A stretch of 64,000 bases of DNA from a virus: the IMG/VR virus record IMGVR_UViG_3300045988_176682; one strand, 5' to 3'. The notes under the pieces were generated by a model that was given only the letters and a program-made list of their open reading frames with translations, was not told the DNA's origin and did no database searches. The position numbers and the translations under genes are program-made. Shown here piece after piece: positions 1-64,000 of the stretch (positions within the stretch are counted from its first letter, which is position 1; the number at the start of each line of letters is the position of its first letter).

Positions 1-1807
1 CGGTATATTCATCAGAGCCGCTTTCCTTAATATTCGTAACCCGGAAAGGTTTTGGTGTTCCGGTTTTAGCTGTTCCGTAAACAGTAAAAACACTCTTTTC
101 CGGTATATTGTCGGGAAGAGGTTCTTTTAAATTTAACTGATAAATATTCCCCGAACCGGTAAGGGGATTAATCTCGGTTTCATAAATTCCTTCCGGAGAC
201 GTAAACTCAACCTTGTAATCAATACCTGCTTCAAGATATAAAGCATCTCTTAAATTAACATAATGCCGGTCTTCTTCTACATCTTTAATACGTCCGGAGA
301 GAGCATAACCGAGGGTAGGGTCCGATAATAAGATAATATCCCAGACAGAAAGAGCCTGAGCCAGACGGTTTGTGTTAAATGAAACAATTAACTTTTCAGT
401 TAAGCAGGTTATCATGCGATAATATGCTCGACGGAGGGCTTCTCCTTCATAAATACACCCGACAGCGACAAAATCCTCGGTAACCCTTCCGTTCCTTATA
501 ATATCATCATTATTGCTTATTTGTCGAACATCGGTATCCCAATTTAGGTCGGGGTTAGTGAAAGCTACGGTAATCTCATTAAATCTGTTCTCGGGCTCGG
601 TAAATGAATATGTTAAACTTCCCTCAACAATATTCTCGGGTGTGAATAACATTATGGCATCTTGGTCTTTATCAATTTTAAGCCGGAGATAGCCGGTAGC
701 TTCTTCATACAGTACAGCATTAAAAGAAGCCGCCACATAGTTTATTTGATTCTTTCCATTTCTAATGTCTGAGATTAAAGTATTAAAAGTATATCTCGGC
801 TGTTTACCACCATGGCCGTCACTTACCAATTCGTCACACCATTGCCCTGCTTCATAAGTGTCCCACTTATCAAGTTCGACATCAGAATATGCCCGACAAC
901 CATACCGGTCATTCATAATGAGGTCATATAAACACCAAGCTGGATTATCACTCCAAGCAATTTTAAATGTTCCATCCCATATCCCGTCATAAGTTTTGGC
1001 AATCGGGTCATAGTTAGATGGAATTTTTATCTTTAATAACTTATAAACCCCGCTAAATTCCGGGATAGAGGAAAATTGGTCGGTAGCTTGACATGTGAGA
1101 TGAGCCAGGGCTGTGTGAGGGAAAGACCTAATCGTAGCATTAATTTCCTGCATAGACTCCCAACTGATATAGGAAGTAACTCCGGAACCGCCTCTGGTTT
1201 CTGTATCCTCAGACAGTTTAGTAACTCTTACATCGTAAGTTCCTTCAACCTGCTCTACAGGCCAACGGAGCTCCCTTACAAAAGTTGTGGTAGTCTTTCC
1301 GGTAATTTGTAAATTCTCATCTTCCGGAAAAACATTTTTCCATTCTTCATCCGTAGACTTTTTATATTCAATTTTAAAGACTGCGGTAGCCGCGCTAATC
1401 TGAGAACCTTTCTTTCCGGTTTTGGTATAATATAAGGATTGAACAACAAAACGCAGTTCAATAAAATCAATATTCCCTCCCTGAGTTGAACGAACAAGGG
1501 CTTTATCTTTAGTTAATTCCACCCCGACAGTATTACTGCGAGTCGAACCTACTAAAGAAAATTTTACCTCTTCATCGACACCACTCCCGGGTAATATCTC
1601 TAAATTAAAATTTTCAAAGTTATTGGTACCATTATCATTAATCAGTGGGGTATTATCCAAATAAAAGGATTTTCCTCCATCTTTAAGACCCTCAATTTCA
1701 CCTTCACATAACCCAAGCAATACTTCTACGGTATCATCGGAAAATAAACTGTCTGCGGCAGTTGAGCTTAAATTTTTTCCTTTTTTTAACTGAAATTTAT
1801 TTTCCAT
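1..1807 (-). CDS. tail tip / host-specificity protein, lambda gpJ-like (N-terminal ~600 aa; C-terminus beyond window start)
   Basis: ATG at 1807 overlapping the stop of the upstream gene; my own minus-strand translation stays open to position 1 (not in the ORF track because it has no in-window stop). Blocks EGEIEGLKDGGKSFYLDNTPL and YDGIWDGTFKIAWSDNPAWCLYDLIMNDRYG...DKWDTYEAGQWCDELVSDGHGGKQPRYTFN match lambda J (SEGPIEGPVDGLKS; YSGIWDGTFKPAYSNNMAWCLWDML...DKWALYVIGQYCDQSVPDGFGGTEPRITCN). Confidence 0.85.
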   Translation of the reverse strand, partial: MENKFQLKKGKNLSSTAADSLFSDDTVEVLLGLCEGEIEGLKDGGKSFYLDNTPLINDNGTNNFENFNLEILPGSGVDEEVKFSLVGSTRSNTVGVELTKDKALVRSTQGGNIDFIELRFVVQSLYYTKTGKKGSQISAATAVFKIEYKKSTDEEWKNVFPEDENLQITGKTTTTFVRELRWPVEQVEGTYDVRVTKLSEDTETRGGSGVTSYISWESMQEINATIRSFPHTALAHLTCQATDQFSSIPEFSGVYKLLKIKIPSNYDPIAKTYDGIWDGTFKIAWSDNPAWCLYDLIMNDRYGCRAYSDVELDKWDTYEAGQWCDELVSDGHGGKQPRYTFNTLISDIRNGKNQINYVAASFNAVLYEEATGYLRLKIDKDQDAIMLFTPENIVEGSLTYSFTEPENRFNEITVAFTNPDLNWDTDVRQISNNDDIIRNGRVTEDFVAVGCIYEGEALRRAYYRMITCLTEKLIVSFNTNRLAQALSVWDIILLSDPTLGYALSGRIKDVEEDRHYVNLRDALYLEAGIDYKVEFTSPEGIYETEINPLTGSGNIYQLNLKEPLPDNIPEKSVFTVYGTAKTGTPKPFRVTNIKESGSDEYT

Positions 1808-2384
1808 CAGACCCTGCCATTACTAAACTTGAAGAACTAATATTAAATGATAAATAATGTCCATGAACTTTAAACAGACCATATCCGATAGGGATAGGAG
1901 TTCCTGATGCTGTAGTATTTGCAGGAGAGCCTAAATATTTATTATCGGCTGAGGAACCATCATCTGATTTATTTTTTAATTTTGGCGTAAGTAAATAAGT
2001 TAAAGCACCAAAAGCCATGAGAGTTAAGCCCCAGTTAGCCAAGTAGGCAGAAGCAGGGTTACCGGGGGCGAATATGTTTGCAACAAAAGCTACGGCAATC
2101 ATTGTTGCTCCCACAATCATTTGTCCCATTCCTCCTGATTTACTCATCTCAGTATAGGGATAAATATCAATATTATCTGTATATAATTTACAATAAATAC
2201 TTTCCCGAGTAGCATATCCAGGAATTTGTATCGCATATCTTCCTATTTCTAACGGAGCCTTTAATGCAGGATAGTTATGAGAGACATACATTATAGCATC
2301 ATGGAGAGTTTCGAACGACCCTTCAATAACTTCCGGGATTAACTTTTCTAAGAACCCGTGGAATTTTATTTTAACTTTTCTCAA
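1797..2384 (-). CDS. tail assembly protein, lambda gpI-like
   Basis: 195 aa. N-terminal ubiquitin-like region, then a Gly/hydrophobic segment (MSKSGGMGQMIVGATMIAVAFV) and C-terminal IPIGYGLFKVHGHYLSF, resembling lambda gpI (AGAKSGGVFQIVLGAAAIAG...VLPVLYGEMRVGSRVV). Lies between the K-like and J-like genes. Confidence 0.75.
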   Translation of the reverse strand: MRKVKIKFHGFLEKLIPEVIEGSFETLHDAIMYVSHNYPALKAPLEIGRYAIQIPGYATRESIYCKLYTDNIDIYPYTEMSKSGGMGQMIVGATMIAVAFVANIFAPGNPASAYLANWGLTLMAFGALTYLLTPKLKNKSDDGSSADNKYLGSPANTTASGTPIPIGYGLFKVHGHYLSFNISSSSLVMAGSDGK

Positions 2385-2697
2385 CTAAAATTCCTCCCTG
2401 CGTAATAAAACATTTTATACCATCTTTACCACAAATATAGTGTTGTAGTCTAGGATAATTTTTGAATGTTAAATAATCAGAAACGCTTAGATTACTGCTA
2501 CCTCCGGGATGGGTATGGAAAGTTCCCAAAACACAGGGTTCTTCCAATAAACTGAGGTCTTCTTCACTTAAAGAAAAACCCTCCATCGGATTATCATTAA
2601 CGTTTTTTAACTCGATTAATGATTTATTGGTGGTTATTATTCCACCTCTCTCAGGACCGCTGTCTGAGTAAAAGTAATTGATGTTTAATTCGCTCAT
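2371..2697 (-). CDS. MPN/JAMM-domain tail protein (equivalent of N-terminal half of lambda gpK)
   Basis: FHTHPGGSSNLSVSD matches the JAMM metalloprotease motif HxHx7Sx2D and aligns with lambda K ALVHSHPGGLPWLSEAD. Overlaps the upstream NlpC/P60 gene by 47 nt in another frame. Confidence 0.75.
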   Translation of the reverse strand: MSELNINYFYSDSGPERGGIITTNKSLIELKNVNDNPMEGFSLSEEDLSLLEEPCVLGTFHTHPGGSSNLSVSDYLTFKNYPRLQHYICGKDGIKCFITQGGILVEKS

Positions 2698-3142
2698 CTT
2701 CCATTAAGTCCCTTTTTACATAAACGTTATCGATAACAACGTCTCTATGCCTTAAAACCGATGTAGTGGTATTGTACCAAACGGATTTATAAAGTTCAAT
2801 AGAGGATTTTCTTCCATAAAAATGGTGCAGGATTTTTCCATCATCCACATAAATAGCAGCATGGCAGGGATAGAGAGATTTTACCGCCATTAAAATAACA
2901 TCGCCATACTGAAATTCTTGAGGTCTGATATTATCTATGGTATGAAAACCCTCTCTCGGAAAATATTCTGCGTAAAGATTCATATCGGCATTCCACCAGA
3001 AATCAGGCCGAGCATAATTAGTTAATTCAATACCGAAAGCAACCCTGTAAAAATCTCTAATTAAAGAGTAACAATCATTAGTCCCATGGAGAAAATCCTT
3101 GCCGGTAAAAAGGGATAATTCTTTCTCTGTCAATTTTTTCAT
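2651..3142 (-). CDS. NlpC/P60 cysteine-peptidase tail protein (equivalent of C-terminal half of lambda gpK)
   Basis: GTNDCYSLIRDFY (catalytic Cys) and HAAIYVDDGKILHH (His) align with lambda K GVTDCYTLFRDAY...NHAAIYCGDGELLHH. Confidence 0.8.
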   Translation of the reverse strand: MKKLTEKELSLFTGKDFLHGTNDCYSLIRDFYRVAFGIELTNYARPDFWWNADMNLYAEYFPREGFHTIDNIRPQEFQYGDVILMAVKSLYPCHAAIYVDDGKILHHFYGRKSSIELYKSVWYNTTTSVLRHRDVVIDNVYVKRDLMEDERIKHQLLLLRQRS

Positions 3143-3146
3143 ATCT

Positions 3147-3632
3147 TTATCCTAATGTTACAGAAGGAAAGTCTGGTTGAATAAACAGTCTGGCCGGAAC
3201 GTTAAAGTTATTGCCGTCCATCGGATTTCTTAATTCTAACTCTACATAATTTTTAGTAATTGATTTTACATTCCAGATAATCCATTTTAATCTTTGATAA
3301 ATTTCTCTGTTATTATCTAAATCTTGTCTCAATACACGATACCGGTATAGTGTAGCTTTTTCAATATCCCCGCTGATAAATAAACTGGAAAAAATACCTT
3401 CCGGGTTTACTACCCTTAATGTCGGCCGGGATAATTTTTCGGAGTCAAGCTCATGTCCTGATAACTCAATGGGATAACCTTCCCACAAATAACCAGCCCA
3501 CTCTATATCATCTCCGGCTTTCAACCTTAAAGTTGTTTTATTATATAAATCAATTTGAAATAAATCGACATAGGCATCGGCCTCTAATTTAAGGTTTTCA
3601 ATTTTATGGGTATCTGGAATAATTGTAGCCAT
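3147..3632 (-). CDS. minor tail protein, lambda gpL-like (N-terminal domain only)
   Basis: YVDLFQIDLYNKTTLRL...WAGYLWEGYPIELSGHELDSEKLSRPTLRVVNPEGIF resembles lambda L VVLWEIDLTEVGGERYFF...WQGRQYQPYPIQGSGFELNGKGTSTRPTLTVSNLYGM. Lacks the Cys-rich C-terminus. Gene order supports it. Confidence 0.65.
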   Translation of the reverse strand: MATIIPDTHKIENLKLEADAYVDLFQIDLYNKTTLRLKAGDDIEWAGYLWEGYPIELSGHELDSEKLSRPTLRVVNPEGIFSSLFISGDIEKATLYRYRVLRQDLDNNREIYQRLKWIIWNVKSITKNYVELELRNPMDGNNFNVPARLFIQPDFPSVTLG

Positions 3633-4045
3633 TAAAATACCTCTTTTAATTTTACTGTAAAATCAGCACACACTCCATTTCCTCCAACTAGCCTTTTTGG
3701 TAGGGGAAGAGGCTCCTTAAACCTTACTTTCAGTTCGCCTTCGGTAGGATGATGATATAAGAAGCTTTTGTGGGTTAAATGTTTTTTATAAAACTCGCGT
3801 AAAGCGCCCATATTATTAATAGATTTATTGGTCTCAAAATCCAATACTGTTCGGTTTCCTTCTTCTTTAGTGTACCATTTATAACCGGTAAAGGTGAGAG
3901 AAAATTCCCTCAGTACAGGAAAATTTCCATCTGTGGCAAAAGAATATCCCCCGCCAAAATCTACGGAAAAACCTTGGCTGACAAATGTTCCTTCTTCACT
4001 ATGGAGCATAAAATCATCAAAATTATCAAGTGTCGTATCTGCCAA
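3632..4045 (-). CDS. minor tail protein, lambda gpM-like
   Basis: VDFGGGYSFATDGNFPVLREFSLTFTG...KSFLYHHPTEGELKVRF resembles lambda M VRFGDGYSQRAPAGLNANLKTYSVTLS...KSFLWTPPYEWRQIKVTC. Sits immediately downstream of the tape measure gene. Confidence 0.65.
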   Translation of the reverse strand: MADTTLDNFDDFMLHSEEGTFVSQGFSVDFGGGYSFATDGNFPVLREFSLTFTGYKWYTKEEGNRTVLDFETNKSINNMGALREFYKKHLTHKSFLYHHPTEGELKVRFKEPLPLPKRLVGGNGVCADFTVKLKEVF

Positions 4046-4046
4046 C

Positions 4047-7000
4047 TTAGCCTCCCATACTTACCTGTTTAATTAATTGTTTAATAGTGCCGTTTGTTTT
4101 TATATCCCGACTAACGGTAGCAATAATATTATCCGGGTCTTCTTGAGGAACTTGGTCAGGTGTAACAACCCATATATTCATTGTAGAATTTTTAGTTCCC
4201 GAACTCTTTTCTCCAGTCTGAGAAAGTCCCTCAGAAGTAGAAGTGAGAAAATCAGTGTTTCCGGCATTAAGATTAGAAAGAAAATCAGTACCGACAGCTT
4301 CAACGGCAGATTTTCTCATAACATATTCTCCGGGCATTAATCTGGCATTAATCGAATCCCGGTTGGCTATTCCACCTTTTACAAGACCTCCATGAGACGC
4401 AGTGAAGAATCCGCCGGAACCGGTAACTCCTCCGGATTCAACAACTCCTCCTCCAAATAAAGACCCTATCCCGCTAGAAACAAGACCAAGTAAACCTGTA
4501 GGGTTTCCAGAGCTGTCATCCCCACCGAATATTCTTGATAAGAATAATTTAGCGGTTTCACTATAGAATGTTTGTTCCATAGCTCTTAAAATTCCGTTGC
4601 ACATATCCCTAAAGGCATCTCCGGTCTTTTCGGTACCGTTAATAGCTACGTCAAAAAAGTTTGTAAGAGCCCCTTCGGCTTCATTTAATCCAGTGTACCA
4701 AGTCTGGCCAAAAAGCTCTCCAGTAGCGAAATTAAGGCCACTGTTGAAATAAGTATTCTGGCTCGCATATGAGTCTCTGGCATTTGTGAAAGAGTTTATA
4801 AATGCCTGATTAATATTTTCGTTAGACTCTAACTTATTAATGGCATCAATAGTACCTTGTAACTCCAACATGGTACCTTCAAGTTCTTTAATCTGTACAT
4901 CAAGGTCATTAATGGTTGAGGTATATTTTTCTTCTGCCCGAGCTGCTTCCTCGTAATTTTTCCTAGCTTCTTTTATCTGGTCAGCAGTAGCAGTTGTACT
5001 ATTTCTAAGATTATTGAAAACTCTTTCAGTTTCTTCTAAATTTTGTTTTATCTCTCGATAATCTAAACTTTTAATCAGAGAAGTTCTACGTTCATTTAAG
5101 TCCTTCCTGGTTGTAAATGCTAAGTTATAACGAGTTTGATAATCTCTTCTTTGGTCTAATTCTATACGACTTCTTCCAGCGCTTTCTTCAATAGAAGCTC
5201 CCATCAGACCATATCCGGTAACTAAACCCTCCCGATACCGATATCTGTTTTCTAAGTCAGCAATAGCTTTTTCATACTTTTTATTAATATCATCGATAGA
5301 AGAATTAAGAGCCTTGAAATAAGCATTTTGAGACTCGGCATTTCTGTCGAAAGTAGATTTTACTTTTTCTACCTCGGACTTAATTTGAGCTCTTTTATTT
5401 TTATAAGAAGCATTTAAATTAGCCAAATCTTCGTCAAAAGTAATTGCTTTTACAATATTTTTTCGACCCTCTTCTAAATCAGCTTTTTGTTTTAAGAAAT
5501 CAAGCTCTGCTTCTCTCTCTAATCTTTTCTGTTCAGCATCCAAAGAAGATAGAGGCTTACTGGTTAAGGACCGGATACCTTCCTTAAACTTTCGGTCACT
5601 TTCTCTCTGAGCCTTCTTAGCTTCCTGTTTTATAACTTCAGAATTAATATTTGAAAGTTCTGCTACAAACTCAACATAATTAGAGGTAATTTCCTGATAA
5701 ATTTTACTCGTTTTATCAGTTAAAGCCTGTTTTACTTTGTCGAGATTACCTTTTGTATAAGTATTAGCCAGAGACTGAATATCAGTTCCCATGAATTTAA
5801 CCATATCTTCGATACTACCCTTTTGAAGATAATTCAAACGAGTCTCGGCAGCCATGGTTAATTCAGCTACTCCAGCAGAAATTTCTGCGCTCGAATAGTT
5901 ACCACTGGTTGATAGGTCGGTTAACTTAGCTCTCAAAGCTGTCAAATCACTGGAAGTAACTTTCATTACTCCTTGAATTACAGCATCGAAAGATTTGTCC
6001 AACATATTTTGGAGGTTCTTCGAATTTTCCTGTTCGACAGTTTTCTGCTGGTCTAAGAACTTAGTGATTAAATCTCTTGTTTCCTCGGTTAAGCCAGAAG
6101 TAGAATCAGAAAGAAGTTTCATTAAATCATCAAGAAATTCTTGTCCTCTTTTCTCATATTGAGATTCAAGGGCAGCAATATAACTAGCGGATTCTTTTTC
6201 AGTAGCAGCATATCTTGAAGCTCTATAAGATTCAATACCTGCACGCCCTGCTTTTACTCCATAAGAGGCAATATTACCATAAGGGTTTAATCTCTCAAGA
6301 GTAGATGCAACATCAATTCCACTCAAAAATTTTGTTACTGGGGACCGAGATTCTTCTTGTTGAACCCTTAAGCTGTTAGCAGTATTTTTATCAATAATTC
6401 CGTACTGTTGAAGAATACTCACTTGCTTATTTTTATCCTCAACAGATAATCTATCCTGCATAACTCTTGCAGCCTCTCTGGTAAGGTCTCTGGCTGCCTT
6501 TGACGAACCTCTTGCGGCTTCGGCATTAAAATTAGCAAGTCTTATCTGAGCTTCTAATAATCTGTCAGCAAGTTCCTCAAAAGACTTAATGGGCTCCTTC
6601 ATAATATCCGCAATTTGAGGGAATCTTGTAATAATCATATTAACAAATTTATTTAACTCTTTTTGTCCTTCCGGACCAGAAAACTTTTCTCTCTGTACAA
6701 AAGCCCTTGAGATAACATTAGAAAAAGCATCATAACTTTCTTGGGCCTTATTTATCTCTCCTTGTTTATCTTCCATAATAGAGGCAGTTTTTTCATAACT
6801 TCTGCCAACAGAATCTAAACTTTTATACAGACTATAAGCAGCAGCAGCCACAGCACCAATAGCGGCAGCAGCTCCAACATAAGCTAAAAGAGACCCTCCA
6901 GCAAAAGCTGCGGCTAATCCTCCGGCAGCTGTTTTAGCATCTAAAAGACTCTTTCCCAGAACAATAATTTGCCCAATGGTCTTGGCTACTAAACCGACCG

Positions 7001-8702
7001 TGCCGGCTAACCCTGTACCGATTGCTAACATAGAGATAAAAGAAGCAATTACGTTGCCGTTAGATTTAGCAAGATTATTAAATGCCTCAAGTAAGGATTG
7101 TGATATTCTGATAAGAGGTTCAAACCCCTCATAAGCTAAAGAACCTACTACCGACTGAGTATTTGCAAAAGTATTTTTTAAACCCTCCATTTGGGTCTGG
7201 TTAGCTTTAGTGGCAGCGGTACTGAGGGTCATCTTCTCAGTCAAATCATCCATCAATCCAATCTGATTGAGAATAGCCACCATAGCGGCCGCGCCGCGTC
7301 TCTCCATACCTTTATAAGCCTCAGTAACTCCAAATCCGGCTTCTTTCATGGTTTTTAAGACAGGTATAAAACCTCTGGTCTTTACATCTACATCAGCCAT
7401 AGTCAGCCCTATTTTAGCTAACTGGTCCTGAAATTTCTTAGTCGGTTTAATTAACTCGGTAAAAACAGCACGAAGACCGGTACCTTGAGTAGATACTGAT
7501 TTAATACCGGACTGGGCCATAGCGGCAGTAGCAGCTGCTGTTTCTTCGAAAGAAACACCTAAGTTGGCTGCGGTATTGCCGGCGTACTGTAAAACATACT
7601 GAAATCCCTTAATTTCGGCCTTAGATTCATTCATGGCCGTGGTTAAGGCATTGGTAACATATTTAGCCTCATCAGCTTGAAGATTATAAATATTTAAGGC
7701 TGAGGTAATTGTTTGGGTCGAAGTAGCAAGGTCGGTACCGGTTGCGGTGGCGAGTTCGGCAATAGATCCTAAAGTGTCTTTAATCTGTTGAACAGACAAA
7801 CCGGCCTGTCCCAAAACAACGGCCGCTCTGGTGATTTCCAGAGACGTAAATTTAGTAGCATTAGCAACATCAATAATACTATTTTTCAAGGCTTCGAGAC
7901 CGGCATCAGATACCGCAGTAATAGCTTGAAGATTTTTAAGCTCCTGGTCAAACTCAACCACATAACCGGTCAGATAAGAAAAAGCCCTTGTAACTGAATT
8001 AATTACAGCATAGTTAGCAATTAATTTAGCCTGGATAAGAGCCAGAGCTCCTCCACCTACCCTTTGGAGTTTTTCGGATGCTGCAATCTGCTGATTAATA
8101 GGGTCAAGAGTTTCTGTATAAAGTTTCTTTACCCTTTCGAGAGCTTTTATACTAGCCGCTTCTTTAGTTGTTCCTATACTGGCCAGCATCTTAGCTTCAT
8201 ATTGAGAAAAAGCTTTATCTACCATCCCCCGATATGCACCGGATTGCTGATACATAGAAGTACTAATACCAAGCCTGTCTCTCGAGTTACTGAACCCAAA
8301 TCCATACTGGGATAATCTTTTAGTTAAAGTATCAGAAAAAACAGTAGCGGCATCTCTGGCTATTTTATTATTGACTTGTGCTAACTGGGCATTAGCTCGA
8401 TTCGGATTAACTGAATAAAGACTGTTTAACTGTTTTGTTTGCTTCTTCTGAAAAGTGAGAGCTGAAAATTGTTCAGGATTACCTGCTCCAGTCTGGGCCA
8501 ATATTTTTTTATACTGAACCATACTTGTGGAAAGCATTTTGTTAAAGTTCTTTGTCGCAGCAGAGAATTTCTTGCCGGTAGTATCTATATCCTTATTAAG
8601 ATTTTCGACAAGTTTCTGTAATTCGGTAAGAGTTTTTTTAGCCTCTTTACCATCCAGATTAACTCTTGCGTTAAGGTCAGATTCTTTATCACTAAATGCC
8701 AT
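4047..8702 (-). CDS. tail tape measure protein
   Basis: 1551 aa, highly alpha-helical with coiled-coil character, plus a hydrophobic Gly/Ala-rich segment (LAGTVGLVAKTIGQIIVLG...AAAFAGGSLLAYVGAAAAIGAVAAAAY). Positioned after the G/GT chaperones and before the M-like gene. Confidence 0.85.
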   Translation of the reverse strand: MAFSDKESDLNARVNLDGKEAKKTLTELQKLVENLNKDIDTTGKKFSAATKNFNKMLSTSMVQYKKILAQTGAGNPEQFSALTFQKKQTKQLNSLYSVNPNRANAQLAQVNNKIARDAATVFSDTLTKRLSQYGFGFSNSRDRLGISTSMYQQSGAYRGMVDKAFSQYEAKMLASIGTTKEAASIKALERVKKLYTETLDPINQQIAASEKLQRVGGGALALIQAKLIANYAVINSVTRAFSYLTGYVVEFDQELKNLQAITAVSDAGLEALKNSIIDVANATKFTSLEITRAAVVLGQAGLSVQQIKDTLGSIAELATATGTDLATSTQTITSALNIYNLQADEAKYVTNALTTAMNESKAEIKGFQYVLQYAGNTAANLGVSFEETAAATAAMAQSGIKSVSTQGTGLRAVFTELIKPTKKFQDQLAKIGLTMADVDVKTRGFIPVLKTMKEAGFGVTEAYKGMERRGAAAMVAILNQIGLMDDLTEKMTLSTAATKANQTQMEGLKNTFANTQSVVGSLAYEGFEPLIRISQSLLEAFNNLAKSNGNVIASFISMLAIGTGLAGTVGLVAKTIGQIIVLGKSLLDAKTAAGGLAAAFAGGSLLAYVGAAAAIGAVAAAAYSLYKSLDSVGRSYEKTASIMEDKQGEINKAQESYDAFSNVISRAFVQREKFSGPEGQKELNKFVNMIITRFPQIADIMKEPIKSFEELADRLLEAQIRLANFNAEAARGSSKAARDLTREAARVMQDRLSVEDKNKQVSILQQYGIIDKNTANSLRVQQEESRSPVTKFLSGIDVASTLERLNPYGNIASYGVKAGRAGIESYRASRYAATEKESASYIAALESQYEKRGQEFLDDLMKLLSDSTSGLTEETRDLITKFLDQQKTVEQENSKNLQNMLDKSFDAVIQGVMKVTSSDLTALRAKLTDLSTSGNYSSAEISAGVAELTMAAETRLNYLQKGSIEDMVKFMGTDIQSLANTYTKGNLDKVKQALTDKTSKIYQEITSNYVEFVAELSNINSEVIKQEAKKAQRESDRKFKEGIRSLTSKPLSSLDAEQKRLEREAELDFLKQKADLEEGRKNIVKAITFDEDLANLNASYKNKRAQIKSEVEKVKSTFDRNAESQNAYFKALNSSIDDINKKYEKAIADLENRYRYREGLVTGYGLMGASIEESAGRSRIELDQRRDYQTRYNLAFTTRKDLNERRTSLIKSLDYREIKQNLEETERVFNNLRNSTTATADQIKEARKNYEEAARAEEKYTSTINDLDVQIKELEGTMLELQGTIDAINKLESNENINQAFINSFTNARDSYASQNTYFNSGLNFATGELFGQTWYTGLNEAEGALTNFFDVAINGTEKTGDAFRDMCNGILRAMEQTFYSETAKLFLSRIFGGDDSSGNPTGLLGLVSSGIGSLFGGGVVESGGVTGSGGFFTASHGGLVKGGIANRDSINARLMPGEYVMRKSAVEAVGTDFLSNLNAGNTDFLTSTSEGLSQTGEKSSGTKNSTMNIWVVTPDQVPQEDPDNIIATVSRDIKTNGTIKQLIKQVSMGG

Positions 8703-8706
8703 GGTA

Positions 8707-9138
8707 TTACTTTCCCATCTTATTAATTATAGCTTCCAGCTCTTGTTCTGTTTTTGGAGTTACAACATTTTTCTTACTGCTTCCACCAAAGGCTTGGCTA
8801 ATAATTTTTGCCATAACTTCATATTGATTGAGAGTTTGCATATTTAGTTCAGATATTTTTATCTTCACATACTGCTTTATCTCCCGATAAGAATAATAAT
8901 ACTGAATATCAGATATGGGTTTTCTAAAGGCCCAAAAAACAAGGTCTGAAAAATTAAGGGACTTTAACCATTCTCTGACGGACTGGAACTCTCCTTTTTG
9001 TCGTTCGAGTTCGGAATTACGCCTAGCTGCTTCAATAAGTTTGCTCTCGCCGTGTACTGGGCCTCGTTTTTCTTCATTAAGAGCTCTTGATTCCGCAGCT
9101 TCTTCATAAAAAAATTGTTGACGTGTTCTCCACACCAT
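8707..9138 (-). CDS. T-portion of tail assembly chaperone GT, expressed by -1 frameshift from the G frame (predicted fusion ~244 aa)
   Basis: ORF in the -1 frame relative to 8964..9440, overlapping it by 175 nt. It ends 5 nt before the tape measure start. The ATG at 9138 is probably not used independently. Confidence 0.65.
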   Translation of the reverse strand: MVWRTRQQFFYEEAAESRALNEEKRGPVHGESKLIEAARRNSELERQKGEFQSVREWLKSLNFSDLVFWAFRKPISDIQYYYSYREIKQYVKIKISELNMQTLNQYEVMAKIISQAFGGSSKKNVVTPKTEQELEAIINKMGK

Positions 9139-9440
9139 GCAGCAATTTTAATCGCGTCATCGGCTGTCATTTCTTCTTTAAATTCCTCAATCTCCGGAGG
9201 GATAACAACATTGCCTTTGTCATCAAACTGGCAAGTAATTAAATCAATGAAGACAGATTGAATGTCATCATTAATCAAATAAGTTTCAAATTGTCTCGGA
9301 TTTTCGGAAGCATACTGGGAAAGTCTTAAGAGTTGTTTATACTTCATTTTTAAGCGGATTTCTTTACCGTTCTTAATTTTAAAGATGAGTTCATCTTCTA
9401 ACGGAACCAGCAAATCCTCGGTTTTGATTTCATCAGACAT
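8964..9440 (-). CDS. tail assembly chaperone (lambda gpG-like)
   Basis: 158 aa, acidic ORF immediately upstream of the tape measure. Its 3' end is overlapped by a -1 frame ORF, the classic G/GT arrangement. Confidence 0.7.
   Translation of the reverse strand: MSDEIKTEDLLVPLEDELIFKIKNGKEIRLKMKYKQLLRLSQYASENPRQFETYLINDDIQSVFIDLITCQFDDKGNVVIPPEIEEFKEEMTADDAIKIAAWCGEHVNNFFMKKLRNQELLMKKNEAQYTARANLLKQLGVIPNSNDKKESSSPSENG
9108..9114 (-). other. slippery heptamer T_TTT_TTT for -1 programmed frameshift (G to GT)
   Basis: Minus strand reads AAC AAT TTT TTT ATG (NNFFM) in the G frame. A -1 slip gives TTT TTT TAT GAA GAA (FFYEE), the frame of 8707..9138. Checked by codon arithmetic from both ORF ends. 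Confidence 0.6.
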
Positions 9441-9495
9441 AGTTTTCTCCTAATAAGTTTACGAAATTATCATAAGTCATAATTTAACCTTTGTA

Positions 9496-9527
9496 AATAC
9501 AAAATCCGGCATCTTTCGATGCCGGAC
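9496..9527 (-). terminator. intrinsic terminator after the major tail protein gene
   Basis: Minus strand: 9-bp stem TCCGGCATC/GATGCCGGA with loop GAAA, followed by ATTTTGTATTT. Confidence 0.5.
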
Positions 9528-9575
9528 CTGCTAACCGCTTATTAGGAGTTTTTCTACGGTTAAGTCTCTCAAATA

Positions 9576-10688
9576 TTACTTCAAGAGATAGAACAATCCG
9601 TCCCCATGCTCTTCATACAAGGGGTCTCCTTCAACCATACGGAAAGGAGTAAATTCGAACGGAAGGTTGCTATAGTTGTCAGACTGGAAGCCGACATTGA
9701 AACCATTCGTGATACGAATTTTCGGATAAATGATAGTAATCGGAGTTTTTCCATCCGGAAGAATACCGACAACTTTAGCGCCCAAGAACGGCTGAGCTGC
9801 ACGAGAACCGACGTAAATCAGGTTAACACGTTTTACTTTATCACCTTCTTTGAACTGCATAACTTCTGACGGAGCACTTGCCAATTCCAAAGTGAATTTA
9901 GCAGAAGTATCTTCGCTCGGAGTCGTCTTAGCAATCAATTCACTTTCTACAGAATTAATTGTGATAGCCAAAGAATCGTTATCAGCAATACCCATTGCAG
10001 ACAATTTTTTCTGTGCAGTAACTGCAACAGTTCCGGTAATGGAACCGGTACCGTCTTCAAAACCGAAAACAGTTTTAACCGGCTGAGAGAAAGCAACTGT
10101 AGCGTCATCAGCAGCGATGAGTTTCAATTTACCTTCTTCAATCGTCAAAACACCTGCGCCGGCCATCAGGGCGTTCATCTTCTTGAACCACTGGACTACC
10201 GTCGAAGACAGAGCGATTTCCGGAGAAAAACCAGCAGAATAAGAGGCAGTAACAATCTTACCAACAAATACCATATCTTCAGAATCGGCAGATTGAATAA
10301 TAATGCGGTCTCCGTCGAGATAATCGTCAGAAGAAGCACCCTCAGCGTCTACAACAACCTCGGTTGCAGAAACTGATTTAAGAGTATGAGCTTTGCTCTC
10401 TACCATTTTAGTAGCAGACTGACCCAAACCATAAGCCAGGTTCTTTGCGGTATATTCATAAACTTCCATGGAGGTAGTGGTATCGGAACCGGTTTTTTCA
10501 GACCATACAATATCATTCTGAATACCTTGGGTCAAATCCGTGTACTGGTCGGTAGAAGAAGTTGTGAAGTTCTTTACCAAACCGATAGAATGCTCTTTCG
10601 GATTAAGTTTTTCTACGTCTCCCATCGGGCCAATCATAACGGTAGCGGTACCAATGTTAAACGCAGTAGTTTTAGCTTCGCCAGCCAT
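9576..10688 (-). CDS. major tail protein (putative, gpV-equivalent by position)
   Basis: 370 aa gene in the slot between the tail terminator and the G/GT chaperones, followed by a terminator hairpin. No strong sequence match to lambda V recognised. Confidence 0.5.
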   Translation of the reverse strand: MAGEAKTTAFNIGTATVMIGPMGDVEKLNPKEHSIGLVKNFTTSSTDQYTDLTQGIQNDIVWSEKTGSDTTTSMEVYEYTAKNLAYGLGQSATKMVESKAHTLKSVSATEVVVDAEGASSDDYLDGDRIIIQSADSEDMVFVGKIVTASYSAGFSPEIALSSTVVQWFKKMNALMAGAGVLTIEEGKLKLIAADDATVAFSQPVKTVFGFEDGTGSITGTVAVTAQKKLSAMGIADNDSLAITINSVESELIAKTTPSEDTSAKFTLELASAPSEVMQFKEGDKVKRVNLIYVGSRAAQPFLGAKVVGILPDGKTPITIIYPKIRITNGFNVGFQSDNYSNLPFEFTPFRMVEGDPLYEEHGDGLFYLLK

Positions 10689-10724
10689 AGCTATTTCCTT
10701 TCGTTATATTGATTAATAAAAACA

Positions 10725-10754
10725 TTTACATTGTATCGGTTAATATACTATAAT
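10725..10754 (+). promoter_or_regulatory. sigma70-like promoter TTTACA-18-TATAAT
   Basis: TTTACA at 10725..10730 and TATAAT at 10749..10754, about 30 nt upstream of the RHH gene. Confidence 0.45.
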
Positions 10755-10787
10755 TCAATCGTTTATTATAAACTATTAGGAGTTGAC

Positions 10788-10983
10788 CATGGTTAAAGAA
10801 AAAACTTGCCCGATAACAATTTACCCTCCGGAAACACTAAAGAAGAAAATTGAAAACCGGGCAAGAAATCTTCATCGCTCACAAAATGAGGATATTCTTT
10901 ATTTAATTGAGCGAGGTCTTGAATTGGAAGACCTTAAGACTGCCAAGATACTGTCTCTGTTGAAAGAGCAGATGCCAGAATAA
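10788..10983 (+). CDS. ribbon-helix-helix (Arc/CopG-like) DNA-binding protein, a moron gene antisense to the structural operon
   Basis: 65 aa. N-terminal beta-strand ITIYPPETLKKKIE then helices (NRARNLHRSQNEDILYLIERGL), typical of RHH proteins. AGGAG lies 6 nt before the ATG at 10788. The ORF track used a TTG at 10783. Confidence 0.6.
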
Positions 10984-11407
10984 ACTGAATAGACCTTACA
11001 TTAGTCTTAGCAAATGGAGCGACTTCGGTATCTCCATTAATAATAAGTGCCCCTATAACTTCTCCGGTTTCATTGGCAACAAGGTCGATTGTTGACATAG
11101 GAACAAGGTCTCCGGCAATTTCACTGATAATTTTATTATGAATAACTTTTTCAGCATCATTAAAGGTAGCAACACCAATATTAAATTCTATGGTAACGAA
11201 TTTCTCATCAATATCAGCCCCAAATCCTTGTAAGCAAATACAGTGGGTCTCTGGCATCTCAGCCAAATCGGCGTGGGCATCGAGGTCGACATAGACTGCC
11301 CCATCAACTATTCCGTTCTCAATGAGCTCTTTTATCTTTTTATTAATATAACGAATGACCGAAGACCGGACATCCAAATATAAATCGGTCTTTTTTCTAT
11401 AAATCAT
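10934..11407 (-). CDS. tail terminator / tail-tube completion protein (gpU position)
   Basis: 157 aa gene immediately upstream of the major tail gene. Only weak resemblance to lambda U. Call is by synteny. Confidence 0.4.
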   Translation of the reverse strand: MIYRKKTDLYLDVRSSVIRYINKKIKELIENGIVDGAVYVDLDAHADLAEMPETHCICLQGFGADIDEKFVTIEFNIGVATFNDAEKVIHNKIISEIAGDLVPMSTIDLVANETGEVIGALIINGDTEVAPFAKTNVRSIQFILASALSTETVSWQS

Positions 11408-11997
11408 TTAGATAATACCTCCCTAATAGTCTGACTTGCAGTTCTTTTTAAGTTTCTGTCTGCAAAATATAATAAACTGGGTTCAAACATCGGTCTTACT
11501 TCTTCATTAGAAGCAAATACTACAGAATTTCCTAATCTTTTCTTAGTTTTTGCGAAAAGCCTGTTATAAATTCTATCCTGTAAATTCATATTTTTAGCTC
11601 TTGGATAAGGTGTAATTCTGATTAAAATTACAGTATTACCTCCGGCCTCCTTTTTCTCGGTAACAGAAACTTTAGGAGAACCTAAAACTCTGGTCGGGGA
11701 AGTATTATATAACCAGGTATCTAAAACTCCTCGATAAAACCAAAAATTATTATGTCCTTTTCTTTTAGCATACGCTCTATTTAAAGGAGGCCAATCGGGT
11801 ACAGTAGTGTATTCGGCAGGAAATCGATTTCGTGACCGATTAACGACGTTTTCTGACATAAACTTAAATAATCCTCGGGCTTCCTTTGTTAAGGATTTTT
11901 CCAGACGGTTTCTAATGGAAGCTACCTTTCTACCGGTAACTCCTTCGAGTTTTTTTCCGATAACTTTACTGAAATCTGTTAAACTATAAACCGCCAT
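11404..11997 (-). CDS. tail completion protein (gpZ position)
   Basis: 197 aa, basic, in the Z slot. Call is by synteny. Confidence 0.35.
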   Translation of the reverse strand: MAVYSLTDFSKVIGKKLEGVTGRKVASIRNRLEKSLTKEARGLFKFMSENVVNRSRNRFPAEYTTVPDWPPLNRAYAKRKGHNNFWFYRGVLDTWLYNTSPTRVLGSPKVSVTEKKEAGGNTVILIRITPYPRAKNMNLQDRIYNRLFAKTKKRLGNSVVFASNEEVRPMFEPSLLYFADRNLKRTASQTIREVLSK

Positions 11998-12008
11998 TAT
12001 TGGGTTCC

Positions 12009-12542
12009 TTATACATAAGCCATATAAATGCCGAGGATTTTATATACTTTTTTTACAACAAATTCCTCGCCGAGTAAATCCCCTTCTTTGATTTCTTTTC
12101 CGCACAAGAGACGGAATACGGAACCGGGGACTTTAAGAGAATCTTCATCTTGTCTTACATATTCAGTAACACATCTTAGGAAACCAAGGTCTTCTGGTTC
12201 TCCAGGGACCATTCGGAGAGTTACTGGGTCTTCAACCAAGGTTTTTCTCTTCCATGAAAGATTTTGGTCTAAAGTAACAAGGCCGAACAAATGAAAATTA
12301 GGCTCATAAAAATAACCGTCTTGCATATCAAAGCAGAGGCCATAAGTACCATTAGGAAGCTTAAAAACATCTCCCTCTTTGACATCTGACTTGTCAGAAA
12401 CCTTCAAAATACGCCGAGCAGTGATAAAGGTCGTGGATTTGGTCTGACTGGCCGGAGGGGCATAAATAAACCCCTTAAAACGTCTCCCATCGTCTCGAGT
12501 AAAGGTTATTTCAAATCTTTTACCAACGTTTCTTAATTCCAT
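12009..12542 (-). CDS. head-tail joining protein (gpFII position)
   Basis: 177 aa. Call is by synteny only. Confidence 0.35.
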   Translation of the reverse strand: MELRNVGKRFEITFTRDDGRRFKGFIYAPPASQTKSTTFITARRILKVSDKSDVKEGDVFKLPNGTYGLCFDMQDGYFYEPNFHLFGLVTLDQNLSWKRKTLVEDPVTLRMVPGEPEDLGFLRCVTEYVRQDEDSLKVPGSVFRLLCGKEIKEGDLLGEEFVVKKVYKILGIYMAYV

Positions 12543-13288
12543 TAAGATTCCTCACCAGTAACAGCATCCGGAGACCGGGCACCTAAAGCAAATGGGGTAT
12601 AGTTATCTACATAAAGTTCGGACTCTCCGGTAATATCCTCAAGAATACCTGACAATTCTTCCTCAAGGTCATTTTTAAGTGCATCCCAGTCAACTATCTT
12701 AAGATTTCTTAAAAAGGTGTTAGTTCCGCTCTTTTCAGATTCAGCTACCCGAAGCCGTAAAGAATTAAAGATATTTAAGGCTGCTTGAATAGCGATTGCC
12801 CGATTAGCCCGGAAATTAGACTTATTACCAGATTTTAGAGCCTCAGCGAACTCTTCTCCCAAATTACCGTACATTGTAAGATAGACTTCTGTCATATCTA
12901 ATTCATCATCAGAGAGTTCTCCATCGTTAATACCAAAGATATTTCTGACATCCTTCACTGAGGCCGTAAAATATGGCTCTTCAATCAATCGATAGGGTGT
13001 TTTTAAGCGGACAGTATTTCCCTTATAAGTAAATAATATTACTATATAGCGGTCTTCAAATAAAACCCCCTCCGGGAGAATATTCTGGTCAGCAGAAATA
13101 GGAATAGACACCCAATCTTTATGGTCTTCCGGAACTTCGAGAGCATCCTCAGAATAGACAACCTCTCCGGAATTTTTCATAATTTTATATGAATATAAGG
13201 AGTCATCAGGTACAACAAAATCTCCGTTGCAGATTAAATTTACCGCAATCTGAGAATCTTCGTTTGAAATAAGATAAGTGTTATTCAT
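12542..13288 (-). CDS. head completion / connector protein (putative)
   Basis: 248 aa, acidic C-terminus. Lies between the capsid and connector genes. Confidence 0.3.
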   Translation of the reverse strand: MNNTYLISNEDSQIAVNLICNGDFVVPDDSLYSYKIMKNSGEVVYSEDALEVPEDHKDWVSIPISADQNILPEGVLFEDRYIVILFTYKGNTVRLKTPYRLIEEPYFTASVKDVRNIFGINDGELSDDELDMTEVYLTMYGNLGEEFAEALKSGNKSNFRANRAIAIQAALNIFNSLRLRVAESEKSGTNTFLRNLKIVDWDALKNDLEEELSGILEDITGESELYVDNYTPFALGARSPDAVTGEES

Positions 13289-13307
13289 GACAACTCCCTA
13301 TATTTAA

Positions 13308-13754
13308 TTAATTGCCGGCTGGCTGATTTGATTTCCCAGCTTCCTCGTCACCAGAGGCATTACCGGCAGTGTTACCAGCAGGTTTAGCAGATTTCCCAGC
13401 TTCCTCGTCACCAGAGGCATTACCGGCAGTGTTACCAGCAGGTTTAGCAGATTTTTCATCTTCCTGATTTTCCAGCAGCAGCTTAGAATTGAGGCTCTTC
13501 TCTTTCAAGAATTTAGCAACTGCCTTATTTTTATCTTTTTCAGAACTGTAGTATTTAACGAAAACTTCATCAGTACAGTTATCTTTCAAAGTTCCAAGAA
13601 TGTTCAGACGTTTAGCTGAAACTGCGATATTCAAACTAACAGACTCTTCCAGTACATAAGGTCTGTCTGGCATAGCCATTTGGCCTTTATGATTCAAATC
13701 AAAGAAACAACCGCCGTCTTTTACCTCGACAAGAAATTTTGCTCTTTTTTCCAT
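13308..13754 (-). CDS. hypothetical virion protein with C-terminal tandem repeat
   Basis: 148 aa. The C-terminus carries 2.5 copies of SAKPAGNTAGNASGDEEAGK, encoded by a perfect 60-bp duplication. Confidence 0.5.
   Translation of the reverse strand: MEKRAKFLVEVKDGGCFFDLNHKGQMAMPDRPYVLEESVSLNIAVSAKRLNILGTLKDNCTDEVFVKYYSSEKDKNKAVAKFLKEKSLNSKLLLENQEDEKSAKPAGNTAGNASGDEEAGKSAKPAGNTAGNASGDEEAGKSNQPAGN
13322..13441. repeat. perfect 60-bp tandem duplication (2 copies)
   Basis: 13322..13381 and 13382..13441 are identical as read (gatttcccagcttcctcgtcaccagaggcattaccggcagtgttaccagcaggtttagca). Confidence 0.9.
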
Positions 13755-13768
13755 ATTAAAAACTCCTT

Positions 13769-13801
13769 AAAATAAAGGCCACCACCTATAAAGTGGTGGC
13801 C
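13769..13801 (-). terminator. intrinsic terminator after the major capsid gene
   Basis: Minus strand: 9-bp stem GGCCACCAC/GTGGTGGCC with a 7-nt loop, followed by TTTATTTT. Confidence 0.5.
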
Positions 13802-13821
13802 TGTTTAGCCTTTATAGGGAA

Positions 13822-15027
13822 TTAACCCTTATTAGCGGTCGTGTAGATAGAACGAGTATCACCGAAGACCAATTTATAACCGGTGGTTTCAGTTTTTACA
13901 TACGTTACTCTCTGTTCACGGATTGCAGTTTCAGATTCTTGAATCTGAGAACCTTCCTCAACCAATTCCTGCAAGGTTTCAGCTTTAGAGAAACCCAGCA
14001 ACTGTTTGTCCGGCATAGCCGAAGAAACAGCGAATTTAATCGGAACAAACAATCCCGGAATAGAGGCAGTCAGAGACGGACCACCTGCGGCAGCAACGGC
14101 CTCGGCTTCTGATTTGTTTCCACTCAAAGTCGGTGTAAACAGCATCATGTACATCAGATAGGTATCGTAGTTACCAACGATGGTATCAATCGGAGTACCT
14201 TTCTTAGCCATAGACAGCAACCATTTCAAGAAAGAAGCATAATCAATCTTGTTCGGGGTATTGGTAGCCGAAGAATTGTCTTCTTTCATCAAATCTGCCT
14301 GATAAACAACCGGAGCGGCTTTCTGAACAGAATCACCGTTAACCAGAATAGATGTAGCAGCAGCAACCTTAGACAGTTCCAGACGACGATTAATACGAGC
14401 GACATACGGTGTCAAAATATCAATCGAAGCTCTGCGGTCGAACTCATAAGTGAACTCATAACCGGAACCATGTTTGAACCAACGGACAGCCTGTTCGGTC
14501 GTCTTAATTTTGCGGATAGGAATACGAGCTCCTTCTGCAATGGTCCAGGTACCTTCAGCATCTTCATCAGATTCTGCAACGATTGAAATCATTTCGATAC
14601 CGCTGACAGTACGAGAGCTGCCTACGAGGTCAGAAACTTTTTCAATCTGGTCCTGACGGGTAGAGAAGCGAAGAACTTCATCCATAACCGGCTGGAACAG
14701 CAAACGAGTACCCGGGTAAGACTTAAAGGTCTCACCGGCCTGGGCCAACATGATGCTGTTAGCAAAGTCATTTTTAGTCGGCAAGGACAAGAAAGCCAAA
14801 GCGGCCTCATAGCCATCCATGCCGACTTCACGATAAGCCTTTCCGTCTTCGTCGTTCAGGTCAACGGCCAGTTTCAAGAAGTTAGGAATAGAAATACCAT
14901 ATTCTTTAACTTCGTTCAGCAGCATTTCTGCGGCATTACGAGAAGCTTCCGGAGACTTAGAAACAAGGTCACCTAAGAGAACTTTCAGGCCTCTTTTATT
15001 CTTGGATAATTCAAGTAAAGATTTCAT
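13822..15027 (-). CDS. major capsid protein (gpE position, HK97-fold presumed)
   Basis: 401 aa gene directly after the decoration-like gene and before a terminator. Order is protease/scaffold, decoration, capsid, as in lambda C/Nu3-D-E. Confidence 0.7.
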   Translation of the reverse strand: MKSLLELSKNKRGLKVLLGDLVSKSPEASRNAAEMLLNEVKEYGISIPNFLKLAVDLNDEDGKAYREVGMDGYEAALAFLSLPTKNDFANSIMLAQAGETFKSYPGTRLLFQPVMDEVLRFSTRQDQIEKVSDLVGSSRTVSGIEMISIVAESDEDAEGTWTIAEGARIPIRKIKTTEQAVRWFKHGSGYEFTYEFDRRASIDILTPYVARINRRLELSKVAAATSILVNGDSVQKAAPVVYQADLMKEDNSSATNTPNKIDYASFLKWLLSMAKKGTPIDTIVGNYDTYLMYMMLFTPTLSGNKSEAEAVAAAGGPSLTASIPGLFVPIKFAVSSAMPDKQLLGFSKAETLQELVEEGSQIQESETAIREQRVTYVKTETTGYKLVFGDTRSIYTTANKG

Positions 15028-15043
15028 TTCTTATTCCTTCCTC

Positions 15044-15475
15044 TTACGCAACAATACGAGCAACGACATAATCGCTGCCTTTTTCAACAATGTAGGTTTC
15101 GTTAACAGCAGCTGCTGTATCAGCCATTGCTTTCTTAACTTCACCGCTTCCGGCACCTACGATAGAATCACCGATAGCTGCTGCATCACTTGCTTTCAAG
15201 GGGAATTTAAACCATCCTCTTGTATATACAGTACCAACAACAACACCTTCGGCCTCCCGGATTTCTACCTTATCAAGATAACCGCGGATAGCATCTCCGT
15301 CCCCAGCCAATTTCATGGTGTTGGGAGCAGAAGCATCTACAGCCAGGGCTTTACCCTCATCTTTTTCGGTAATACCGGAAGCCAGATTAACAGTTACGGC
15401 ATCACTGGATACTTCGAGACCCAGTAAAGTTACACCCTGTCCAATTTGACTAGCCATATCTTTATTTCCTTCCAA
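15044..15475 (-). CDS. head decoration protein (gpD-like)
   Basis: 143 aa, Gly/Ala/Val-rich and beta-rich. GTVYTRGWFKF resembles the lambda D TLTFYKSGTF region. Position matches gpD. Confidence 0.5.
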   Translation of the reverse strand: MEGNKDMASQIGQGVTLLGLEVSSDAVTVNLASGITEKDEGKALAVDASAPNTMKLAGDGDAIRGYLDKVEIREAEGVVVGTVYTRGWFKFPLKASDAAAIGDSIVGAGSGEVKKAMADTAAAVNETYIVEKGSDYVVARIVA

Positions 15476-15476
15476 A

Positions 15477-16706
15477 TTAGTTTTTTAATCTCAAAGCTGC
15501 CAACTGATTAGCCGTATATTTACAACCATCATTATCTTTGGCATTACTATCTGCTGCGTTAGCAACCCCACCAACGGGGATACTTGCGGCCAGCGTTAAT
15601 TTACCACTCTCCAAAGCATCTTTCATACTCTGGAAATTAGCATCTTCCGGCAATTTTTCTTTTCCGGAAGCAACTAATACTTTATTTACCTCGTCCAACA
15701 TAAATTTCTTCATGTCTGCAAGTTCGGCTGCAACAGCCTCACTGGCATCAGGAGCGGGGTTAGCTTCCTCTTCGGAACCTTTCGGTTCTTCTTCGGCAGC
15801 TGGCTCGGCAGCGGGAGCGGGTTCTTCAGCAGGAGCGGCTTCTGCTTCGGGCTCTTCGGCAGCGGGAGCGGGTTCTTCTTTCTTAGCCAGTTCTTCGAAA
15901 CGACCCTCAACTTTCTCTTCGAATTTTTGAAGGTTTTCGGACAACTCGGCTAATTTAGCGAGAATTTCATCCATATTTTTTTCCTCTTCATCAGTTAATT
16001 TACCGTTAATATGCAAATTAATTGCCTGTTGTTCCAACTCGGACAAAGAGGCTTTAACTTGCTTACTGTTAGCAGCTAAGGAAAGCTGCTTAGTCTTGTC
16101 AAGAATCTTTGCATGGCGAGCAGCACCTCGGTTGACAAGAGAAACTTCATATAATTTTTCAACTCCGATAATATTCAAATGAGCGCCGTCTTTACCAAAC
16201 TTAGCATCACAATGAGGACAAGTACCGGTAAGAGAGGCAAGCCAACGGAGACCATCATCGGCTTCAAGGAAATCTTTCTGGCATTCAGAACAAATTAATT
16301 TCTTTCCTGAGAAGCCAATCGAAACTTCATCAATAATTCCGGCATCCAACTTACTGATAATCTCTGGGTGTTCGGTGCTGACAATGAATGTAGCATACAG
16401 GGCTCTTGCACCAGTATCCATTTCATCAACAGCCTTAGCAACGATAATTCTCCCCGTCGGGAGTTCTCTGTCATCGTGCATTACTTGAATAGTAGTATTC
16501 CGGAGAGGGTCATTCATAAGAATTTCCAGTTCGGAAATCGTAGAAGCAGAAACCTGAGCTTTGTCATACATAGAGTTTTGGCTAAGAGGTTCCGTAGAAA
16601 CTACCCGAGCCTGATAAGCAACAAATTTAGAAAGGTCAACGCCCTCTCCGCATTTTGCTTCAATCTGCTGTTTTAATCTCTCATCAATTTCTATTCTTTT
16701 CGCCAT
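15477..16706 (-). CDS. prohead protease / scaffolding protein (C/Nu3 position)
   Basis: 409 aa. C-terminal half is coiled-coil plus an acidic EEPAPAAEEPEAEAAPAEEPAPAAEPAAEEEP repeat, typical of scaffolds. A CxxC...CxxC pair is present. No protease catalytic motif identified. Confidence 0.5.
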   Translation of the reverse strand: MAKRIEIDERLKQQIEAKCGEGVDLSKFVAYQARVVSTEPLSQNSMYDKAQVSASTISELEILMNDPLRNTTIQVMHDDRELPTGRIIVAKAVDEMDTGARALYATFIVSTEHPEIISKLDAGIIDEVSIGFSGKKLICSECQKDFLEADDGLRWLASLTGTCPHCDAKFGKDGAHLNIIGVEKLYEVSLVNRGAARHAKILDKTKQLSLAANSKQVKASLSELEQQAINLHINGKLTDEEEKNMDEILAKLAELSENLQKFEEKVEGRFEELAKKEEPAPAAEEPEAEAAPAEEPAPAAEPAAEEEPKGSEEEANPAPDASEAVAAELADMKKFMLDEVNKVLVASGKEKLPEDANFQSMKDALESGKLTLAASIPVGGVANAADSNAKDNDGCKYTANQLAALRLKN

Positions 16707-16776
16707 GTCTATACCTTTGTTTTGTATAAATAAAGATTAACCTCTACAAATCTCATTTTCAATAGTTTATTTCAAA

Positions 16777-18285
16777 CTATTTATTCAAATTCTTCCCTTT
16801 TTCTCTTGGTGTCGTCGTTTTTGTCGTATTTGACCGGGCAGAATCATTATCATCCGGGGTTATTGCTCTTCCAAGAGGGTCACTGTTTGACGACACGTCA
16901 GCCGTATTAACTTGATTAGACCGGAAGTTAGTTCCCGACAATTTTGGATAATTCCAGAGAGGAATACGCCCATTATTAAGGATATGGTATTCTTCATCTG
17001 AGATTGTCCCTAAGGACAATTCTTCCATAAGACGAGACTGGCGCATAACCTTCTGGGCCTCCAGCTCAATCTCGGGCTTCAATTCCACGGGTCTGGATTG
17101 AATCTCTACATTTCCGTCAAATCCCTGTAATCTCATGGCCAAAGTCAAAGCCTCTGATAAAATATAATCGATAGGCTTATTAATTTGGTCGGCGTTCTTT
17201 GCGAAGACTTGAGCCTCTACAGAAGCGGTATTTACACCCGAAGAACCGCGGCCTAATACAGATGATACGGACTTGAGGGCAGCCTGGTTCTGCGCATTAA
17301 GGGTCTCAACGACCTCTGATATTTGCAAAGTAACGCCGGCAGCTTTATCATTAATTATTTTTACTGACATTGAATCAGTATGAGCTACAGGCTGGTCAGC
17401 AGCTACGCTAGTGAAGATGTTAGCTGCGGAAGCAACGAGATTAGATACCCATTCTTTTACTTTTGCTGGGTCATCTTTTATTGCGGCCGGGACATTTTTA
17501 AGGGCAACTTCTTCCATGACCGTAATATCAATCCTTGGATACCCGGTGATTTTCATAATTCGATAGAGGTCATTAATAACCTGTTGTCTGGCAGCAATCG
17601 TATTAATTGCACTTACAAAATATGAATATGTGTAAGGAGATGTCGGGTCTCTACGAAAAGAGGCCGTAAAAAATGTCGGAATATCGAGACTGATTTTTTC
17701 TCCGGATTCAGTTGTTTCCAGCTGGGGTTTATATTCCCCGGCCTTTTTCTCATACCATTTTACATAATACATATCTACGTTGCGGAGCTCGGAGGGCTGC
17801 ATTAATTTATCAACCACGAGCTCCACACCGATAGACCCACGGAGAAGTAGCATGTATTTTAAATTGGCTCTTATTTCATTAAGAGAAGCTTTATACTGAT
17901 AACCTAAAGTATAATCATTACGACGGGTTATCTGGTCGAGAATGGAAAATAATTGTTTTGTACCGTCCTGGCTTAACTCCCCATTACCGTCTCTGACAAT
18001 ATAAACCAAATCAGTGTCAGACATGGTAAGATAAGCGTTAACCGCCGCGGAGCAGTCCGGGTCGGTACGAAAGAGGTCTTTCAATAATGTCTGACTGTTT
18101 GAGGAATGCCGGCTGGTATAGATGTCGGTTAAATGCTCGTAATAATTTGGAGCTGAAAGAACTTCCGTATTACCTGCCTTATAAGTATCGGTAACGGATG
18201 TTCCCCCGGCCTTAGCCGACTTGGTGGGTAATATGTAGCTAAAAAGTTTGCTGCTTGAAGAAGCTAATCTTGCAATGATACCCAT
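16777..18285 (-). CDS. portal protein
   Basis: 502 aa gene immediately downstream of the large terminase, with a basic C-terminal tail. Confidence 0.65.
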   Translation of the reverse strand: MGIIARLASSSSKLFSYILPTKSAKAGGTSVTDTYKAGNTEVLSAPNYYEHLTDIYTSRHSSNSQTLLKDLFRTDPDCSAAVNAYLTMSDTDLVYIVRDGNGELSQDGTKQLFSILDQITRRNDYTLGYQYKASLNEIRANLKYMLLLRGSIGVELVVDKLMQPSELRNVDMYYVKWYEKKAGEYKPQLETTESGEKISLDIPTFFTASFRRDPTSPYTYSYFVSAINTIAARQQVINDLYRIMKITGYPRIDITVMEEVALKNVPAAIKDDPAKVKEWVSNLVASAANIFTSVAADQPVAHTDSMSVKIINDKAAGVTLQISEVVETLNAQNQAALKSVSSVLGRGSSGVNTASVEAQVFAKNADQINKPIDYILSEALTLAMRLQGFDGNVEIQSRPVELKPEIELEAQKVMRQSRLMEELSLGTISDEEYHILNNGRIPLWNYPKLSGTNFRSNQVNTADVSSNSDPLGRAITPDDNDSARSNTTKTTTPREKGKNLNK

Positions 18286-18294
18286 ACCTTTGCC

Positions 18295-20064
18295 TTAAAA
18301 TAAACGATTTTCTCTTGAACTACTATATCCAATTAAATTTATATTGTCTATAACATTTTTAGATTTATCTTTCAAGGAGTTAGTAGGAACCGCAGTAATC
18401 AGACACTCTCTCGTTTCTCCTTTAGCTTCGCCTAAACCTTCAACATAATAGATTTTTTCAGCTACCATAGCGTAAGCAGAAGCATGAAAAAAGTGGTCGG
18501 TACCGTTTATTTTTCTCCACTCCGGAGCTTTTCCGGCCTCATCATCTCTAATCATATCGCGGAAATGGAGGATAAGGGTGTCCAAAAGGTCTCCATAACC
18601 ATAAAGAGACAATTTTTCTTGTGATATACCATCCATCACGCGGTCGAGAGCAGCTGTGCGGCTTATGGTATAATAAATTACCTTCCCATCAATATCTTTC
18701 TTAGGCTCGGCATCTCGGAACCCGGCATAAATTACAGGCATAATTTTACCATTGGACTCCTCAAAAATTTCGTCGGAAAGAGATGTATAAGGGTATCGGT
18801 CGATTGCTCCGGCAATAATTCGATACTTATCTTGGAAATATTTTATTCTTTCTTTTAACTTTTTATAATGTACCTGCTCGAATTTAACAAGAGCCCCTTC
18901 AACATATAAAGCAATATGGCAGACTAATCCCACGTCAATACCAATAAACATAGGCTTGTCTTTGGAAATGTCCGGAGTATTAGGAGATTGTGCCGCCTTA
19001 CGGATTTTGAACTCTTCCATTCTAGAATTTCCACTCTCATAATCTTCTCCCAATACAGTATTAAATCCTCGACGGACTTTTCCCTTTTTAATATAATCAG
19101 CCATAGTCATAACAAGGTATTTAATGCTGAGAAGGGGGGAAGAGAAAGGACGAACCTGATAACCTCGGGAATGAAGACGACTTGGATACTTAGGAACCCA
19201 TTCTCTTCGACTGTCATCATTCAAATCCAAAGGCTTGCCACACTTGGTACATCTTACATAAGCGGAATCAAGGTCGAGACCAACCGCTATTTTGGCATCA
19301 ATATCGGTTATAACATTAATTTCTTTAGGCAAATCAGGAATACAAACACTGTTTAAGTCATATAGCGGAACCTGCTGATGATTACAATGAGGGCATTTAT
19401 AGAAATACTCATGCTGGTCAGACCCCTCATACTCCAAGGACACCCCATAACCGGTAAAGGTTGGGGTACTGAACATTTGCTTTATCTTAAAATCAGAGTG
19501 TTGGTAGCGGGAATTAAACAGAGCAATGATTTCCATATCTGACAAATCAAGCTCATCGTTAATAATCATATCGACCGGGGTGGACGTAGCGTCAGCTTCA
19601 CTGTTACCGGCAATATAAAGAAAGGAATCTCCCAGCTGCATAATGGAATTATTACGGACTTCCTTTCCCTCTTTTCCGCCAAACTTAGGAAAATCTCTAT
19701 CGAGGATGGGTCTGATACGAGTCTTACTGTTTCGGTCTCTCATCTCGGTAGTTGGGAAAGAATACAAGGCATTAGTTCCCGGGTTTTGTATCAAGAAGCC
19801 AAGGGTTTTTCGAATTTGTCCCTCGGTAAGACCAACTTGGGATAGCTTTTTACAGCAAAGATTGGGGTGCATGTCGTCCAATATCTGTCTCTGGAACTCG
19901 TGTCTCTTAAAAGAAAAAGGCTGTCCTTTTAATGTGGTATTATTACAAATCCATTCGGCCATGGATGTATCTTTATTAATGGACTCGATTTTTTCAACAA
20001 TGCTTTTTATGTAGGGGTTAGTATTCCAATCCATATCGGTCTCCTTGCTTAAGAGATAAATCAA
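18295..20064 (-). CDS. terminase large subunit, GpA family
   Basis: 589 aa, first gene of the operon. CCKKLSQVGLTEG matches the lambda gpA Walker-A-like KSARVGYSK. Also carries the CxxC...CxxC pair (KCPHCNH...RCTKCGK) seen in gpA-type terminases. Confidence 0.8.
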   Translation of the reverse strand: MIYLLSKETDMDWNTNPYIKSIVEKIESINKDTSMAEWICNNTTLKGQPFSFKRHEFQRQILDDMHPNLCCKKLSQVGLTEGQIRKTLGFLIQNPGTNALYSFPTTEMRDRNSKTRIRPILDRDFPKFGGKEGKEVRNNSIMQLGDSFLYIAGNSEADATSTPVDMIINDELDLSDMEIIALFNSRYQHSDFKIKQMFSTPTFTGYGVSLEYEGSDQHEYFYKCPHCNHQQVPLYDLNSVCIPDLPKEINVITDIDAKIAVGLDLDSAYVRCTKCGKPLDLNDDSRREWVPKYPSRLHSRGYQVRPFSSPLLSIKYLVMTMADYIKKGKVRRGFNTVLGEDYESGNSRMEEFKIRKAAQSPNTPDISKDKPMFIGIDVGLVCHIALYVEGALVKFEQVHYKKLKERIKYFQDKYRIIAGAIDRYPYTSLSDEIFEESNGKIMPVIYAGFRDAEPKKDIDGKVIYYTISRTAALDRVMDGISQEKLSLYGYGDLLDTLILHFRDMIRDDEAGKAPEWRKINGTDHFFHASAYAMVAEKIYYVEGLGEAKGETRECLITAVPTNSLKDKSKNVIDNINLIGYSSSRENRLF

Positions 20065-20088
20065 AAAAAATATTTTTACAAGAAAAAC

Positions 20089-20117
20089 TTGACATAATAA
20101 GACAAATGTGATTATAT
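20089..20117 (+). promoter_or_regulatory. promoter-like TTGACA-17-TTATAT
   Basis: TTGACA at 20089..20094 and TTATAT at 20112..20117. Confidence 0.35.
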
Positions 20118-20181
20118 GAGACTGTTCTTAAGTTAAAGCATTATAAAAATGTGAACACTCTATTTGTTCCTGCCGATTGAA

Positions 20182-20209
20182 AATCCTCTCTTTTTAGGGA
20201 GGATTTTTT
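20182..20209 (+). terminator. intrinsic terminator-like hairpin with T-run
   Basis: AATCCTCTC / GGGAGGATT stem with one G-U pair, loop TTTTTA, then TTTTTT. Confidence 0.5.
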
Positions 20210-20214
20210 ATGTA

Positions 20215-20243
20215 TTGACAAATAGAGAAAAATGACATAAACT
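20215..20243 (+). promoter_or_regulatory. promoter-like TTGACA-17-TAAACT
   Basis: TTGACA at 20215..20220 and TAAACT at 20238..20243. First of two tATTGACAA copies. Confidence 0.35.
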
Positions 20244-20245
20244 AA

Positions 20246-20278
20246 ACCTGTGATTTGTAAAGCTCCGCACAGGTTTTT
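20246..20278 (+). terminator. hairpin plus T5, a weaker terminator-like element
   Basis: ACCTGTG ... CACAGGT stem with a 15-nt loop, followed by TTTTT. Confidence 0.35.
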
Positions 20279-20342
20279 ACAAAGGTCCTAAAAGTCCTTA
20301 TTTAGTTCCTAAACTACATTGATGATTCTTTCGTGATTGAAG

Positions 20343-20370
20343 CCTCCGTCCCCTAAACGGAGGTTTTTTT
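20343..20370 (+). terminator. strong intrinsic terminator
   Basis: CCTCCGT cccctaa ACGGAGG followed by TTTTTTT. Confidence 0.6.
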
Positions 20371-20388
20371 ATTGACAAGGAAAAACGA

Positions 20389-20670
20389 ATGGAATATAAA
20401 GACAAAGTAGGACATAATATGACAGAGGAAAATATGAAGAATAAATTAACCCTAAAACAATTCTCTGCCGAAGTTGGCTATTCTACACGCCAATTAAGCA
20501 GGTATATTAAGTCTGGTAAGCTATTCCCTCGCCGATGGTTGAACGGAAGATGTTATTTTTTGGAAGAAGATATTGAAAAATTTAACAATTTCTTTCAAAA
20601 TGTTACAAATCCCGCCGTTTTAGACCTTACATTGTCGGAGAATCCAGATGGAGAAGACGAATTATCCTGA
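20389..20670 (+). CDS. MerR/excisionase-type winged-HTH DNA-binding protein
   Basis: 93 aa. LTLKQFSAEVGYSTRQLSRYIKSGKLFPRRWLNGRCYFLEEDIEKF fits the HTH_17/MerR-like wHTH. First gene of the plus-strand block. Confidence 0.55.
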   Translation: MEYKDKVGHNMTEENMKNKLTLKQFSAEVGYSTRQLSRYIKSGKLFPRRWLNGRCYFLEEDIEKFNNFFQNVTNPAVLDLTLSENPDGEDELS

Positions 20671-21091
20671 TATTACCTACCCCCAGGTATTTAATATTCA
20701 AACTATTTTTATGAATTTTAAAAAAGACCCTGACTATATAAAAAATTCTCCCTACTCAGAGGCGGTAAAGACTGGGTTGGAGAGCATATTCAGGAGAGCC
20801 AACGAGCACGAGAACCGTATCCAACGGGTAGATTTAGTCGATTTGAACCTTGAAGAAGAAGCCAATCTGGTTTATAGTCGAACGAAACAGCTCATGGATA
20901 AACCTCTCGAGCCGAATGAGGAACTTTCTATCCTCAAAAATGCCGCAGTTATGTTGGAAAAATTATTAGACTTGGCTGAAAGAGCTAAAAATCAGCGCTA
21001 TATTAGGGATTTAGAGCAGAAAATATTGAAAATAGCTCAAAAGATGCCGGAAGAATCGAGAAATGAATTATTAAATATGTTGAAGGAATAA
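20648..21091 (+). CDS. hypothetical protein
   Basis: 147 aa, helical. Overlaps the previous gene by 23 nt. Confidence 0.45.
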   Translation: MEKTNYPDITYPQVFNIQTIFMNFKKDPDYIKNSPYSEAVKTGLESIFRRANEHENRIQRVDLVDLNLEEEANLVYSRTKQLMDKPLEPNEELSILKNAAVMLEKLLDLAERAKNQRYIRDLEQKILKIAQKMPEESRNELLNMLKE

Positions 21092-21093
21092 AA

Positions 21094-23559
21094 ATGGGAA
21101 TTTTTAGCGAAAACGCCCCTAAATTATGGGCTTTAGGGCTACCGGTTATGCCTCTCTACCCCAAAGAGAAGAATCCTATCGTTCCGTCTTGGCAGCAGTT
21201 CGCAGAACGGATGCCAACTCCGGACGAACAGGCTTTCTGGCTTAAAAACTATGCCAACGGTAACATTGGCCTCCCTCTCGGTCCGCAGTCAGGCTGTGTA
21301 GCTCTTGATATTGATACCGAGAATGACGAACTCTTCAAATTAGTTTGCGGCCTTGTTCCGCAATCCCCGTGGAATCGTATCGGTTCTCACGGAAAGGTGA
21401 TGCTTTTCAAGTACACCGGCCAAAAAACTTTCCGTATCAAAGATATTGACGGCGTAACTATTTGCGAGCTGCTTTCAGCCCGTACACAGGTTGTTATTCC
21501 TCCGTCAATCCACCCCAAAACTCAGAAACCTTACTATTCGGATACTAATCTGGAAGATGTAATAAAAAATCTGCCGGTACTTGACCAGAACATTGAGAAC
21601 ATTCTTCGTCAATCTCTCGAAGATTTTGGCGTAACCCTGTCTCACTCAGGCTGGACAAGAACCACGGATTACATTTCCAGAGGAAGCCGTGACGTAAAAA
21701 TGACTTCTATGGCCGGTTTCTTTGCCAACGGGATTACCAGAGGAGAGCTCTCGGTTAAGGAAGCCATTGCAAGAATGTACGCTTGGTATTCTTCCTGCGT
21801 GGAACAGATTGCCGGAGATGATGTCGACATTGATAAAGGCATCAGAAACATGATTTCTTTCCTCGTGCAAGACGTTATCGGGCCAAAGAAGAAGGTTCTG
21901 CCGCGAGGGTGGGACGAGGGCCTCTCCGAGGAAGAAAAAACCCAAATGGGGCTCAATTTTAATACCGAGCTCGAGGAGTGGGACTATAATCGCTTAAAAG
22001 AATATCTTTACGAGCAATTCAACCTTCATGCAGAGGATTCTGTCCAGCGCTCGGAAGCAATCGAATATATCTTATGCCGAATCGCCCGGTCTCCGAGCCT
22101 GACATCGCTTGACGAGGACCGAATCCTGAAATATATCAGCCAAACTTGCAAAAACATCCAGCTTTCTGCCCTCCGGAAGCGCTTAAACGAGTTAAAAACA
22201 GGCGATTTAAGAGGAACCAACCACACAGAAATCGCCCGTGCCGTTATCGAGGAAGTCCGCCGGTCAACGGATATGCACTTCTTCCAAGACAAATTGTGGC
22301 GGTGGAACGGCTCGAACTGGGAATCGCAGCCGGAACAAGAGCTGCTTGAAATGATAGCCAACAACTTCGGTCATCTGCCGGCCGCAACTCGAGCCACAGA
22401 CCATGCAGGTATCATCAGAATCTTAAAAAATATCGTACCGCAGGGGTTAACCGTTAACGGAGTTCCTCAGGCAAACGGCATTAACTTCGCCAACGGGTTC
22501 GTCGATATGGAAGGAATCCTCCATCCACACAATCCGGCCTATGGTATGACCTACACTCTTCCTTTCCGGTATATGCCGGAACTGGGAACATTAGACCATT
22601 GTCCTCGTTTTAAGCAGTTCCTTACCGATGTTTGGGGAGAAGAAAAAGACTTCACCCAACGGGTTCGGGCTCTTCAAGAGGTAATGGCCTCCACTTTCTT
22701 CGGTATCGGCACCTCTTTCTCACGAGCCGTCCTTCTTTATGGTATTGCCGGTTCGGGCAAATCCCAGTTGTTGGAAATCGTGAAAAACCTGCTGCCGCAG
22801 AAAGTGGTATCTTATATCCCGCCCTATGACTTTGACGACAGATTTAAGGTGACGGAACTTTCCCGTTCCATCATGAACATCTGCGGAGAGTTACACCGGG
22901 ATAAAAAGATACCGTCCGCCGCTTTCAAGCAAATCATTGACAGCTCCGAACTGTCTGGCCAATATAAAAGCCGCCCCTTGTTTGATTTCCGCCCGAAAGC
23001 GACGCATTGGTTTGCCAGCAACCACCTTCCGAAGTCGGATGACGATACCGAAGGCTTTAACCGTCGGTGGTTAATCCTGTCGTTTAACCATCCGGTTTCT
23101 TCGGATAAAAAAGTCCGTAATATTGGCGATATAATCGTCGCTGAGGAGAGAGAAGCCATTGCGGCCTGGGTAGTATCGGTGATAAACGAGCTGCGTAAGC
23201 AGAGCGAATATTCGATACCCGACAGCCACTATAGCTTTGTCTCGGAGATGGCTTCTGAAAACGATACACTTTTTTTCTTTCTCATCTCGGACAAGGGGCC
23301 GAGAAAGGTATTGAACGACGACGGGAGCTTATCAGAAAGTACGAAAATACACGCCGACAAACTCTACGAAGAATACACCGCCTTTTGCTACTCTACGGCT
23401 CATGCCCGGCCTGTGGGGTTGAAAAGATACTCTCAGAGGCTGAGGGAATTGTCGATTTTTATGGGATTCAAAGTGGACAGTTTGACGGTGTATGGACTCA
23501 CAATGGACAAGGGCCAGGCTACAATGGCGAAGAGTGTACCATTGATAAGAAACTTTTAG
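21094..23559 (+). CDS. DNA primase-helicase (prim-pol N-terminal domain + D5_N + P4-type SF3 helicase)
   Basis: 821 aa. VALDIDTEN is a prim-pol DxD motif. Walker A LLYGIAGSGKSQLLEI. C-terminus resembles P4-alpha/D5-like helicases. Confidence 0.8.
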   Translation: MGIFSENAPKLWALGLPVMPLYPKEKNPIVPSWQQFAERMPTPDEQAFWLKNYANGNIGLPLGPQSGCVALDIDTENDELFKLVCGLVPQSPWNRIGSHGKVMLFKYTGQKTFRIKDIDGVTICELLSARTQVVIPPSIHPKTQKPYYSDTNLEDVIKNLPVLDQNIENILRQSLEDFGVTLSHSGWTRTTDYISRGSRDVKMTSMAGFFANGITRGELSVKEAIARMYAWYSSCVEQIAGDDVDIDKGIRNMISFLVQDVIGPKKKVLPRGWDEGLSEEEKTQMGLNFNTELEEWDYNRLKEYLYEQFNLHAEDSVQRSEAIEYILCRIARSPSLTSLDEDRILKYISQTCKNIQLSALRKRLNELKTGDLRGTNHTEIARAVIEEVRRSTDMHFFQDKLWRWNGSNWESQPEQELLEMIANNFGHLPAATRATDHAGIIRILKNIVPQGLTVNGVPQANGINFANGFVDMEGILHPHNPAYGMTYTLPFRYMPELGTLDHCPRFKQFLTDVWGEEKDFTQRVRALQEVMASTFFGIGTSFSRAVLLYGIAGSGKSQLLEIVKNLLPQKVVSYIPPYDFDDRFKVTELSRSIMNICGELHRDKKIPSAAFKQIIDSSELSGQYKSRPLFDFRPKATHWFASNHLPKSDDDTEGFNRRWLILSFNHPVSSDKKVRNIGDIIVAEEREAIAAWVVSVINELRKQSEYSIPDSHYSFVSEMASENDTLFFFLISDKGPRKVLNDDGSLSESTKIHADKLYEEYTAFCYSTAHARPVGLKRYSQRLRELSIFMGFKVDSLTVYGLTMDKGQATMAKSVPLIRNF

Positions 23560-23583
23560 TTAGAAACGGAAGGATTATCAGAC

Positions 23584-23802
23584 ATGACAAATAACAACCG
23601 TATTTACAGAAGGGACCAATTACGGTTCCTTACTGCTGACGTTAACCGTATCTTAGCCAAAGCCAGGGAAATAGAGAAAGATTTCCCGGACGATGACAGG
23701 GACGGCGCTAAGGAAGATTTAGGTCTTGCAATCCAACATCTTGACAAAGCGTTTTATCATTTAAGCTGGACGTTAGCCGGAGAAATGGACCCATGGGATT
23801 AG
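23584..23802 (+). CDS. hypothetical protein
   Basis: 72 aa ORF. Confidence 0.4.
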   Translation: MTNNNRIYRRDQLRFLTADVNRILAKAREIEKDFPDDDRDGAKEDLGLAIQHLDKAFYHLSWTLAGEMDPWD

Positions 23803-24407
23803 AAGCTATGATGACGAGAATGCAATCTGATTTATTAGAAAAATATACCATTTACAGCAAAGACAAAAAGCTTAAGCAAATAAACTGGCCGATACCGGTA
23901 AACGTTGAGGGGATAACTCCCCCCAAGACGTTTGCCTTGAAAGGTCAAAAAATGACCTTTAAGCTATACTCGACCAAGAAAGCCAAGGCGTTTATCGAAT
24001 GGGCTCTTACCGAGCTGTCTTTAAGCAAGAAGGAATTTTACAGCACTTGCCGGAGAATGGACGTTGTTAAGAAACGGTCACTAATTGTTTATGTGCTAAG
24101 GTGTGAATTTGGCGTTCCCTGTGTACAGGCCGGGGAGATGATAGGCAGAAACGTATCGCAAATTCCTTATCTTCAGATGGTTGCCATAAGGGAATATGGC
24201 GAGGAGCTAAAAGAAGTAGGAGACCTTATTAAGAAATGGAGAGAATATGATGCAGAACCCCGATGCCAACAACAACGCCAACAGCAATGCCAACAGCAAT
24301 GCCAACAACACCAGCAACACCAACAGCAATGCCAAAAGGATAAAGATTGTTCACAAAGACGGAAAAACCTATACCTATCCTCTAAGCAAAGTCCCCTCGT
24401 GGCTTAA
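23793..24407 (+). CDS. DnaA-domain-IV-like HTH protein, paralog 1 (3' end uncertain)
   Basis: KKRSLIVYVLRCEFGVPCVQAGEMIGRNVSQIPYLQ fits the DnaA C-terminal pattern ([32 protein letters not shown]). Homology ends near 24262. The frame then runs through a CAACAG/CAATGC repeat as a Gln-rich tail to 24407. Confidence 0.55.
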   Translation: MGLEAMMTRMQSDLLEKYTIYSKDKKLKQINWPIPVNVEGITPPKTFALKGQKMTFKLYSTKKAKAFIEWALTELSLSKKEFYSTCRRMDVVKKRSLIVYVLRCEFGVPCVQAGEMIGRNVSQIPYLQMVAIREYGEELKEVGDLIKKWREYDAEPRCQQQRQQQCQQQCQQHQQHQQQCQKDKDCSQRRKNLYLSSKQSPLVA

Positions 24408-24831
24408 GCATAAGGGAGAGTCTACCCAAAGGTATGACTGGCCGATTCCGATTGGCGAGAAGAGAGGGCCATGGACGGACACGCCTCCTGAGGTATATTA
24501 TGTAAAGAATCAGGAGATACGGAAAAAGAGAGGGAAAGCTGAAACTCTGGGGTGGAAGGATTGGGTGGGAGACTTCATAAGATTTACTTGTGAAAGAGAA
24601 GGTGTAGAACTCTATAATATTCTTTCTCCGGACAAGCATTCCCGTTTTGTAATAGTGAGAGCCCTTATTGTGTATGCGCTCAGGTGCAGGGGTGTTTCAC
24701 GATGGCAGTTGGGGAAAATGTTACACAGAGACGGGGCTACTATACAATACTTACAGGGAAAAGCGGTAGCGTTATTTGGTGACAAACTGAAAGAAGTCAG
24801 CAAGTTACTTGAGGAGTGGGATGATAGATAA
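24247..24831 (+). CDS. DnaA-domain-IV-like HTH protein, paralog 2, with Asn-rich N-terminal low-complexity region
   Basis: HSRFVIVRALIVYALRCRGVSRWQLGKMLHRDGATIQYLQGKAVALF matches the DnaA domain IV pattern, including RD..T. Shares the WPIP and KLKEV..LLEEW blocks with paralog 1. Confidence 0.6.
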   Translation: MMQNPDANNNANSNANSNANNTSNTNSNAKRIKIVHKDGKTYTYPLSKVPSWLKHKGESTQRYDWPIPIGEKRGPWTDTPPEVYYVKNQEIRKKRGKAETLGWKDWVGDFIRFTCEREGVELYNILSPDKHSRFVIVRALIVYALRCRGVSRWQLGKMLHRDGATIQYLQGKAVALFGDKLKEVSKLLEEWDDR

Positions 24832-24892
24832 TCCTTCTAACCCTCCTAATCCCGGAGTTACCCGGAGAGAGCCCAGAAATCGGATTTGGAAA

Positions 24893-24919
24893 GACCCTTC
24901 CTTTTGGAAGGGTTTTTTA
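24893..24919 (+). terminator. intrinsic terminator
   Basis: GACCCTTCC tttt GGAAGGGTT followed by TTTTT. Confidence 0.55.
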
Positions 24920-24927
24920 TTGGGTAC

Positions 24928-25194
24928 GGGAAAGGGAAAAGATAAAAGGGTCACAGTTAGGTTACTGGAAGGTGTCCTAATATGTCCTATCCCGAAAAAT
25001 TTCGGAATCGGATTCGGGAAAGGGAAAAGATAAAAGGGTCACAGTTAGGTTACTGGAAGGTGTCCTAATATGTCCTATCCCGAAAAATTTCGGAATCGGA
25101 TTCGGGAAAGGGAAAAGATAAAAGGGTCACAGTTAGGTTACTGGAAGGTGTCCTAATATGTCCTATCCCGAAAAATTTCGGAATCGGATTCGGG
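24928..25194. repeat. three perfect 88-bp direct repeats (iteron-like), each with internal inverted repeats
   Basis: Period 88, measured from the recurrence of AAAGGGAAAA at 24931, 25019 and 25107. Each unit contains CCGAAA-aa-TTTCGG and GAATC-g-GATTC inverted repeats. Followed by an AT-rich tract at 25200..25395. Confidence 0.9.
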
Positions 25195-25395
25195 AGGGCC
25201 CTGTCCCCGGTTCCCTTGCCGATTCTCTCTCAAAAAAAACATACTACCCTTGCACTAAGTCTTTGATTTTACTTATTTACACCCTCTTTGTTCAATTTTT
25301 TATATTTATATGTTGTCAAGCTTTTTTATTAATGTTACCTTACCACTATAAACAGCGTTTTTAACATTCATATTTTACACACAGAGGATAATACC

Positions 25396-25764
25396 ATGAC
25401 AAATATAGCAACCTTAAACCTGCAAACAATTAACCAGTCAGACGATTTTATTGCCAACGCAAAAAAAGCACTCCGCGCCGATATGGTTAACAGCCGCAAA
25501 TTGACGCTTGACAGCATCACAGCAGTTGCCGCCCTATCCTATTCTTTGTTTATCCATAATAACCCCGACTCCGATTTCTCGATATATCGGGTAAACTCAA
25601 CAGAGATTAGCGAGTCCAGATTGCGCCAACAACTAATCAACTCTATATTTAACAAGCAGCAGTTGGAAGAATTGCAGAGCTCTGAAGGGCGAGTCATATA
25701 TAACAAAGTGTGCGCCGGCATGATTATCTTTAAAGACAACCTTAACAGATTTCATGCCCTTTGA
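25396..25764 (+). CDS. hypothetical protein
   Basis: 122 aa ORF. Confidence 0.45.
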   Translation: MTNIATLNLQTINQSDDFIANAKKALRADMVNSRKLTLDSITAVAALSYSLFIHNNPDSDFSIYRVNSTEISESRLRQQLINSIFNKQQLEELQSSEGRVIYNKVCAGMIIFKDNLNRFHAL

Positions 25765-25788
25765 CACAATACCAAAACCAAATATAAC
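25761..25788 (+). promoter_or_regulatory. sigma70-like promoter TTGACA-16-TATAAC
   Basis: TTGACA at 25761..25766 and TATAAC at 25783..25788, upstream of the 25882 gene. Confidence 0.4.
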
Positions 25789-25881
25789 TATCTTATCTCA
25801 AATAAAACTATCTATCATACTTTAAAAATAAACAAATATAAATTTAATAAAAATAATATTTTTAACTAGGGAGAAAAAGCA

Positions 25882-26418
25882 ATGTTAAATTTAACGATTA
25901 AAAACCCGAGACCGGGAACATTTACGAACAAACATATCATGATTGATATTGAATTGAACGGCAAGTTTATTTCAACTTACGAATGCAATCCGTTTTATCA
26001 AATGGATACAAAAGGCGAAATTTTCAATCAAATAGTAAATGCTATAAGTTGGTCAAATTCGAAGTACGATACTGGAACCGCTGCAAGATTATTTAAGATT
26101 TATTGTGGTATGGAGTGTGGTAAAGATTTATATTACGATACCGTAAAATCTTTCATGAATATAATCCTTAAAACCTTAAAGGATAAGATTTTGGATTTAA
26201 TTGACCTTAAAGATGTTGAAAGATGTTTGTTTAATGATGCCGAGTGTTTTGAATCCGGTTCCGATTTCGAGGACTTTTGCTTTAACCTCGGTTATGATAC
26301 CGACAGCATTAAAGCTTTAAAAGTTTATGAGGGCTGTAAGGAAATCTATCTGAAACTGGTTCAAACTATCGGTTCAGAGAAATTGAGAGAAGGCATTGAA
26401 TATTATCGGGAGAATTAG
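25882..26418 (+). CDS. hypothetical protein
   Basis: 178 aa. GGGAGAAAAAGCA-ATG ribosome-binding site. Its 5' end is partially duplicated at 28175..28230. Confidence 0.55.
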   Translation: MLNLTIKNPRPGTFTNKHIMIDIELNGKFISTYECNPFYQMDTKGEIFNQIVNAISWSNSKYDTGTAARLFKIYCGMECGKDLYYDTVKSFMNIILKTLKDKILDLIDLKDVERCLFNDAECFESGSDFEDFCFNLGYDTDSIKALKVYEGCKEIYLKLVQTIGSEKLREGIEYYREN

Positions 26419-27048
26419 CCATATATATTTTTGAGCGGGATGAGGTTATGAACAGATTATAATCCGGATTCAGAATTATTTAGGGATACTTTACCACGGG
26501 TATGGGAGGTTTTAGGTTCGGAGTGTCTCCGAACGGGGAGAAAGGAGAAAAATTTTAAATCGGGATATGAATCGATTCATAAAAAAGTTAATTTTAGACT
26601 AATTTGACGGAAGGAGATTTCAACTACAGGTAGGGAGATAGGTGAAAAAGCACGCAAAATTTTAACTCAAATGATATTCCTCTCTTGAATATATTTATAT
26701 TGACATTTGACAAATTTTGAATAAAATATTTCCAGAATCACCGGATTATAAACAAAACGTCGAATTACGTCAAAATTTCTCTATTTGTCTTTTTTGTCAA
26801 TCATTCATATTTTAATAAATTATTGATTCTATTATATATTTCTTCTTCTCTATTATTTCTCACTTCGTTTAGAATCTGAGTTTTATTTTTAGACAAAATA
26901 ATTTTGTATAAAAAAAATAACATAATAGGGTAAAAATAAAAACGATGTTTGACTCTTGTAAGGAAAGATTTTATTTTGTAAAAACAAAGACATCTCGTTA
27001 GATGATTATCTGGACAAAATTTTAGTCTACATAAAAAGGAAAAAAATA

Positions 27049-27270
27049 ATGATTTTACAACCAGTTGTTAAAAAAAGCGCTTTAAATTTAAACAAAATTG
27101 AACAAAACAACAAATTTAACCGGGTTTTCTGGAATCCGAGATATGAATCGATTCATAATCACGAATCAATTCAAGTCAAAAAGCCAAACCCTATTGTAAC
27201 CGGATTATTCGTCCTGTTAACCGTGGCTGTTGTCTGGTTTATTATGTTTATGGTTTTCATCATTTTTTGA
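27049..27270 (+). CDS. small membrane protein
   Basis: 73 aa with a C-terminal TM helix (GLFVLLTVAVVWFIMFMVFIIF). Contains the ATGAATCGATTCAT palindrome. Confidence 0.4.
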   Translation: MILQPVVKKSALNLNKIEQNNKFNRVFWNPRYESIHNHESIQVKKPNPIVTGLFVLLTVAVVWFIMFMVFIIF

Positions 27271-27283
27271 GGAGGAATTTTTT

Positions 27284-27775
27284 ATGATAATAAAACCGAA
27301 AGAGTTTCTAAACGAGCATTGGTATCTGGATTCTAAAACCGTTACCCCTGTCGAGTTCGTAAGAAGTTTTTATTTGCGTTCCGGGGTACATTTGGGGGGC
27401 ATCTTCTCTCTAAATCCGTGCAAAGATAAAAAATGTTGTAATCCGTATCATTTCCGGGTTGGGCTTTATAAAGGAAAAACCGGAGCAATTAGAACAAAGA
27501 TGTTAAACCTTTTAGATACCGCCGACGACATTAATTGGATAGAGTGTATGGCTCATGGCCCTAAGGGTTATCTAAATTTATATAATTCTATGCAGGAAAG
27601 GGAGGCCTTTAAAATAACCGAAACCGAATTGGTACAGGCGTTTTTTCTAAAAGCCCTAAGTTTAACCCCGGAACAAAAAGCTTTGTCTTTGGATTTTTCG
27701 AGGATTTTAAATAATCCTAAAATTATGGGAATACTAACTAACACAATTATGGGAGCCGATAAGGCCGAAAAATAG
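27284..27775 (+). CDS. hypothetical protein
   Basis: 163 aa from the ATG at 27284, with GAGGAGG 9 nt upstream. The ORF-track start at 27230 is unlikely. Confidence 0.5.
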   Translation: MIIKPKEFLNEHWYLDSKTVTPVEFVRSFYLRSGVHLGGIFSLNPCKDKKCCNPYHFRVGLYKGKTGAIRTKMLNLLDTADDINWIECMAHGPKGYLNLYNSMQEREAFKITETELVQAFFLKALSLTPEQKALSLDFSRILNNPKIMGILTNTIMGADKAEK

Positions 27776-27881
27776 GCCAAGGAAACGCGAATCAGCTATT
27801 TTTGGTATAAGGGTAGCCAAACGATAAAAAAGCCTCTGTACGGGCAAAAAAAATATGAATTTGATGAGGAGGGTTATATCT

Positions 27882-28172
27882 ATGAATAAATACGAAATGT
27901 GCAGGTTTTGTGCCAAACAGGGCTGGGAAGAGGTCCGCAAGGATTTAGCAAACGCCAGGGTATTTGATTATAAGGACAAAGAAGAGTTCCTTTGTAATTT
28001 TGAAAATGATTTTTATTCGCCTTGTTATTCCAGATTTGATAACGGTTTCTATTTTGAAAGCGGTAGCTGCTGTTTTGAGATAGAATGGTTGGATAATAAG
28101 GTTACTTTGACGGGAAATGTTAACTATTTTCCGAAAGACAGCCCGGAAATTTACAATTACTGTTTTGAATAA
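27882..28172 (+). CDS. hypothetical Cys-containing protein
   Basis: 96 aa from the ATG at 27882, with GAGGAGGG 8 nt upstream. Contains CRFC...C...CC. Confidence 0.45.
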   Translation: MNKYEMCRFCAKQGWEEVRKDLANARVFDYKDKEEFLCNFENDFYSPCYSRFDNGFYFESGSCCFEIEWLDNKVTLTGNVNYFPKDSPEIYNYCFE

Positions 28173-28185
28173 GAGGAGAAAAACA

Positions 28186-28266
28186 ATGCTTAACTTAACG
28201 ATTAAAAACCCGAGACCGAGGACATTATCAATTTATATTCATATCCGAAAAAAAAGAAATCTTTAA
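28186..28266 (+). pseudogene. 26-codon remnant duplicating the 5' end of the 25882 gene
   Basis: AGGAGAAAAACA-ATGCTTAACTTAACGATTAAAAACCCGAGACCG is about 85% identical to 25869..25915. It encodes MLNLTIKNPRPR then diverges and stops. Confidence 0.4.
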
Positions 28267-28377
28267 GAATGCTGAGAGTAGACTAATTGAAAGGGTTTCG
28301 TATGTTAATATAATTCAAAACGGAGACCTTGAGGATATAGATTTTGTTAGGAAATTTTATAGGGGAGATATAATGCT

Positions 28378-28680
28378 ATGACATGTATAAATCAAATAGA
28401 AATCGATAGAGATTTCGAAACCGAAATCGTATTTGATTACGAAAAAATTAAGAATATTTTAACCGAAAATGAACATGAATGTATAGAGGAAATTATCCGG
28501 GTATTAATTCAAAAAGATTTTACCGTCCAATATCTCGGTTGTGATATTTATTGTATCGGAAATAAAAAGATAAGCGTTCTAATGGCTGATAAAAAATTAC
28601 AGCCTCTTATCGAATTATACCGGGAAGGCGGAGAAAAAATCGGACAGATTACAGTAATTGAGGAAAATGAGGAGAAATAA
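28378..28680 (+). CDS. hypothetical protein
   Basis: 100 aa ORF. Confidence 0.45.
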   Translation: MTCINQIEIDRDFETEIVFDYEKIKNILTENEHECIEEIIRVLIQKDFTVQYLGCDIYCIGNKKISVLMADKKLQPLIELYREGGEKIGQITVIEENEEK

Positions 28681-28681
28681 G

Positions 28682-29389
28682 ATGAAAACCAACGGCAAAT
28701 ATAGAGCAGCTATTTATATCCCTTTCTTTACGGGATTTTATGGTACAGTTTTCGAATCCGATGATGATATAGTTAGCACTATCTTTACAGAGGATATAAA
28801 AGAGCGCTTAGAAATCAAAAACCTTAATGATGACAAATTGGAAGATGCTATCGAAAGGGTTTCGGTTTGGGATTATTTCGATAATAAAGAATATGAGAAA
28901 GATATCGGAGAGCAGTTCGTTTATTGGTTAAACAATGAGATTTCCGATATTGAAATCTTAAAAGGTTTCGGATTTGAATATGAATCGATTCATCATCCAA
29001 AAGAATATAATTTTACAACAGATAAAATCGAGGGCTACTTAAACGTCCCGGCCGGAGGGATTGACCGAATTATAAAAGAAATCGAAAGCGATGAAGATTT
29101 CGATGAATATTGCAAGGAAAATTTCTCTTCCTATTCTGGTTTTGTTTCCTTTATTCCAAATAATAAAAAAGATTTTTTGGAAACCTTAAAGGAATATGTG
29201 AAATGTGATGATGAAGTCAATTTTAGTCGAAATTTCAGTCTTATGGTTAGGTATCTTATTGAAAGGGAATTATCTGAACGTGATATTGAGAATATAACCC
29301 AGAATACCTTAGAAAACGTTTGGGAGGGAAATTATTGTAACAGGGATGGTTACGATAATGAATTGATAACGGTTTATAATCACTTATAA
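28682..29389 (+). CDS. hypothetical protein
   Basis: 235 aa from the ATG at 28682, with GAGGAG upstream. Acidic. Contains the third copy of the palindrome. Confidence 0.5.
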   Translation: MKTNGKYRAAIYIPFFTGFYGTVFESDDDIVSTIFTEDIKERLEIKNLNDDKLEDAIERVSVWDYFDNKEYEKDIGEQFVYWLNNEISDIEILKGFGFEYESIHHPKEYNFTTDKIEGYLNVPAGGIDRIIKEIESDEDFDEYCKENFSSYSGFVSFIPNNKKDFLETLKEYVKCDDEVNFSRNFSLMVRYLIERELSERDIENITQNTLENVWEGNYCNRDGYDNELITVYNHL

Positions 29390-29410
29390 CATCTGATAGG
29401 GAGAAGAAAA

Positions 29411-29656
29411 ATGATAATGTATGAATTAATACCAACAAACGGAAGAAAAAGTTTTAATAAAAAAGCTTTGGTTTTGGAAGAATCAGACGGTAAGGTTTTG
29501 CTTAGTTATGGAACCAGAATTATGAAAATTTTTGATAATGGTTTCATAGTGAGATATTGGGATGGTTGGATAACCACAACCGGAACGCATATTAAATCAT
29601 TTTCGGGGCTCAATAAAAAGGAATTTTTGGAATTACCATTAATGGAGGATTTTTAA
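29411..29656 (+). CDS. hypothetical protein
   Basis: 81 aa ORF. Confidence 0.45.
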   Translation: MIMYELIPTNGRKSFNKKALVLEESDGKVLLSYGTRIMKIFDNGFIVRYWDGWITTTGTHIKSFSGLNKKEFLELPLMEDF

Positions 29657-29657
29657 G

Positions 29658-30026
29658 ATGAGAATAAAAGTTATTAAAAAAGACGGCAAGCCCGTCGCTG
29701 TTCGCGCCGCTGAGGTTAACGGCCGCGTTATCAATATTGCGCTGAAAGATGAGTCTAATTGTTTGAATTGGTATAATGCCCTTGAAAAGGGTATTCCGTC
29801 ACTGGCGGAATGGCTGGCAATCTCAGAGAATTTTGAGGCGGTAAACAAAGCCCTGAAACGTGCAGGTGGCGAGCCTTTAAAAGATGAATATTACTGGTCT
29901 TCGTCCGAGTACGGCTACAACTACGACTACCACGCGTGGGTCGTCAGACCGTCCGGCGGCGGCATGGACTACGGCCATAAGAATACCAGTACCCGCGTTC
30001 GTTGTGTTTTTATTGAAGAAAAATAA
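29658..30026 (+). CDS. hypothetical protein (locally GC-rich gene)
   Basis: 122 aa. GC content visibly higher than its neighbours. Confidence 0.45.
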   Translation: MRIKVIKKDGKPVAVRAAEVNGRVINIALKDESNCLNWYNALEKGIPSLAEWLAISENFEAVNKALKRAGGEPLKDEYYWSSSEYGYNYDYHAWVVRPSGGGMDYGHKNTSTRVRCVFIEEK

Positions 30027-30114
30027 AAAAGATATATACATCTATAGAACAAATTAATTGATTCTTAAACTTTTTCGTGATAGGACATAATAAGACATAT
30101 AAAGGAGATTTCTT

Positions 30115-30534
30115 ATGGAAGAAAATGAAAAAATTTTATCAGGACTGACAGCAGCTTTGAAGTCCGGATATAAATATTTCTATGTTCCGGTTCCAGACGA
30201 TTTTAGCTATAGTAGCATATATGGAAGAGTTAAAACTATCGCTAAAGAAATAGGAATTGAAGTAAAGGTAAGATCGAGAATTATTTTAGACGGGGATACC
30301 AAAACCTATTCTAAAATAGCTATCGTTGAAGTATCGGGAATTGATGATAAATATGTTAAAAAGGAAATTGATAAACAGAAAAAGAAAAAAGATGACCTAG
30401 AAAAGAGAGTCGGGTTAATTTGGGAACTTAGAGATAAAGGATACAATTATCGGGAAATTGCGGACAAGTTACATTATAAGTCTCCCGCCTCTGTTATGTA
30501 TATTTTAAGAAAGGCGCTAAAGTATGGCTTATAA
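30115..30534 (+). CDS. DNA-binding protein with C-terminal sigma70-region-4-like HTH
   Basis: RVGLIWELRDKGYNYREIADKLHYKSPASVMYILRKA. Confidence 0.45.
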   Translation: MEENEKILSGLTAALKSGYKYFYVPVPDDFSYSSIYGRVKTIAKEIGIEVKVRSRIILDGDTKTYSKIAIVEVSGIDDKYVKKEIDKQKKKKDDLEKRVGLIWELRDKGYNYREIADKLHYKSPASVMYILRKALKYGL

Positions 30535-30937
30535 AGAAATTGATAAAGAAACCCGGCATGCGATTGAGATGTTAAAGGGTTGCAAATCCGAGACCTTTAT
30601 CGCCAAACATTTTAATGTATCAGTCCCAACCGTGAGAAAAATCCACGGGAAAGATAAAAATAAAAAGAAAGTTATATTAACTCCGGAGCAGGTCGAAGCT
30701 TTGAAAAAGGCCAGAGACCATATCCGGGCATTGAGAAAATACGGAACCGAAAGGTATAATGAATTGGCATCTATGCAAGTTTGGGAGACCGAACTCCCGG
30801 ATGTTAATGTTGTCCTTTTGGAAGGATATCATCGTTGGAACCTTTATGACCGTAAAGGTGTATTGAGAAACGGTCTTAAATTGACCGATAAATTGAAAGA
30901 TTGTTCTAATTTCAGAGAAGTAATGGAGGTGTTATGA
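30524..30937 (+). CDS. HTH DNA-binding protein
   Basis: N-terminal KSETFIAKHFNVSVPTVRKIHG helix-turn-helix. Confidence 0.45.
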   Translation: MAYKEIDKETRHAIEMLKGCKSETFIAKHFNVSVPTVRKIHGKDKNKKKVILTPEQVEALKKARDHIRALRKYGTERYNELASMQVWETELPDVNVVLLEGYHRWNLYDRKGVLRNGLKLTDKLKDCSNFREVMEVL

Positions 30938-31503
30938 AAATAGATATGGACTCCCTTAGAAAAGGGGACGTACTAAAATTTGAAAATGGAGAGGAAGCCA
31001 AGATTGAAAGCATTGCTTTCCGGATGGACGATAAGAAATATTATATCGATCTTGGGACGAAAGTTGCTTTCCGTTTCGATAGCGAGGGTAAATGCGAATT
31101 TCCGGCATATAATATTTCGGAAGCCGTTTTGGTTGAAACCGAAGATGATAAAATAACTTATTACGTCCCCAATATCTTTTGGCAGTTAACCCCGGTAGTC
31201 TCTATTACCGTGAAAGGAGCCAAGAAACCTCTCAAACAAACGATTGTAAAGTCCATTTTTGAGTTGGATGGATTGGGTCCTTTCTATCATGGAGAGATTA
31301 TAAAAGCCGAAATCCTGCCCGTAGTTTACGCTGAGCTTCGTAAATGTAAGGGAAGAGATGTCTCTATACTTAAAACAGAAAAAATCTTCTGTAAGGACGA
31401 AAAAGAGGCCGTAAAAACGGTCGAGACTTTTAAGGAAAAATATCTGGTAGCCGCAGAGGAGAAATCAAATGATGACACCGGAAGCGAAGTTAAAACAATT
31501 TGA
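30934..31503 (+). CDS. hypothetical protein
   Basis: 189 aa ORF. Confidence 0.45.
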   Translation: MKIDMDSLRKGDVLKFENGEEAKIESIAFRMDDKKYYIDLGTKVAFRFDSEGKCEFPAYNISEAVLVETEDDKITYYVPNIFWQLTPVVSITVKGAKKPLKQTIVKSIFELDGLGPFYHGEIIKAEILPVVYAELRKCKGRDVSILKTEKIFCKDEKEAVKTVETFKEKYLVAAEEKSNDDTGSEVKTI

Positions 31504-31726
31504 GGACGTTTATGGTAAAATCGACTTTTGTAATTTGTTGCAAATACCTGATGATATAAAAAAGATTGCCAAATTGGCTGAGGAAAATAGGTTGTTTCAG
31601 GTATATGTGAGGAAAGAACATCTGATAATCACTACCGAGTTTCAGACCAGGATAGAGGCTCTTGGATTTTTTGCCTCTTCCAAAGCATACGAAGCTCCGG
31701 AAACGATAATGATTCATTTACAGTGA
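31469..31726 (+). CDS. hypothetical protein
   Basis: 85 aa ORF. Confidence 0.35.
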   Translation: MMTPEAKLKQFEDVYGKIDFCNLLQIPDDIKKIAKLAEENRLFQVYVRKEHLIITTEFQTRIEALGFFASSKAYEAPETIMIHLQ

Positions 31727-31736
31727 GGAGTAAAGA

Positions 31737-31907
31737 ATGAAAAAATCTTTGAAGGTAAAGGAACTAAGGAAATATTTGGAAACAATGGACGAAGACGCTC
31801 AGGTTATTGTCCAGACCAGATATGGGAAAGTTTCTATCGGATTAATCCGAGAGGGTGTCAAGGATGAAAAGAATTATGTAATTCTTGATGTAGTTTATGA
31901 TAATTAA
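31737..31907 (+). CDS. hypothetical small protein
   Basis: 56 aa (MKKSLKVKELRKYLE...). GAGGAG ribosome-binding site. Below the ORF-track cutoff. Confidence 0.35.
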   Translation: MKKSLKVKELRKYLETMDEDAQVIVQTRYGKVSIGLIREGVKDEKNYVILDVVYDN

Positions 31908-31917
31908 GGAGATTAAA

Positions 31918-32175
31918 ATGAAAGATGATATGGAAGCTATTAAAAAAACTCTTGTTGGACTTGAAGGATTGCCTCTTCTCGATTTCTGCTTTAATAATTA
32001 CATTATTGCTTTTAAGTCTGGTTTTGGGGATTATCTCGTTTTATGTAATTCATTCTCTATGGAGGTATCTGAAAAAACAGCTCAGAAGATTTATAAAGTT
32101 CAAGAAGATTATTATAAAGACATGAAAGCTCAAAACTGGGCTAAGGGTCAATTTGGAAATGCAGGAGATGATTGA
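31918..32175 (+). CDS. hypothetical protein
   Basis: 85 aa from the ATG at 31918, with AAGGAG upstream. Confidence 0.4.
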   Translation: MKDDMEAIKKTLVGLEGLPLLDFCFNNYIIAFKSGFGDYLVLCNSFSMEVSEKTAQKIYKVQEDYYKDMKAQNWAKGQFGNAGDD

Positions 32176-32462
32176 TGGCTTGTTGGTATCCTAAAAGAGA
32201 AGAAAAGAATATTCTTGATTTATTGTTGAATGACAACAGATACCGTAAGGTTCTTTTGAAAATAAAAGAAATGAAAAATCCGAGAGATTCTTATTTGAGA
32301 TTTATTTCAAACAATATGGATTGGATTTATTCTGAAATGAAGAAAGAGTTTGAAAGTCATTTCTACCGGCTGTGTCTTCCTTTCGTTAAATTGATACTAA
32401 AGATAAAAACTTTGATGGAGAAAATAATTGAGAAAGTCAACAATCGAAAGAAAAATTCTTGA
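32172..32462 (+). CDS. hypothetical protein
   Basis: 96 aa ORF. Confidence 0.4.
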   Translation: MMACWYPKREEKNILDLLLNDNRYRKVLLKIKEMKNPRDSYLRFISNNMDWIYSEMKKEFESHFYRLCLPFVKLILKIKTLMEKIIEKVNNRKKNS

Positions 32463-32832
32463 CACCCTAGCAGTCTACCGGAAGTGGCAGAAAGAAAAAT
32501 TCCCTCTTCAAAAAGAACAAGGCTGGTTGTGTAAGGTAAACGAAGAATTTAAAGAATTTTATGCCGAAACCAAGAAAAGAAATAAGGACATTAACCTTAT
32601 TATGGAGGAAGCTGCGGATTATTTGTTTGTTTTACAGGGTCTCAAGGATTATTCCCCGGATTTGGCCAAACATCTGGAGAGTATTTTCTTTCTGGCTTAT
32701 TCAAAGCTTCTTTTCAAGGAAGAATTTGTAACCATCATGGAAATGAAATTTACTTATAATCAAACAAGGGATTTTAAATTTGTTCCACTTCCGGAAGGAG
32801 ACGGGATTTATAAAGGAGACCACCATGGCTAA
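32428..32832 (+). CDS. MazG-like nucleotide pyrophosphohydrolase
   Basis: KVNEEFKEFYAE ... IMEEAADYLFVL, the EExxE...EExxD all-alpha NTP-PPase signature. Confidence 0.5.
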   Translation: MRKSTIERKILDTLAVYRKWQKEKFPLQKEQGWLCKVNEEFKEFYAETKKRNKDINLIMEEAADYLFVLQGLKDYSPDLAKHLESIFFLAYSKLLFKEEFVTIMEMKFTYNQTRDFKFVPLPEGDGIYKGDHHG

Positions 32833-33439
32833 AATATTTTGGTTAGATTTGGAAACCGGAGGAGTTGATAAAAAGATAAATCCGGTATTGCAAATATCCG
32901 GTCAAATAGAAATCGACGGAGAAGTGAAAGAAAGTTTTAACTATTTTGTTAAACCCTTTGACGGACAGGTAATTGACCCCGAGGCTTTGGCTGTATCCCA
33001 TATTAATCCTGAGGATTTGGTAACATTTGAGGAACCGAGACAGGTATTGAATGCCATTAAAAGGATGATGGATAATTATGTCAGCTTTTGGGATAAGACC
33101 GATAAATTTCATTTGCATGGTTATAATTCCAGATTTGATGAGGATTTCTTTCGGGAGTTCTTCAAAAATTGCTCTACAACAGAAAAAGAGTACAAATACG
33201 GAAATGGTTTCGGTTCTTATTTTTGGACACCCTCTATTGATGTAATGCAAATTGCGGCCAGGGAATTAATGGAAAGGAGGGGAGAGCTTCTTCTCACTAA
33301 CTTTAAGCTTAAAACAGTCTGCGAAGCTTTTGGTATCGGAGAGGATTTTAACTGGCATGATGCTTCGGTAGATATTGAAGCAACCAAACAATTATATAAA
33401 GTTTTAACGGCGGGAGAAAAGAATGGGAGAAGTGATTGA
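32825..33439 (+). CDS. DEDDh 3'-5' exonuclease (DnaQ-like)
   Basis: Exo I FWLDLETGG, Exo II HGYNSRFDEDFF, Exo III HDASVDIEAT. ATG at 32825. Confidence 0.75.
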   Translation: MAKIFWLDLETGGVDKKINPVLQISGQIEIDGEVKESFNYFVKPFDGQVIDPEALAVSHINPEDLVTFEEPRQVLNAIKRMMDNYVSFWDKTDKFHLHGYNSRFDEDFFREFFKNCSTTEKEYKYGNGFGSYFWTPSIDVMQIAARELMERRGELLLTNFKLKTVCEAFGIGEDFNWHDASVDIEATKQLYKVLTAGEKNGRSD

Positions 33440-33617
33440 TTTTTATAAGTCTCTTGACATTATCAAAAATAAATGTAAAATGAGGACAATATCGGACATT
33501 ATAAGACAAAAAGAAATTTCTGTTGAAGCTGAAAACAAATTAAAAAACCAGTTAGTGTCTGATGCCAATAAATTTTGTTTGATGCTAGGGATATGTAATG
33601 GAAAAAATACCAATTAG
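33423..33617 (+). CDS. hypothetical protein
   Basis: 64 aa ORF. Confidence 0.3.
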   Translation: MGEVIDFYKSLDIIKNKCKMRTISDIIRQKEISVEAENKLKNQLVSDANKFCLMLGICNGKNTN

Positions 33618-34065
33618 CTATTGGGGAATACACGAATTAGAGGGGGTTAAATTCTATCTTGAACCAGGAACGGTAGATGATGATTTTTGCCCCTTCCATC
33701 CAGTACGAAACATAGTTGAGTGTCCCCATAGAGGACTGTCTGAAAAGACTACCAGAAATTGGTATAAAGCGGCCTACATTCGTTCTGATACGATGAAAGC
33801 TGACAAATGTTTGGAAATGGTCCCGGAAGGATTAATTTTAGATGATAAAACGTTTACATTTTTTCATGCAAAATTAATGCCGGGGCGGAGCTTTCTTTTG
33901 AAAGCATTAAGAATGACAAATGCACTTCCCGTTTTTATTTACGGGATAGATATGGGAACTGATATGGATAAGTTGCTGCCTTTTACACAGCTTCAATATC
34001 CAAGACCCATTTATTTTTGCGGAGACCCATATGTTCCGGTTCCTCCGTATATTAAAATAATTTAA
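33598..34065 (+). CDS. hypothetical protein
   Basis: 155 aa ORF. Confidence 0.45.
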   Translation: MEKIPISYWGIHELEGVKFYLEPGTVDDDFCPFHPVRNIVECPHRGLSEKTTRNWYKAAYIRSDTMKADKCLEMVPEGLILDDKTFTFFHAKLMPGRSFLLKALRMTNALPVFIYGIDMGTDMDKLLPFTQLQYPRPIYFCGDPYVPVPPYIKII

Positions 34066-34079
34066 GAGGGAGAAAATCA

Positions 34080-34430
34080 ATGGATAACGTAGCTTTATTG
34101 AATACTTACATGCAGCTCAAAAGAGAAGAGCTTGCGGCCAAAGAAAAAAGACTTGAAATCGAGCAGGAATTGCTGGAACTTTATGGAGATAATGTAGCTG
34201 AGGACAGAGTATCGGCAACCATTACCGAAGGAAATTTCCAGATTAAAATTAAAAGAAACATCAAATATACCTGTAATGAGAAAGGTTGGGAGTTTATCGA
34301 ATCTCTTCCGGCTGACCTCCGTCCGGTAAAAATTGAATTAGACCAGACAAAGGCTAAGAAAATGCAATGTATGGCCCAATATCTGGAACAGCATGAAACA
34401 AAACCGACTTTCGAAGTTGTAATCAAATAA
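34080..34430 (+). CDS. hypothetical protein
   Basis: 116 aa ORF. Confidence 0.45.
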   Translation: MDNVALLNTYMQLKREELAAKEKRLEIEQELLELYGDNVAEDRVSATITEGNFQIKIKRNIKYTCNEKGWEFIESLPADLRPVKIELDQTKAKKMQCMAQYLEQHETKPTFEVVIK

Positions 34431-34440
34431 GGAGATAAAG

Positions 34441-34746
34441 ATGTCTTATTCAGTAGAAGATGTAAGAGAAATAATATCTAAAATGGATATTGTTGAATCA
34501 ACCGAAACACCAGGTTTATTGAAGCAAGCCAGAGAGGATATTTATATTGGTAATTTTGGTGATGATGAATTTACAAAACATTTTGTTGCCAATCTTCCAA
34601 ACTTCTATCTTTATCTTAAAAAAATTGTAAATGGAAAATCGGAAGATGTTCTCGAAGATGCGAAAGAGTTTCTTAATCATTTTGAAAATATGGCTAAGGA
34701 GCAGCTTTCTACTTCGGATTTTGTAAACCTTTTGAAAAAAGAATAA
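34441..34746 (+). CDS. hypothetical protein
   Basis: 101 aa ORF. Confidence 0.45.
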   Translation: MSYSVEDVREIISKMDIVESTETPGLLKQAREDIYIGNFGDDEFTKHFVANLPNFYLYLKKIVNGKSEDVLEDAKEFLNHFENMAKEQLSTSDFVNLLKKE

Positions 34747-34768
34747 TATCAAAACAGGCGGCGGTAAA

Positions 34769-36106
34769 ATGTTAGAGAATTTTAGTTTAAGACCATATCA
34801 ATCAGCCCAGTTGGGTTTTCATATTCAGCAGGTAAGAAGCCTTAATCTGTCCTCTCCAGGCACGGGAAAAACTCCCACTGCTTGTTTGTTTATCAATTAT
34901 CTGGTAAGAAATGAGGGGGTTAAGGTAGCCTTTGTTATGCCTAAATCTCTTCTTAAGAAAAACTACAGTGAACTTTTTAACTTCGCTGATTTCAAAGAAG
35001 AAGAGGTCGCGATTGTGACTGGAACTCCACAAAAAAGACAGAAAATATACAAGGACCCTAATGTCAAAGTATTTTTGATGGGATTTGACATGTTTTCTAA
35101 AGAATGGGGGAAACTTCCATATGAAACTAATGGCCTGGTTGTCGATGAATTTCATATGGGATATAAGACGGATAGTTCGGCCAGAACTCAATCCTTTTAT
35201 AAGTCGATGAAAGTTATTAAATGGTTTCTGGGGATGACCGGAACTCTTATCGATGGAAGATTGGATTCAGCCTATCCGGCCATTCGGGTTATTAATCCGA
35301 ATTATTATATGAGTTATAATTCTTTTAAGGCTATGCACGCTTTGTATGATTGGGATGGTCAATTAATCGGATGGATAAACCACGACCGTTTGGCTAGAAT
35401 TTTGAGCAAGCATGCTGTGGCCATTAAATTCGAGGAAGCATATAAGAACTCGCCCAAGCCAATTATTATATCTCAAGAGTGTGAAATTATGAATCAGAAA
35501 CAGAAAAAAGCTTATAAAGAGATGGAAGAAATGGCTTTGGTTGAGTTGGAAGACGGTTATTTGGAAGCTCACGGTTCCGGAGGTGTAAAGCAATTAAGAT
35601 GCCGACAGATTTTGGAAGCTCCGGAAAGTGTACTTCCCGGTTTCAAAGGAGAGCTCGGAAAAGATGAAGCCTTAAAAGTTCATCTTGAAGATGCCAAGAA
35701 TAGCGGAAAACCTCTTTTAATCTTTTCAGTATTTCGAGCTGAACAAGACCGGTTAAAGAAGCTCTGCGAGGAATATGGATTTAAAACGGAGCTGATGAAT
35801 GGAGACACTTCGGATAAAAACCGAGCAAGAATTGACAGCGAATTTAGAGAAGGAAAGATTGATATTGTAATCGGTTCTCCGGAAGTTATGTCTGTTGGCT
35901 TTAACTGGCAGCATGTTGATACGGTTATCTTTGTCAGTATGGATTATAAAGATAGTAATTTCAAACAAGCTATGCAGAGAGCCGACAGAGGAACGAGAAA
36001 ATATCCTTTGAGAGTAATCCGTCTTTATTATGGCGTAGCGGTTGAACACCGTCTATGGCAAATTATCAAACGTAAACAAGAAGATGTTAAGAAAGTAGGG
36101 TGGTAA
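34769..36106 (+). CDS. SF2 DNA helicase (SNF2/UvsW-like)
   Basis: LRPYQ, Walker A SSPGTGKT, DEFH box, helicase-C motifs (GDTSDKNRARIDSEFREGKIDIVIGS...QAMQRADRGTRK). Confidence 0.75.
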   Translation: MLENFSLRPYQSAQLGFHIQQVRSLNLSSPGTGKTPTACLFINYLVRNEGVKVAFVMPKSLLKKNYSELFNFADFKEEEVAIVTGTPQKRQKIYKDPNVKVFLMGFDMFSKEWGKLPYETNGLVVDEFHMGYKTDSSARTQSFYKSMKVIKWFLGMTGTLIDGRLDSAYPAIRVINPNYYMSYNSFKAMHALYDWDGQLIGWINHDRLARILSKHAVAIKFEEAYKNSPKPIIISQECEIMNQKQKKAYKEMEEMALVELEDGYLEAHGSGGVKQLRCRQILEAPESVLPGFKGELGKDEALKVHLEDAKNSGKPLLIFSVFRAEQDRLKKLCEEYGFKTELMNGDTSDKNRARIDSEFREGKIDIVIGSPEVMSVGFNWQHVDTVIFVSMDYKDSNFKQAMQRADRGTRKYPLRVIRLYYGVAVEHRLWQIIKRKQEDVKKVGW

Positions 36107-36107
36107 A

Positions 36108-36443
36108 ATGATTAATGCTAAAGAAGAATTAGAAAAAAAGCTAAAAGAAATTGGAAAGACAATTAAAGATATTTATTGGATTCAGATTTATACGGAAGAC
36201 TGGGTAAAAAATTCTTTAAGAAAAAAATCCTTATTGGATTCTGATATTTCTCAGGAAATAGAATCTAATTGGGATAATCTAGATTTCACCTATGATAATG
36301 GTTTTGGGGGCCAGGAGCTTTATGGAACAGTTATCTTCAAAGATGAATCTTGGCTAGAGAGGGGTGAATATGATGGGTCTGAATGGTGGAACTATAAGAA
36401 ATTACCTGAATATAAAAAAGGAGCTTATTTAGATGAAATTTGA
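36108..36443 (+). CDS. hypothetical protein
   Basis: 111 aa ORF. Confidence 0.4.
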   Translation: MINAKEELEKKLKEIGKTIKDIYWIQIYTEDWVKNSLRKKSLLDSDISQEIESNWDNLDFTYDNGFGGQELYGTVIFKDESWLERGEYDGSEWWNYKKLPEYKKGAYLDEI

Positions 36444-36648
36444 AGAAGTAATGCCATATATGCGAGAAGGTAAAAAGGTTATCCGAAAATCTCTTTCACA
36501 TCCTATCTTCATATCTGATTATACAAATAGCTTTGGGGAGACTTACAAGGCCTTTTGTTTTCATGGTGATAAATATATAAATTATTATGAAATTACTCAG
36601 AATGATTTATTTGCGGAAGATTGGGAAGTAATTGGTAGGGTTGATTAG
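36433..36648 (+). CDS. small phage protein of the MKFEEalkamreGKkv..W family (I recall this as DUF2829), paralog 1
   Basis: MKFEEVMPYMREGKKVIRK...DWEVIG. Confidence 0.5.
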   Translation: MKFEEVMPYMREGKKVIRKSLSHPIFISDYTNSFGETYKAFCFHGDKYINYYEITQNDLFAEDWEVIGRVD

Positions 36649-36707
36649 TAACAAAATACAAGCTAATCAAGTAGCTGATATTAAAATACAAGAAAGAGGA
36701 TGATAAG

Positions 36708-37118
36708 ATGACTTTAAAGAAAGAATGGAAGAATAAAACTCTTGATACAGATAAAATGTATTGGGTTTTATTTAAGGATTGTAAATCTCCGGAGGTTAGA
36801 AAACTAAACCAAAACTGTCAATTTATCGATAAATATGGTTTTCCCATTAGTCCAGTAAGGATTATAGACGTTTTGGATGTTTGCGATTATGACCAGTTTG
36901 TTGAGCTTAAAGAAAAGTTAAAACAACTAGAAGAAACCGCCGCAAAAGCAACAGAAATCGCTCAGGCTGCCAGTAAGGACAACGAACATTTGCGAGAATT
37001 GCTTAGGGAAAGTAGAGGTAGTGTATGGCTTGAACGTGAAAACGACGGCTCCTTGGGAAATACCGTATGGGATAGATTAACTAAACTTTTAGACGAGATA
37101 GATGAGGCATTGAAATGA
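36708..37118 (+). CDS. hypothetical protein, paralog family ...LDEIDEALK (member 1)
   Basis: 136 aa. N-terminal W..L..YW domain, coiled coil, and C-terminal LLDEIDEALK. Confidence 0.45.
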   Translation: MTLKKEWKNKTLDTDKMYWVLFKDCKSPEVRKLNQNCQFIDKYGFPISPVRIIDVLDVCDYDQFVELKEKLKQLEETAAKATEIAQAASKDNEHLRELLRESRGSVWLERENDGSLGNTVWDRLTKLLDEIDEALK

Positions 37119-37330
37119 AAAACCTGTTACACGCTTTTGCTCCTTTAATGGCTATTACTGCCGTTTATGACGGCTTGTATGAGGGTAATTTATCACCCAA
37201 GGTAGTTGATACTCCACAAAGTGAAGAAAGTATTGCAGCGTACAAAAAAGCTGCTGAGGAAAAGAGAAAACGTAGAGCAGAAAAAAGGAAGGAAAAAAGC
37301 AATGAAAAGAGTAATGAATTTAACAGATAA
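37115..37330 (+). CDS. hypothetical basic protein
   Basis: 71 aa, Lys/Arg/Glu-rich C-terminus. Confidence 0.3.
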   Translation: MKNLLHAFAPLMAITAVYDGLYEGNLSPKVVDTPQSEESIAAYKKAAEEKRKRRAEKRKEKSNEKSNEFNR

Positions 37331-37712
37331 TTGGAAACATGGAACACTCCCTCCAGGTTACTATTGGGTTAGAGATAAAGACGGAAAGGTTAGAATTAGT
37401 AGATTAACCAGATGGGTTAGTTCTCGTAACGAATTTCTCGAATTGCATTTTGAGGGAGAGGAATATATTGAAGAAGTTTTATTATCTTGTAATTATGACA
37501 AGATTGATAATATGAAAAATACCATAAGTTTTCTTGAGAGAAGAATCACAGAAGTAAAGGAGGAGAATAAACAACTCCAGCAGCTGCTAGAAAAATGTAG
37601 ACCATATGTTGACAAATATTTTGAGGAACAAACCATAGCAGAAAATTATGACAAATTAAGATGGCAAGAACCTTTGCAAATTTTAGAAGAACTTGATGAG
37701 GCGCTGAAATGA
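37302..37712 (+). CDS. hypothetical protein, paralog family ...LEELDEALK (member 2)
   Basis: 136 aa from the ATG at 37302. Same length and architecture as 36708..37118, ending ILEELDEALK. Confidence 0.45.
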   Translation: MKRVMNLTDNWKHGTLPPGYYWVRDKDGKVRISRLTRWVSSRNEFLELHFEGEEYIEEVLLSCNYDKIDNMKNTISFLERRITEVKEENKQLQQLLEKCRPYVDKYFEEQTIAENYDKLRWQEPLQILEELDEALK

Positions 37713-37852
37713 CTTTTACTATTCCAGTTTGGGCGATGTGGACAATCGGTTTTATTGTCGGCATCCCGGCTCTAGTTTTTATCCTGTTTTGTGCTTGGGT
37801 TGGATATGCCTTTCTAAAAGGTGTTATTGAAAATGGAGGATTTTATAAATGA
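37709..37852 (+). CDS. small hydrophobic membrane peptide (47 aa)
   Basis: MTFTIPVWAMWTIGFIVGIPALVFILFCAWVGYAF... Below the ORF-track cutoff. Confidence 0.3.
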   Translation: MTFTIPVWAMWTIGFIVGIPALVFILFCAWVGYAFLKGVIENGGFYK

Positions 37853-38070
37853 ATGCAGAGAAAATAGAAGTCGGCGATGTGTGGAAAAATAAATATGATG
37901 GTTCTTTATGTCATATTATTTCTGTTAAAAAGGATGAGGTTACCTATTTTTGTAAAAAAGATATGGAAATATGGATAAGTAGTATTCCTCACTTTTGGTT
38001 TTTAGGGTGGTGTAAATTAGTGGGTAAAAGCAAAGTTGGAATTGAAGATTTGTTTAAAATGGAGGAATGA
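37849..38070 (+). CDS. hypothetical protein, EVGDVW...GKSK..I.DLF family (paralog 1)
   Basis: 73 aa. Shares its N- and C-terminal blocks and the 3' junction ...GGAATGATGAAA with 38909..39121. Confidence 0.45.
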   Translation: MNAEKIEVGDVWKNKYDGSLCHIISVKKDEVTYFCKKDMEIWISSIPHFWFLGWCKLVGKSKVGIEDLFKMEE

Positions 38071-38501
38071 TGAAATTAAAATATCTCTATAAAGGAACGA
38101 CCTTAAGAAAATACTGTAAAGAACATAACCTTAATTATGACACAGTTGTAAAAAGAATAAAAAACAAAAAGATGTCTATTGAACAAGCTATGACCACACC
38201 TAAAATGAATAAGAGTTATTTATTGTGTTCAGATGGTGTCCCTTTAATTAAGAAATGTAATACTATTTCTGAATATAGAGCTTGTCTCTGGAGAATTAAA
38301 AACTATAACAAAACAGTAGATGAAAGTTTAACCCCTATCAATAAAGGTAGAGCAAGAGCCATTCATTTTCATAATGGCAAATCCTTTCGTGAGCTGTGTG
38401 AAACATATCAACAATACAGAAGAGCTATCCAAAGATATAGAAATGGACACTCTAAAAAAGTTTCGTTGTTTGGTAATAAATGGGATTTAATCTATGGCTA
38501 A
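38067..38501 (+). CDS. tandem NUMOD-like HTH DNA-binding protein (homing-endonuclease-type DNA-binding modules, no nuclease domain)
   Basis: Two repeats of Y(K/R)G.T(L/F)R..C..(H/Y)...Y.....R.....S.E.A: LRKYCKEHNLNYDTVVKRIKNKKMSIEQAM and FRELCETYQQYRRAIQRYRNGHS. Confidence 0.4.
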   Translation: MMKLKYLYKGTTLRKYCKEHNLNYDTVVKRIKNKKMSIEQAMTTPKMNKSYLLCSDGVPLIKKCNTISEYRACLWRIKNYNKTVDESLTPINKGRARAIHFHNGKSFRELCETYQQYRRAIQRYRNGHSKKVSLFGNKWDLIYG

Positions 38502-38916
38502 ATTAATAAAATCAAAACAAAGGGTTAAGGATTTCGGTGAAGTGTTTACGCCTATCTGGGTTGTAAATGAAATGCTTGACGAATTAGAAAAAGAATCAGA
38601 TGCTTTTTCTGATATTGGTAAAACTTTTCTCGAGCCAACTTGTGGCACAGGCAATTTTGTTGTTGAAATATATAGACGTAAGCTAAACCGATGCAAAAAT
38701 GACCGAGCAAAAGCCGAAATAGCTTTAAGAAGCCTTTGGTGTATAGAGCTCTTAGAGGACAATATGATGGAGTGTAGACAACGAGTTAAAGATATTTTCG
38801 CTTACTATGGTTGGACAGATTTGCCTTTTGATGAGGTGTTTGAAAAACAGTTCTTAATAGGGGATTCATTGAAAATTATGAAGCAATGGGAAGAAGAGGA
38901 GAAGGAGAATGACTGA
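38494..38916 (+). CDS. truncated gamma-class N6-adenine DNA methyltransferase (motifs X/I only; no NPPY catalytic motif)
   Basis: FGEVFTPIWVVNEML ... FLEPTCGTGNFVVEI matches the TaqI/Eco57I-type FxGxxxTP ... LEPxCGxGxF. The ORF ends about 80 aa later without (N/D)PP(Y/F). Confidence 0.5.
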   Translation: MAKLIKSKQRVKDFGEVFTPIWVVNEMLDELEKESDAFSDIGKTFLEPTCGTGNFVVEIYRRKLNRCKNDRAKAEIALRSLWCIELLEDNMMECRQRVKDIFAYYGWTDLPFDEVFEKQFLIGDSLKIMKQWEEEEKEND

Positions 38917-39121
38917 AAAACGTACGCCAGAAGTTGGCGATGTGTGGCAGAGAAAATTGCTTTTTGACCGCGTACATATTGTTCAAGTAAGTAAAAACGC
39001 TGTGAGATATCAAATAGGAAAAATCAAATTCAAAACAATTCCCAAGGATTTTTTTCTAGATGCCTATAAATATCTCGGCAAGAGCAAAGCCAGTATTAAA
39101 GATTTGTTTGAGGTGGAATGA
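38909..39121 (+). CDS. hypothetical protein, EVGDVW...GKSK..I.DLF family (paralog 2)
   Basis: 70 aa paralog of 37849..38070. Confidence 0.45.
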   Translation: MTEKRTPEVGDVWQRKLLFDRVHIVQVSKNAVRYQIGKIKFKTIPKDFFLDAYKYLGKSKASIKDLFEVE

Positions 39122-39453
39122 TGAAAGATTCTGATATTAAAAATGACAATGGCGGAGTGTGGATAAATATTTATAAACTTCCTGATAAAGAAATATATTG
39201 GAGTGGTTCCGTTGGCCATTCAACCAAAGAAATGGCACAATACAATAATGCTGGCGAGTATTATAGGATAGCAACTTTGAATATTAAAGAAGTTCTTAAT
39301 CAGCAATCCGAGATTAAAAGGCTTAGAAAGGCTCTAGACAAGATTCTAAATTACAACTCCGTAAAAGAACAGACGGATAAATATTATCATATAGTGATGG
39401 ACGTAAGAGAAATAGCCCAAATGGCCTTAAACGGTGAAAGTGAGGAAAGATGA
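39118..39453 (+). CDS. hypothetical protein
   Basis: 111 aa ORF. Confidence 0.4.
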   Translation: MMKDSDIKNDNGGVWINIYKLPDKEIYWSGSVGHSTKEMAQYNNAGEYYRIATLNIKEVLNQQSEIKRLRKALDKILNYNSVKEQTDKYYHIVMDVREIAQMALNGESEER

Positions 39454-39665
39454 CATGGAAAGAACTTTGTGAGAAAGCACAAGAGCTTGGGTATTCTGAA
39501 TGGGGTTTTTGTTTAGAGGGTAAGGCAGACCTTATAAGATTTTATAAAAATGGTCAAATAAAAGTAAGAAATTTTGATACAGTTTTTATACAAATAGCGG
39601 AAAACCGTACGCCCGACCAGATGTATCAAATTATGTTGGCCTTAAAGAGTGAAAATGAGGAATAA
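39450..39665 (+). CDS. hypothetical protein
   Basis: 71 aa ORF. Confidence 0.4.
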   Translation: MTWKELCEKAQELGYSEWGFCLEGKADLIRFYKNGQIKVRNFDTVFIQIAENRTPDQMYQIMLALKSENEE

Positions 39666-39683
39666 TGACAGAGGAAATAGAAA

Positions 39684-39857
39684 ATGAAATTTGAAGAAGC
39701 TTTGAAAGCTATGCGTGAAGGTAAAACGGTTAAACGTAAAGAATGGAGTAAGACCGAGTTTAATAGAAGAAAATATCTTTGTCTGGAAAAATACCATTGC
39801 GAAACATTGTGGACAGAGGATTTTCTAGCAGATGATTGGGAGGTTGTAGATGAGTAA
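39684..39857 (+). CDS. small phage protein of the MKFEEalkamreGKtv.R..W family, paralog 2
   Basis: MKFEEALKAMREGKTVKRKEWSK...DDWEVVDE, 57 aa. Below the ORF-track cutoff. Confidence 0.45.
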   Translation: MKFEEALKAMREGKTVKRKEWSKTEFNRRKYLCLEKYHCETLWTEDFLADDWEVVDE

Positions 39858-40044
39858 ATTAGTTCAGATAAATATGGTTGATAACGGAAAAACATTTATT
39901 TTTAATGGCACCAAATATAAATTGGTTTCACAAAGTAAATATTGGCGTTCTTTTGTTCGAGATGATGGTACACCCGTAGAACCTAAAGATATACCCACTG
40001 AATTTCTTATAGGAAAAATTAAAGTTGAGGTTTTAGATGATTAG
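39850..40044 (+). CDS. hypothetical protein
   Basis: 64 aa ORF. Confidence 0.35.
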   Translation: MSKLVQINMVDNGKTFIFNGTKYKLVSQSKYWRSFVRDDGTPVEPKDIPTEFLIGKIKVEVLDD

Positions 40045-40104
40045 GCGCTTGCTTTGTTGGTTACTCGGTCGTTGATGTTAAACGTATTTTTGAGGTAAAG
40101 AAAA

Positions 40105-40506
40105 ATGACAAATTATGAGACAAAATTAGTCGTCATTATTGCCACAAACGATTTAAGTATTTTACATGAAACTGCTTTCTATGATGATTATATCGACGAT
40201 GATAATCTGGAAAGTCTTTTGGACGCGTTGGATAATGATAGTGTTATTAATTACAAGGCCGATTTTGAAGCAGAAGACCAATTAGAGGCCGTTGAATATT
40301 TGGATTGCCGGACACCTAGAGATCATTATTTTATTGCCATTGAAACACCAGTTACATATCGACCGGAGAAATGTTCAGCCGCGTGGAACTCTTGGGGCTA
40401 CACTCGAACAATTTGGGTATTTGTTGCCTCTCTGGCTGAGATTGATAAATACCGCCAAATGGTTGGTAGAATGGCAGATGAAACATTAACAGAGGAGGAC
40501 TTTTAA
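40105..40506 (+). CDS. hypothetical protein
   Basis: 133 aa ORF. Confidence 0.45.
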   Translation: MTNYETKLVVIIATNDLSILHETAFYDDYIDDDNLESLLDALDNDSVINYKADFEAEDQLEAVEYLDCRTPRDHYFIAIETPVTYRPEKCSAAWNSWGYTRTIWVFVASLAEIDKYRQMVGRMADETLTEEDF

Positions 40507-40715
40507 TGGATTTTTTTGAAGCGAGAATAGCTTCTTTGGAAGAAGAAGTATTAAAATATAAGGATGTCTTGGAAGATATAAGGGATGGAGTTTACCCATA
40601 TAAAGACATGCTAGGGTGCTTAAATTGTAAAAGAGCCACGATAAAAGAACTTAGGGAGATGGCAAGAAAAGCTTTATTAAATAAGGAGGAACCAGATGAT
40701 GATATATCATTCTAG
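40506..40715 (+). CDS. hypothetical protein
   Basis: 69 aa ORF. Confidence 0.35.
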   Translation: MDFFEARIASLEEEVLKYKDVLEDIRDGVYPYKDMLGCLNCKRATIKELREMARKALLNKEEPDDDISF

Positions 40716-40998
40716 GGAAGAATATGAGGTGGCCATGAGAGGCGGAGTTCAAGAAAAACGTTTTAATATGGAAGTATCAAAATATTATGAAGAAAAAATA
40801 AAAATCCTCGAAAAACAAGTAAGAACTTTAAAAAGAAATCTTAGGGAAATATCTGAGGTTGTAAAAGAACAATATGATAATATGCCTTTCCATAACAGTT
40901 TTACTTTTGAGAAAGATAGTGATTTGAACAGAATTTATTATATTGCCACTAATGGGAAAAGTTTATTTAGAAGGAGGAGTAATCAAAATGAAATTTAG
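40696..40998 (+). CDS. hypothetical protein
   Basis: 100 aa ORF. Confidence 0.4.
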   Translation: MMIYHSREEYEVAMRGGVQEKRFNMEVSKYYEEKIKILEKQVRTLKRNLREISEVVKEQYDNMPFHNSFTFEKDSDLNRIYYIATNGKSLFRRRSNQNEI

Positions 40999-41140
40999 TA
41001 ATGTGCTCTATTTTGTCTTGGGGGCCTATTTTGGTGCATTAGTTTCCATGGCTATACTTAGTGGATATTTAATAAACGACCAAATCTTTTCAGCTCCGTT
41101 TACTGATAGGGTCTATATTTGTGCCGAGGTAATAAAATGA
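40988..41140 (+). CDS. small membrane protein
   Basis: 50 aa from the ATG at 40988, with GGAGGAG upstream. TM helix VLYFVLGAYFGALVSMAIL. Confidence 0.35.
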   Translation: MKFSNVLYFVLGAYFGALVSMAILSGYLINDQIFSAPFTDRVYICAEVIK

Positions 41141-41294
41141 AGAAAAATGAAGAACTCCTCCGGTATCTTAAAAATATAATGGAAGTTCTTGACGAGATGG
41201 AACCAAGGCCTTTTACCTTTCCGGAAGATTATTGTTACAAAATAAGGGAAAACCTTATAAAGGCAATTAACTTAATTTCTAAAGGGAAAGATAA

Positions 41295-41507
41295 ATGATT
41301 ACTTATATTTTAATCGGAGGAATAATCTTTTTGTTAGATATGTTTTTTAATGAAGAGGATTATAAGAAATTATCTCCCGAAAGCAGGTATTTTCTAACAC
41401 ATAATATAACGTACTTTTTGGTTACTTTCTTGATTATCTCTCTTATATGGCCTCTGATTATACTTCATTGGTTAGTACAGTTAAAAGGAAAGATTAATCA
41501 TGAATAA
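41295..41507 (+). CDS. small membrane protein (2 TM)
   Basis: 70 aa ORF. Confidence 0.4.
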   Translation: MITYILIGGIIFLLDMFFNEEDYKKLSPESRYFLTHNITYFLVTFLIISLIWPLIILHWLVQLKGKINHE

Positions 41508-41715
41508 CGTTTTTATACCTTTTAAAGAGGTAGGAAGTTCTTTAATTATTCTTATTGATGTAAATAAGATTTCTTATATCAAAGAAGTTTCTTCGGATTC
41601 TAAGAAAAAAATAATTCTTGAAATACTTCTTGATAATGGAACCTTAGTACTTGTTGATGAGACTCTTAATTCGATAGTTAATAAAATGAAGAGAATGAGG
41701 TTATTTAATGTTTAA
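41500..41715 (+). CDS. hypothetical protein
   Basis: 71 aa ORF. Confidence 0.35.
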   Translation: MNNVFIPFKEVGSSLIILIDVNKISYIKEVSSDSKKKIILEILLDNGTLVLVDETLNSIVNKMKRMRLFNV

Positions 41716-42039
41716 TATAAATAATGATTTTTTACTTTATGATTTCGAGCCGAAAAAGCTTGGATTTAGATTAAGGGATTTTTTACGGAAAAAATTTTGG
41801 GCCCTCTGTCGCACTGAACTTCTATGTTGTTATAAGAGAAGATAATTTTAATTATTGGGAAATTATCTTTTTATATCAGAAAAATAAAAAGGCTCCGGAA
41901 CATTTTAAACGTTCAAGTATTCAGAAAAATCTAACGTTAAAATCGGTTATTAAGCTCTCTGTATTTATAGATACCAAAACCAAAATTAAAGACCTTTTCC
42001 CTATTTTAGATTCTTTGTGCATTACTCTTAAAAATATGA

Positions 42040-42101
42040 TTGACAATAATCAAGATGAGATATAATGTCTTCTTATGACAATAAGAGTCTTATATTGTCA
42101 T
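42040..42101 (+). promoter_or_regulatory. promoter (TTGACA ... TATAAT) followed by an operator-like imperfect inverted repeat
   Basis: TTGACA at 42040..42045, TATAAT at 42061..42066 (15-nt spacer). ATGACAATAAGA-g-TCTTATATTGTCAT at 42075..42101. Confidence 0.4.
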
Positions 42102-42134
42102 TTACCGAAACTTAATAAAAGAAAGGAATTTTTT

Positions 42135-42986
42135 ATGTCAGAAGTCAATATTAACGATGTCATCTCTCAAGCTCTTGCCAACGGTGAAATAAACTGTCCG
42201 GAAGGAGTTAATCCTGCTCAATGGGAAATGGCTAAGGCTGTTTACTTTAACCAGATTGGTATGTCTGCCCAGGCCGCCTCTGTAGCCGCCCCGCAAGCCG
42301 TCCCGGCAGCCTCTGTTCCAGTAGCATCTGTTCCCGCTACCTTAGGAAACGCTGCTGCTCCTGCTGCATATACCCCGCAAAGTTCTGCTTTCGACCTCGA
42401 TGCTCCGACCTCTTCTGGTCTGTCTGGTGTAGAAGGTTATTTGAAATGTAAGCACAGTCAAACAATCGTAGACGATAAGATTGTAACCAATAACTCTTTC
42501 ATTGCTGAAATTGTTATGGCTAACGTAACCAAAAAGTTATCTATTCGCGGAGGTTCTGCCGGTAACATTAAATATTTCTCAACAACCGACGGCGTTACGG
42601 CTAACGATGGTACTCCTTGGATGACAGCTATCCAGAACATTCAAAGAATCCAAGCCGATGCCCGTCCTTATACAAGTTACGACATTCCGCTGAAACTGTG
42701 TGAAGACTTGGTTAATGTCAGCGTAGTTAATGGTCAGGCTGCAACCTCAGTAGTAGCTCCGGCAGGGACTGTATTGGGACATACTACGGCTATCACCGGA
42801 AGAGCCGGTTTTGAGTCTTTAATCAATGACCTGAAACGTGATGGAAAAGTACCGAGTAACGAAATTGTTTATGTCCGCGTTGTCCGTCAAGACAGAAACA
42901 AAGGAAGCTTTGCTTGGGCTACTTTTAATTTTGAATTGTTGGATGAGAACGAAGCTGCTACTTATGCGGCTAAGATGTCTGCTTAA
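42135..42986 (+). CDS. hypothetical protein (two domains joined by an Ala/Pro-rich linker; possibly ssDNA-binding or annealing, from context)
   Basis: 283 aa from the ATG at 42135, with AAAGGA 7 nt upstream. Own promoter and operator. Immediately upstream of the FEN and polymerase genes. Confidence 0.3.
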   Translation: MSEVNINDVISQALANGEINCPEGVNPAQWEMAKAVYFNQIGMSAQAASVAAPQAVPAASVPVASVPATLGNAAAPAAYTPQSSAFDLDAPTSSGLSGVEGYLKCKHSQTIVDDKIVTNNSFIAEIVMANVTKKLSIRGGSAGNIKYFSTTDGVTANDGTPWMTAIQNIQRIQADARPYTSYDIPLKLCEDLVNVSVVNGQAATSVVAPAGTVLGHTTAITGRAGFESLINDLKRDGKVPSNEIVYVRVVRQDRNKGSFAWATFNFELLDENEAATYAAKMSA

Positions 42987-43086
42987 CAGTCAATTTAATT
43001 CCCACCCAGTTAGGGCTCTGGTAAAAAGCCCATCTCCCCAACCCGAGAACAATTATCTCGGGTTCCCCCTTTCAGGAGAAACGCAT

Positions 43087-43884
43087 ATGGTTTTAATTTA
43101 TGATGTTAATAACTGGATAAGAGTTAAACTGTCAACCGACGGAGACCAGTTAACCATTAACAATTTCTGGTCTGAGGTTTTATACAACTCTTCTAAAGGA
43201 GAGGTTCAAATTTTTGTCTCTGATGGTTTTAATTCGAGAAAAAAGAGAAAAGAAATCTATCCAGAGTATAAAGCAAAAAGAAAGCCTGCCGATGCCTCTA
43301 TTTATGATGGTATCAATTTCTTTAAGAACCTTTTGCGTCATGCTCCAAAAAATGTTTTTTATGTAGAAGTCCCGGAAATGGAAGCAGATGATATTATAGC
43401 TCATCTGGTAAGATACCGAAATAATTACTACATTGGAAAAGATATTCATATTATTTCAACCGATAAAGATTTAACCCAGCTTTTAGTTTATCCCGGAGTA
43501 ACTACTCTGGCTACTCCTCCGGTAGAACCTAGATTTGTTAGGCTTTATAAAACTTTAGTTGGGGATAATTCAGACAATATTCCGGGAGTGCCGGGAATAG
43601 GGAAGTCTTCTTGGGAGAATATCCCGGAAGAAGTAAAAAAAGAACTTAATATGATGTTGGCCTCCGGCGGGATGTTGACCGAACATTTGGCAGATGAATT
43701 AGAAAAATGTTTCAAGCCAAAGCAACTGGAAAATTTTTATGAAGCTTATTATAATGGTAGTCTGCACATGTTCTTTAAGATTGTAGATTTTATAGATTAT
43801 CCATTTAATCCGTCAATATTGAAGACAGGAGACGGAGACTTAAACTTTGTTAACAAGCAACTGAATGAGTTATTTATATTATGA
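43087..43884 (+). CDS. 5'-3' exonuclease / flap endonuclease (FEN, PIN + H3TH)
   Basis: MVLIYDVNNWIR, EVPEMEADDII, IISTDKDLTQL, LVGDNSDNIPGVPGIGKSSWE. ATG at 43087, with AGGAGA 7 nt upstream. Confidence 0.75.
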   Translation: MVLIYDVNNWIRVKLSTDGDQLTINNFWSEVLYNSSKGEVQIFVSDGFNSRKKRKEIYPEYKAKRKPADASIYDGINFFKNLLRHAPKNVFYVEVPEMEADDIIAHLVRYRNNYYIGKDIHIISTDKDLTQLLVYPGVTTLATPPVEPRFVRLYKTLVGDNSDNIPGVPGIGKSSWENIPEEVKKELNMMLASGGMLTEHLADELEKCFKPKQLENFYEAYYNGSLHMFFKIVDFIDYPFNPSILKTGDGDLNFVNKQLNELFIL

Positions 43885-45509
43885 GAAACAATGCTTGGCT
43901 TAGTTCTGGAGGAGATGAAGCGAGTGATGAAGTAATCACTCCCAGATACGTTGTGGAACCTATTGTCAAATATCTTAAGGCTAAAAATTTTAAGGTTGTT
44001 TGGTGTCCGTTTGATACGGTAGTGTCCCAATATGTTCGCGTTCTTTATAAGGAAGGGTTTGATGTCAGGTTTGGACACCGAGACATAGGGCTTGACTTTT
44101 TCAAATATGAATGTCCGGAAGCAGATGTCATTGTTTCAAATCCGCCGTTCAGTTGTTATAGCGATGATACAGAGGTATTTACTAAAAGAGGATGGATTAG
44201 ATTTCCGAATATATTACCAACTGATGAGATTTTATCCGTAAACAATAAAAAAGAAATTAGTTGGGATAAAATTTCGAGAGTTATAAAAAAAGAGGTTAAT
44301 GAGGATTTATATCATTTTAAAAATAAAAACATGGATTTATTAGTTACCTCTGACCACAGGATGTTTGCCTACAATAAATATTCTAATGAGTTATGTATTG
44401 GTAAAGATGGGGATTTATTAAGAGCTTCCGAAATTGGAAGTAAACACTATTTTCCTAAAAATGGATATACTTGGAAAGGAGAGATTAACAACGATTATTT
44501 AGTTCTCCCACATACAAAAAATCCCCCTAGGAGTAAAGTTAGCTTTTATCCTGAACTAAAGATACCTCTAATTGATTGGCTTCCTTTTTTCGGATTATGG
44601 TTGGCTGATGGATTCGTTTCTACATATAAAGGAACCGGACATGAATATACTGTGGGGATAAAACAAGGAGAATCTAGATGGAGAGAGGTAGAGAATATCT
44701 TAAATAAGTTACCTTTTAAATATTCTAAATATATAAATAAAATATACCCCAGCGATAGGGAAAGAAAAGCTGACTATGCTATATATCAAAAACAATTATG
44801 GGATTATATGAACCAATTTGGTAAATCTCAAAATAAATTTATTCCTTCTTGGATAAAAAATCTTCCTGTGAGGTATTTAAAGCTTCTTATTTATGGCTAT
44901 ACTTTAGGAGATAGTTTTAGACATAAAGGAATAAATTCAATAACTACTTCTATTCATTATGGGTCAGTTTCTAAACAGTTGCTAGAAGATATTCAAGAGA
45001 TATTATTAAAATTAGGAAATATAACTAATATTTCTCACCAGATTTTAAATAATGGTAATGATTATTATCGCTTAATCTTGAATAAAGATAGTTGCAGTAA
45101 CAGAGCTATGTATATACGTAAAAATCCTCAAAATAAGGAACCCTATAATGGGTTAGTATATTGTTTAACTCTAAAAGAGAATAGTATTTTTTTAGTGAGA
45201 AGAAACAATAAAATAATATTTTGCGGTAATTGTAAAGACCAAGTATTGGAAAGACTTTATAAATTAGATAAACCCTTTATGGTTTTATTTCCTGTTCAAG
45301 TATTACAGGGAAAGAAAAGAACCAAGTTGTTTATGAAATATGGGTTGGAGTATCTTGGATTTGATTCCCGTCCTTGTTTTTATACCAAAAATGACTTATC
45401 GTCTATAAAAACGGGAAATCATTTTGCCAGCGGATATTATTGCCGGAATGTTCTTCCGGAGAAATTAATTTTTGAAGAATTAAAATTAATACAGGAGCCT
45501 TTTATATGA
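43881..45509 (+). CDS. phage Dam-like N6-adenine DNA methyltransferase interrupted by an intein (exteins ~91 + 92 aa)
   Basis: N-extein DEVITPRYVV ... VIVSNPPFS (motif IV NPPF), then C-extein KDQVLERLYKLDKPF.... Extein total of ~183 aa fits the small phage Dam family. Confidence 0.6.
   Translation: MRNNAWLSSGGDEASDEVITPRYVVEPIVKYLKAKNFKVVWCPFDTVVSQYVRVLYKEGFDVRFGHRDIGLDFFKYECPEADVIVSNPPFSCYSDDTEVFTKRGWIRFPNILPTDEILSVNNKKEISWDKISRVIKKEVNEDLYHFKNKNMDLLVTSDHRMFAYNKYSNELCIGKDGDLLRASEIGSKHYFPKNGYTWKGEINNDYLVLPHTKNPPRSKVSFYPELKIPLIDWLPFFGLWLADGFVSTYKGTGHEYTVGIKQGESRWREVENILNKLPFKYSKYINKIYPSDRERKADYAIYQKQLWDYMNQFGKSQNKFIPSWIKNLPVRYLKLLIYGYTLGDSFRHKGINSITTSIHYGSVSKQLLEDIQEILLKLGNITNISHQILNNGNDYYRLILNKDSCSNRAMYIRKNPQNKEPYNGLVYCLTLKENSIFLVRRNNKIIFCGNCKDQVLERLYKLDKPFMVLFPVQVLQGKKRTKLFMKYGLEYLGFDSRPCFYTKNDLSSIKTGNHFASGYYCRNVLPEKLIFEELKLIQEPFI
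44154..45230 (+). mobile_element. intein (359 aa) with LAGLIDADG homing endonuclease
   Basis: Begins CYSDDTEVF (block A). Block B is LLVTSDHRMF. Two LAGLIDADG motifs (LPFFGLWLADGFVS and LLIYGYTLGDSF). C-terminal VYCLTLKENSIFLVRRNNKIIFCGN followed by a +1 Cys. Inserted directly after NPPFS. Confidence 0.7.
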
Positions 45510-45817
45510 CAAAATTCAACTGTGGTCTATTTGATATGGTAGGAAATTGGCAGCATGGAGAAATAATTGAGGGAACTTATCGAACCAGAGATGCCGCTTC
45601 AAAATATCTCGGAACAAATCGAGATAAGATTATTGACCAAAGATACCTTTGTGTGGTTACGGATAATAAAAATTCAATCGCAGTTTATTTGGTAACCCCT
45701 AAAAATATCTTTAATCAAAAAAGTTTGATTGAAGTTAAACTTGCCGAGGGATTAAGGGGAGATTTAGTAGATGTACTTGTTGATAGCACCCTACACACAC
45801 CAAAGCTCTCTGGTTAA
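45506..45817 (+). CDS. hypothetical protein
   Basis: 103 aa ORF. Confidence 0.4.
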   Translation: MTKFNCGLFDMVGNWQHGEIIEGTYRTRDAASKYLGTNRDKIIDQRYLCVVTDNKNSIAVYLVTPKNIFNQKSLIEVKLAEGLRGDLVDVLVDSTLHTPKLSG

Positions 45818-46121
45818 AAAGGCCAGAGCCCGAGCCACTTTAGATGTAGCCAACAGCCTTGGTACAGAGGTTATGGCTCCCTCTCTTTATGCCCACCTAA
45901 TCGGCGAAACCGGAGAGACTTTTAATCTTCATGCGTTAACTTTTTCTCTGCTTAGAAATGTTAACGGAGTTATTGCTTATAAACTTCCCGGCTATCAAAT
46001 TGACGAGGAATTTAAGAAAACCATAGAGGCTGCTGTAGCTCTTGATATACCCGTACAAATGATGGACCCTTATCCGTCTCATTTACAGGGTAATTATGCA
46101 GACGTTTGGCAGTCTCTTTAA
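45771..46121 (+). CDS. hypothetical protein (possibly DUF1937/DUF4406-like nucleoside 2-deoxyribosyltransferase fold)
   Basis: MYLLIAPYTH ... VIAYKLPGYQIDEEFKKTIEAAVALDIPV. Confidence 0.3.
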   Translation: MYLLIAPYTHQSSLVKKARARATLDVANSLGTEVMAPSLYAHLIGETGETFNLHALTFSLLRNVNGVIAYKLPGYQIDEEFKKTIEAAVALDIPVQMMDPYPSHLQGNYADVWQSL

Positions 46122-46137
46122 CGAAGGAAAATAATCA

Positions 46138-48813
46138 ATGCAGCAACCACAACCAGTACCGTCTTTATTAGTCGATGCCAGAAATTATCATACGATATTC
46201 CCGGCTTTAATTGAGAAAATAAAAAACGCTCCCTATTGCGGGATTGATATTGAAACTCATAATGGAAAGGCCCACGATGGCATTAAACTTTACAATAAGC
46301 AGAAGGGTAAAAATGCGTTTGATATACGGCGCACTGTTATCACTGGAATTTCTTTTTACCCCAAAGGAGATACTTGTGCTTACTATGTTAATCTTAATCA
46401 GCTTGATAAAGATAACAGACTTCCTATTGAAGCCGTAAAACAACTTCTTGTATCTAAGTTATGGATTATTCATAATGCTAAGTTCGAATTAACGATGTTG
46501 ATGGCCGTTTATGGTATTGACCTCTCCTCTTATATTTGCACTTATCAATTAGCGGTTTCAGCATTTGGGCCGGACAATTACGATATTGGAAAATTCTGTG
46601 CCACTCCTTTGGGAGAAATCGGGAAACTTTTACCGGAAATTTCCCGAACCTTTGAAAATTATGATATTAATAAACAACCCACACCGGCGCAGGCAGAATT
46701 GATAGGAAAAGTTTGTGGAAAATCCTCGGATGCCGCTCACTCTTACAATGGCTGGGTAAAAGAGATTGCCTATGGTTATGGTTTGAAAAAGCTTGTTAAA
46801 AGCCTGTTTAATTATGATATGGAACACTATGATGAATGTTTAATGTCCTCAAACTATGCCAAACAGCGTGATTTTATTATGAAGAGTAAAGACCCCCAAA
46901 TCAAAACTCTTCAACCATACTTTGAGGAAGAACCACACATGGGCCATTTAACTGGAGAAGAAGTTGTTTCTTATGGTGCCGATGACAGCTATTGGTGTGT
47001 TCAAGTTTATGAGTGGTTACTTGAGTTTATTTTAGCTAACTCCCCGGAAGTTATTCCTACATTCCTTAATCAGGAAAATCCTATGGCTAAAATCTTCTCT
47101 AAGATTACTCTCGGGGGATTGAGAATTAATGAGGAAAACGTATATAAAAAGAGGGACGAGGAACGGGTTAATCTTGCCCATACTCTGAGAGATATAAAAA
47201 AGCATATAAGGGAGCTTCTTCCATTCAAATGTAATGAATATCCTGAAACTTTGATGAAGTCAGAAACCTGGTACAGTAAAGACCCTGAAAAATACCGGCA
47301 GAAGATTAGAGAATTTGCTTATTCTCCGGACTTTGATGATTCTCCGGAAGGGATAAAAAACCAAATTTATCAAGTGAACGGAGGAGCGGCTAATTCTTAT
47401 GGGGAAGATAACAAGACTGGCATAATTAACTTGTCCCATTATATGCCGCAAAGGGTTCTTTTTTATGACCTGATGGGTTTTAAGGGTATTAGGAGTAAAG
47501 GAAAGTTACAGTCGGATAAGAATGCCAGAGGTAAAATGATTGAAGAGTGTGAGAAAGATTCTCCTCAACATCTTATCTTAGAATGCTTAAATAAGATTTC
47601 TCAGGTTGACCAAGTTTGTAAACTTTACCTTAACCCTTACTTACTCTTGATTGACCCCGAGACCAAAAGAGTTTATCCAGACATCGGCTCCGACCTCGCT
47701 ACCCGTCGTATGTCAATGTCTAACCCGAACGGTCAACAGCTGGCCAAAGGCGGAGACTCTTCTTATATTCGAGGATTCTATCTTCCTGACAGAGATGACC
47801 ATGTTATTATGTCATCCGACTGGTCAAATATGGAGTTGGTAATCCCGGCAGAACTTTCTGGAGACCCGGAGTTCTTAAAATGCTTCGGACAGATACCTTA
47901 TGAAGACTTACATGCCATTGCCGCGGCAGCGATGTTAGAGCTTACTGATGAAGAGTTTGCCTCATTAAAGGACCTTCCGGAAGATGTTGATAACATCCGA
48001 GGAATCCATTTTAAGAACGAGAGAGGTGAAACATTGAAACCGAAAGATTTCTGGAAATGGGCAAGAAAGAACCTCGGGAAAGGTGCTAACTTCTCCTACG
48101 CTTTCTCCGGAGCCCTGTCTAATCTTCAAGAAAAACTGGGTTGGAGTGATGAATATCATTGGGCCAAGGTAGAAGCTTACCGGAACCGTTTTAACGTGTT
48201 TGAGGAATGGAGACTGGGTATCATTGCTGATGCCAAAGCCCAAGGCTTTGTCCAACTCCCTGACGGTCATAAAAGATACCGGTTTGAGGCTACTCAGATG
48301 TGGAGGCAGATAATGACAGATAAGTTTTTAGCAACCTATGATTCACCCGGCGTTAGAAATTTCTTACAAAAATTCCTGAAATTAACGCAAACTAGGGCAA
48401 ATAACCAGGCGGTTAACGCTTTGGTGCAAGGTACCGCAGCGGCGCTGACCAAGAGAAGTATGATAAGGTTATCAGAAGAGATTACTAAACGGGGATGGGA
48501 TGACGGAAGAGTTAGAATTATGATGCCTATCCATGATGAAATTGTGGCTTCTGTACATAAAGATCTTGTTCTTGAATATCGTAAATTGATTAGACAGGTT
48601 ATGTGTGAACAACCGTGGCTTTTCCACAAGGTTATTCTTAACTGTTCAGTCAGTATGGGAAGAACTTTCGAACCCTTTAATCTTGAGAAAGCTCCTCTCG
48701 GTCAAATTGAGTTGGACGAGGCTCCTCATGTTGACTTTATCGACCAGAAGTTTTGGGGTAAATCAATGGATGATGAAGCTGTCAAAAGATGCCTTGACTA
48801 TCTTTTTGAATAA
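46138..48813 (+). CDS. DNA polymerase I (family A) with 3'-5' exonuclease domain
   Basis: Exo I YCGIDIETHNG, Exo II WIIHNAKFELTML, Exo III YGADDSYW. Pol motif A DWSNMELVI, motif B RKNLGKGANFSYAFSG, motif C MPIHDEIV. Confidence 0.85.
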   Translation: MQQPQPVPSLLVDARNYHTIFPALIEKIKNAPYCGIDIETHNGKAHDGIKLYNKQKGKNAFDIRRTVITGISFYPKGDTCAYYVNLNQLDKDNRLPIEAVKQLLVSKLWIIHNAKFELTMLMAVYGIDLSSYICTYQLAVSAFGPDNYDIGKFCATPLGEIGKLLPEISRTFENYDINKQPTPAQAELIGKVCGKSSDAAHSYNGWVKEIAYGYGLKKLVKSLFNYDMEHYDECLMSSNYAKQRDFIMKSKDPQIKTLQPYFEEEPHMGHLTGEEVVSYGADDSYWCVQVYEWLLEFILANSPEVIPTFLNQENPMAKIFSKITLGGLRINEENVYKKRDEERVNLAHTLRDIKKHIRELLPFKCNEYPETLMKSETWYSKDPEKYRQKIREFAYSPDFDDSPEGIKNQIYQVNGGAANSYGEDNKTGIINLSHYMPQRVLFYDLMGFKGIRSKGKLQSDKNARGKMIEECEKDSPQHLILECLNKISQVDQVCKLYLNPYLLLIDPETKRVYPDIGSDLATRRMSMSNPNGQQLAKGGDSSYIRGFYLPDRDDHVIMSSDWSNMELVIPAELSGDPEFLKCFGQIPYEDLHAIAAAAMLELTDEEFASLKDLPEDVDNIRGIHFKNERGETLKPKDFWKWARKNLGKGANFSYAFSGALSNLQEKLGWSDEYHWAKVEAYRNRFNVFEEWRLGIIADAKAQGFVQLPDGHKRYRFEATQMWRQIMTDKFLATYDSPGVRNFLQKFLKLTQTRANNQAVNALVQGTAAALTKRSMIRLSEEITKRGWDDGRVRIMMPIHDEIVASVHKDLVLEYRKLIRQVMCEQPWLFHKVILNCSVSMGRTFEPFNLEKAPLGQIELDEAPHVDFIDQKFWGKSMDDEAVKRCLDYLFE

Positions 48814-48859
48814 ACATAATATGGAAGTAGTTTTTAATTATGTGTCGGGATAAAAACTC

Positions 48860-51571
48860 ATGCAAACTCTACTTCCTTCTGGCCCTGTTAAATCACAGTA
48901 CACCGGAGACGGTACTAAAACCGTATTCGAGTTTAATGTAGATATTACGGACAATTCTGTTATCCGAGTCTATTTGAACAACGTCGAAAGTTCTTCCGGA
49001 TGGACTTACAGTGAAGAAGGAAAGTCTGTTACTTTCACCACCGCCCCTGCTGCCGGGACCAGTATCGTTATAATGCGATACGCCCCGGCAGCTTATACTG
49101 AAAGCATTACCGACAAAGGTATAATTTCCCCGGAAACTTTAGATAATATGGCTGTCGAGCTGACGGCTCAGATTCAGACTCTGGAAGAGAAACTGTCTCG
49201 GGCTCCGGTATTTCCTGTCGATACCGACAGAACCGGAGAAGAGATATATAATGACTTCAAACAAATGGAAAGTTCCACGGTTTCTGCCGCGGCAGAAAGC
49301 ACCGCTGCGGTACAAGATGTTAAGGAATTAAGGGATGAATCTCTTAATAGCCTTAATACCGCTGTTGAGACCGCCAAACAAACTATCGGAAGTTATACTA
49401 ACAACATGGTCGGCACCGTTGAAGACGCTACTGCCGGCTATATTAACCAAGCCAAAACTTGGGCTACCGGAGAGATTGATGAGGTAGCCGAAATCCAACC
49501 GGGAGAACGGTCATCTCGAGGTTATGCTGATGTTTCTGCGGCTTATGCCAGTACTCCGGAAGATGTTCCGATTGAGGACAGCGATATATTGGCCTTGGAA
49601 ATATTTAAAGGAGATAAGGGTGACCCAGGAAATGACGGTCTCCCTGGAGGAGGCTGGGAACTTTTTGACCATAAGTCTTCTGACCACCTCATTAACAACT
49701 ATGGCTGGGTTCGTTCTAATCTTCAATGGTGTTATGGCTCTATGTATCAGAGCGGTTATAATCACCTTATAGAGACCTCTGATGCGATTGCTTATACTAA
49801 AAAATATTATCAAGTTAATAACGGGTCTGTTAAGTATTTAATTAATTATACTAAGACCCAGTTACAGGCTTTAGTAGATGATATAAGAGTATCTGAAAAA
49901 GAGAAAGTAGTTGCCTTATATACTTATCAGAATAACTCGGGTCCTCTTCCGGTAGTTTATCAATATAATAAAGCAAGAGATATTCTTAATGATGCCAATT
50001 TTACATGGCCTAACGGAAGCACAGAAACTTTTACCAGAAGTACAAAATATTCCGAAATAAGCTATCTGGACCGGTACAAGGACGGGTATAATTTTACCAA
50101 TCAAAAGGCTATGATAAAAAGGAACGGTTGGACAAGGTTTGGTACTACCAGTATCATAACCTTACCGATAGGGGTACCACAAGCAACCGGTACTAATGAT
50201 AACTGGACTTTCTTTACCCATTTCAAAACCGGGTCTAATATTAGTGCCAGACAGGTTATCTTAAATATGCAATATAACGGAACCGCAGATTATGGGCTTA
50301 TTTTAGATATTTATTCCTCAAAAATTAACATATATGTTTCAAGCGACGGAACTTCATGGGATGTTATCAGTAACGTATCAGGTACCACTACTTTAACAAT
50401 TAATACTGAATATTACCTGAAATTAGAAAGATATTATGTAGCCAGGGGTAATGCCGGCTATCGGGTTTACTTGTCTCGGGATGGGGTTACTTGGTCTACT
50501 GAGATAAATCAAGTAAAAGATGCTGGTATCTTGGCCGGTAATAAGCCCGGTACTGTTGTTATTGGTAATAAGACCTCAGATATGGCTAGATATTTCAGAG
50601 GATATATTGATTTAAGCGAGAGCAGGTTTGAACATAAACTTCCCCAATATAACTGGGAACCCTATCATTGGGTGGATATTAATTATTACCGAAATTCCGA
50701 GGGAAGAAAAATTTGCTCATCCGGACAAGAGGATAATCTTCGTAAAGTTATCCAATTAAGCGGACAGGCATGGTATTATATTCTCGACCGAAGTAATGAG
50801 AGATTTAAACTCCCTTATTCCGAAAACTTCGAACGGTTTGGTACTAAAAATATCGGAAATTACCAGGAAGATATGTCTCAGGATTTTGCTGTATTTTGGG
50901 AAGGTTCAGATGATAATTATACTAGGTATCCTGATATGATAAACCTTTCCGGAAATATTATTTTCCCGGAAAGGAATTATGCCGGTATAGATGAATTTGG
51001 ACCTTATACCAGTAATGAGGCTACCACTTGGGACCGTCTCGAAGGCAGGATGTCTAATAAGTATAATGCCGGAGACCAGGTATCTCCTCGAGCAACTTTA
51101 TTTTATCTCTATTTCTATCTTGGAGAAGTTGCTGCTTCTTCGGCCAGTGTTGACCTGAACGGATTAAGTGAAACTGTTGCTGATAAAATGGATAATGATT
51201 TCGGGAACGCAACCATAGGGTTCGACCCGGTAATTGATTATTATCCTAAGACAGATGCCGAGAAAACAGCTGAATCCAATGCCGGAACTTACAGATGGTG
51301 GAGAAAATACAGGAGTGGTTGGATTGAACAGGGAGGATTTATTGATACTGTATCAGAAAACTCTACGGCTACGATTGAGTTTTTAAAAAATTTCAATAAT
51401 AAAAAATACTTTGTCTCTTTATTGGAAGTAAAAAACAAAGATACTTCAAACAACGGCTCAACTAACGCGAACGCTATTTCTCAACAAGATACATACCGTA
51501 TGGTTATTATTACCTATTCTTGGGACAATGGTCGTTTATGGGAAGCAAAAGGATGGGGAGCTGATGAATAA
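48860..51571 (+). CDS. tail fiber / receptor-binding protein (T7-tail-fiber-like N-terminal anchor, collagen-like tract, LamG/ConA-like C-terminal domain)
   Basis: N-terminus YTGDGTKTVFEFNVDI...VRVYLNNV...VTFTTAPAAGTSIVI. GDKGDPGNDGLPGG. C-terminal beta-rich lectin-like domain. Confidence 0.6.
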   Translation: MQTLLPSGPVKSQYTGDGTKTVFEFNVDITDNSVIRVYLNNVESSSGWTYSEEGKSVTFTTAPAAGTSIVIMRYAPAAYTESITDKGIISPETLDNMAVELTAQIQTLEEKLSRAPVFPVDTDRTGEEIYNDFKQMESSTVSAAAESTAAVQDVKELRDESLNSLNTAVETAKQTIGSYTNNMVGTVEDATAGYINQAKTWATGEIDEVAEIQPGERSSRGYADVSAAYASTPEDVPIEDSDILALEIFKGDKGDPGNDGLPGGGWELFDHKSSDHLINNYGWVRSNLQWCYGSMYQSGYNHLIETSDAIAYTKKYYQVNNGSVKYLINYTKTQLQALVDDIRVSEKEKVVALYTYQNNSGPLPVVYQYNKARDILNDANFTWPNGSTETFTRSTKYSEISYLDRYKDGYNFTNQKAMIKRNGWTRFGTTSIITLPIGVPQATGTNDNWTFFTHFKTGSNISARQVILNMQYNGTADYGLILDIYSSKINIYVSSDGTSWDVISNVSGTTTLTINTEYYLKLERYYVARGNAGYRVYLSRDGVTWSTEINQVKDAGILAGNKPGTVVIGNKTSDMARYFRGYIDLSESRFEHKLPQYNWEPYHWVDINYYRNSEGRKICSSGQEDNLRKVIQLSGQAWYYILDRSNERFKLPYSENFERFGTKNIGNYQEDMSQDFAVFWEGSDDNYTRYPDMINLSGNIIFPERNYAGIDEFGPYTSNEATTWDRLEGRMSNKYNAGDQVSPRATLFYLYFYLGEVAASSASVDLNGLSETVADKMDNDFGNATIGFDPVIDYYPKTDAEKTAESNAGTYRWWRKYRSGWIEQGGFIDTVSENSTATIEFLKNFNNKKYFVSLLEVKNKDTSNNGSTNANAISQQDTYRMVIITYSWDNGRLWEAKGWGADE

Positions 51572-52203
51572 TGACAGAAGAAATTAGATACAGTGCACTT
51601 CACTATGCTGCGAAATCAAAAAGTTCCGCAGATGCCGCAGCCGCGTCGGCATCTCATTGCGACCAGGTTGCCGCTGACTTCGATGTTAATGCAGCTCAAA
51701 AAACTTCAGATTTTGATGCAAACGCGGCTGCCAAGACAACAACTTTTAACAATAATGCACAAACCAAGACAAATGAATATAATGCTAACCACAATGATAA
51801 GTTAGCCATTATTCAAGGTAAAGTGACCGAGTCCCAAACTTGGGCAACCCGTTCCGAAAATGCTGCCCATACCACTTTAAGAGATGTTGTCCCTCTTGGA
51901 AGCCTCGCTGCGGACAGTACCACTACTTTGGCTGAAAATAATGTGTATTCTGCTACTATCCCTGCCGCAGGAAATTATAGTTTTGCTCTCAGCATTACCA
52001 ATACTTCTCCGGCTTATCATGTGCAGATAAAATTATTCCTGACAGTTGTCCCGTCAGCGCCGATTATCTCTTGGGGATGTGACAAGTTTTTTAATGGAGC
52101 AGAACCCGACATTGAGGCCGGTAACTATGTTATTTACTGGGATTACGATAATCTTACCCAGCAATGGGTTTGTGGCGGTATGCCCTATTCTGTAGCCGAT
52201 TAG
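51571..52203 (+). CDS. tail fiber protein (Stf/gpH-like Ala/Ser/Thr/Asn repeats)
   Basis: ALHYAAKSKSSADAAAASA...NAAQKTSDFDANAAAKTTTFNNNAQTKTNEYNAN resembles the SETNAK-type repeats of P2 H / lambda Stf. Confidence 0.45.
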   Translation: MTEEIRYSALHYAAKSKSSADAAAASASHCDQVAADFDVNAAQKTSDFDANAAAKTTTFNNNAQTKTNEYNANHNDKLAIIQGKVTESQTWATRSENAAHTTLRDVVPLGSLAADSTTTLAENNVYSATIPAAGNYSFALSITNTSPAYHVQIKLFLTVVPSAPIISWGCDKFFNGAEPDIEAGNYVIYWDYDNLTQQWVCGGMPYSVAD

Positions 52204-52213
52204 GAGAAAGAAA

Positions 52214-52987
52214 GTGGCTGATGAAAAACTTATACGATACAGTCATGACCTTTTAGGAGGAAAAGTTCCGTTCGAGCCGGTTACTTTTGGTGCTGCAGCT
52301 TTTTTTCAGGAATGGGAAGTCCCTCCTGGGCACCGAAAGATAAGAGTAGACATCGTGGGAGGTAAAGGTTACGGTGGAGAATCGGGAAGTTCAGCTCCCT
52401 CAGGAGGCTATGGCGGGCGAGTAACATGTGTCTTGGAAGTAAAGCCAAGACAAAAACTTTATATTTGGGCCGGAAGAGTTCCAACATCCTTAACTGAGGT
52501 TTATGATAACTCAGCCCATATTAATACATCAACATCTAATTCTAAAGACACTATTTTAGTTATTGCCGGTGGGGGGGGCTCGGTAGGGTCCGGAAATAAT
52601 GTTACTCCAGGCGGGGCTGGCGGAGGAACTACCGGAGCCGCAGGTAAAGATGCAGGTTGTTCAGGCGGGGGAAAAGGTGGAACACAAACCGCTGGTGGGG
52701 CTGGCGGACAATATATTACTTGGACTTCTCAACAAGTTGCCGCCGGTTCGGCAGGAACATTTTTAAAGGGAGGAGCTCCCGGAAGTAATCGTGGAGTTGG
52801 CGGGGCTGGCGGCGCTGGCTGGTATGGTGGCGGTGGCGGTGCCGGTGGGTTTACTAAATCAGCCGGAACGTATGGCGGCGGAGGCGGAGGAGGTTCTTCT
52901 TATACTCATCCTACACTTTGCAGTGAAGTAACCCACTATCAGGGATATAGAAGTTATAGTGGATATGTAAAAATTTCGATGTATTAG
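52214..52987 (+). CDS. glycine-rich protein (putative distal tail-fiber/adhesin component), paralog 1
   Basis: N-terminus YSHDLLGGKVPFEPVTF...IRVDIVGGKGYGG...GGRVTCVLEVKPRQKLYIWAG, then GG(A/S)GG runs. Confidence 0.4.
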   Translation: MADEKLIRYSHDLLGGKVPFEPVTFGAAAFFQEWEVPPGHRKIRVDIVGGKGYGGESGSSAPSGGYGGRVTCVLEVKPRQKLYIWAGRVPTSLTEVYDNSAHINTSTSNSKDTILVIAGGGGSVGSGNNVTPGGAGGGTTGAAGKDAGCSGGGKGGTQTAGGAGGQYITWTSQQVAAGSAGTFLKGGAPGSNRGVGGAGGAGWYGGGGGAGGFTKSAGTYGGGGGGGSSYTHPTLCSEVTHYQGYRSYSGYVKISMY

Positions 52988-52993
52988 GAGAAA

Positions 52994-54397
52994 ATGATGA
53001 CCGAAGAAACAATTCTCGATAAAGCGAAGGGGGGGGGTGACTGGGACGAACCTCTAATTTATTATAGTTATGAATTATTAGCAGGCAGTTATAGTACTGA
53101 CCCCATCACTTTCCGACCGGCAAGCAACAATGTTCCGGTATTATTTAAAGTCCCAGGAGCGTGCAAATATCTAAAGGTAGATTGTGTAGGCGCTACCGGA
53201 GGAGGAAATAGCGGCGGCGCTGGTGGACGGGTACAGTGTATATTAGATGTAAGAGAGAATAAAAGATTATATATCTTTGCCGGGAAATCTCATGGAACTT
53301 CTTATGATTCCAGAGTCTATGATGCTTCTCATATTAGTACATCTTACAGCTATAATGAAGGAAACACGTCGGCTCTTAACCAGAGGTTAGTGGTAGCCGG
53401 AGCGGGAGGAAATCGTTATCAAGGTTATGGTGCCGGTGCCGGAGGAGGTCTGACCGGTGGTACCGCAGCCGGAGATATTATCCATCCCGGTTATGGTGGA
53501 ACACAAACAGCTGGCGGAGCCCCCTCACATAATATTCGAGGGAGTATTCGAGGCACGCCTAATTTCGGAAATGCCGGAGTATTTGGATATGGCGGCTCGG
53601 GACCTTATCCGGGCGGGGCTGGCTGGTATGGCGGAGGTTCGGGAGGTACTTGTTATGTATCTAAAGCTGGTACACAATGGGCCGGCGCTGGTGGAGGTTC
53701 CTCTTATACAAAATCAGGCTTATGTAAGGAGGTAGTCCATACGCAAGGATATAACAAGAACGGTAACGGATGGGTTACGATACAATGTTTGAGGGGGGGG
53801 GTAACTATTCCTAATTTCGAGGTTGTTGGTTCTCCGACGATTGATGAAAATTATAATGTTAGTGGTTTTAGTTTAAATGATTATGTAAAAATAGGCCTAA
53901 ATAAATCTGTAACTACTAAGAATCTTGAGATACAACTTAAGATTACTACACCTAAAACATGGACTATATCTGGTTATGAAGATTTTATAGCATATGCTGG
54001 AGATAATTATAAAAAAGGTTTAATAGATATAAATATTTATTCAGCGAATAACCCCTATGTTTCAGCAGGTTTTCATACAGATACAGATACTTTTTCTATT
54101 AAGGTATTAAAAGTAATAGAATTAAATAAAACTTATTGGTTTAAAATTACATATGATGGAAAAATTTTTAGGGGATATAATTCTTTAGATGGTAAAATTT
54201 GGAATTTATATGAAGAAAAAATTTATAGTGAAAACGAAGAAAAGGATATATCTATCGAAAAACAAACTTATTATGTAGGACTTTGGAATCCAGATAGAGG
54301 CACTGATAGAAGTGTTTTCCCTGGAACAATACATTTATCAGAATCTTATATTAAAGCAAATGGAGAAATTTTATGGGCGAGTACAACAAAGACATAG
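52994..54397 (+). CDS. glycine-rich protein, paralog 2, with extra C-terminal beta-rich domain
   Basis: YSYELLAGSYSTDPITF...LKVDCVGATGGGNSGGAGGRVQCILDVRENKRLYIFAG parallels paralog 1. Has about 190 extra C-terminal residues. Confidence 0.4.
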   Translation: MMTEETILDKAKGGGDWDEPLIYYSYELLAGSYSTDPITFRPASNNVPVLFKVPGACKYLKVDCVGATGGGNSGGAGGRVQCILDVRENKRLYIFAGKSHGTSYDSRVYDASHISTSYSYNEGNTSALNQRLVVAGAGGNRYQGYGAGAGGGLTGGTAAGDIIHPGYGGTQTAGGAPSHNIRGSIRGTPNFGNAGVFGYGGSGPYPGGAGWYGGGSGGTCYVSKAGTQWAGAGGGSSYTKSGLCKEVVHTQGYNKNGNGWVTIQCLRGGVTIPNFEVVGSPTIDENYNVSGFSLNDYVKIGLNKSVTTKNLEIQLKITTPKTWTISGYEDFIAYAGDNYKKGLIDINIYSANNPYVSAGFHTDTDTFSIKVLKVIELNKTYWFKITYDGKIFRGYNSLDGKIWNLYEEKIYSENEEKDISIEKQTYYVGLWNPDRGTDRSVFPGTIHLSESYIKANGEILWASTTKT

Positions 54398-54813
54398 AAG
54401 TAGATTATGTAAAACTTGAAGATGGGATGCTTCAATATGCTCCGATAAACGGATATGGTTATTCTAATTTTAACCAGTCGGTAGAGCTTATGGAAAAGTA
54501 TGGATATAAACCTTTTTATCCTACGGAAAAGCCCGAAGGAGGTTATGGTACTTATAACTATCATTATGAGGATAAAGGGGACCGAATCGAACAGGTTTGG
54601 ACTTTTACTCCCTATACCAAAGAAGATGTTAGACAGTTTCGTAGTGAAGACTATAAAAATATGACTGATAATCTTTGTTCGGAATATACCAGAAAGAGTA
54701 TCCTCGGAACATTAACAGAGGAAAGAAAGCTTGAAATCGAGGAACAACTTGATATGATAAGTAAGTATATTAACGAACGTTACCCTTATCCGGAGGAGAC
54801 CAATAATGAGTGA
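54373..54813 (+). CDS. hypothetical protein
   Basis: 146 aa ORF. Confidence 0.4.
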   Translation: MGEYNKDIEVDYVKLEDGMLQYAPINGYGYSNFNQSVELMEKYGYKPFYPTEKPEGGYGTYNYHYEDKGDRIEQVWTFTPYTKEDVRQFRSEDYKNMTDNLCSEYTRKSILGTLTEERKLEIEEQLDMISKYINERYPYPEETNNE

Positions 54814-55180
54814 GCCTACGATTTCCCAACTTTTAGAAATGTTAAACAATAAGCTTGAGACCGATTTATCTAACGCTCCTGCTGCCTTTGCCTTTATAAA
54901 AAAGGTTACAGAGAATGAGTTTGGAACCTGTATAGAATTTACTAACGGTTTTAAGGTTATGTTCGGTTATTATGAAGTAAGTGCTAACGCTTCCTCACCT
55001 AAATTGGTAACATTTCCCGATTCCTTTACAAGAGATGATTATTATTTTGGGGTAACTCCTGTCTATAACGGTGACCTTGCCCTTCAATATATCGAAGAAT
55101 ATCCCAACACCCGGTCGCTTCGGTCTGTTCAGGTATCTTATACAGTTAATAAAGCAAGATGGTTGGCTGTTGGTTTTTAG
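54806..55180 (+). CDS. hypothetical protein
   Basis: 124 aa ORF. Confidence 0.4.
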   Translation: MSEPTISQLLEMLNNKLETDLSNAPAAFAFIKKVTENEFGTCIEFTNGFKVMFGYYEVSANASSPKLVTFPDSFTRDDYYFGVTPVYNGDLALQYIEEYPNTRSLRSVQVSYTVNKARWLAVGF

Positions 55181-55189
55181 GAAAAAATT

Positions 55190-55837
55190 ATGATTTCATT
55201 TTTTGTAGCGATTCTAAACGGCATTATCTGGGCTGCTCTTCGCAGGATTTATGGAGGAGCTATTAAGACAGGCCTTTTATCAAAAAGAGGAATCCAGACA
55301 GCAATTATGCTGTTATCTATGTTTCCCTTTATGGTTCCCTCAACGTTTCTCTCAACAATTCCCGATTACAAAACCAATCTTGCAATCGTTCTCGGTATTG
55401 TTTATTCGGTTTATATTCAGTTTGTTTTCTGGTCAAAAGGACATGGTCCTATGTTTGATATAGGAACCGATAAAAAGCCCACATCCGGAACCATTGAAAG
55501 ATACGAAGAAATGTGGGGATATAAGTTGGCCTGTAAGACTACTCCTTACCCAAGATGGTACGGTTTCTGGTTTGATTTTAAATTGATGTTTTATCGTTAT
55601 TCATGGCCAATGATACCGATAGCGGTAATTTGCTCCTCTTTCGGTATGTTTCTCGCCGGCTTGGCTATTGCTCCAATATACGCCTTTTGCTGGGCTCTCT
55701 ACAGAGAGGAAAAGTGGATATTTAACAAGCTTCCTTTCTGGTGCAGTTATCCCACCAATTTAGCAGAAATACTCTCTGGTTTTGTATTTGGATTCGCCAT
55801 TGCCTATGATAACGATATATACAGATTCTTCCTATAA
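55190..55837 (+). CDS. polytopic membrane protein (4-5 TM)
   Basis: 215 aa with several hydrophobic helices. Confidence 0.45.
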   Translation: MISFFVAILNGIIWAALRRIYGGAIKTGLLSKRGIQTAIMLLSMFPFMVPSTFLSTIPDYKTNLAIVLGIVYSVYIQFVFWSKGHGPMFDIGTDKKPTSGTIERYEEMWGYKLACKTTPYPRWYGFWFDFKLMFYRYSWPMIPIAVICSSFGMFLAGLAIAPIYAFCWALYREEKWIFNKLPFWCSYPTNLAEILSGFVFGFAIAYDNDIYRFFL

Positions 55838-56297
55838 CGAAGCTAATCAAGTCGCCGGCATCGGTTGCGTTGCCATCGAAGGAGAAAAAAGAAGAATTTT
55901 CTCCACATATCATAAGCTCTCCTCAAATAATGAAGGAGAGCTTTTTGCTATCTGGTATGCTCTCCTTATTTATCCCAATAAACCGGTTAAAGTCTATACT
56001 GACAGCCAGACAGCCATCTCTTATATAAATGGTAATGTTCGAGAAGATAAGCCATTAACATTAAAGCAGAGAGAGAACAGAGCCAGACTCCGAATCCTTG
56101 CCTACAAGATAAACCAGTTAAGGAAAAATAATCCCTCTTTTCAAATCGAGCACATTAAAGCTCATACGAATCGATACCAAGTACATTATATTCAAAACCA
56201 AATGGCTGATTTACTGGCAAAGGAAGGGATAGCAAAGTTTTTTGCTTCTCAAAAAGTTGCTCTCACCATACATAAAAATTGCATAAAAACTAAATAA
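55807..56297 (+). CDS. rnhA: ribonuclease H (type 1)
   Basis: MITIYTDSS (D), GELFAIWYAL (E), VYTDSQTAI (D), HIKAHTN...NQMADLLAKEG (H, D). ATG at 55807. Confidence 0.7.
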
Positions 56298-56469
56298 AAA
56301 CTTTTACAGGTCTGTCAAACTTACCACTGAAAGGTGGTAAGAGATGTTTCGTTTACTCAGTAGATTGTCAAATATTTCCAGTCTCCAAGAGGGGTACGGT
56401 CCGGATGATTTAATCCAGGACGTTGCCACCTTTCGTCGTTTTTAATTACTTGAATAAAGGAAATACGAA

Positions 56470-57097
56470 CATGACAGATATTTTACCGGTAAGCACAGGA
56501 ATGGGTTTCGGTAACGGTGACGGTTTCGGAGCAGACGCTCTGGGAGCCCTCGGTGGTGCCTTAATCGGTTCTTGGTTTGGAGATGCTTGGGGTGGCGGCT
56601 GGGGCCGCGGTGGACATGGTTCAAGTGCCGCTGTTGACGCTACAGGTTTCTCAACTCAAATCTTGAATGATGGTATTAATGCAATCCAGAACTCCATCAA
56701 TGGTATGAACATGAACTTGTCGAGCGGACTATGTAACGTAGGTTATCAGAACCTCGACCAGTCCAGTCGGACTAACCTGGCAATGATGCAGGGATTCGCC
56801 TCTCTGGGTCATGACAACTGCCAGAACACTAACAACATTGTTAGTGCTGTAAACTCTCTGGGTACTCAGTTGCAGAACTGCTGCTGCACCACTCAGAGAC
56901 TCATCGAACAGCAAGGCTGCCAGACTCGCGAGTTGATGCAGTCTATTGCCAACCAGGCTATCAGAGACCAGCTCTGTGACGCTAAGGCTAAAAATGCTGC
57001 TTTGGAAAGCCAGATTTTCGCTACTGGTCTTACCAATAACGCGGTTTCTACGATTATTACCCATATTCCTAGAACCACGACTACTGCAACTGCGTAG
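56470..57097 (+). CDS. Gly/Trp- and Cys-rich protein (possible virion or secreted component)
   Basis: 209 aa from the ATG at 56470, with AAAGGA upstream. GFGNGDGFGADALGALGGALIGSWFGDAWGGGWGRGG, then Cys-rich NCCCTTQRL. Confidence 0.4.
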
Positions 57098-57126
57098 TAC
57101 AAGTTAGTTAGTTGTCGCTAACTTTT

Positions 57127-57180
57127 TCTCTCCGGCAAGGGAGAGAGCTTCCCCTCCTCCCTTGTCCGTTTTTTGAATTT
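57127..57180 (+). terminator. terminator-like structure
   Basis: CTCTCC ggcaag GGAGAG hairpin. Long-range CCGGCAAGGGA / TCCCTTGTCCG pairing, followed by TTTTTT at 57174..57179. Confidence 0.4.
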
Positions 57181-57199
57181 AACATAAGAGGTTGTAATT

Positions 57200-57673
57200 A
57201 TGTCAAACGATAGCAAAACAAGGATGATGAATCCCAAAGAAACCATTGTAGTGCATGGTGAAAAGTGGGACCTGCACAAATCAGCAACAGACAGTACGAT
57301 TCCGTTCGCTTATGACCGAGTAAAAGCGGAACATTTTTCGTGTGAAGAAATCGACAAAGGTATTTATATTGTGTTGGTCGGAGGATATATTCCCCCGAGA
57401 CCAAACAGCTTGGAAAAGGCTGTAAGAATTATGTTGGTAGGCTTCTCTAATATGCAATTAACACCGCAAATGGTAAGTCCTATCCAGTTACAAAATATGC
57501 ACGTTTATAAGGCTGATACTTTTAATATGGCCAAAGAATTTGCCAAAGAGTTTTTTTCAGGCCCTACCGGAGAAAGCAATCCGGCAGTAGAGATTACACC
57601 GTTCCCAAAAGAAACTGCACAGCCCAAAGTAAGCCAACCGGTAGTCGAACCAAGCAAGAAGGAGGAAAATTAA
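57200..57673 (+). CDS. hypothetical protein
   Basis: 157 aa ORF. Confidence 0.45.
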   Translation: MSNDSKTRMMNPKETIVVHGEKWDLHKSATDSTIPFAYDRVKAEHFSCEEIDKGIYIVLVGGYIPPRPNSLEKAVRIMLVGFSNMQLTPQMVSPIQLQNMHVYKADTFNMAKEFAKEFFSGPTGESNPAVEITPFPKETAQPKVSQPVVEPSKKEEN

Positions 57674-57674
57674 T

Positions 57675-57914
57675 ATGATTTTACAGTCTAATGAAGATAC
57701 CGAACTCATGAATGAATTTGATAAGTATCTTGACAAGATACGGGCAAAAGTAAAAGAGGCGCTTCAAGAAAGAAAACCTTTCGAGCATTATATTAATAAT
57801 GCCTCCAATTATGGCCGCACAGCTTTTACCCGTAAGAGTATTTCTGCCTTGGAGCAGATGATTATCAACGCAGCGGTGGTTGCGTTTGCAGCCAGAAAAT
57901 CCAACTCTTTATAA
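57675..57914 (+). CDS. hypothetical protein
   Basis: 79 aa ORF. Confidence 0.4.
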   Translation: MILQSNEDTELMNEFDKYLDKIRAKVKEALQERKPFEHYINNASNYGRTAFTRKSISALEQMIINAAVVAFAARKSNSL

Positions 57915-57925
57915 GGAGAAAATGA

Positions 57926-58390
57926 ATGAAGGAAAGAACTTATGAATCCATTGTCATGAAATACAAGGACAAGGCAACGGAAGATGATATGATAAGGCTC
58001 ACAAAATTAACCAGTGAGTTTGTGGAAGACCCCTATGATAAAGATGAATTTCTGGATAAGGTAGAAGACGACCTCTGCTATTTTTTATCAGAAAAAGAGG
58101 CTAAACATTATGTAAGCCTTATGGAAAATGATGACCCCAATCTGCCGAGAGGCCAGAAATGGACCAAAGAGCAAACGCTTCAAGCGTTCGAGCAGATGGG
58201 TTATCCGAAGAGCTCCGACCGCTACTCGGAGAACGGCGTGTACTTTGCTTGTAATATGGTCTACTCGGACTTTTACAAAATGTACAAGGACGAAGAGGAT
58301 GAAAAATATTTCGAGCACGCTTATCTCTTTTTGTGTGATAAAGACTATAAAGGTCGATATGCCAAAGAGAAATGGTACGCCCGTAAATAA
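57926..58390 (+). CDS. hypothetical protein
   Basis: 154 aa ORF. Confidence 0.45.
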   Translation: MKERTYESIVMKYKDKATEDDMIRLTKLTSEFVEDPYDKDEFLDKVEDDLCYFLSEKEAKHYVSLMENDDPNLPRGQKWTKEQTLQAFEQMGYPKSSDRYSENGVYFACNMVYSDFYKMYKDEEDEKYFEHAYLFLCDKDYKGRYAKEKWYARK

Positions 58391-58402
58391 TTACAACCAG
58401 GT

Positions 58403-58431
58403 AAAGCCCGAATTTTTCGGGCTTTACTTTT
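58403..58431 (+). terminator. intrinsic terminator
   Basis: AAAGCCCGAA ttt TTCGGGCTTT followed by a T-rich tract. Confidence 0.5.
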
Positions 58432-58662
58432 ATCCTTTTTTCTTTTATGCTAAAAAATGTAGGAGGATGATAGCATGATGCCCTTTTGTAAGATTCTTCA
58501 GCAAATTCTTTTGGTACTTCTTGTTGTTTACCTGCTCGTTCTTTTTATTACTGTTCTTTGAACTTTTAGTGATAGCTGTCTATTTTTGGAGCTGACGGAT
58601 GCCAAAACAAAAATATAAAGACGTGGTAGAAGACTGTCAGAAACTAAGAAAGAAAGAAAGAA

Positions 58663-58866
58663 TTGGAAGAGCTATGTTATGCAGAGTTGAACGAAGAAGA
58701 ATTTAGAATTTTTATGTTAAGGGTGTACAATCAATTTTACCGTGATAGGGTAAGCAGTGAAGTTGGTAAGTGTAAAGAAAGTATTTCAAAAATCTTTATG
58801 CGGGCTGTCAGAAAAATGCGAAAATGTTTTTTAGAGAGAAAGAAGGACAACGATGATGGATTATAA
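58663..58866 (+). CDS. small sigma70-region-4-like HTH protein (start uncertain: TTG at 58663 or ATG at 58714)
   Basis: EFRIFMLRVYNQFYRDRVSSEVGKCKESISKIFMRAVRKMRKCF. Confidence 0.35.
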   Translation: MEELCYAELNEEEFRIFMLRVYNQFYRDRVSSEVGKCKESISKIFMRAVRKMRKCFLERKKDNDDGL

Positions 58867-59188
58867 TAACGATACGACGAGCGTAAGAAACAGTCATAAT
58901 ATTGACAAACGCCGGATTAACACCAATTCTAATTCCAATAACCATAATATGAATTTCCAAGGTTCAAGAGGGAATCATAACATTAATGTTATGAAAGCTG
59001 ATACCTACAATATGGTGCTTTCTATGCTAGCCCTCATCCTCGTTATCTTTTCTATCGGTTCAGCCATTTGGGCGGTAGATAAAAGCAAAGCGGAAATTGA
59101 AAAATATCGAAGTGAATACCGTGAGGATATAAGAGACCTTCAAACAAAATATGACGTTCTTGAGAATTACATCATAAAAAGAGGGTAG
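58853..59188 (+). CDS. membrane protein (Asn-rich N-terminus, one TM helix, coiled-coil C-terminus)
   Basis: 111 aa. MVLSMLALILVIFSIGSAIWAV. Confidence 0.4.
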   Translation: MMDYNNDTTSVRNSHNIDKRRINTNSNSNNHNMNFQGSRGNHNINVMKADTYNMVLSMLALILVIFSIGSAIWAVDKSKAEIEKYRSEYREDIRDLQTKYDVLENYIIKRG

Positions 59189-59189
59189 C

Positions 59190-59705
59190 ATGAGCTTTTC
59201 AACGAAAGTAAACTCCAAAAGAATCCAAGACTTTCAACTTTTCACAAATCCATTAAATACTTATGTTCTGTCAAACAGACAATTAACCGAGCAAGAGGGA
59301 TTTTTAGTTCCGAATGGTAGTGAAGTTAAAAAGGCTGATTGGTTGGAATTATATAACTCAGGAACTTTCGCTGATGGCTCCACAGAGGAATATTTTGTTC
59401 TTCCTAATATTCCTCAGCCAACCGACGGGTCTCATCTCTATTTAATCGGTAAAATCCTTAATTCCAATACCGTAAATTTTGATGATGGTCATGGGGCAGT
59501 TATGAATTTTACGGATGCCGAACTCGACTCCAATAAAGTTTTAACTTTCCAACATGGTATCGCTCACATTAACCCGATAATCCAGATAACTGATAATAAT
59601 GGTAATGTTTGTCTTCCTATTCAGGTCGTAAATACTGTTGGTTCGACTAAAGTAAAAATAGGAAGACCGATTACCGGAACTTGGAAGATTGTCGCTTATG
59701 GCTAA
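59190..59705 (+). CDS. hypothetical protein
   Basis: 171 aa ORF. Confidence 0.45.
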   Translation: MSFSTKVNSKRIQDFQLFTNPLNTYVLSNRQLTEQEGFLVPNGSEVKKADWLELYNSGTFADGSTEEYFVLPNIPQPTDGSHLYLIGKILNSNTVNFDDGHGAVMNFTDAELDSNKVLTFQHGIAHINPIIQITDNNGNVCLPIQVVNTVGSTKVKIGRPITGTWKIVAYG

Positions 59706-60114
59706 ACAAGAATGGGAAATAGCCCAAGACGAGTTTGAAGCCGCTTTCAATAAGGGTAAATTTTCTTATTGTCATCGGTTTCCAGACAGTCTGGATGCCA
59801 CCAGAGGTAATTATAATAATCCTCGGTCTCGATTTGTAAAACTTCCTCCTCAACCGTCAGACTTTATTGTTGTCTGGAACGGCATAACATTTTTTGCAGA
59901 GGTTAAGTCAACTAAATCCACAACCGGAATTTCTTCCTCATTATTTAAGAATCAAGCAGCCCAGAAACTGAAAATCCTTAATGCCGGAGGGATATATTAT
60001 TTCTTTGTAAAAAGAATATCCACCGGGCAATGGTACCGGTTGCCAGGCAATTATCCCAACCTAAATGCAAAATGGTCAGAATTAGATAAATTTCTGTTTG
60101 ACATTCAAAAATAA
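59689..60114 (+). CDS. putative PD-(D/E)xK nuclease (resolvase-like)
   Basis: SDFIVVWNGITFFAEVKSTKS gives a D...E-V-K arrangement. Adjacent to the SbcCD-like genes. Confidence 0.35.
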   Translation: MSLMAKQEWEIAQDEFEAAFNKGKFSYCHRFPDSLDATRGNYNNPRSRFVKLPPQPSDFIVVWNGITFFAEVKSTKSTTGISSSLFKNQAAQKLKILNAGGIYYFFVKRISTGQWYRLPGNYPNLNAKWSELDKFLFDIQK

Positions 60115-60351
60115 ATCATTAATATGTCCTTGTATGTCGCATTGAGTCTTATAAGAATCCTTTAGCGGATTCTTATAAATTAACTCAGAAAGGAGACCAA
60201 TAAATGTTAGTGTTACAGATTGTTATTGCTCTAATAATAGCTCGAGTAATTGATACTCGTATAGTCCGTCCACTTTTAGCTAATGACCCTATTTTTTATT
60301 TGGTCGTTTAATTTTAAATAGACGTAAACATAAAAACCATAAGGATTAAAT

Positions 60352-60603
60352 ATGCACTTAAGAAATGTAGAGTATATCGCTAAAGCGGTAAAATGTGATG
60401 TCTCTCCTAAAGCAGAGAAGATTATCAATCGTATAAATGCCTGTGACGGCTTTTGTCCTTGTGTAAACCCCTCTCAGTATGAAGAAGGAAAAGATTACCG
60501 GTGCCCGTGTTCTGACATGGAAAAGCACTTAAAAGAAAAGGGCCATTGTTGCTGTAATCTTTTCATTAAAAAGAAACCAATCTGGAAGTTCTGGGAGAAA
60601 TAA
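60352..60603 (+). CDS. Cys-rich protein resembling the ferredoxin-thioredoxin reductase catalytic subunit
   Basis: CDGFCPCVNP ... RCPCSDME ... HCCCNLF, i.e. the CPC/CPC/CHC-type spacing of FTR-B. Confidence 0.45.
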   Translation: MHLRNVEYIAKAVKCDVSPKAEKIINRINACDGFCPCVNPSQYEEGKDYRCPCSDMEKHLKEKGHCCCNLFIKKKPIWKFWEK

Positions 60604-60604
60604 T

Positions 60605-61552
60605 ATGTTAGACAGCGGTTTTTCATTCATCGGAGATACCCATATAGGAAGAAGATTCAGAACCGGAGTCCCATTGAATAGACTGGGAGAGAGGGAAGAA
60701 TTAATTTATAATCTATTTACGGAGAAATTATATGACAACAATCATAATATTCACACCATTGTACATCTTGGCGATTTATTTGACCGTCCAACTGTAGGAT
60801 ATGACGACCTATTTAGGACTTTTAATATAATAAAAGGTGCCGCTGAACAGTATCCTTTTAGAAATTATTACTTCATTCAGGGCAATCATGACATGAGCCG
60901 TAACCGAGAAATGGTTACTGCGTTTGGTATCCTTAAAACTTTGCTAAGAGATACCGAGAATGTAATATTTATTGACGATGAAGTATTGATAGATGGGAAC
61001 CTTGCCTTTGTTCCTTATACTAAGAATGAAGAGTTTATTAAACATTATAACTTTCTTCCTGATTATAAAAATATGACCCTCTTCGGACATTTTGACGAGC
61101 CTTTTCCCTATTATATTTTTAAGGATTTCCTAAATGTTGTTACCGGCCATATCCATATTCCCAGAGAAGAAAATAATATAATTGTTACCGGCAGTATTAT
61201 TCCGATGACTTTTGGGGAAGACCCCGCTGGTAAATTGTATAGAACCTTAACCTTAAGTGAATTTGAGGCTGTTCAAAATAATCCCTATGATAAAGAAGGA
61301 GAATGGAGAGACTATTGCTATCGGGTTATACTTAGGGATGGAGAAACTCTTCCAGAGAATACGGGATGTCGGCAATTAATTTCAGTCAAGAAAGATGATT
61401 TGGAAAACTTACCGGAAAACTTGTTAGACTCTTTAGAGGATTTTTCTAACTTTGATATTGATTCCCTATTAAAAAAAGCTTTAGAAGAGACAGGTTTATT
61501 CGATGAAATCTATAAAAGATACCTTGAATTGAGGGCGGAATTAAATGTTTAA
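60605..61552 (+). CDS. SbcD/Mre11-like nuclease (calcineurin-like phosphoesterase)
   Basis: GDTHIGRRF, HLGDLFD, GNHDMS, GHIHIP. Confidence 0.75.
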   Translation: MLDSGFSFIGDTHIGRRFRTGVPLNRLGEREELIYNLFTEKLYDNNHNIHTIVHLGDLFDRPTVGYDDLFRTFNIIKGAAEQYPFRNYYFIQGNHDMSRNREMVTAFGILKTLLRDTENVIFIDDEVLIDGNLAFVPYTKNEEFIKHYNFLPDYKNMTLFGHFDEPFPYYIFKDFLNVVTGHIHIPREENNIIVTGSIIPMTFGEDPAGKLYRTLTLSEFEAVQNNPYDKEGEWRDYCYRVILRDGETLPENTGCRQLISVKKDDLENLPENLLDSLEDFSNFDIDSLLKKALEETGLFDEIYKRYLELRAELNV

Positions 61553-63500
61553 AAGAATCACGATTGATAACGGAATCAAACATAACGGAGTTACGTTTGA
61601 TTTCAATACCGGTATTACTGCCATTACCGGCCCCAATGGTTGCGGAAAGTCCTTACTGGCAGAATATATGGGTTTTGCTTTATTTGGCGTAAAAGCTCTC
61701 CGACTTCCTGCGGAAAAATATAAAGGTCTTTCTGTAAAAGCCGAAGTAACTATTAAAGATAAAAATTATATCATCAGCCGGAAGATTACCAACTGTGAAA
61801 TAAAGAGAGATGATACTGTTATCTGTACCGGAACAAAGCCATGCAATCTGAAAATAATTGAACTGCTTGGTTATAATTACTCTGTCTATAAGATGGGAAA
61901 CTATGCAGCACAATTCCAGATAACGGAGTTTGGAGAACTTCCTCCGTCGGAGAGAAAGAAAGCTGTCGACCAAGTTCTTGGCCTAAGCATTATTGATACC
62001 CTCATTAAATATTCTAATGACGAGGGAAACCGTTACCTTGCAGAAGTAACCGGTATGACGAACGTTTTACAGAAACCGGAAGAACCAACCAAGCCCGAGT
62101 TCTTTGACGATGCCGATATTATTGCCAATCAGTTAAATGCTATCAAAGTAATTATCGACCGGAAACGCCTCCTCAAACAACTTTACAGCTCTCTTGGAAA
62201 TATGCCGGCCCCCGTAAAACCAATAAGACCAGAAGGGGTAGCAGAAAATTTAACTGCGGGACATATTAAAGATATACTTTCCCGTAAAAAACTTCTTGAG
62301 TATCAAGCTGATGAATTTCTCCGTCAGGTAAGACCTCAGTATAGTTTGGAACAACTGGAAGAGATGGAGGCTAAATGGCCTGCTTATGAGGCATATGTAA
62401 GTTATCTCGATAAGCTCGAGATGATACCGAAAGTAAAGCCGGAAATTTCTCTTAGTGAGGCTTTATCTGGTAGAGCAATGTGGGATGCTTATAATAGTTG
62501 GAAAAAGGCTCAGGAAGAGCTTATTTCGTGCCCTAAGTGTGGTACTAAATTTACTAAAGCCGGTTCGTCAGTTAATGAGGAAGATATTCCTCAATGTCCA
62601 AAAAAGACCGAGAAATATTACATTGACCAAGTAGACCTTAACCACATTTGGGAAAATACAACGATTCCGACTCCGGTAGAACCTGCCGAAAGGCCAGAAC
62701 TTTTCATGTATGAAATCCAAAATCAAAAATCTCTTATTTTCAAATGGGGAGAGAGGGAAAATAAACTTCCGGCTATTCAGAAAGAACTTGAAGAATATAA
62801 AGATATTACAGACCTTATGTTCGCTCAGGTACAAGCTTATGAATTGGCAGTTGTCGATTATGAAAACAAGAAAAAGGCTTGGGAAGATTATCTGGATAAA
62901 GCTCATAAATATAAAACAGAGTTAGACCAATTAGAGGGTCTCGGAGACGTTGAAAAGGTATATGAAGAATTAGATAAAAAGGCAGAGGCCATTAAACTGT
63001 TTAATATTCAAATGAAAGAATATTCTTCACAGCTCGAGACTTATCTTACATTAAAAAATCAAATCGAAGAAATTAAAGCCAAAGGTGATAATTACAAACT
63101 CGCCTCTACCAAATTAAAGGAGGTAAAAACCGAAATTAAGCAGGTTATACTCCCGAGTTTGGCTAAATTGGCTTCAAAACTGCTATCGGAAATGTCAGAG
63201 GGACTTTATAGCTCTGTCGAGATTGATGAAGATTTCAACATCACCATCAATGGCCTGGAGATAGCAGGATACTCAGGGTCAGAGAAAGCTATGGCCAACT
63301 TGGCGATTCGTATCGCTCTTGGTCAGGTATTGACCCACAAATCTTTCAATGTCTTTATTGGGGATGAAATAGATGATTCAATGCGCTCAGAAAGAGCTCA
63401 GGCAACCGCAGATTGCCTGAAAAAACTTTCTAAGCATATTAACCAGATTATTCTTATCTCTCACAGAGATATTGAAGCAGACAATTATATTAATTTATAG
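61545..63500 (+). CDS. SbcC/Rad50-like ATPase
   Basis: Walker A GPNGCGKS. Long coiled coil with central CPKCGT...CP zinc hook-like CxxC. Signature SGSEKAMANLAIRIAL. Walker B/D-loop FIGDEIDD. Confidence 0.75.
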   Translation: MFKRITIDNGIKHNGVTFDFNTGITAITGPNGCGKSLLAEYMGFALFGVKALRLPAEKYKGLSVKAEVTIKDKNYIISRKITNCEIKRDDTVICTGTKPCNLKIIELLGYNYSVYKMGNYAAQFQITEFGELPPSERKKAVDQVLGLSIIDTLIKYSNDEGNRYLAEVTGMTNVLQKPEEPTKPEFFDDADIIANQLNAIKVIIDRKRLLKQLYSSLGNMPAPVKPIRPEGVAENLTAGHIKDILSRKKLLEYQADEFLRQVRPQYSLEQLEEMEAKWPAYEAYVSYLDKLEMIPKVKPEISLSEALSGRAMWDAYNSWKKAQEELISCPKCGTKFTKAGSSVNEEDIPQCPKKTEKYYIDQVDLNHIWENTTIPTPVEPAERPELFMYEIQNQKSLIFKWGERENKLPAIQKELEEYKDITDLMFAQVQAYELAVVDYENKKKAWEDYLDKAHKYKTELDQLEGLGDVEKVYEELDKKAEAIKLFNIQMKEYSSQLETYLTLKNQIEEIKAKGDNYKLASTKLKEVKTEIKQVILPSLAKLASKLLSEMSEGLYSSVEIDEDFNITINGLEIAGYSGSEKAMANLAIRIALGQVLTHKSFNVFIGDEIDDSMRSERAQATADCLKKLSKHINQIILISHRDIEADNYINL

Positions 63501-63510
63501 GAGAACATTA

Positions 63511-64000
63511 ATGTCCAACGAACAAAAAATTGATTTAACCAAATTGTCGATTGAAGAACTCGAAAAAATTAAGTTCTTATTCCCGGAAGCTGTAGAGAAT
63601 GAACTTAAATCAAGACAGGCTTATGAGACCGACAGCGATTTATTCTTTGATGCTTATGGTGTTAAATTGGTCCTGGACCCGTTAATTAACGGTATGAAGT
63701 CTTGCCCGACCAAAAAAGGTCTATTGGAATCCGGTGTCCTTGGTCTTCTCGAAAAGATTTTGAATACCGGCGATAAAAGAGGTAACAATTACAAAGAAAG
63801 ATATGAGTGCTATAGCCATAATATGCAAAAAGAAATCCCGACTCCGGAAACGGTACAGACAGCTTATGCCGAAGAAACAGCTCCGGTAGAAACTGTATTA
63901 AATGCACCCGTAGAAACAGCTCCGGTAGAAACTGCACCTGTCGAAGCTCCGGCTGCTCCGGCTGCTCCGGCTGCTCCGGCTGCTCCGGCTGCTCCGGCTG
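63511..64000 (+). CDS. hypothetical protein with TAPVE and (Ala-Pro-Ala)n C-terminal repeats (3' end beyond window)
   Basis: ATG at 63511 after TAGGAGAA. Open to the window edge. Confidence 0.5.
   Translation, partial: MSNEQKIDLTKLSIEELEKIKFLFPEAVENELKSRQAYETDSDLFFDAYGVKLVLDPLINGMKSCPTKKGLLESGVLGLLEKILNTGDKRGNNYKERYECYSHNMQKEIPTPETVQTAYAEETAPVETVLNAPVETAPVETAPVEAPAAPAAPAAPAAPAAPA
63946..64000. repeat. GCTCCGGCT 9-bp tandem repeat (at least 6 copies, truncated by window end)
   Basis: Read directly; encodes PAAPAAPAAPAAPA. Confidence 0.9.

Follow-up and report, generated by a model that had tools for sequence, protein, structure and literature searches.

Predicted promoter-to-terminator units and a putative GACA operator in the divergent early/late control region of a human-gut siphophage

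In the IMG/VR record IMGVR_UViG_3300045988_176682, positions 20065-20388 form the region that controls divergent early and late transcription in a ~73-kb lytic-type siphophage of human-gut metagenomes. The best reading of this region, held with somewhat better than even confidence, is that of predicted immediate-early non-coding RNA mini-genes placed ahead of an early promoter that would be autoregulated. The resemblance of both promoter-to-terminator units to real non-coding transcription units is supported by sequence signals and by comparison of relatives, and the putative operator of phased GACA repeats at the third and first early promoters (P3 and P1) is a new finding. As a whole, this is a conserved yet fairly ordinary type of phage control region. 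In what follows, "the window" is the whole stretch of 64,000 nt that was analysed.

The phage belongs to a large set of uncultivated, undescribed human-gut phages of roughly 65-76 kb. Its terminase has 946 homologues at E <= 1e-30, the closest match in GenBank being 38% identical, and searches of GenBank phages in near and distant DNA similarity modes returned no match. Virome or metagenome runs in which the phage occurs include ERR11478413, ERR14022231 and ERR636383. The style of the promoters and ribosome-binding sites (RBS) suggests a Firmicutes host.

Layout of the control region

The large terminase gene, whose ATG is at 20036 on the minus strand, is separated from the early genes by three rightward TTGACA promoters (20089, 20215 and 20372) and two strong intrinsic terminators. 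The features of the region are as follows.

20036-20034, minus: ATG taken from the sequence as the true start of the large terminase gene, with RBS AAGGAGA at 20046-20040
20053..20081, minus: weak leftward promoter candidate (late, terminase); -35 TTGTAA 20081-20076, 17 nt, -10 TATCTC 20058-20053; 7/12; start expected near 20046
20089-20117, plus: P1, first early promoter; TTGACA 20089-20094, 17 nt, TTATAT 20112-20117; predicted start ~20124
20091..20104, plus: O1, phased GACA pair GACATAATAAGACA, overlapping the P1 -35 and spacer
20124..20209, plus: predicted non-coding RNA 1, ~86 nt; unstructured A/U-rich body, then T1
20179-20209, plus: T1, intrinsic terminator; core stem 20184-20191 / 20196-20203, then T6; 13 pairs, z = -3.3
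20215-20243, plus: P2; TTGACA 20215-20220, 17 nt, TAAACT 20238-20243; 10/12; predicted start ~20250
20244..20278, plus: inverted repeat AAACCTGTG-N15-CACAGGTTT, then T5; z = -3.4
20250..20370, plus: predicted non-coding RNA 2, ~121 nt, with T2 at its end
20339..20370, plus: T2, intrinsic terminator; 11 pairs, loop UCCCCUA, T7; unidirectional; z = -4.5
20372-20400, plus: P3, promoter of the HTH / 147-aa / primase-helicase operon; TTGACA 20372-20377, 17 nt, TATAAA 20395-20400; 11/12; start ~20407
20401..20424, plus: O3, three GACA direct repeats with 10-nt spacing GACAAAGTAGGACATAATATGACA, at about -6 to +18 of P3
20434 to stop 20670, plus: gene of a 78-aa HTH_17 / excisionase-like regulator; ATG 20434, RBS GAGGA 20425-20429; start backed by relatives

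All the promoter, terminator and hairpin elements named in an earlier sequence-only reading are present, with coordinates that are exact or at most 4 nt off. The three promoters conform to the sigma-70/sigma-A pattern (TTGACA, a TATAAT-like hexamer and a spacer of 17 +/- 1 nt), P1 scoring 9-10/12 with its TGn, P2 10/12 and P3 11/12. The -10 of P1 matches TATAAT at 3/6 positions and is preceded by the TGn at 20109-20110, while an alternative 18-nt spacer would give TATATG (4/6). Plus-strand TTGACA hexamers, of which the 64 kb contain 22, occur three times in 290 nt where chance predicts 0.1 (1.5e-4 by a post-hoc Poisson estimate). They had been described as three copies of a tATTGACAa box; TTGACA is indeed common to all three, but the exact ATTGACAA is found in just two of them (20214 and 20371), the first reading cTTGACAt. 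A looser general scan of 19000-21500 gave 8 promoter-like elements versus 6.6 expected and 3 terminator-like elements versus 2.4, with no enrichment over shuffles.

T1 and T2 both show the G+C-rich stem-loop followed by at least 5-6 U residues that is typical of intrinsic terminators (13 pairs and T6, and 11 pairs and T7, respectively), with folding energies of -15.9 and -14.8 kcal/mol (z = -3.3 and -4.5) that none of 200 shuffles equalled. Both terminators appear in the minimum free energy (MFE) and centroid structures, and the two strain SNPs that fall in them keep the stems paired: A20200G in T1 leaves a U-G pair, and G20342A in T2 turns a G-U pair into A-U. T1 may be weakly bidirectional, since TTTTC follows it in reverse. 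The -35 of P2 begins 5 nt past the T-run of T1, and that of P3 only 1 nt past the T-run of T2.

The inverted repeat downstream of P2 is of a different kind. Transcripts from P2, predicted to start at ~20250, would lack its 5' arm, so it could fold as RNA only in transcripts reading through from P1, and strain SNPs at 20252 disrupt its innermost pair. It may be a back-up terminator of P1 read-through, or a DNA site. A CRISPR-repeat-like 'GATTGAA' that precedes both terminators was discarded because it is absent from relatives.

Two gene starts had to be corrected. The sequence-only reading had held that the third TTGACA box could not be the -35 of the following gene, which it placed at ATG 20389. 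This does not stand: TATAAA follows the box after 17 nt, and the start of the gene is at 20434. The relative L006 (terminase 82% identical) has no ATG corresponding to 20389; the homologous start in the window, with RBS GAGGA, is that at 20434. P3 itself is found in L006 as TTGACA-17-TATAAC. The segment formed by T2, P3 and its operator is the sole part of the region that can be aligned with L006-L008 (nhmmer E = 2e-7). On the other side, the mechanical start of the terminase frame (TTG at 20064) is overlong, and the gene caller gives a terminase product of 579 aa on identical contigs.

Predicted short transcripts and their conservation

The claim that no protein genes lie between the promoters and the terminators was borne out, as neither unit holds any ORF with an RBS. 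The proposal of two short non-coding transcripts is likewise upheld by the absence of SD-ORFs, by the terminators in both predicted structures and by a layout kept in 11 lineages. These 11 lineages, which have the HTH gene as first early gene (terminases 51-82% identical), carry at least one promoter-terminator-promoter unit each: four in L006, two each in the window, L011 and L018, and one each in L009, L014, L015, L016, L024, L027 and L053. A unit consists of a promoter, 57-130 nt without ORFs (~470 nt in one case), a terminator and the next -35 within 0-9 nt. The first promoter often reaches the 12/12 consensus in relatives (as does the equivalent of P1 in L009, L014 and L015), equivalent promoters scoring 11-12/12. 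The sole SD-preceded ORF of at least 8 codons in the units is a weak one in L006_u3 that starts with TTG. In L008, frameshifts interrupt two ORF candidates of L006, an 89-aa call among them. The unit is absent in six related lineages.

In contrast to the layout, the transcript bodies do not behave as structured, conserved RNA. Homologues are confined to strains at least 99% identical, the body of RNA 1 (20122-20178) has no more structure than shuffles (z = +0.34), and that of RNA 2 (20250-20338) gives z = -0.63. Exact 26-mers of each RNA found no match in IMG/VR; an all-against-all comparison of 12 units and a search for shared k-mers across 16 units (without L018_u2) showed that terminator T-runs are all that the units have in common; and nhmmer searches of RNA 1, RNA 2 and the whole spacer against 75 loci aligned only T2-P3-operator with the next lineage. 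A search of Rfam, which had been proposed as a check, gave no window match at gathering score, and Rfam 15 at the gathering threshold matched no family in the window and 10 related loci. Permissive searching produced only sub-threshold, terminator-driven matches; one of these, GcvB (32.1 versus 42 bits), was rejected after inspection, as its alignment runs via both terminators, covers two predicted transcripts and leaves the central 43 positions unaligned. The tRNA/tmRNA scan found none. Between close strains, divergence is 1.3-2.2% in the intergenic region and 1.8-2.1%, with synonymous changes only, in the terminase gene; the intergenic values are not clearly below those of the genes around it. 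The HTH and 147-aa genes also vary unusually little and lie within a low-divergence block.

What these transcripts might do can be approached from several sides. Complementarity between the RNAs and the rest of the window never reaches 13 nt (the best, of 12 nt, has E = 0.24, a chance level). RNA 2 holds three UCCU-containing repeats (20285, 20294 and 20306), and anti-SD-like motifs in the RNA bodies are marginally enriched, the observed value being reached by 47 of 1000 shuffles. Given bodies without conservation, structure, covariation or complementarity of at least 13 nt, nothing positive indicates a trans-acting role. The notion that the two predicted RNAs are fast-evolving, trans-acting immediate-early RNAs directed against the host or its defences is the favoured idea of their function, put forward tentatively and at less than even confidence. 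A more elaborate version, in which the units would form a hypervariable cassette array whose slot, between the late promoter and the regulated early promoter, is kept family-wide while its content is swapped wholesale (1-4 units), is doubtful; if true, such an array would fit counter-measures aimed at particular hosts or defences, for instance anti-host sRNAs, anti-defence RNAs or RNA decoys. Antisense control of a long terminase leader was rejected, because some relatives' terminators are bidirectional (L006 T4 and L015 T1) and would stop a leftward transcript.

Alternatively, the RNAs might be by-products, with P1 and P2 acting as DNA or transcription elements and the terminators merely insulating a regulated P3. 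P1 and P2 might, for example, be polymerase-recruiting or occluding sites beside the late promoter, in a promoter competition or supercoiling switch. An architecture that is kept while its sequence differs is consistent with this, as are the fusion of every T-tract to the following -35, the bidirectional terminators of several relatives and the overlap of O1 with P1 in the window. Moreover, in most lineages the back-to-back -35 hexamers of the leftward and first rightward promoters are just 7-8 bp apart, so that two polymerases should not fit, the footprints of RNA polymerase being too large for such a spacing. Nevertheless, occlusion leaves unexplained why some lineages have additional units (up to 4) at a great distance from the late promoter, lineages without any unit share the back-to-back geometry, and the first-promoter operator is missing in L014, L015, L016, L024 and L027. 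This explanation is regarded as unlikely.

A third possibility is that the terminators are conditional attenuators, through which an antiterminator or a ligand- or protein-sensing leader would permit later read-through into the early operon, as Q does at lambda PR'-tR'. Indeed, a strong promoter, a 60-130-nt leader and a terminator reproduce the layout of lambda PR'/6S RNA, where a strong promoter and a leader are followed by a terminator. Conditional premature termination in phage 5'UTRs has also been discussed (PMC10914365). However, inspection by eye revealed no antiterminator pairing that competes with the terminator arms, and the terminators persist in both MFE and centroid structures. 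There are no Rfam matches to riboswitches, leaders or T-boxes, and the promoter-terminator sequence is not conserved across lineages, as a nut-, put- or qut-like site would need. Furthermore, a fresh promoter directly past each terminator makes read-through redundant, and a protein at O3 would stop it anyway. Attenuation is therefore considered very improbable.

Finally, the non-coding segment could be a transcription-activated origin of the type known from Lactococcus phage c2 (Ceduovirus), opened or primed by the P1/P2 transcripts. Placement and logic match: the segment is non-coding, occupies the intergenic region from which early and late clusters diverge, has the first two early promoters at its sides and holds no ORF or RBS, just upstream of the primase-helicase operon, and its sequence types are dissimilar between lineages, as in c2 (PMC7150918). 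The cumulative GC skew also reaches its minimum near 20 kb, but that turn coincides with the gene-strand switch and hence says little about an origin. The phage has its own Prim-Pol/D5 helicase, and a better candidate is found downstream of the primase-helicase, at 24927-25395, where an 88-bp repeat with paired GACA is followed by an AT-rich stretch. The predicted RNAs are G-poor, which is unfavourable for stable R-loops, and they are 5-10 times shorter than the c2 transcript. With six related lineages devoid of the unit and no GenBank phage sharing DNA similarity, a c2-type origin is judged distinctly unlikely.

The putative GACA operator, its candidate regulator and the terminase flank

The GACA repeats show the helical phasing, enrichment over chance and promoter overlap of operator sequences. 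Phased pairs (GACA-N6-7-GACA) number 10 in the window versus 1.8 expected, a count that none of 100 shuffles reaches, and there are two phased triples versus 0.00 expected. Besides P1 and P3, three early sites carry them, two just past near-consensus promoters: GACA sites directly follow the promoters at 20372, 33454 and 60098, and another, at 30084, precedes the RBS of ORF 30115. The latter (30084-30097) repeats the 14-mer of O1 identically. The 88-bp array holds them as well. Across the family, the last early promoter is accompanied by 2-7 phased repeats in each of the 17 lineages. Not every lineage has an operator at its first promoter, those without one being L014, L015, L016, L024 and L027.

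The likely binder of the GACA repeats, judged from sequence, is the 78-aa HTH protein encoded immediately downstream, which matches HTH_17 and MerR_1 in Pfam and excisionase / transcriptional regulator in PHROG. Residue 3 of its recognition helix varies with the motif, being Arg with GACA in 8/8 lineages and Gln with TAACAT in 3/3, a correlation that tracks phylogeny and comes from few lineages. It would point to a simple residue-to-base correspondence, Arg with G and Gln with A, and the sites in the window indicate a probable regulon for this small Xis-like regulator.

On the terminase side, the sequence-only reading had found no minus-strand promoter. No minus-strand promoter scoring at least 9/12 was detected in the region, but a weak 7/12 candidate for the terminase promoter (20053..20081) is present where relatives carry TTGACA-17-TTTAAT (L016), TTGACT-16-TAATTT (L015) and TTGCAA-17-TAATTT (L006). 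The candidate and P1 stand back-to-back, their -35 hexamers being 7 nt apart in the window, and the relatives always keep this arrangement at 7-8 nt.

According to the preferred reading of mini-genes plus an autoregulated early promoter, after entry the host sigma-A/70 RNA polymerase would fire three tandem rightward promoters. P1 and P2 would drive self-contained mini-genes, whose transcripts of 86 and 121 nt, with unstructured, ORF-free and G-poor bodies, would end at unconditional intrinsic terminators; each U/T tract would at the same time provide the following -35 with an A/T-rich sequence on its upstream side. Transcription into the early operon (HTH regulator, 147-aa protein and Prim-Pol/D5 helicase) would come from P3 alone. 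The 78-aa Xis/AlpA-like protein would then most likely bind the GACA repeats head-to-tail and shut off early transcription by negative autoregulation; the weak leftward promoter of the terminase may thereby be freed or helped. Both the accumulation of the RNAs and the identity of the binding protein are inferred from sequence.

It had also been suggested that a cos or pac site, at which the terminase would start packaging, is to be expected here. This appears scarcely credible. The adjoining gene does encode a large terminase of the gpA type (Pfam GpA_ATPase), and the region is non-coding with repeats; however, no small terminase gene lies beside it, and the junction is spanned by every contig that reaches it (at least 13 near-identical or related assemblies). 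In the syntenic Caulobacter phage Seuss, the direct terminal repeats measure 1,748 bp, the TerL start is 5.5 kb from the end and the primase lies between, and JWF shows an offset equal to that of Seuss. Contig ends of near-identical phages, at least six in number, concentrate at 24.9-25.2 kb, in the 88-bp repeat near 25 kb, and one contig of 73,420 bp has its two ends there. On this indirect evidence from sequence comparison, region 20065-20388 is not the packaging site.

The analysis thus yields a working transcription map of the early/late junction that places three predicted early promoters and two terminators, adds a putative operator and a candidate late promoter, and corrects a gene start. 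The tandem mini-genes are candidate early sRNAs of Firmicutes phages, a group with few known, and if their RNA content is host-specific, the slot would be useful for finding RNA-based host takeover or anti-defence functions. Even without such content, the region offers strong, insulated promoter-terminator parts in a compact, naturally occurring set.

Comparison with known systems

Lambda oop RNA and the 6S RNA made from PR'-tR' are the classic short RNAs built from a promoter plus a terminator. Virulent phages commonly make short, 5'-proximal non-coding RNAs from a promoter and an early terminator, as reported for phiKZ, PAK_P3, YuA and LUZ19 (Putzeys et al. 2024, PMC10914365). The predicted RNAs resemble these in having a host-type or phage promoter, fewer than 250 nt, no SD-ORF and an intrinsic terminator at the end, and one short RNA of PAK_P3 is also located upstream of a primase/helicase gene (PMC10914365). 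In the published cases, however, the terminator lies in a 5'UTR, some transcripts enter the gene and the sequences are conserved within the genus (PMC10914365). Here, a new promoter directly follows each terminator, the units are arranged in tandem (1-4), and sequences are unrelated between lineages whose terminases are 72-82% identical.

The origin of Ceduovirus c2, with PE1 and PE2 on its flanks, is located where the early and late clusters diverge, lacks ORFs and RBS and exists in dissimilar sequence types, and its non-coding PE1 transcript (PE1-T) has been implicated in initiation (PMC7150918). The region shares the divergent gene blocks, the first two early promoters as flanks, the lack of ORFs and the group-specific sequence types, but no sequence similarity. 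Plasmids with the c2 origin replicate by means of host proteins alone, whereas this phage encodes a primase-helicase of its own and also has a separate iteron-like array.

In the Bacillus phage phi29, the early promoters A2c and A2b diverge from the late A3, and the small protein p4 controls the switch. Phi29 is likewise a lytic phage of Firmicutes that uses sigma-A promoters for early and late genes, with tandem early promoters back-to-back with a weak late promoter without a good -35 or -10, and a small phage DNA-binding protein on the early promoters (predicted here). In contrast, phi29 has no terminators between its early promoters, and p4, which is unrelated to HTH_17, binds inverted repeats. 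Set against p4, late-promoter activation by the HTH protein would be a conjecture.

The closest parallels to the putative operator are the direct-repeat operators of small excisionase-type regulators, such as P2 Cox, 186 Apl and lambda Xis, together with the AlpA/HTH_17 proteins whose genes precede the primase genes of P4-like elements and PICIs. The family shares with them an HTH_17/Xis-like protein of ~80 aa, 2-7 direct repeats that overlap promoters with ~10.5-bp phasing, and the gene order HTH, small protein, primase-helicase. Unlike excisionase-type systems, the window has no integrase or att context, and the family uses motifs of its own (GACA, TAACAT, GTAAC, GTGTGCCA and others) as candidate binding sites.

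Promoters, terminators and gene starts at the junction

The source phage, which has been repeatedly recovered from human-gut metagenomes, has a genome of roughly 73.4 kb and low G+C content (about 38%), part of which is represented by the window. Leftward from about 20 kb lie the structural genes (gpA-type large terminase, portal and a 1,551-aa tail protein), and rightward the replication and other early genes. It shares no DNA similarity with GenBank phages, and its closest terminase match (38% identity) falls in the Achromobacter JWF / Caulobacter Seuss group. At E ≤ 1e-30, the protein database contains 946 homologues of the terminase; among the matches listed down to about 47% identity, the contigs that bear them reach about 76 kb. 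The phage family is undescribed.

All the junction elements listed by the sequence-only reading are present. Together with the leftward candidate and P3 as now recognised, the features are as follows.

Features of the junction
20081-20053, minus strand: candidate leftward promoter, TTGTAA (20081-20076), 17 nt, TATCTC (20058-20053), at the homologous position of that of relatives
20089, plus strand: promoter P1, TTGACA, 17 nt, TTATAT; weak -10 (3/6, or TATATG at 18 nt) preceded by TGn
20179-20209, plus strand: terminator T1
20215, plus strand: promoter P2, TTGACA, 17 nt, TAAACT
20244-20278: internal hairpin, confirmed as real
20339-20370, plus strand: terminator T2
20372, plus strand: promoter P3, TTGACA, 17 nt, TATAAA (20395-20400); 11/12 consensus

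Three plus-strand TTGACA hexamers occur within 290 nt, against 0.1 expected; all three recurring boxes contain this hexamer, but only two of them read ATTGACAA. T1 and T2 are among the cleanest plus-strand terminators of the whole window, and their folding goes far beyond that of shuffles (z = -3.3 and -4.5). The predicted P2 start falls downstream of the 5' arm of the internal hairpin, which can therefore be formed only in RNA reading through from P1.

The box at 20372 had been held unable to act as a -35 element because of its proximity to ATG 20389, where a rightward ORF encoding an HTH_17/MerR-like, excisionase-type protein opens. This ATG is absent from relatives (L006 has ATCATATATAAC at that place), and gene callers place the start at 20419. 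In all lineages, the HTH gene starts 4-8 nt past a GGAG-type RBS located directly after the last operator repeat, a rule that gives ATG 20434 (RBS GAGGA) in the window. With this start, the box is usable as the -35 of P3, which was passed over by the scan tool for the sole reason that a T was demanded at -10 position 6. The terminase gene starts at ATG 20036, with AAGGAGA ahead, rather than at the TTG where the mechanical ORF opens.

Regarding the terminase operon, the earlier statement that no minus-strand promoter was found here overlooks the weak candidate listed; no leftward promoter of at least 9/12 exists in the window. In relatives, the leftward -35 (TTGACA, TTGACT or TTGCAA) lies back-to-back with the first early -35, 7-8 bp apart, with a weak -10 after it, some 45-49 nt ahead of the terminase ATG. 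The candidate would begin its transcript just upstream of the terminase RBS and, being weak, probably requires a phage factor; O1, the phased GACA pair in P1, would occupy positions of about -45 to -55 relative to it.

Operator repeats and the HTH regulator

Directly past the P3 -10 lies O3, three GACA repeats with 10-nt spacing (20401-20424), which had been missed. In the window, 10 phased GACA pairs occur where 1.8 would be expected, with 0 of 100 shuffles reaching 10, and two triples where 0.00 would be.

Other phased GACA sites in the window
20091-20104: O1, inside P1
24927-25195: one pair per copy of an 88-bp tandem repeat
30060-30100: GACATAATAAGACA, just ahead of the RBS of ORF 30115; 14-mer identical to that of P1
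33454-33510: TTGACA, 16 nt, TAAAAT, then three repeats (33485-33508)
60098-60138: TTGACA, 16 nt, TAATAT, then an inverted-orientation pair (60125-60138)

ORF 30115 has a PHROG RNase E-like match. A different arrangement is seen at 42040-42100, where only 15 nt, a short spacing, separate TTGACA from the TATAAT after it. Across the start of ORF 42075 lies an inverted repeat, TGACAATA-N-TATTGTCA; this resembles a palindromic operator, a kind distinct from the direct repeats.

Every related lineage carries 2-7 direct repeats with 10-11-bp phasing at the equivalent promoter, the motif varying by lineage (GACA, TAACAT, GTAAC, ATGTAAA, GTGTAAAG or GTGTGC(C/A)A). The third residue of the HTH recognition helix is Arg in 8/8 GACA lineages and Gln in 3/3 TAACAT lineages, a small sample that follows phylogeny. 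L015 and L016 (SYR[ST]IYRY, TGACA) and L024, L027 and L053 (SYQTIYRY, TAACA) are essentially one residue and one base apart. This tracking, small and phylogeny-bound as the sample is, fits a direct read-out of the repeats by the HTH protein. Xis/Cox/Apl-like proteins bind direct repeats, and the HTH protein, which resembles them, would repress its own promoter P3 (negative autoregulation) and control a small early regulon.

In two independent strain pairs (L006/L008 and L011/L012), the HTH gene shows 0 differences and the next gene (147/151 aa) about 0.7%, compared with 1.4-3.0% in the terminase, portal and primase genes; all terminase changes are synonymous. The first two genes form either a local low-divergence block or are under unusual constraint at synonymous sites.

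Genome ends and repeat arrays

The cos or pac site expected at 20065-20388 finds no support. All fetched contigs that reach the terminase/early junction run across it. Seuss, with the same terminase-primase synteny as the window, has annotated terminal repeats of 1,748 bp and a terminase start 5.5 kb from the end; the offset in JWF is similar, and several metagenome contigs from relatives start at points 4.5-6.2 kb upstream of the terminase. In phages near-identical to that of the window, the 88-bp array (24.9-25.2 kb) or its immediate vicinity contains at least six contig ends, including both ends of one 73,420-bp contig. This clustering could come from assemblies breaking at the only repeat or from a real genome end, and neither reading points to 20.1-20.4 kb.

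The array (24927-25195, in the gap 24832-25395) consists of 3.1 perfect tandem copies (TRF score 538; 1, 2 or 3 copies in other assemblies). It lies 1.4 kb past the primase-helicase gene, with a strong terminator before it and an AT-rich stretch after it. Each copy holds the phased pair TAGGACATATTAGGACA on the minus strand, with the motif of the P3 operator. It is a candidate replication origin/iteron array, regulator sink or genome end. A c2-type transcribed origin at the junction itself has also been considered, as the positional analogy is striking (PMC7150918); however, the phage encodes its own primase-helicase, and the iteron-like array at 24.9-25.4 kb is a better candidate.

Two further repeats were observed, one of 60 bp (2.3 copies, 13330-13465) within a structural gene and one of 9 bp, GCTCCGGCT (6 copies, 63946-64000), reaching the window end. 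A 630-nt gap without called genes (26419-27048), with tandem plus-strand TTGACA at 26700 and 26707 facing a minus-strand TTGACG-17-TATAAT at 26773, may represent a further RNA locus or divergent control region of small size.

Conservation and possible function of the units

The junction was compared in 17 distinct lineages (terminase identity 45-82%). Synteny is constant, with the terminase on one side and the small HTH protein, a protein of about 150 aa and a Prim-Pol/D5 helicase on the other. All 11 lineages with the HTH gene as first early gene have at least one unit, consisting of a near-consensus promoter, 57-130 nt without ORF (about 470 nt once) and an intrinsic terminator whose T-run is followed after 0-9 nt by the -35 of the next promoter.

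Units per lineage
L006: 4
Window, L011, L018: 2 each
L009, L014, L015, L016, L024, L027, L053: 1 each

The six lineages with an extra Cys-rich gene before the HTH gene have a single promoter and 0 units. In these six (L017, L019, L020, L028, L030 and L031), one or two extra genes, including that for a Cys-rich protein of about 150 aa, separate the operator-bearing promoter from the HTH gene; in L031, the space from the terminase gene to the early promoter also holds an inserted gene of about 200 codons, on the same strand as the terminase. The second unit of L018 (TerL 51%; locus 2360-2830, minus strand), of about 470 nt with no convincing ORF and no Rfam match, could be a larger non-coding RNA.

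The bodies have nothing in common, whether from different lineages or from different units in the same genome. By nhmmer, RNA1 (20124-20209) and RNA2 (20250-20370), the predicted transcripts of the window, match only strains at least 99% identical, and only the T2-P3-operator segment is alignable with the next lineage (82% TerL). As the layout recurs while the bodies share nothing, the comparison indicates an architecture that is conserved and a content that is replaced wholesale. In composition the bodies are rich in A/U and somewhat poor in G (169 C vs 128 G overall), those of the window fold no better than shuffles, and neither SD-preceded ORFs in them nor an Rfam family match was found. 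Two candidate ORFs in L006 were rejected as coding because they are frameshifted in L008, and a GcvB identity (32 bits) was discarded, its alignment being carried by the two terminators and spanning two predicted transcripts. Two strain SNPs within terminator stems keep base pairs. The two units proposed as candidate small RNAs stand, as judged from sequence, as unconditional mini-genes without SD-ORFs, each running from a promoter to a terminator.

The terminators might alternatively be conditional attenuators, but no alternative pairing was seen on inspection, there is no conserved leader, and a new promoter follows right after each of them. The units might also act as DNA elements of the early/late switch, the terminators then serving as insulators. 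The reading that we prefer, although loosely, is that RNA1 and RNA2 may be fast-evolving trans-acting immediate-early RNAs, because the bodies are unstructured and end in a terminator, the first promoter is 12/12 in several relatives yet drives only a short RNA, RNA content is lineage-specific and unit copy number varies. Short RNAs made from a promoter and an early terminator are by now common in virulent phages (PMC10914365), so the units count among a known type of phage RNA, from which they are set apart by cassettes that stand in tandem, closely abutting, and that turn over wholesale.

Follow-up and report, generated by a model that had tools for sequence, protein, structure and literature searches.

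The window, a 64,000-nucleotide stretch of DNA, belongs to a virulent-type, siphovirus-like human-gut phage of ~73 kb with the organisational type of Caulobacter phage Seuss (NC_047757), Achromobacter phage JWF and Xylophilus phage Lumi (OQ067477). Its gene content includes polymerase A, a 5′–3′ exonuclease, RNase H and an SbcCD-like pair. The head, portal and TerL genes face a primase operon, a module order that is the same in the window, Seuss and JWF, and the primase-helicase is 42% identical to the primases of JWF, Lumi and Seuss. Between this operon and a block of small genes lies a repeat-bearing spacer, with the following features.

21094–23559, + strand: primase-helicase with Prim-Pol, D5_N and DUF5906 (SF3) domains (Pfam, PHROGs), the first large gene of the rightward operon
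23793–24407, + strand: ORF1, a DnaA-domain-IV-like paralogue (paralogy to ORF2, weak Bac_DnaA_C match, family profile)
24247–24831, + strand: ORF2, a DnaA-domain-IV-like paralogue with an N/S-rich N terminus, a WPIPxGE motif and a C-terminal helix-turn-helix (profile and AlphaFold)
24890–24921, + strand: intrinsic terminator closing the primase operon, a 12–13-bp hairpin followed by a T-run (RNA fold)
24927–25195, no strand: perfect tandem array of 3.06 copies of an 88-bp unit (TRF, repeat search, self-BLAST)
25149–25251, + strand: conserved non-coding element of ~100 nt that begins in the last unit and continues downstream
25313–25341, + strand: sigma-70-like promoter, TTGTCA-17-TACCTT, inside the AT-rich tract and serving the downstream low-GC early-type genes (read from sequence)
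25396–25764, + strand: first gene after the spacer, opening a low-GC block of small genes (ORF list, gene calls)
26419–27048, no strand: second long untranslated spacer, 72% AT and motif-rich, which may hold the outer boundary of a terminal repeat

The array lies just after the primase-helicase operon, as originally described. The ~200 bp of AT-rich sequence said to follow the repeats is found at 25263–25395 (74% AT), a stretch that contains the promoter and the 5′ untranslated region (UTR) of the next gene, but not at 25196–25262, which is 49% AT and belongs to the conserved element. GC content drops from about 45% to 31–37% at about 25.2 kb. In relatives L004, L005 and L010, TTGACA is conserved at the aligned promoter position, and two compensatory changes turn CCTTCC/GGAAGG of the terminator into CCTCCC/GGGAGG in L005. 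Searching with the primase retrieved 578 relatives at E ≤ 1e-50, while blastn against isolate phages found no near relatives. In scans of IMG/VR, neither ORF2, nor the primase, nor either of two element patterns gave a match, a scan of JGI metagenomes yielded three close strains only, and the conserved element had no match in GTDB representative genomes.

TRF reported a single tandem array of period 88 with 100% matches and no indels, made up of copies at 24927–25014, 25015–25102 and 25103–25190 and 5 nt of a fourth; the repeat search extended it back to 24919 at 97%, and self-BLAST agreed. The three exact direct repeats of the original prediction are borne out, and the two inverted repeats that it described, CCGAAA-aa-TTTCGG and GAATC-g-GATTC, are present in every unit. 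Long sub-strings of the unit occur three times in the 64 kb, all inside the array, against none expected. The only direct repeat inside the unit is 2× TGTCCTA, and a 5-nt microhomology, CGGGA, stands at both edges of the unit and bounds the triplication.

Copy number differs between closely related contigs. L001 and L002, with flanks and proteins identical to those of the window, hold 1.06 copies each, counts that may reflect assembler collapse as short-read assemblers can merge perfect tandem repeats; single-copy calls from MEGAHIT contigs are possible assembly collapses in the same way. The L003 contig breaks off within copy 2, and L004 and L005, whose ORF2 is 96% and 92% identical, have one copy each on contigs that are continuous across the site. 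It seems very unlikely that the count of 3.06 is itself an assembly product, or else that the unit encodes a structured RNA. A perfect 269-bp array is beyond sizing by short reads, and same-strain contigs give 1.06 copies or stop inside the array; however, L003, an independent assembly, has more than one copy, and L013 as well as the isolate genome of Seuss have perfect arrays at the corresponding site, showing that expansions are real in this phage group. As for an RNA, folding of the + strand beats that of shuffled sequences (z = −4.6) and two substitutions in L004/L005 preserve G-U pairs of a local hairpin, but the region lies past a terminator, no promoter was found in it, and the 5′ half of the unit is wholly replaced in sister strains. 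No Rfam family matched at gathering score, the only matches being sub-threshold and terminator-like (E ≤ 1), and no tRNAs were found. Three further candidates were dropped: a partition site (no Par protein among the scanned proteins), an att site (no integrase among them, and identical flanks in single-copy strains) and a CRISPR-like array (no spacers).

We compared the site across further relatives. In L014, L015 and L016, ORF1 is 99–100% and ORF2 90–98% identical to the window proteins, yet other sequence or another array occupies the array site; in L016 the 88-bp unit is replaced at the same spot by a 12-bp unit, (TAGTATAATGAA), in at least 8.6 copies. Tandem arrays in the same spacer comprise 32 bp × 3.5 in L013 (100% identical), 20 bp × 2.7 and 32 bp × 2.4 in Seuss (both 100% identical), about 53–60 bp × 5 in L012, 12 bp × about 5 in L010, 10 bp × 4.7 in L022 and 12 bp × 3.9 in Lumi, and JWF has dispersed repeats there. 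All relatives have distinct repeats of their own here, in several cases perfect tandem arrays. A candidate iteron common to all lineages, GGGACCCGAATC, proved to be restricted to the L012/L013 clade. The triplication in the window is a recent, strain-specific expansion within a hypervariable repeat zone. The perfect identity of its units had been attributed to recent homogenisation or strong selection, which fits poorly with a strain-specific triplication that has CGGGA at its edges and is replaced by unrelated sequence or arrays in strains with the same proteins. The spacer is a hot spot of minisatellite type, which can help to tell strains apart and is known to break assemblies.

The two genes upstream are paralogous (30% identity, E 6e-15), and their C-termini of ~90 residues are DnaA-domain-IV-like by profile and structure evidence, both as predicted. 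ORF1 and ORF2 overlap over 161 nt; ORF1 is homologous up to a point near 24251, and its Q-rich tail overlaps ORF2. A direct match to Bac_DnaA_C stayed below threshold, with 15.3 bits for ORF1 and 15.7 bits for ORF2 against a PF08299 gathering score of 31.5, whereas the wider family does match: a syntenic paralogue in L010 scored 28.7 bits, 40 of the 45 family sequences scanned (43 profile-search matches and the two window ORFs) matched Bac_DnaA_C at E ≤ 1e-3, and syntenic orthologues in L012 and L013 matched the C-terminus of NCBIfam DnaA models. For the window ORFs themselves, PHROGs and NCBIfam gave no useful match, and no direct sequence similarity to solved structures was found. An AlphaFold model of ORF2 has pLDDT 85–89 over residues 110–170; its best PDB matches are the DnaA DNA-binding domains 3pvp and 1j1v (target-normalised TM 0.75–0.79, probability 1.0), and all of its top eight Foldseek matches are DnaA. 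On profile and structure evidence, the DnaA-domain-IV fold is confirmed for both ORF1 and ORF2. The wider family shares with DnaA domain IV this fold and the helix-turn-helix signature R..A.Y..R......IG......RDhsTI, but consists of standalone proteins of 130–230 aa without an AAA+ domain, and the window proteins (153–204 aa) had no match to AAA+ or Bac_DnaA. The pair is a candidate DNA-binding module that might serve in initiation or regulation, or might compete with host DnaA.

This arrangement had been taken for an initiator-plus-iteron origin, in which ORF1 and/or ORF2 would bind sites in the 88-bp unit and the element, separate the strands of the AT-rich tract and load the primase-helicase (Prim-Pol/SF3). 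The confirmed fold of both proteins is in keeping with such a role, as is the synteny of gene pair and repeat-bearing spacer in every examined gut lineage that keeps the pair (the window lineage and L010–L013). Across those same lineages a double GTCnn site, spaced 10–11 bp, is conserved, and 74% AT over 25263–25395 would suit a melting region. There is also precedent: in primase-helicase systems such as P4 (ori/crr) and SaPI (pri-rep-ori), the origin or cis-replication repeats adjoin the gene, and P4 ori/crr has two 120-bp direct repeats bearing short iterons. Like the window, these systems have a primase-helicase gene that is followed directly by long direct repeats or iteron sets, with AT-rich DNA close by. 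Their repeats, however, are conserved and matched to the DNA-binding domain of the initiator itself, whereas the array here differs from strain to strain even where the proteins are identical, and most often one copy is present.

Other observations also weigh against an iteron-type origin. Iterons would be expected as several direct repeats of 17–22 bp, conserved and co-varying with their initiator; here the unit is 88 bp, single-copy in most strains, and arrays and proteins do not co-vary, as the same proteins in L014–L016 accompany different sequence or arrays. Seuss and Lumi have tandem arrays and JWF dispersed repeats, yet the regions examined in these phages contain no DnaA-like gene: in Seuss and JWF the small genes that follow the primase showed no DnaA_C-like domain, and no DnaA-like gene is annotated near the Lumi primase. 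The AT-rich tract is taken up by the conserved promoter and 5′ UTR. Canonical DnaA boxes are absent from the spacer and not enriched in the whole window. GC skew was uninformative, its cumulative minimum (about 20–23 kb) following the gene-strand switch and not the array. We consider an iteron-type origin unlikely; the strain-specific triplication and the lack of co-variation leave the module originally proposed poorly supported, and caution that perfect repeats beside replication genes are insufficient for an origin call.

What is conserved at the site is the ~100-nt element at 25149–25251. It is kept in L010–L013, where the primase is 61–78% and the DnaA-like proteins only 23–40% identical. 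In order, it consists of 2× (A)TGTCCTA spaced 10 bp, an A5T3 palindrome, GC-rich GGGCCCTGTCCCC, CCGGTTC and CCGATTC (2× CCGATTC in relatives), an A-run and CATACTACCCTT. Its 5′ 47 nt sit within the 88-bp unit and are therefore triplicated in the window. The pattern CGATTCT-N6-AAAAAA-N3-TA-N-TACCCTT is present in all lineages carrying the element and occurs once in the window, in which no second copy of the element or of a boundary-like core was found.

The TGTCCTA-type double site and the arrays could alternatively be operator- or enhancer-like sites for the early promoter, or control DNA entry as proposed for T5; we regard this as rather improbable. In the regulatory variant, a phage helix-turn-helix protein, which may be the DnaA-domain-IV-like pair or the HTH_17 protein encoded at 20434–20670, would act on the promoter 110–140 bp downstream. 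An early-type promoter does lie directly downstream, and the motif TAGGACATAWTANGACA has 8 matches against 1.4 expected, with copies just upstream of gene starts: exact ones at 20408 and 30081, one with 2 mismatches at 33492 and one with 3 mismatches at 20088. Yet the motif in the units is oriented opposite to these copies, the distance from the sites to the promoter downstream is 150–400 bp, with a terminator before them, and hypervariability speaks against a tuned operator array. For DNA entry, the precedent is the T5 terminal repeat: in T5-like phages its untranslated part has conserved repeats together with 8 DnaA boxes, and a function in stopping injection has been hypothesized (bioRxiv 10.1101/866236). 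The left terminal repeat of T5 resembles the window in its large, non-coding, repeat-rich region tied to a long terminal repeat (a predicted one in the window phage) and to DnaA-type recognition, but T5 uses host DnaA boxes, whereas the window spacer has none and domain-IV-like proteins are encoded by the phage itself.

The only experimentally anchored landmark of this spacer is the terminal-repeat boundary of Seuss and Lumi. The Seuss terminal repeat is annotated as 1748 bp, and that of Lumi was determined by PhageTerm as 2298 bp (PMC9959647); we verified both in the sequence records. The inner boundaries, at L007 9076|9077 in Seuss and 2299|2298 in Lumi, fall in the syntenic spacer about 22 nt past an AnTn motif and 28–30 nt before AAAA-N6-TAC-N-C. 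Comparison with these phages adds two features to the window.

25200–25207, no strand: predicted inner boundary of a direct terminal repeat (physical genome end), mapped from Seuss and Lumi
25235–25249, + strand: AAAA-N6-TAC-N-C signature, invariant alignment columns in common with Seuss, Lumi and JWF

The mapped boundary lies 5–12 nt beyond the array. Both phages share with the window a head/portal/TerL block on one strand facing a small gene and the primase on the other, a terminator at the end of the primase operon (annotated in Seuss, a hairpin with a T-run in Lumi), then a tandem array, perfect in Seuss, an AnTn motif and the boundary (predicted in the window phage), with AAAA-N6-TAC-N-C about 29 nt on and the first rightward gene about 100–200 bp further. 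They differ in that the primases are only about 42% identical, the array units are unrelated in sequence, and DnaA-domain-IV-like genes are lacking (none found in Seuss, none annotated near the Lumi primase). Searching Seuss, Lumi and JWF with an nhmmer profile of the gut-clade element gave nothing significant (all E > 1), so the link of the element to Seuss and Lumi rests on synteny and the short signature. The composite of AAAA-N6-TAC-N-C and AnTn, a pattern defined post hoc, is confined to this spacer in L006, L007 and L017 alike, and it appeared in none of 300 shuffles; L023 and L024 fit it poorly.

From this mapping, we infer that the window phage packages with terminal repeats and that a boundary lies at this site. 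The conserved element and the array may well be, respectively, a concatemer-junction or terminus region and a hypervariable array at its flank. The element would then be a terminus-generating site or concatemer junction, one physical DNA end at ~25200–25207 would be the inner boundary of a long direct terminal repeat, and that repeat would extend rightwards over the early promoter and the first early genes. The three 88-bp copies would represent a recent duplication-triplication of sequence directly outside the boundary, produced when a pair of CGGGA motifs lying 88 bp apart underwent slippage or unequal exchange, and would be perfect because the array arose recently in this manner.

Phage T7 offers a parallel for arrays at such a position. 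Its SRL and SRR arrays, in work attributed to Dunn and Studier in 1983 and to Chung and Hinkle in 1990, reportedly flank the 160-bp terminal repeat at the concatemer junction. In both phages, arrays of direct repeats would border a terminal repeat (a predicted one in the window phage) on its outer side, at the place where concatemers undergo processing for packaging. The T7 units are short and imperfect, its terminase and replication proteins are unrelated, and the roles of the arrays are putative in both phages. The repeat zone may offer added sites for a packaging or recognition protein, as proposed for the T7 arrays, or may simply be tolerated. Over its full length, TerL of the window is 38% identical to those of Seuss and JWF, which together with the common module order speaks for a terminus of their kind; the low level of identity to phages with known terminal repeats counts against it.

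A terminus role of the element may be compatible with an origin in the same spacer. In the most far-reaching combination, the DnaA-domain-IV pair would be a new phage origin-recognition module that binds the double GTCnn sites and recruits the primase-helicase, the origin would coincide with the terminal-repeat boundary, and the array would titrate or amplify initiator binding; we think this quite unlikely. If the boundary mapping is right, the element offers a landmark in the sequence by which to locate the genome ends in a widespread group of uncultured human-gut phages of ~70–76 kb.

An outer boundary of the predicted terminal repeat would be expected 1–3 kb away; none was found in the window, which weighs against a terminus. 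It may lie in the second spacer, at 26419–27048. Contig ends were considered as markers of a physical terminus and set aside: four independent contigs end inside this spacer, clustered but not at one nucleotide. The second spacer is kept as a gap of 630–990 bp in all relatives.

The window is phage DNA, and proteins identical to its own are found on 73.4-kb human-gut metagenome contigs. Among the window proteins scanned, no integrase or partition protein was found. The plus-strand genes run from an HTH_17 gene through a 147-aa gene, the primase-helicase and a 72-aa gene to ORF1 and ORF2, two DnaA-domain-IV-like paralogues. The main features are:

up to 20064, minus strand: portal and GpA-type large terminase (TerL)
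21094-23559, plus strand: Prim-Pol/D5_N/DUF5906 primase-helicase
24890-24921: hairpin and T-run closing the primase operon
25149-25251: conserved non-coding block
25313-25341: sigma-70-like promoter (TTGTCA-17-TACCTT), within the AT-rich tract 25263-25395
beyond: helicase (gene call), 5'-3' exonuclease, intein-containing gene, family A polymerase, RNase H and an SbcCD-like pair

A LAGLIDADG/intein-containing ORF (43881-45509) lies just upstream of the family A DNA polymerase (46138-48813). The divergent TerL/HTH_17 spacer (20065-20433) carries terminator-like hairpins at 20179-20208 and 20339-20367 and a good promoter, TTGACA-17-TATAAA, at 20373-20401. No small terminase gene precedes TerL; the HTH_17 protein weakly matches the small-terminase PHROG phrog_57 (E 0.003).

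Tandem Repeats Finder identified a single array at 24927-25195 (period 88, 3.1 copies, 100% matches, 0 indels), in agreement with direct sequence reading, a repeat search and self-BLAST. This bears out the three exact 88-bp repeats of the original prediction, and both small palindromes named there are present in each unit, together with a TGTCCTA direct pair at 10-bp spacing. Outside the array, the window contains no long sub-strings of the unit. The roughly 200 bp of AT-rich sequence said to follow the array proved to be so at 25263-25395 (74% AT), which also includes the next gene's 5' UTR, but not at 25196-25262, which is only 49% AT; GC content drops from ~45% to 31-37% at ~25.2 kb. Two further tandem repeats were found, one of 60 bp x 2.3 (13330-13465) within a minus-strand structural gene and one of the 9-bp GCTCCGGCT x 6.1 (63946-64000), perfect and running off the window end.

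Related loci differ at the array position, with copy number in MEGAHIT contigs uncertain because short-read assemblers can collapse such arrays:

L001 and L002: same proteins, identical flanks; 1.06 copies
L003: contig ends within copy 2
L004 and L005: ORF2 96% and 92% identical; one copy, long contigs straight through
L014: GTGAATAATAT x 2 in place of the unit's 5' half
L015: a different short sequence in place of the unit's 5' half
L016: (TAGTATAATGAA) x at least 8.6; contig begins inside the array

The last three are close strains from other metagenomes (identity to the window proteins 99-100% for ORF1 and 90-98% for ORF2). Judged by these loci, the array is strain-specific and its zone hypervariable. 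In the single-copy form, CGGGA stands at both unit edges (TA-CGGGA-AAGGG ... TT-CGGGA-GGGCC), the mark of slippage or unequal exchange, which accounts for the perfect identity of the copies. The stem of the 24890-24921 hairpin shows a compensatory double substitution in L005. An artefact or RNA explanation of the feature is, in our estimation, very improbable.

At E <= 1e-50 the primase search yielded 578 relatives, of which many lie on 70-76-kb contigs, and four loci (L010-L013; primases 61-78% identical) were chosen for comparison. All four keep the order of primase, two DnaA-IV-like genes, terminator, 360-610-bp spacer and ~230-aa gene, after which comes a second, likewise untranslated spacer (630-990 bp). 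In each, the first spacer opens with direct repeats peculiar to the lineage and continues with the conserved block:

L010: 12 bp x about 5
L011: about 34 bp x 2-3
L012: about 53-60 bp x 5, around GGGACCCGAGTCT
L013: 32 bp x 3.5, perfect, with extra GGGGACCCGAATCA copies

Along the block come a pair of (A)TGTCC sites at 10-11-bp spacing, an A/T palindrome, GGGCCCTGTCCCC, a pair of CCGATTC-type motifs, an A-run and finally CATACTACCCTT. The window lineage and L010-L013 all fit the pattern CGATTCT-N6-AAAAAA-N3-TA-N-TACCCTT, which is kept while the DnaA-like proteins diverge to 23-40% identity. The 88-bp unit takes in the block's 5' 47 nt, so that half of the block is copied in the triplication.

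Each unit also contains TAGGACATAWTANGACA, which has 8 matches in the window versus 1.4 expected. Copies in the opposite orientation to those of the units lie just upstream of or over plus-strand gene starts (20408-20424, 30081-30097, 33492-33508 and 20088-20104), and the motif is probably an operator or promoter-associated site. This recurrence speaks for a regulatory or DNA-entry-control role of the spacer, which we nevertheless consider quite unlikely.

ORF1 and ORF2 are paralogous (30% identity, E 6e-15) and overlap by 161 nt. The Q-rich tail of ORF1 (24247-24407) is an alternative-frame reading of ORF2's N/S-rich low-complexity start, which contains a 12-nt repeat (24263-24307); gene callers on public contigs leave ORF1 out entirely. 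With an ORF1/ORF2 profile, an exhaustive HMMER search retrieved 44 proteins at E <= 0.001. Bac_DnaA_C was matched at E <= 1e-3 (best 7e-31) by 40 of the 45 sequences scanned, namely 43 of these hits and the two window ORFs. In L012 and L013, the orthologues at the syntenic position hit the C-terminal part of NCBIfam DnaA models. In the ORF2 AlphaFold model, pLDDT is 85-89 over residues 110-170, and DnaA DNA-binding domains account for all of its top eight PDB hits (3pvp and 1j1v among them; TM 0.75-0.79 normalised to target, probability 1.0). The proposed DnaA domain IV is thus supported at fold level, with direct Pfam matches of the two ORFs sub-threshold (15 bits versus a cut-off of 31.5). 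These proteins are standalone (130-230 aa) and have no AAA+ domain. The pair's domain architecture is not fixed, since the domain is N-terminal (residues ~3-123) in L012 (7479-8123) and L013 (7448-8140 and 8118-8564) and C-terminal in the window.

The nearest isolates by primase (~42% identity) are Achromobacter phage JWF, Xylophilus phage Lumi and Caulobacter phage Seuss, which share the window's module order; the window TerL aligns along its full length with those of Seuss and JWF at 38% identity. The small genes that follow the primase in Seuss and JWF yielded no DnaA_C-like domain, and no DnaA-like gene is annotated near the primase of Lumi. Seuss has an annotated direct terminal repeat of 1748 bp and Lumi one of 2298 bp, determined by PhageTerm (PMC9959647); both were confirmed in the sequence records. 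Their inner boundaries lie in the spacer syntenic with the window's, after a terminator and tandem array (20 bp x 2.7 and 32 bp x 2.4 in Seuss, both perfect; 12 bp x 3.9 in Lumi), and the JWF spacer has a similar layout.

These repeats in relatives without DnaA-like proteins in the regions examined weigh against the original prediction of an iteron-type replication origin. The fold of ORF1 and ORF2, the conserved adjacency of their genes to the spacer and a conserved double GTCnn site agree with it, but the arrays do not track the proteins, the AT-rich tract is a promoter region, the spacer holds no DnaA boxes and GC skew of the window was uninformative. The origin claim is therefore not supported, and we regard it as unlikely.

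A putative boundary was placed in the window using an A-run/T-run motif (AnTn) and a short signature, AAAA-N6-TAC-N-C:

Seuss: AnTn to boundary, 22 nt; boundary to AAAA-N6-TAC-N-C, 30 nt
Lumi: AnTn to boundary, 21-23 nt; boundary to AAAA-N6-TAC-N-C, 28 nt

The composite signature is present in the window (25172-25249), L010, L011 and L013, at each locus only in that spacer; it occurred in 0 of 300 shuffles, the pattern having been defined after seeing the alignment. L012, L023 and L024 do not match it, and L024 also lacks the AAAA-N6-TAC-N-C core. Transferring the Seuss and Lumi distances would put the window boundary at about 25200-25207, 5-12 nt past the array end. A second terminal-repeat boundary was not found in the window, and an nhmmer profile of the gut-clade element gave nothing significant in Seuss, Lumi or JWF.

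The best-supported reading, with roughly an even chance of being correct, is that the spacer is a concatemer-junction or terminus region of a phage that packages its DNA with terminal repeats. The conserved element would be its functional part, the terminal repeat would extend rightwards across the early promoter and first early genes, and the 88-bp array would be a recent expansion in a repeat-prone zone just outside it. The T7 terminal repeat is flanked by repeat arrays, an arrangement that the window spacer resembles. A further parallel is the untranslated, repeat-rich part of the T5 terminal repeat (bioRxiv 10.1101/866236). We would class the feature as a new instance of repeat arrays next to a probable terminal-repeat boundary, in a group of uncultured gut phages.

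The second untranslated spacer (window 26419-27048; L010 9937-10640; L013 9818-10811) is 72% AT, kept in all relatives and rich in AGACAAA/TTTGTC motifs; the window has one copy of its 14-bp palindrome ATGAATCGATTCAT and L010 has three. Four contigs, all independent (L005, L011, L014 and L015), end within it, three mapping to window ~26635-26802, and it may contain the outer terminal-repeat boundary or an origin. Modules directly after the conserved element have been shuffled. A 76-nt segment at 25848-25922, 82% identical to 28152-28226, contains the 5' end of a 178-aa gene (25882-26418), of which a 5'-end remnant lies at 28186. In L004, it is the downstream position (10872-11408) that carries the 178-aa gene intact, and the place after the conserved element is taken by a gene of 240 aa.

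Follow-up and report, generated by a model that had tools for sequence, protein, structure and literature searches.

The 64 kb window (the whole stretch of viral DNA that was analysed) carries three exact copies of the 16-mer ATATGAATCGATTCAT, at 26565-26580, 27141-27156 and 28978-28993, in a region of small genes downstream of three 88-bp iterons. The core of this word is a 14-bp palindrome that starts at 26567, 27143 and 28980, and in copies 1 and 2 it extends to a perfect 16-bp palindrome (TATGAATCGATTCATA). The features of the locus are listed below; no strand is given for the repeats and palindromes.

23793-24407 and 24247-24831, plus strand: two overlapping paralogous ORFs adjoining the iterons, with C-termini resembling the helix-turn-helix (HTH) of DnaA domain IV
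24919-25195: three 88-bp iterons, putative origin, with the quasi-palindrome GAATCgGATTC in each unit
26566-26581: copy 1, site class C, TATGAATCGATTCATA, a perfect 16-bp palindrome (core 26567-26580)
26700-26727, plus strand: sigma-70-type promoter-like site, TTGACA-16-TAAAAT (consensus match only, 11/12)
27142-27157: copy 2, site class D, a perfect 16-bp palindrome
28980-28993: copy 3, site class G, a 14-bp palindrome
30115-30534, plus strand: 139-aa protein with a C-terminal HTH like sigma region 4, second candidate binder (sub-cut-off matches)
30524-30937, plus strand: 137-aa protein with an N-terminal resolvase/transposase-type HTH, candidate binder (sub-cut-off HTH matches)

Copy 1 is non-coding, about 120 bp upstream of the promoter-like site, and the 630-bp stretch that holds it contains no ORF of at least 40 aa. 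Copies 2 and 3 are inside the gene of a 73-aa predicted membrane protein (27049-27270) and a 235-aa gene (28682-29389), and both are read Y-E-S-I-H. The ORF positions thus bear out the original prediction, which had placed one copy outside ORFs and two in different ORFs as YESIH. Of the three 16-mer positions given there, those at 26565 and 27141 stand, while the third copy is at 28978-28993 and not at 28997-29012 (19 nt off).

That three copies are far beyond chance was confirmed by 200 first-order Markov simulations, in which 14-mers with at least three copies arose with a mean of 0.015 and such 16-mers with a mean of 0. When up to two mismatches are allowed, the 64 kb window holds 6 strand-wise matches versus 0.06 expected by chance, with no fourth copy. 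The palindrome is also the sole dispersed 14- or 16-mer present at least three times in the window, all other such words being tandem repeats.

Conservation of the palindrome in related phages

The relatives are 72-77 kb contigs of uncultured gut siphophages, about 15 of them with the motif, and were compared over 20-kb loci. We found none in INPHARED and IMG/VR and only 2 loci in JGI metagenomes; more than 80 contigs carry the HTH gene neighbouring the sites. Exact copies number 6-8 per locus in L001, L007 and L014-L022, and three in L008. All of them fall within the same ~5 kb, a stretch of small early genes lying downstream of the primase(-helicase) gene and the iterons, and no palindrome was found outside this early stretch, either in the 20-kb loci of the relatives or in the other 61 kb of the window.

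Absence of the motif from homologous positions had been set beforehand as refuting the original prediction; the motif is clearly present there, and invariant. Class C is exact at the homologous position in 12 relatives, and class G in 18/18 non-hypermutated ones. Class D is exact in two divergent alleles of the 73-aa gene, whose proteins share 43-51% identity and whose DNA shares about 67%. The 30-bp flanks vary in 98/300 columns and the core in 3/70 (Fisher p = 1.6e-7). No synonymous position has changed in class G, whereas the codon that follows encodes different amino acids (CAT, AAT, AGT, CGT). Dyad symmetry reaches 16 bp in most contexts, with T at -1 in 13/15 and A at +1 in 11/15. Across the relatives sites are found in the frame MNRFI, in the frame YESIH and in non-coding DNA. 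The YESIH peptide is not kept in distant homologues of the 235-aa protein, and the more distant phages that encode such homologues (L159, L160) have no recurrent palindrome. Since copies occur in non-coding DNA and in two frames, the core is invariant versus diverging flanks, and YESIH is lost in distant homologues, selection acts on the DNA. The palindromes are under strong purifying selection at the DNA level, are specific to this region and form poor hairpins.

This pattern bears directly on the proposal that the sites are targets of a restriction-modification system or methyltransferase (GANTC for CcrM or HinfI, ATCGAT for ClaI), or else chance repeats or by-products of coding. It is true that every copy contains two GANTC and one ATCGAT. 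Conservation, however, covers 14-16 bp and not the 5-bp GANTC; GANTC is depleted in the window (175 observed versus 251 +/- 15 expected), ATCGAT is at about the chance level (13 copies), and no CcrM-type enzyme and no match to N6_N4_Mtase was found among the early and middle ORFs (about 70 window ORFs). The earlier suggestion of a GANTC methyltransferase or nuclease site is not supported. Chance is excluded by the simulations and a coding cause by the frames and the distant homologues, so that this whole group of readings is largely refuted and we give it next to no weight.

One lineage departs from the invariant core. In L005/L006 TCGA is replaced by CCGG at all three homologous sites (ATGGACCGGTTCGT, ACGGACCGGTTCAT and ATGAACCGGTTCAT), and the 137-aa HTH protein of these genomes carries K28R and P35S. 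The possibility that regulator and site had co-varied, with specificity shifting in a compensatory way, was considered and rejected, because the changes in the palindrome are all exactly of the A>G/T>C hypermutation type: 138/146 (95%) of the private substitutions of L005/L006 are A>G or T>C, with C preferred at -2. K28R is an A>G change and fits this spectrum; P35S is a C>T change that does not fit and for which we have no explanation. The TCGA>CCGG variant is a by-product of strong A>G hypermutation and not of coevolution. This hypermutated sister lineage may be the more unusual lead.

Transcription context and possible readings of the sites

The promoter-like site at 26700-26727 is the best of the region and falls between copies 1 and 2; L001 has the same element at 5096-5123. 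Site classes A, B and C lie upstream of this early promoter-like region and class D about 440 bp downstream of it, while classes D, F and G are mid-gene. Neither the -35 nor the -10 of this best promoter-like site is covered by a palindrome, and there is no promoter-like site adjacent to a palindrome. A terminator-like element was found upstream of classes B and C: a 14-bp hairpin, supported by 4 compensatory pairs, with a T-rich tract behind it. Classes B and C are thus downstream of a terminator-like hairpin and upstream of the best promoter-like site, and because of this position they are probably poorly transcribed. It should be noted that RNAalifold on the A-B interval also pairs site A with site B, an automatic outcome of two identical palindromes that was rejected; only the inner hairpin with compensatory changes was used from this analysis.

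The palindrome might instead act in early mRNA as a small hairpin that is bound by a protein or cut, as a translational operator, processing site or antitermination signal. All sites are in one transcriptional orientation block, the ATG of the palindrome can be a start codon in classes A and E, and class E has a Shine-Dalgarno-like sequence upstream. Nevertheless the hairpins are weak (-1.8 to -3.6 kcal/mol) and shuffles are equally good, none of the 14 positions varies, not even those that would form the loop, classes B and C have the position just described, and the site is used in two frames and also mid-gene. A search of Rfam with 24.8-29.4 kb gave no match. We regard a role in RNA as very unlikely.

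The weak hairpin and the position of two site classes between a terminator-like hairpin and a promoter-like site point to duplex DNA as the form that is recognized, by a dimeric protein. Our preferred reading, to which we give a probability of about one half, is that the palindrome (T)ATGAATCGATTCAT(A) is a cis-acting duplex-DNA site for a symmetric-dimer protein, most likely controlling early transcription. That a protein binds, that it does so as a symmetric dimer, what it does for transcription and which protein it is are all inferred here. The build is operator-like, an even palindrome with a central CG (ATGAAT-CG-ATTCAT), and of the three roles proposed originally that of a regulator operator is the best supported, by the invariance, by the presence in two frames and in non-coding DNA, by the weak hairpin and by the placement of the sites. 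With 3-8 sites per genome within about 5 kb of early genes, the set would resemble a small regulon. Sites on either side of the early promoter-like region would suit repression or looping, and at classes E, F and G, inside downstream genes, the bound protein could act as a roadblock; the outcome might be a timed shut-off or feedback of the early region.

Exchange of early modules offers another possible reason for the conservation, with the palindromes as junctions used by a site-specific enzyme or as conserved micro-homology, and this as their main selected role. Two allele groups that are about 93% identical before class C are about 60% identical right after it, and a two-allele block has its left border there. 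Different genomes have different neighbours at classes A, X, Y and E, and the early region is highly mosaic. One-sided homology was seen at 39% of palindromes versus 22% of control positions, an enrichment that is modest and drawn from genome pairs that are not independent. On the other hand, collinearity is kept at classes F and G in every genome pair, the deletion and translocation breakpoints of the window itself are not at palindromes, and there is no recombinase gene in the ORFs scanned. The original idea of recombination hot spots bounding the module thus agrees with the identity drop at class C and the changed neighbours, and disagrees with the collinear classes and the breakpoints elsewhere. 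Any conserved regulatory site would moreover draw homologous crossovers as a by-product, and recombination as the main selected role appears quite unlikely to us.

Candidate binding proteins

For the preferred reading, a site of a dimeric transcriptional regulator, the binder would probably be encoded by the phage, although a host factor is also possible. Some 70 window ORFs went through domain scans (Pfam, PHROGs, NCBIfam); the window leaves out about 10 kb of the genome. HTH proteins are encoded directly downstream of the sites in every relative. Our first choice would be the 137-aa protein, encoded just downstream of the last site, which belongs to a family that combines a resolvase/transposase-type HTH with a small beta-rich domain. 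Matches to HTH_Tnp_ISL3, HTH_7, HTH_38 and HTH_28 are seen family-wide, all below Pfam cut-offs. The gene is present in all relatives and the family is rare, with 7 representatives among 1.84 billion proteins. A PDB profile search with this protein gave nothing significant, and its single-sequence AlphaFold (AF2) model was unusable (pLDDT 54). Alternative binders might be the 139-aa HTH protein (HTH_38 and HTH_28 at E about 0.007 and SigX at E 0.0016, below curated cut-offs) and the two DnaA-IV-like paralogues beside the iterons. The L001 orthologue of the latter matches Bac_DnaA_C weakly, at E 0.013, and judged by sequence these paralogues are possible candidates for origin-binding proteins. 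We also considered the 163-aa protein beside classes D and E as a specificity determinant or nuclease and rejected it, since the type of site does not follow which of the two alleles of this protein is present; searches of Pfam, PHROGs, NCBIfam and the PDB gave no match for it, and its AF2 model is unusable (pLDDT 39).

The nearby paralogues bring in replication control. If the palindromes were dimer sites of the iteron-binding initiator, they could titrate or handcuff it, or serve it in repressing nearby genes. The iterons contain GAATCgGATTC at 25005, 25093 and 25181, that is, the arms of the palindrome with one extra central base, in agreement with the original remark that the GAATC/GATTC half-sites recur in the 88-bp iterons. 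The pattern GAATC-N0-3-GATTC has only 6 occurrences in the 64 kb window, the 3 iterons and the 3 palindromes, and a single 88-bp unit would contain such an element by chance with a probability of about 3e-4. The first sites are within about 1.4 kb of the iterons, all on one side, and the putative DnaA-IV-like HTH proteins are encoded beside these repeats. Yet the arm spacing differs by 1 bp and the outer bases are CGGAATC versus ATGAATC, so that recognition of iterons and palindromes by the same dimer is not assured. Inverted-repeat operators are known from iteron plasmids, such as those of RepE of F and pi of R6K. These share arms with a sub-motif of the neighbouring iteron, and the palindrome may be a comparable case; in contrast, the plasmid operators occur once, at the rep promoter, whereas here many copies with a spacing different by 1 bp extend over kilobases. 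In the window the sites lie 1.4-4 kb downstream of the iterons, in and between unrelated small genes, and overlap with an initiator promoter was not found. The set also extends over 2.4-5.6 kb and reaches genes distant from the origin, and the DnaA-C match is weak. Control of replication is a rather unlikely explanation.

A factor of the host could also read the sites, a LacI-family protein of the Cra/FruR type that couples early phage expression to host physiology. Even palindromes with a central CG are typical of LacI-family operators. The inner 12 bp of the phage palindrome are identical to the consensus operator of E. coli Cra (FruR, LacI-family), gcTGAAtCGaTTCAgc (PMC5888115). This amounts to no more than a likeness, and the outer bases are GC...GC in the Cra/FruR box but TA...TA in the phage. 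A literature search for the palindrome sequence returned the Cra consensus and unrelated primers only. A host reader would also agree with the lack of a clear-cut phage regulator in the ORFs scanned, among which (about 70) no LacI-family protein was found. However, among the matches listed for 185,579 species genomes (GTDB), the 16-mer appears as scattered single matches in unrelated phyla with no regulon-like pattern, and 13 single matches in IMG/VR look like chance; these scattered matches therefore indicate neither a host regulon nor another phage group. In addition, every copy is identical over 14-16 bp, which is unusual for host regulons with their degenerate sites. Judging by Shine-Dalgarno usage, the host is probably not a member of Bacteroidota. 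We judge a host regulator improbable.

Comparison with known systems and meaning

Among known systems, the stoperators of Cluster A mycobacteriophages (L5 type) are repressor sites of 13-14 bp that occur dispersed along the genome (PMC6550527, PMC9283540). Stoperators and the palindromes have in common many near-identical short copies, several of them in genes along the path of early transcription, and a roadblock is plausible for both. Stoperators, however, are asymmetric and oriented, serve a monomeric immunity repressor, and number about 20-30 per genome, genome-wide, in temperate phages, whereas the palindrome has perfect symmetry over 14-16 bp and its 3-8 copies all fall within about 5 kb. 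The window ORFs scanned (about 70) gave no match to a repressor or integrase family. KorB-OB of plasmid RK2 and ParB-parS use palindromes of 13-16 bp in several exact copies, some intragenic. The likeness extends to perfect palindromes of similar length, multiple identical copies near an origin and a position of some in coding regions; no match to a ParBc/KorB-type or ParA protein was obtained for the about 70 window ORFs (Pfam, PHROGs, NCBIfam). In T4-type phages cassette boundaries are marked by PeSL elements, an early promoter plus a stem-loop. Like the palindromes, these are short repeats within an early region that is hyperplastic and made up of small genes, and some of them sit at module junctions. 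The palindromes differ in that they have no attached promoter, form a weak hairpin and in several copies are mid conserved genes.

A more far-reaching proposal is an early-control system of a virulent gut siphophage that is new to science, in which an orphan HTH family, that of the 137-aa protein, would bind the sites, flank the promoter and block elongation inside genes, with the sites doubling as crossover points. Such a system would be a palindromic, dimer-based analogue of stoperators, and crossovers would shuffle early-gene cassettes between phages. We hold this version to be doubtful. Most likely the palindrome is where a DNA-binding regulator docks; phage control elements of this type are common, but this one has no earlier description in the present phage group.

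Repeated operator sets in phage early regions are a familiar theme, and no long-standing question is opened by this one. The finding illustrates how coding sequence can accommodate regulatory sites in either of two frames, and the 16-mer is directly usable as a probe for EMSA, DAP-seq and reporter assays. If confirmed, it would give the early programme of widespread uncultured human-gut phages a well-defined cis-element along with a few candidate regulators.

Copies of the palindrome in the window and in related phages

The window contains exactly three copies of the 16-mer ATATGAATCGATTCAT, at 26565-26580, 27141-27156 and 28978-28993. Its core of 14 bp, ATGAATCGATTCAT, is perfectly palindromic, and at copies 1 and 2 the symmetry extends to the 16-bp palindrome TATGAATCGATTCATA. 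The original prediction had the count and the first two positions right, while its third coordinate (28997-29012) was off by 19 nt. A scan of the 64-kb window found no further copy at up to two mismatches. That the copies are far beyond chance holds: tandem arrays aside, this is the sole 14- or 16-mer with at least three occurrences in the window, and in simulations with a first-order Markov model the expectation is 0.015 for such 14-mers and zero for 16-mers. ORF positions also confirm that copy 1 is non-coding and that copies 2 and 3 encode YESIH in two different ORFs.

The palindromic site set is real, conserved and region-specific. The exact 14-mer is present in 6-8 copies in each of eleven related uncultured gut-phage loci covering the region and in 3 copies in another, L008; all lie within one ∼5 kb stretch, from the gene after the 88-bp iterons to a 235-aa gene, and none elsewhere in the relatives' 20-kb loci. 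Conservation and position in relatives, which had been proposed as a check, are thus both found. The sites fall into the following classes.

Site classes across relatives, and the neighbouring promoter-like site (window coordinates)
Class A: just 3' of the stop codon of a ∼240-aa gene; absent from the window
Class B: non-coding; absent from the window
Class C: non-coding; copy 1, 26565-26580, inside an ORF-free 630-bp gap
26700-26727: best promoter-like site of the region, TTGACA-16-TAAAAT, downstream of class C
Class D: within a 73-aa gene (27049-27270); copy 2, 27141-27156, frame YESIH
Class E: start codon of a ∼45-aa ORF; absent from the window
Class F: within a 196-aa gene; absent from the window
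Class G: within the 235-aa gene (28682-29389); copy 3, 28978-28993, frame YESIH
Classes X, Y: occasional, at gene ends; absent from the window

A deletion and a translocation explain why the window has only classes C, D and G; the breakpoints of both lie away from the palindromes. Rearranged relative to the other genomes are 25396-26418 and 28152-28266: the ∼240-aa gene that follows the iterons is shortened to 122 aa (25396-25764), a 178-aa gene that follows a 96-aa gene in relatives is found at 25882-26418 and has left part of its start (MLNLTIKNPRP...) at 28186-28266, and ∼1.3 kb with classes E and F is lost. The palindromes had also been proposed as recombination hot spots bounding this module of small genes. 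Identity between allele groups does collapse immediately after class C, and several classes join different neighbours in different genomes; against this, collinearity is never broken at classes F and G, one-sided homology is only modestly enriched (39% of palindromes versus 22% of control positions) and the window's own breakpoints are elsewhere. Crossovers at a conserved regulatory site would, as a by-product, account for the junction pattern.

Other palindromes and further copies were also noticed. About 110 bp upstream of class C lies a second one, GGATTATAATCC (window 26454-26465, L001 4850, L007 1088), present once in most relatives, in a degenerate form AGATTATAATCC in the window, and three times in L005 (51, 130 and 248), where it is part of 79-bp direct repeats at the end of the contig. 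In L019 (6896-6940) and L021 (6619-6650) the main palindrome has one or two degenerate copies in tandem behind it (ATGAATCGATTCAT GAATACGATTCAT GAATACGGTTCAT), at the 3' end of a gene, immediately before a conserved 107-aa gene. An unrelated bacterial contig, L078 (Thermoanaerobaculia MAG contig DASYJF010000031.1), carries TATGAATCGATTCATA five times within 280 bp (2183-2459), 44-108 bp apart.

Constraint on the DNA and the hypermutated lineage

Across classes, 3 of 70 core columns are variable versus 98 of 300 in the flanks (Fisher P = 1.6e-7); as sites for this test were picked by core similarity, classes C, D and G were re-located via their flanks alone, and the core was exact in every non-hypermutated genome. 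Class D is exact in both alleles of the surrounding block, which are only ∼67% identical as DNA. In class G the palindrome's five codons are unchanged, synonymous positions included, and the one after them varies between H, N, S and R. The reading is YESIH in D, G and Y and MNRFI in E and F, with A, B and C non-coding, and no homologue of the 235-aa protein (25-35% identity) has YESIH at the corresponding position. These comparisons of sequence indicate that selection is on the DNA itself.

The span of conservation is far above the 5 bp of GANTC, and GANTC is depleted in the whole window (175 observed versus 251 ± 15 expected from shuffles), so the methyltransferase or nuclease role suggested originally fails; the depletion would fit avoidance of a host HinfI-type restriction system. 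A host factor might read the sites instead, the inner 12 bp being the E. coli Cra consensus, but among the matches listed for IMG/VR and 185,579 species genomes there are only scattered single ones.

As RNA, the palindrome folds into a hairpin of -1.8 to -3.6 kcal/mol, not better than shuffled sequence. A 14-bp hairpin in which four pairs show compensatory changes, and which precedes a T-rich tract, lies between classes A and B (L001 4708-4750 and the equivalent positions of 9 relatives; missing from the window); it is probably the terminator of the upstream ∼240-aa gene. The spacer holding classes B and C is probably little transcribed, because it lies between this terminator-like hairpin and the promoter-like site, and duplex DNA is therefore favoured as the recognised form. 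A T/A extension is preferred outside the core; together with invariance at all 14 positions and perfect dyad symmetry, this fits recognition by a symmetric dimer.

In an A>G-hypermutated sister lineage (L005 1-13683 and L006 1-8758, homologous to window ∼26450-39000) CCGG replaces TCGA at all three homologous sites, and a 137-aa helix-turn-helix (HTH) protein carries K28R and P35S in its HTH. Coevolution of site and protein was considered and rejected: of the 146 substitutions private to the lineage in 7.3 kb, 79 are A>G and 59 T>C (138 together), a type to which every palindrome change also belongs, while eight other genomes have balanced spectra. The mutations strongly favour C at -2 (131 of 224 mutated A sites versus a 16% background), and since the central A of TCGA has this context whichever strand is read, the symmetric change is automatic and hence uninformative on a binder. 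The rate declines with distance from the early region: close to the 235-aa gene ∼7% of A/T sites are mutated, ∼7 kb downstream of it ∼1.5%, and upstream the figure is even higher. Many residues that are invariant in the other genomes have changed to G, R or P. Possible sources include adenine deamination in DNA, polymerase bias or an artefact.

Genome setting and proposed role

The window holds most of one siphophage genome, arranged as follows.

Genome features (window coordinates)
1-20 kb, minus strand: tape measure, major head, portal and large terminase genes
from 20.6 kb, plus strand: start of the plus-strand genes
21094-23559, plus strand: primase-helicase
24919-25195: three 88-bp iterons
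after the iterons, plus-strand part: long run of small genes, then helicase, exonucleases, family-A DNA polymerase and SbcCD

No relatives were found in INPHARED or IMG/VR; a 15-billion-protein collection holds many near-identical human-gut assembly contigs of 70-77 kb. We infer a host outside Bacteroidota, since the window's genes have Shine-Dalgarno sequences. Scans of ∼70 ORFs found no integrase, ParB, LacI-type or CcrM-type protein. Two ORFs of this set match a Tad2-like anti-Thoeris domain; two small ORFs (36433-36648 and 39684-39857), which may differ from these, share a MKFEE...REGK start, and a 542-aa ORF (43881-45509) contains an intein with a LAGLIDADG domain.

Replication control, with the palindromes taking part in initiator binding, is a serious alternative. 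The half-sites GAATC/GATTC had been noted in the iterons and are indeed there, as GAATCgGATTC in each, and such paired arms occur elsewhere in the window only in the palindromes, although spacing and outer bases differ between the two elements. The iterons adjoin two overlapping paralogous ORFs (23793-24831) with DnaA-domain-IV-like C-termini, at whose overlap lies a CAACAG-type low-complexity repeat (24255-24338); this is probably the origin plus its binding protein(s).

These two ORFs are candidate binders, as are two HTH proteins encoded just downstream of the site region in every relative. The 137-aa protein (30524-30937) has an N-terminal resolvase/transposase-type HTH by matches that are sub-threshold and consistent in six family members; its family is very small: of 1.84 billion cluster representatives only 7 belong to it at E ≤ 0.001, and one of these lies inside a 2268-aa protein. 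The 139-aa protein (30115-30534) has a sigma region 4-like HTH at its C-terminus. Single-sequence AlphaFold models were of too low quality for use.

The site set is most likely an operator family for a putative dimeric DNA-binding protein, and is a new example of a kind of element already known. Palindromes lie on both sides of the early promoter-like site, class C at 120 bp upstream and class D at ∼440 bp downstream, with more sites within downstream genes, and no site overlaps its -35 or -10 hexamers. In the model we prefer, the regulator would repress or loop the promoter region via the palindromes and, at intragenic sites, would block elongation; the outcome would be shut-off or feedback of the early genes.
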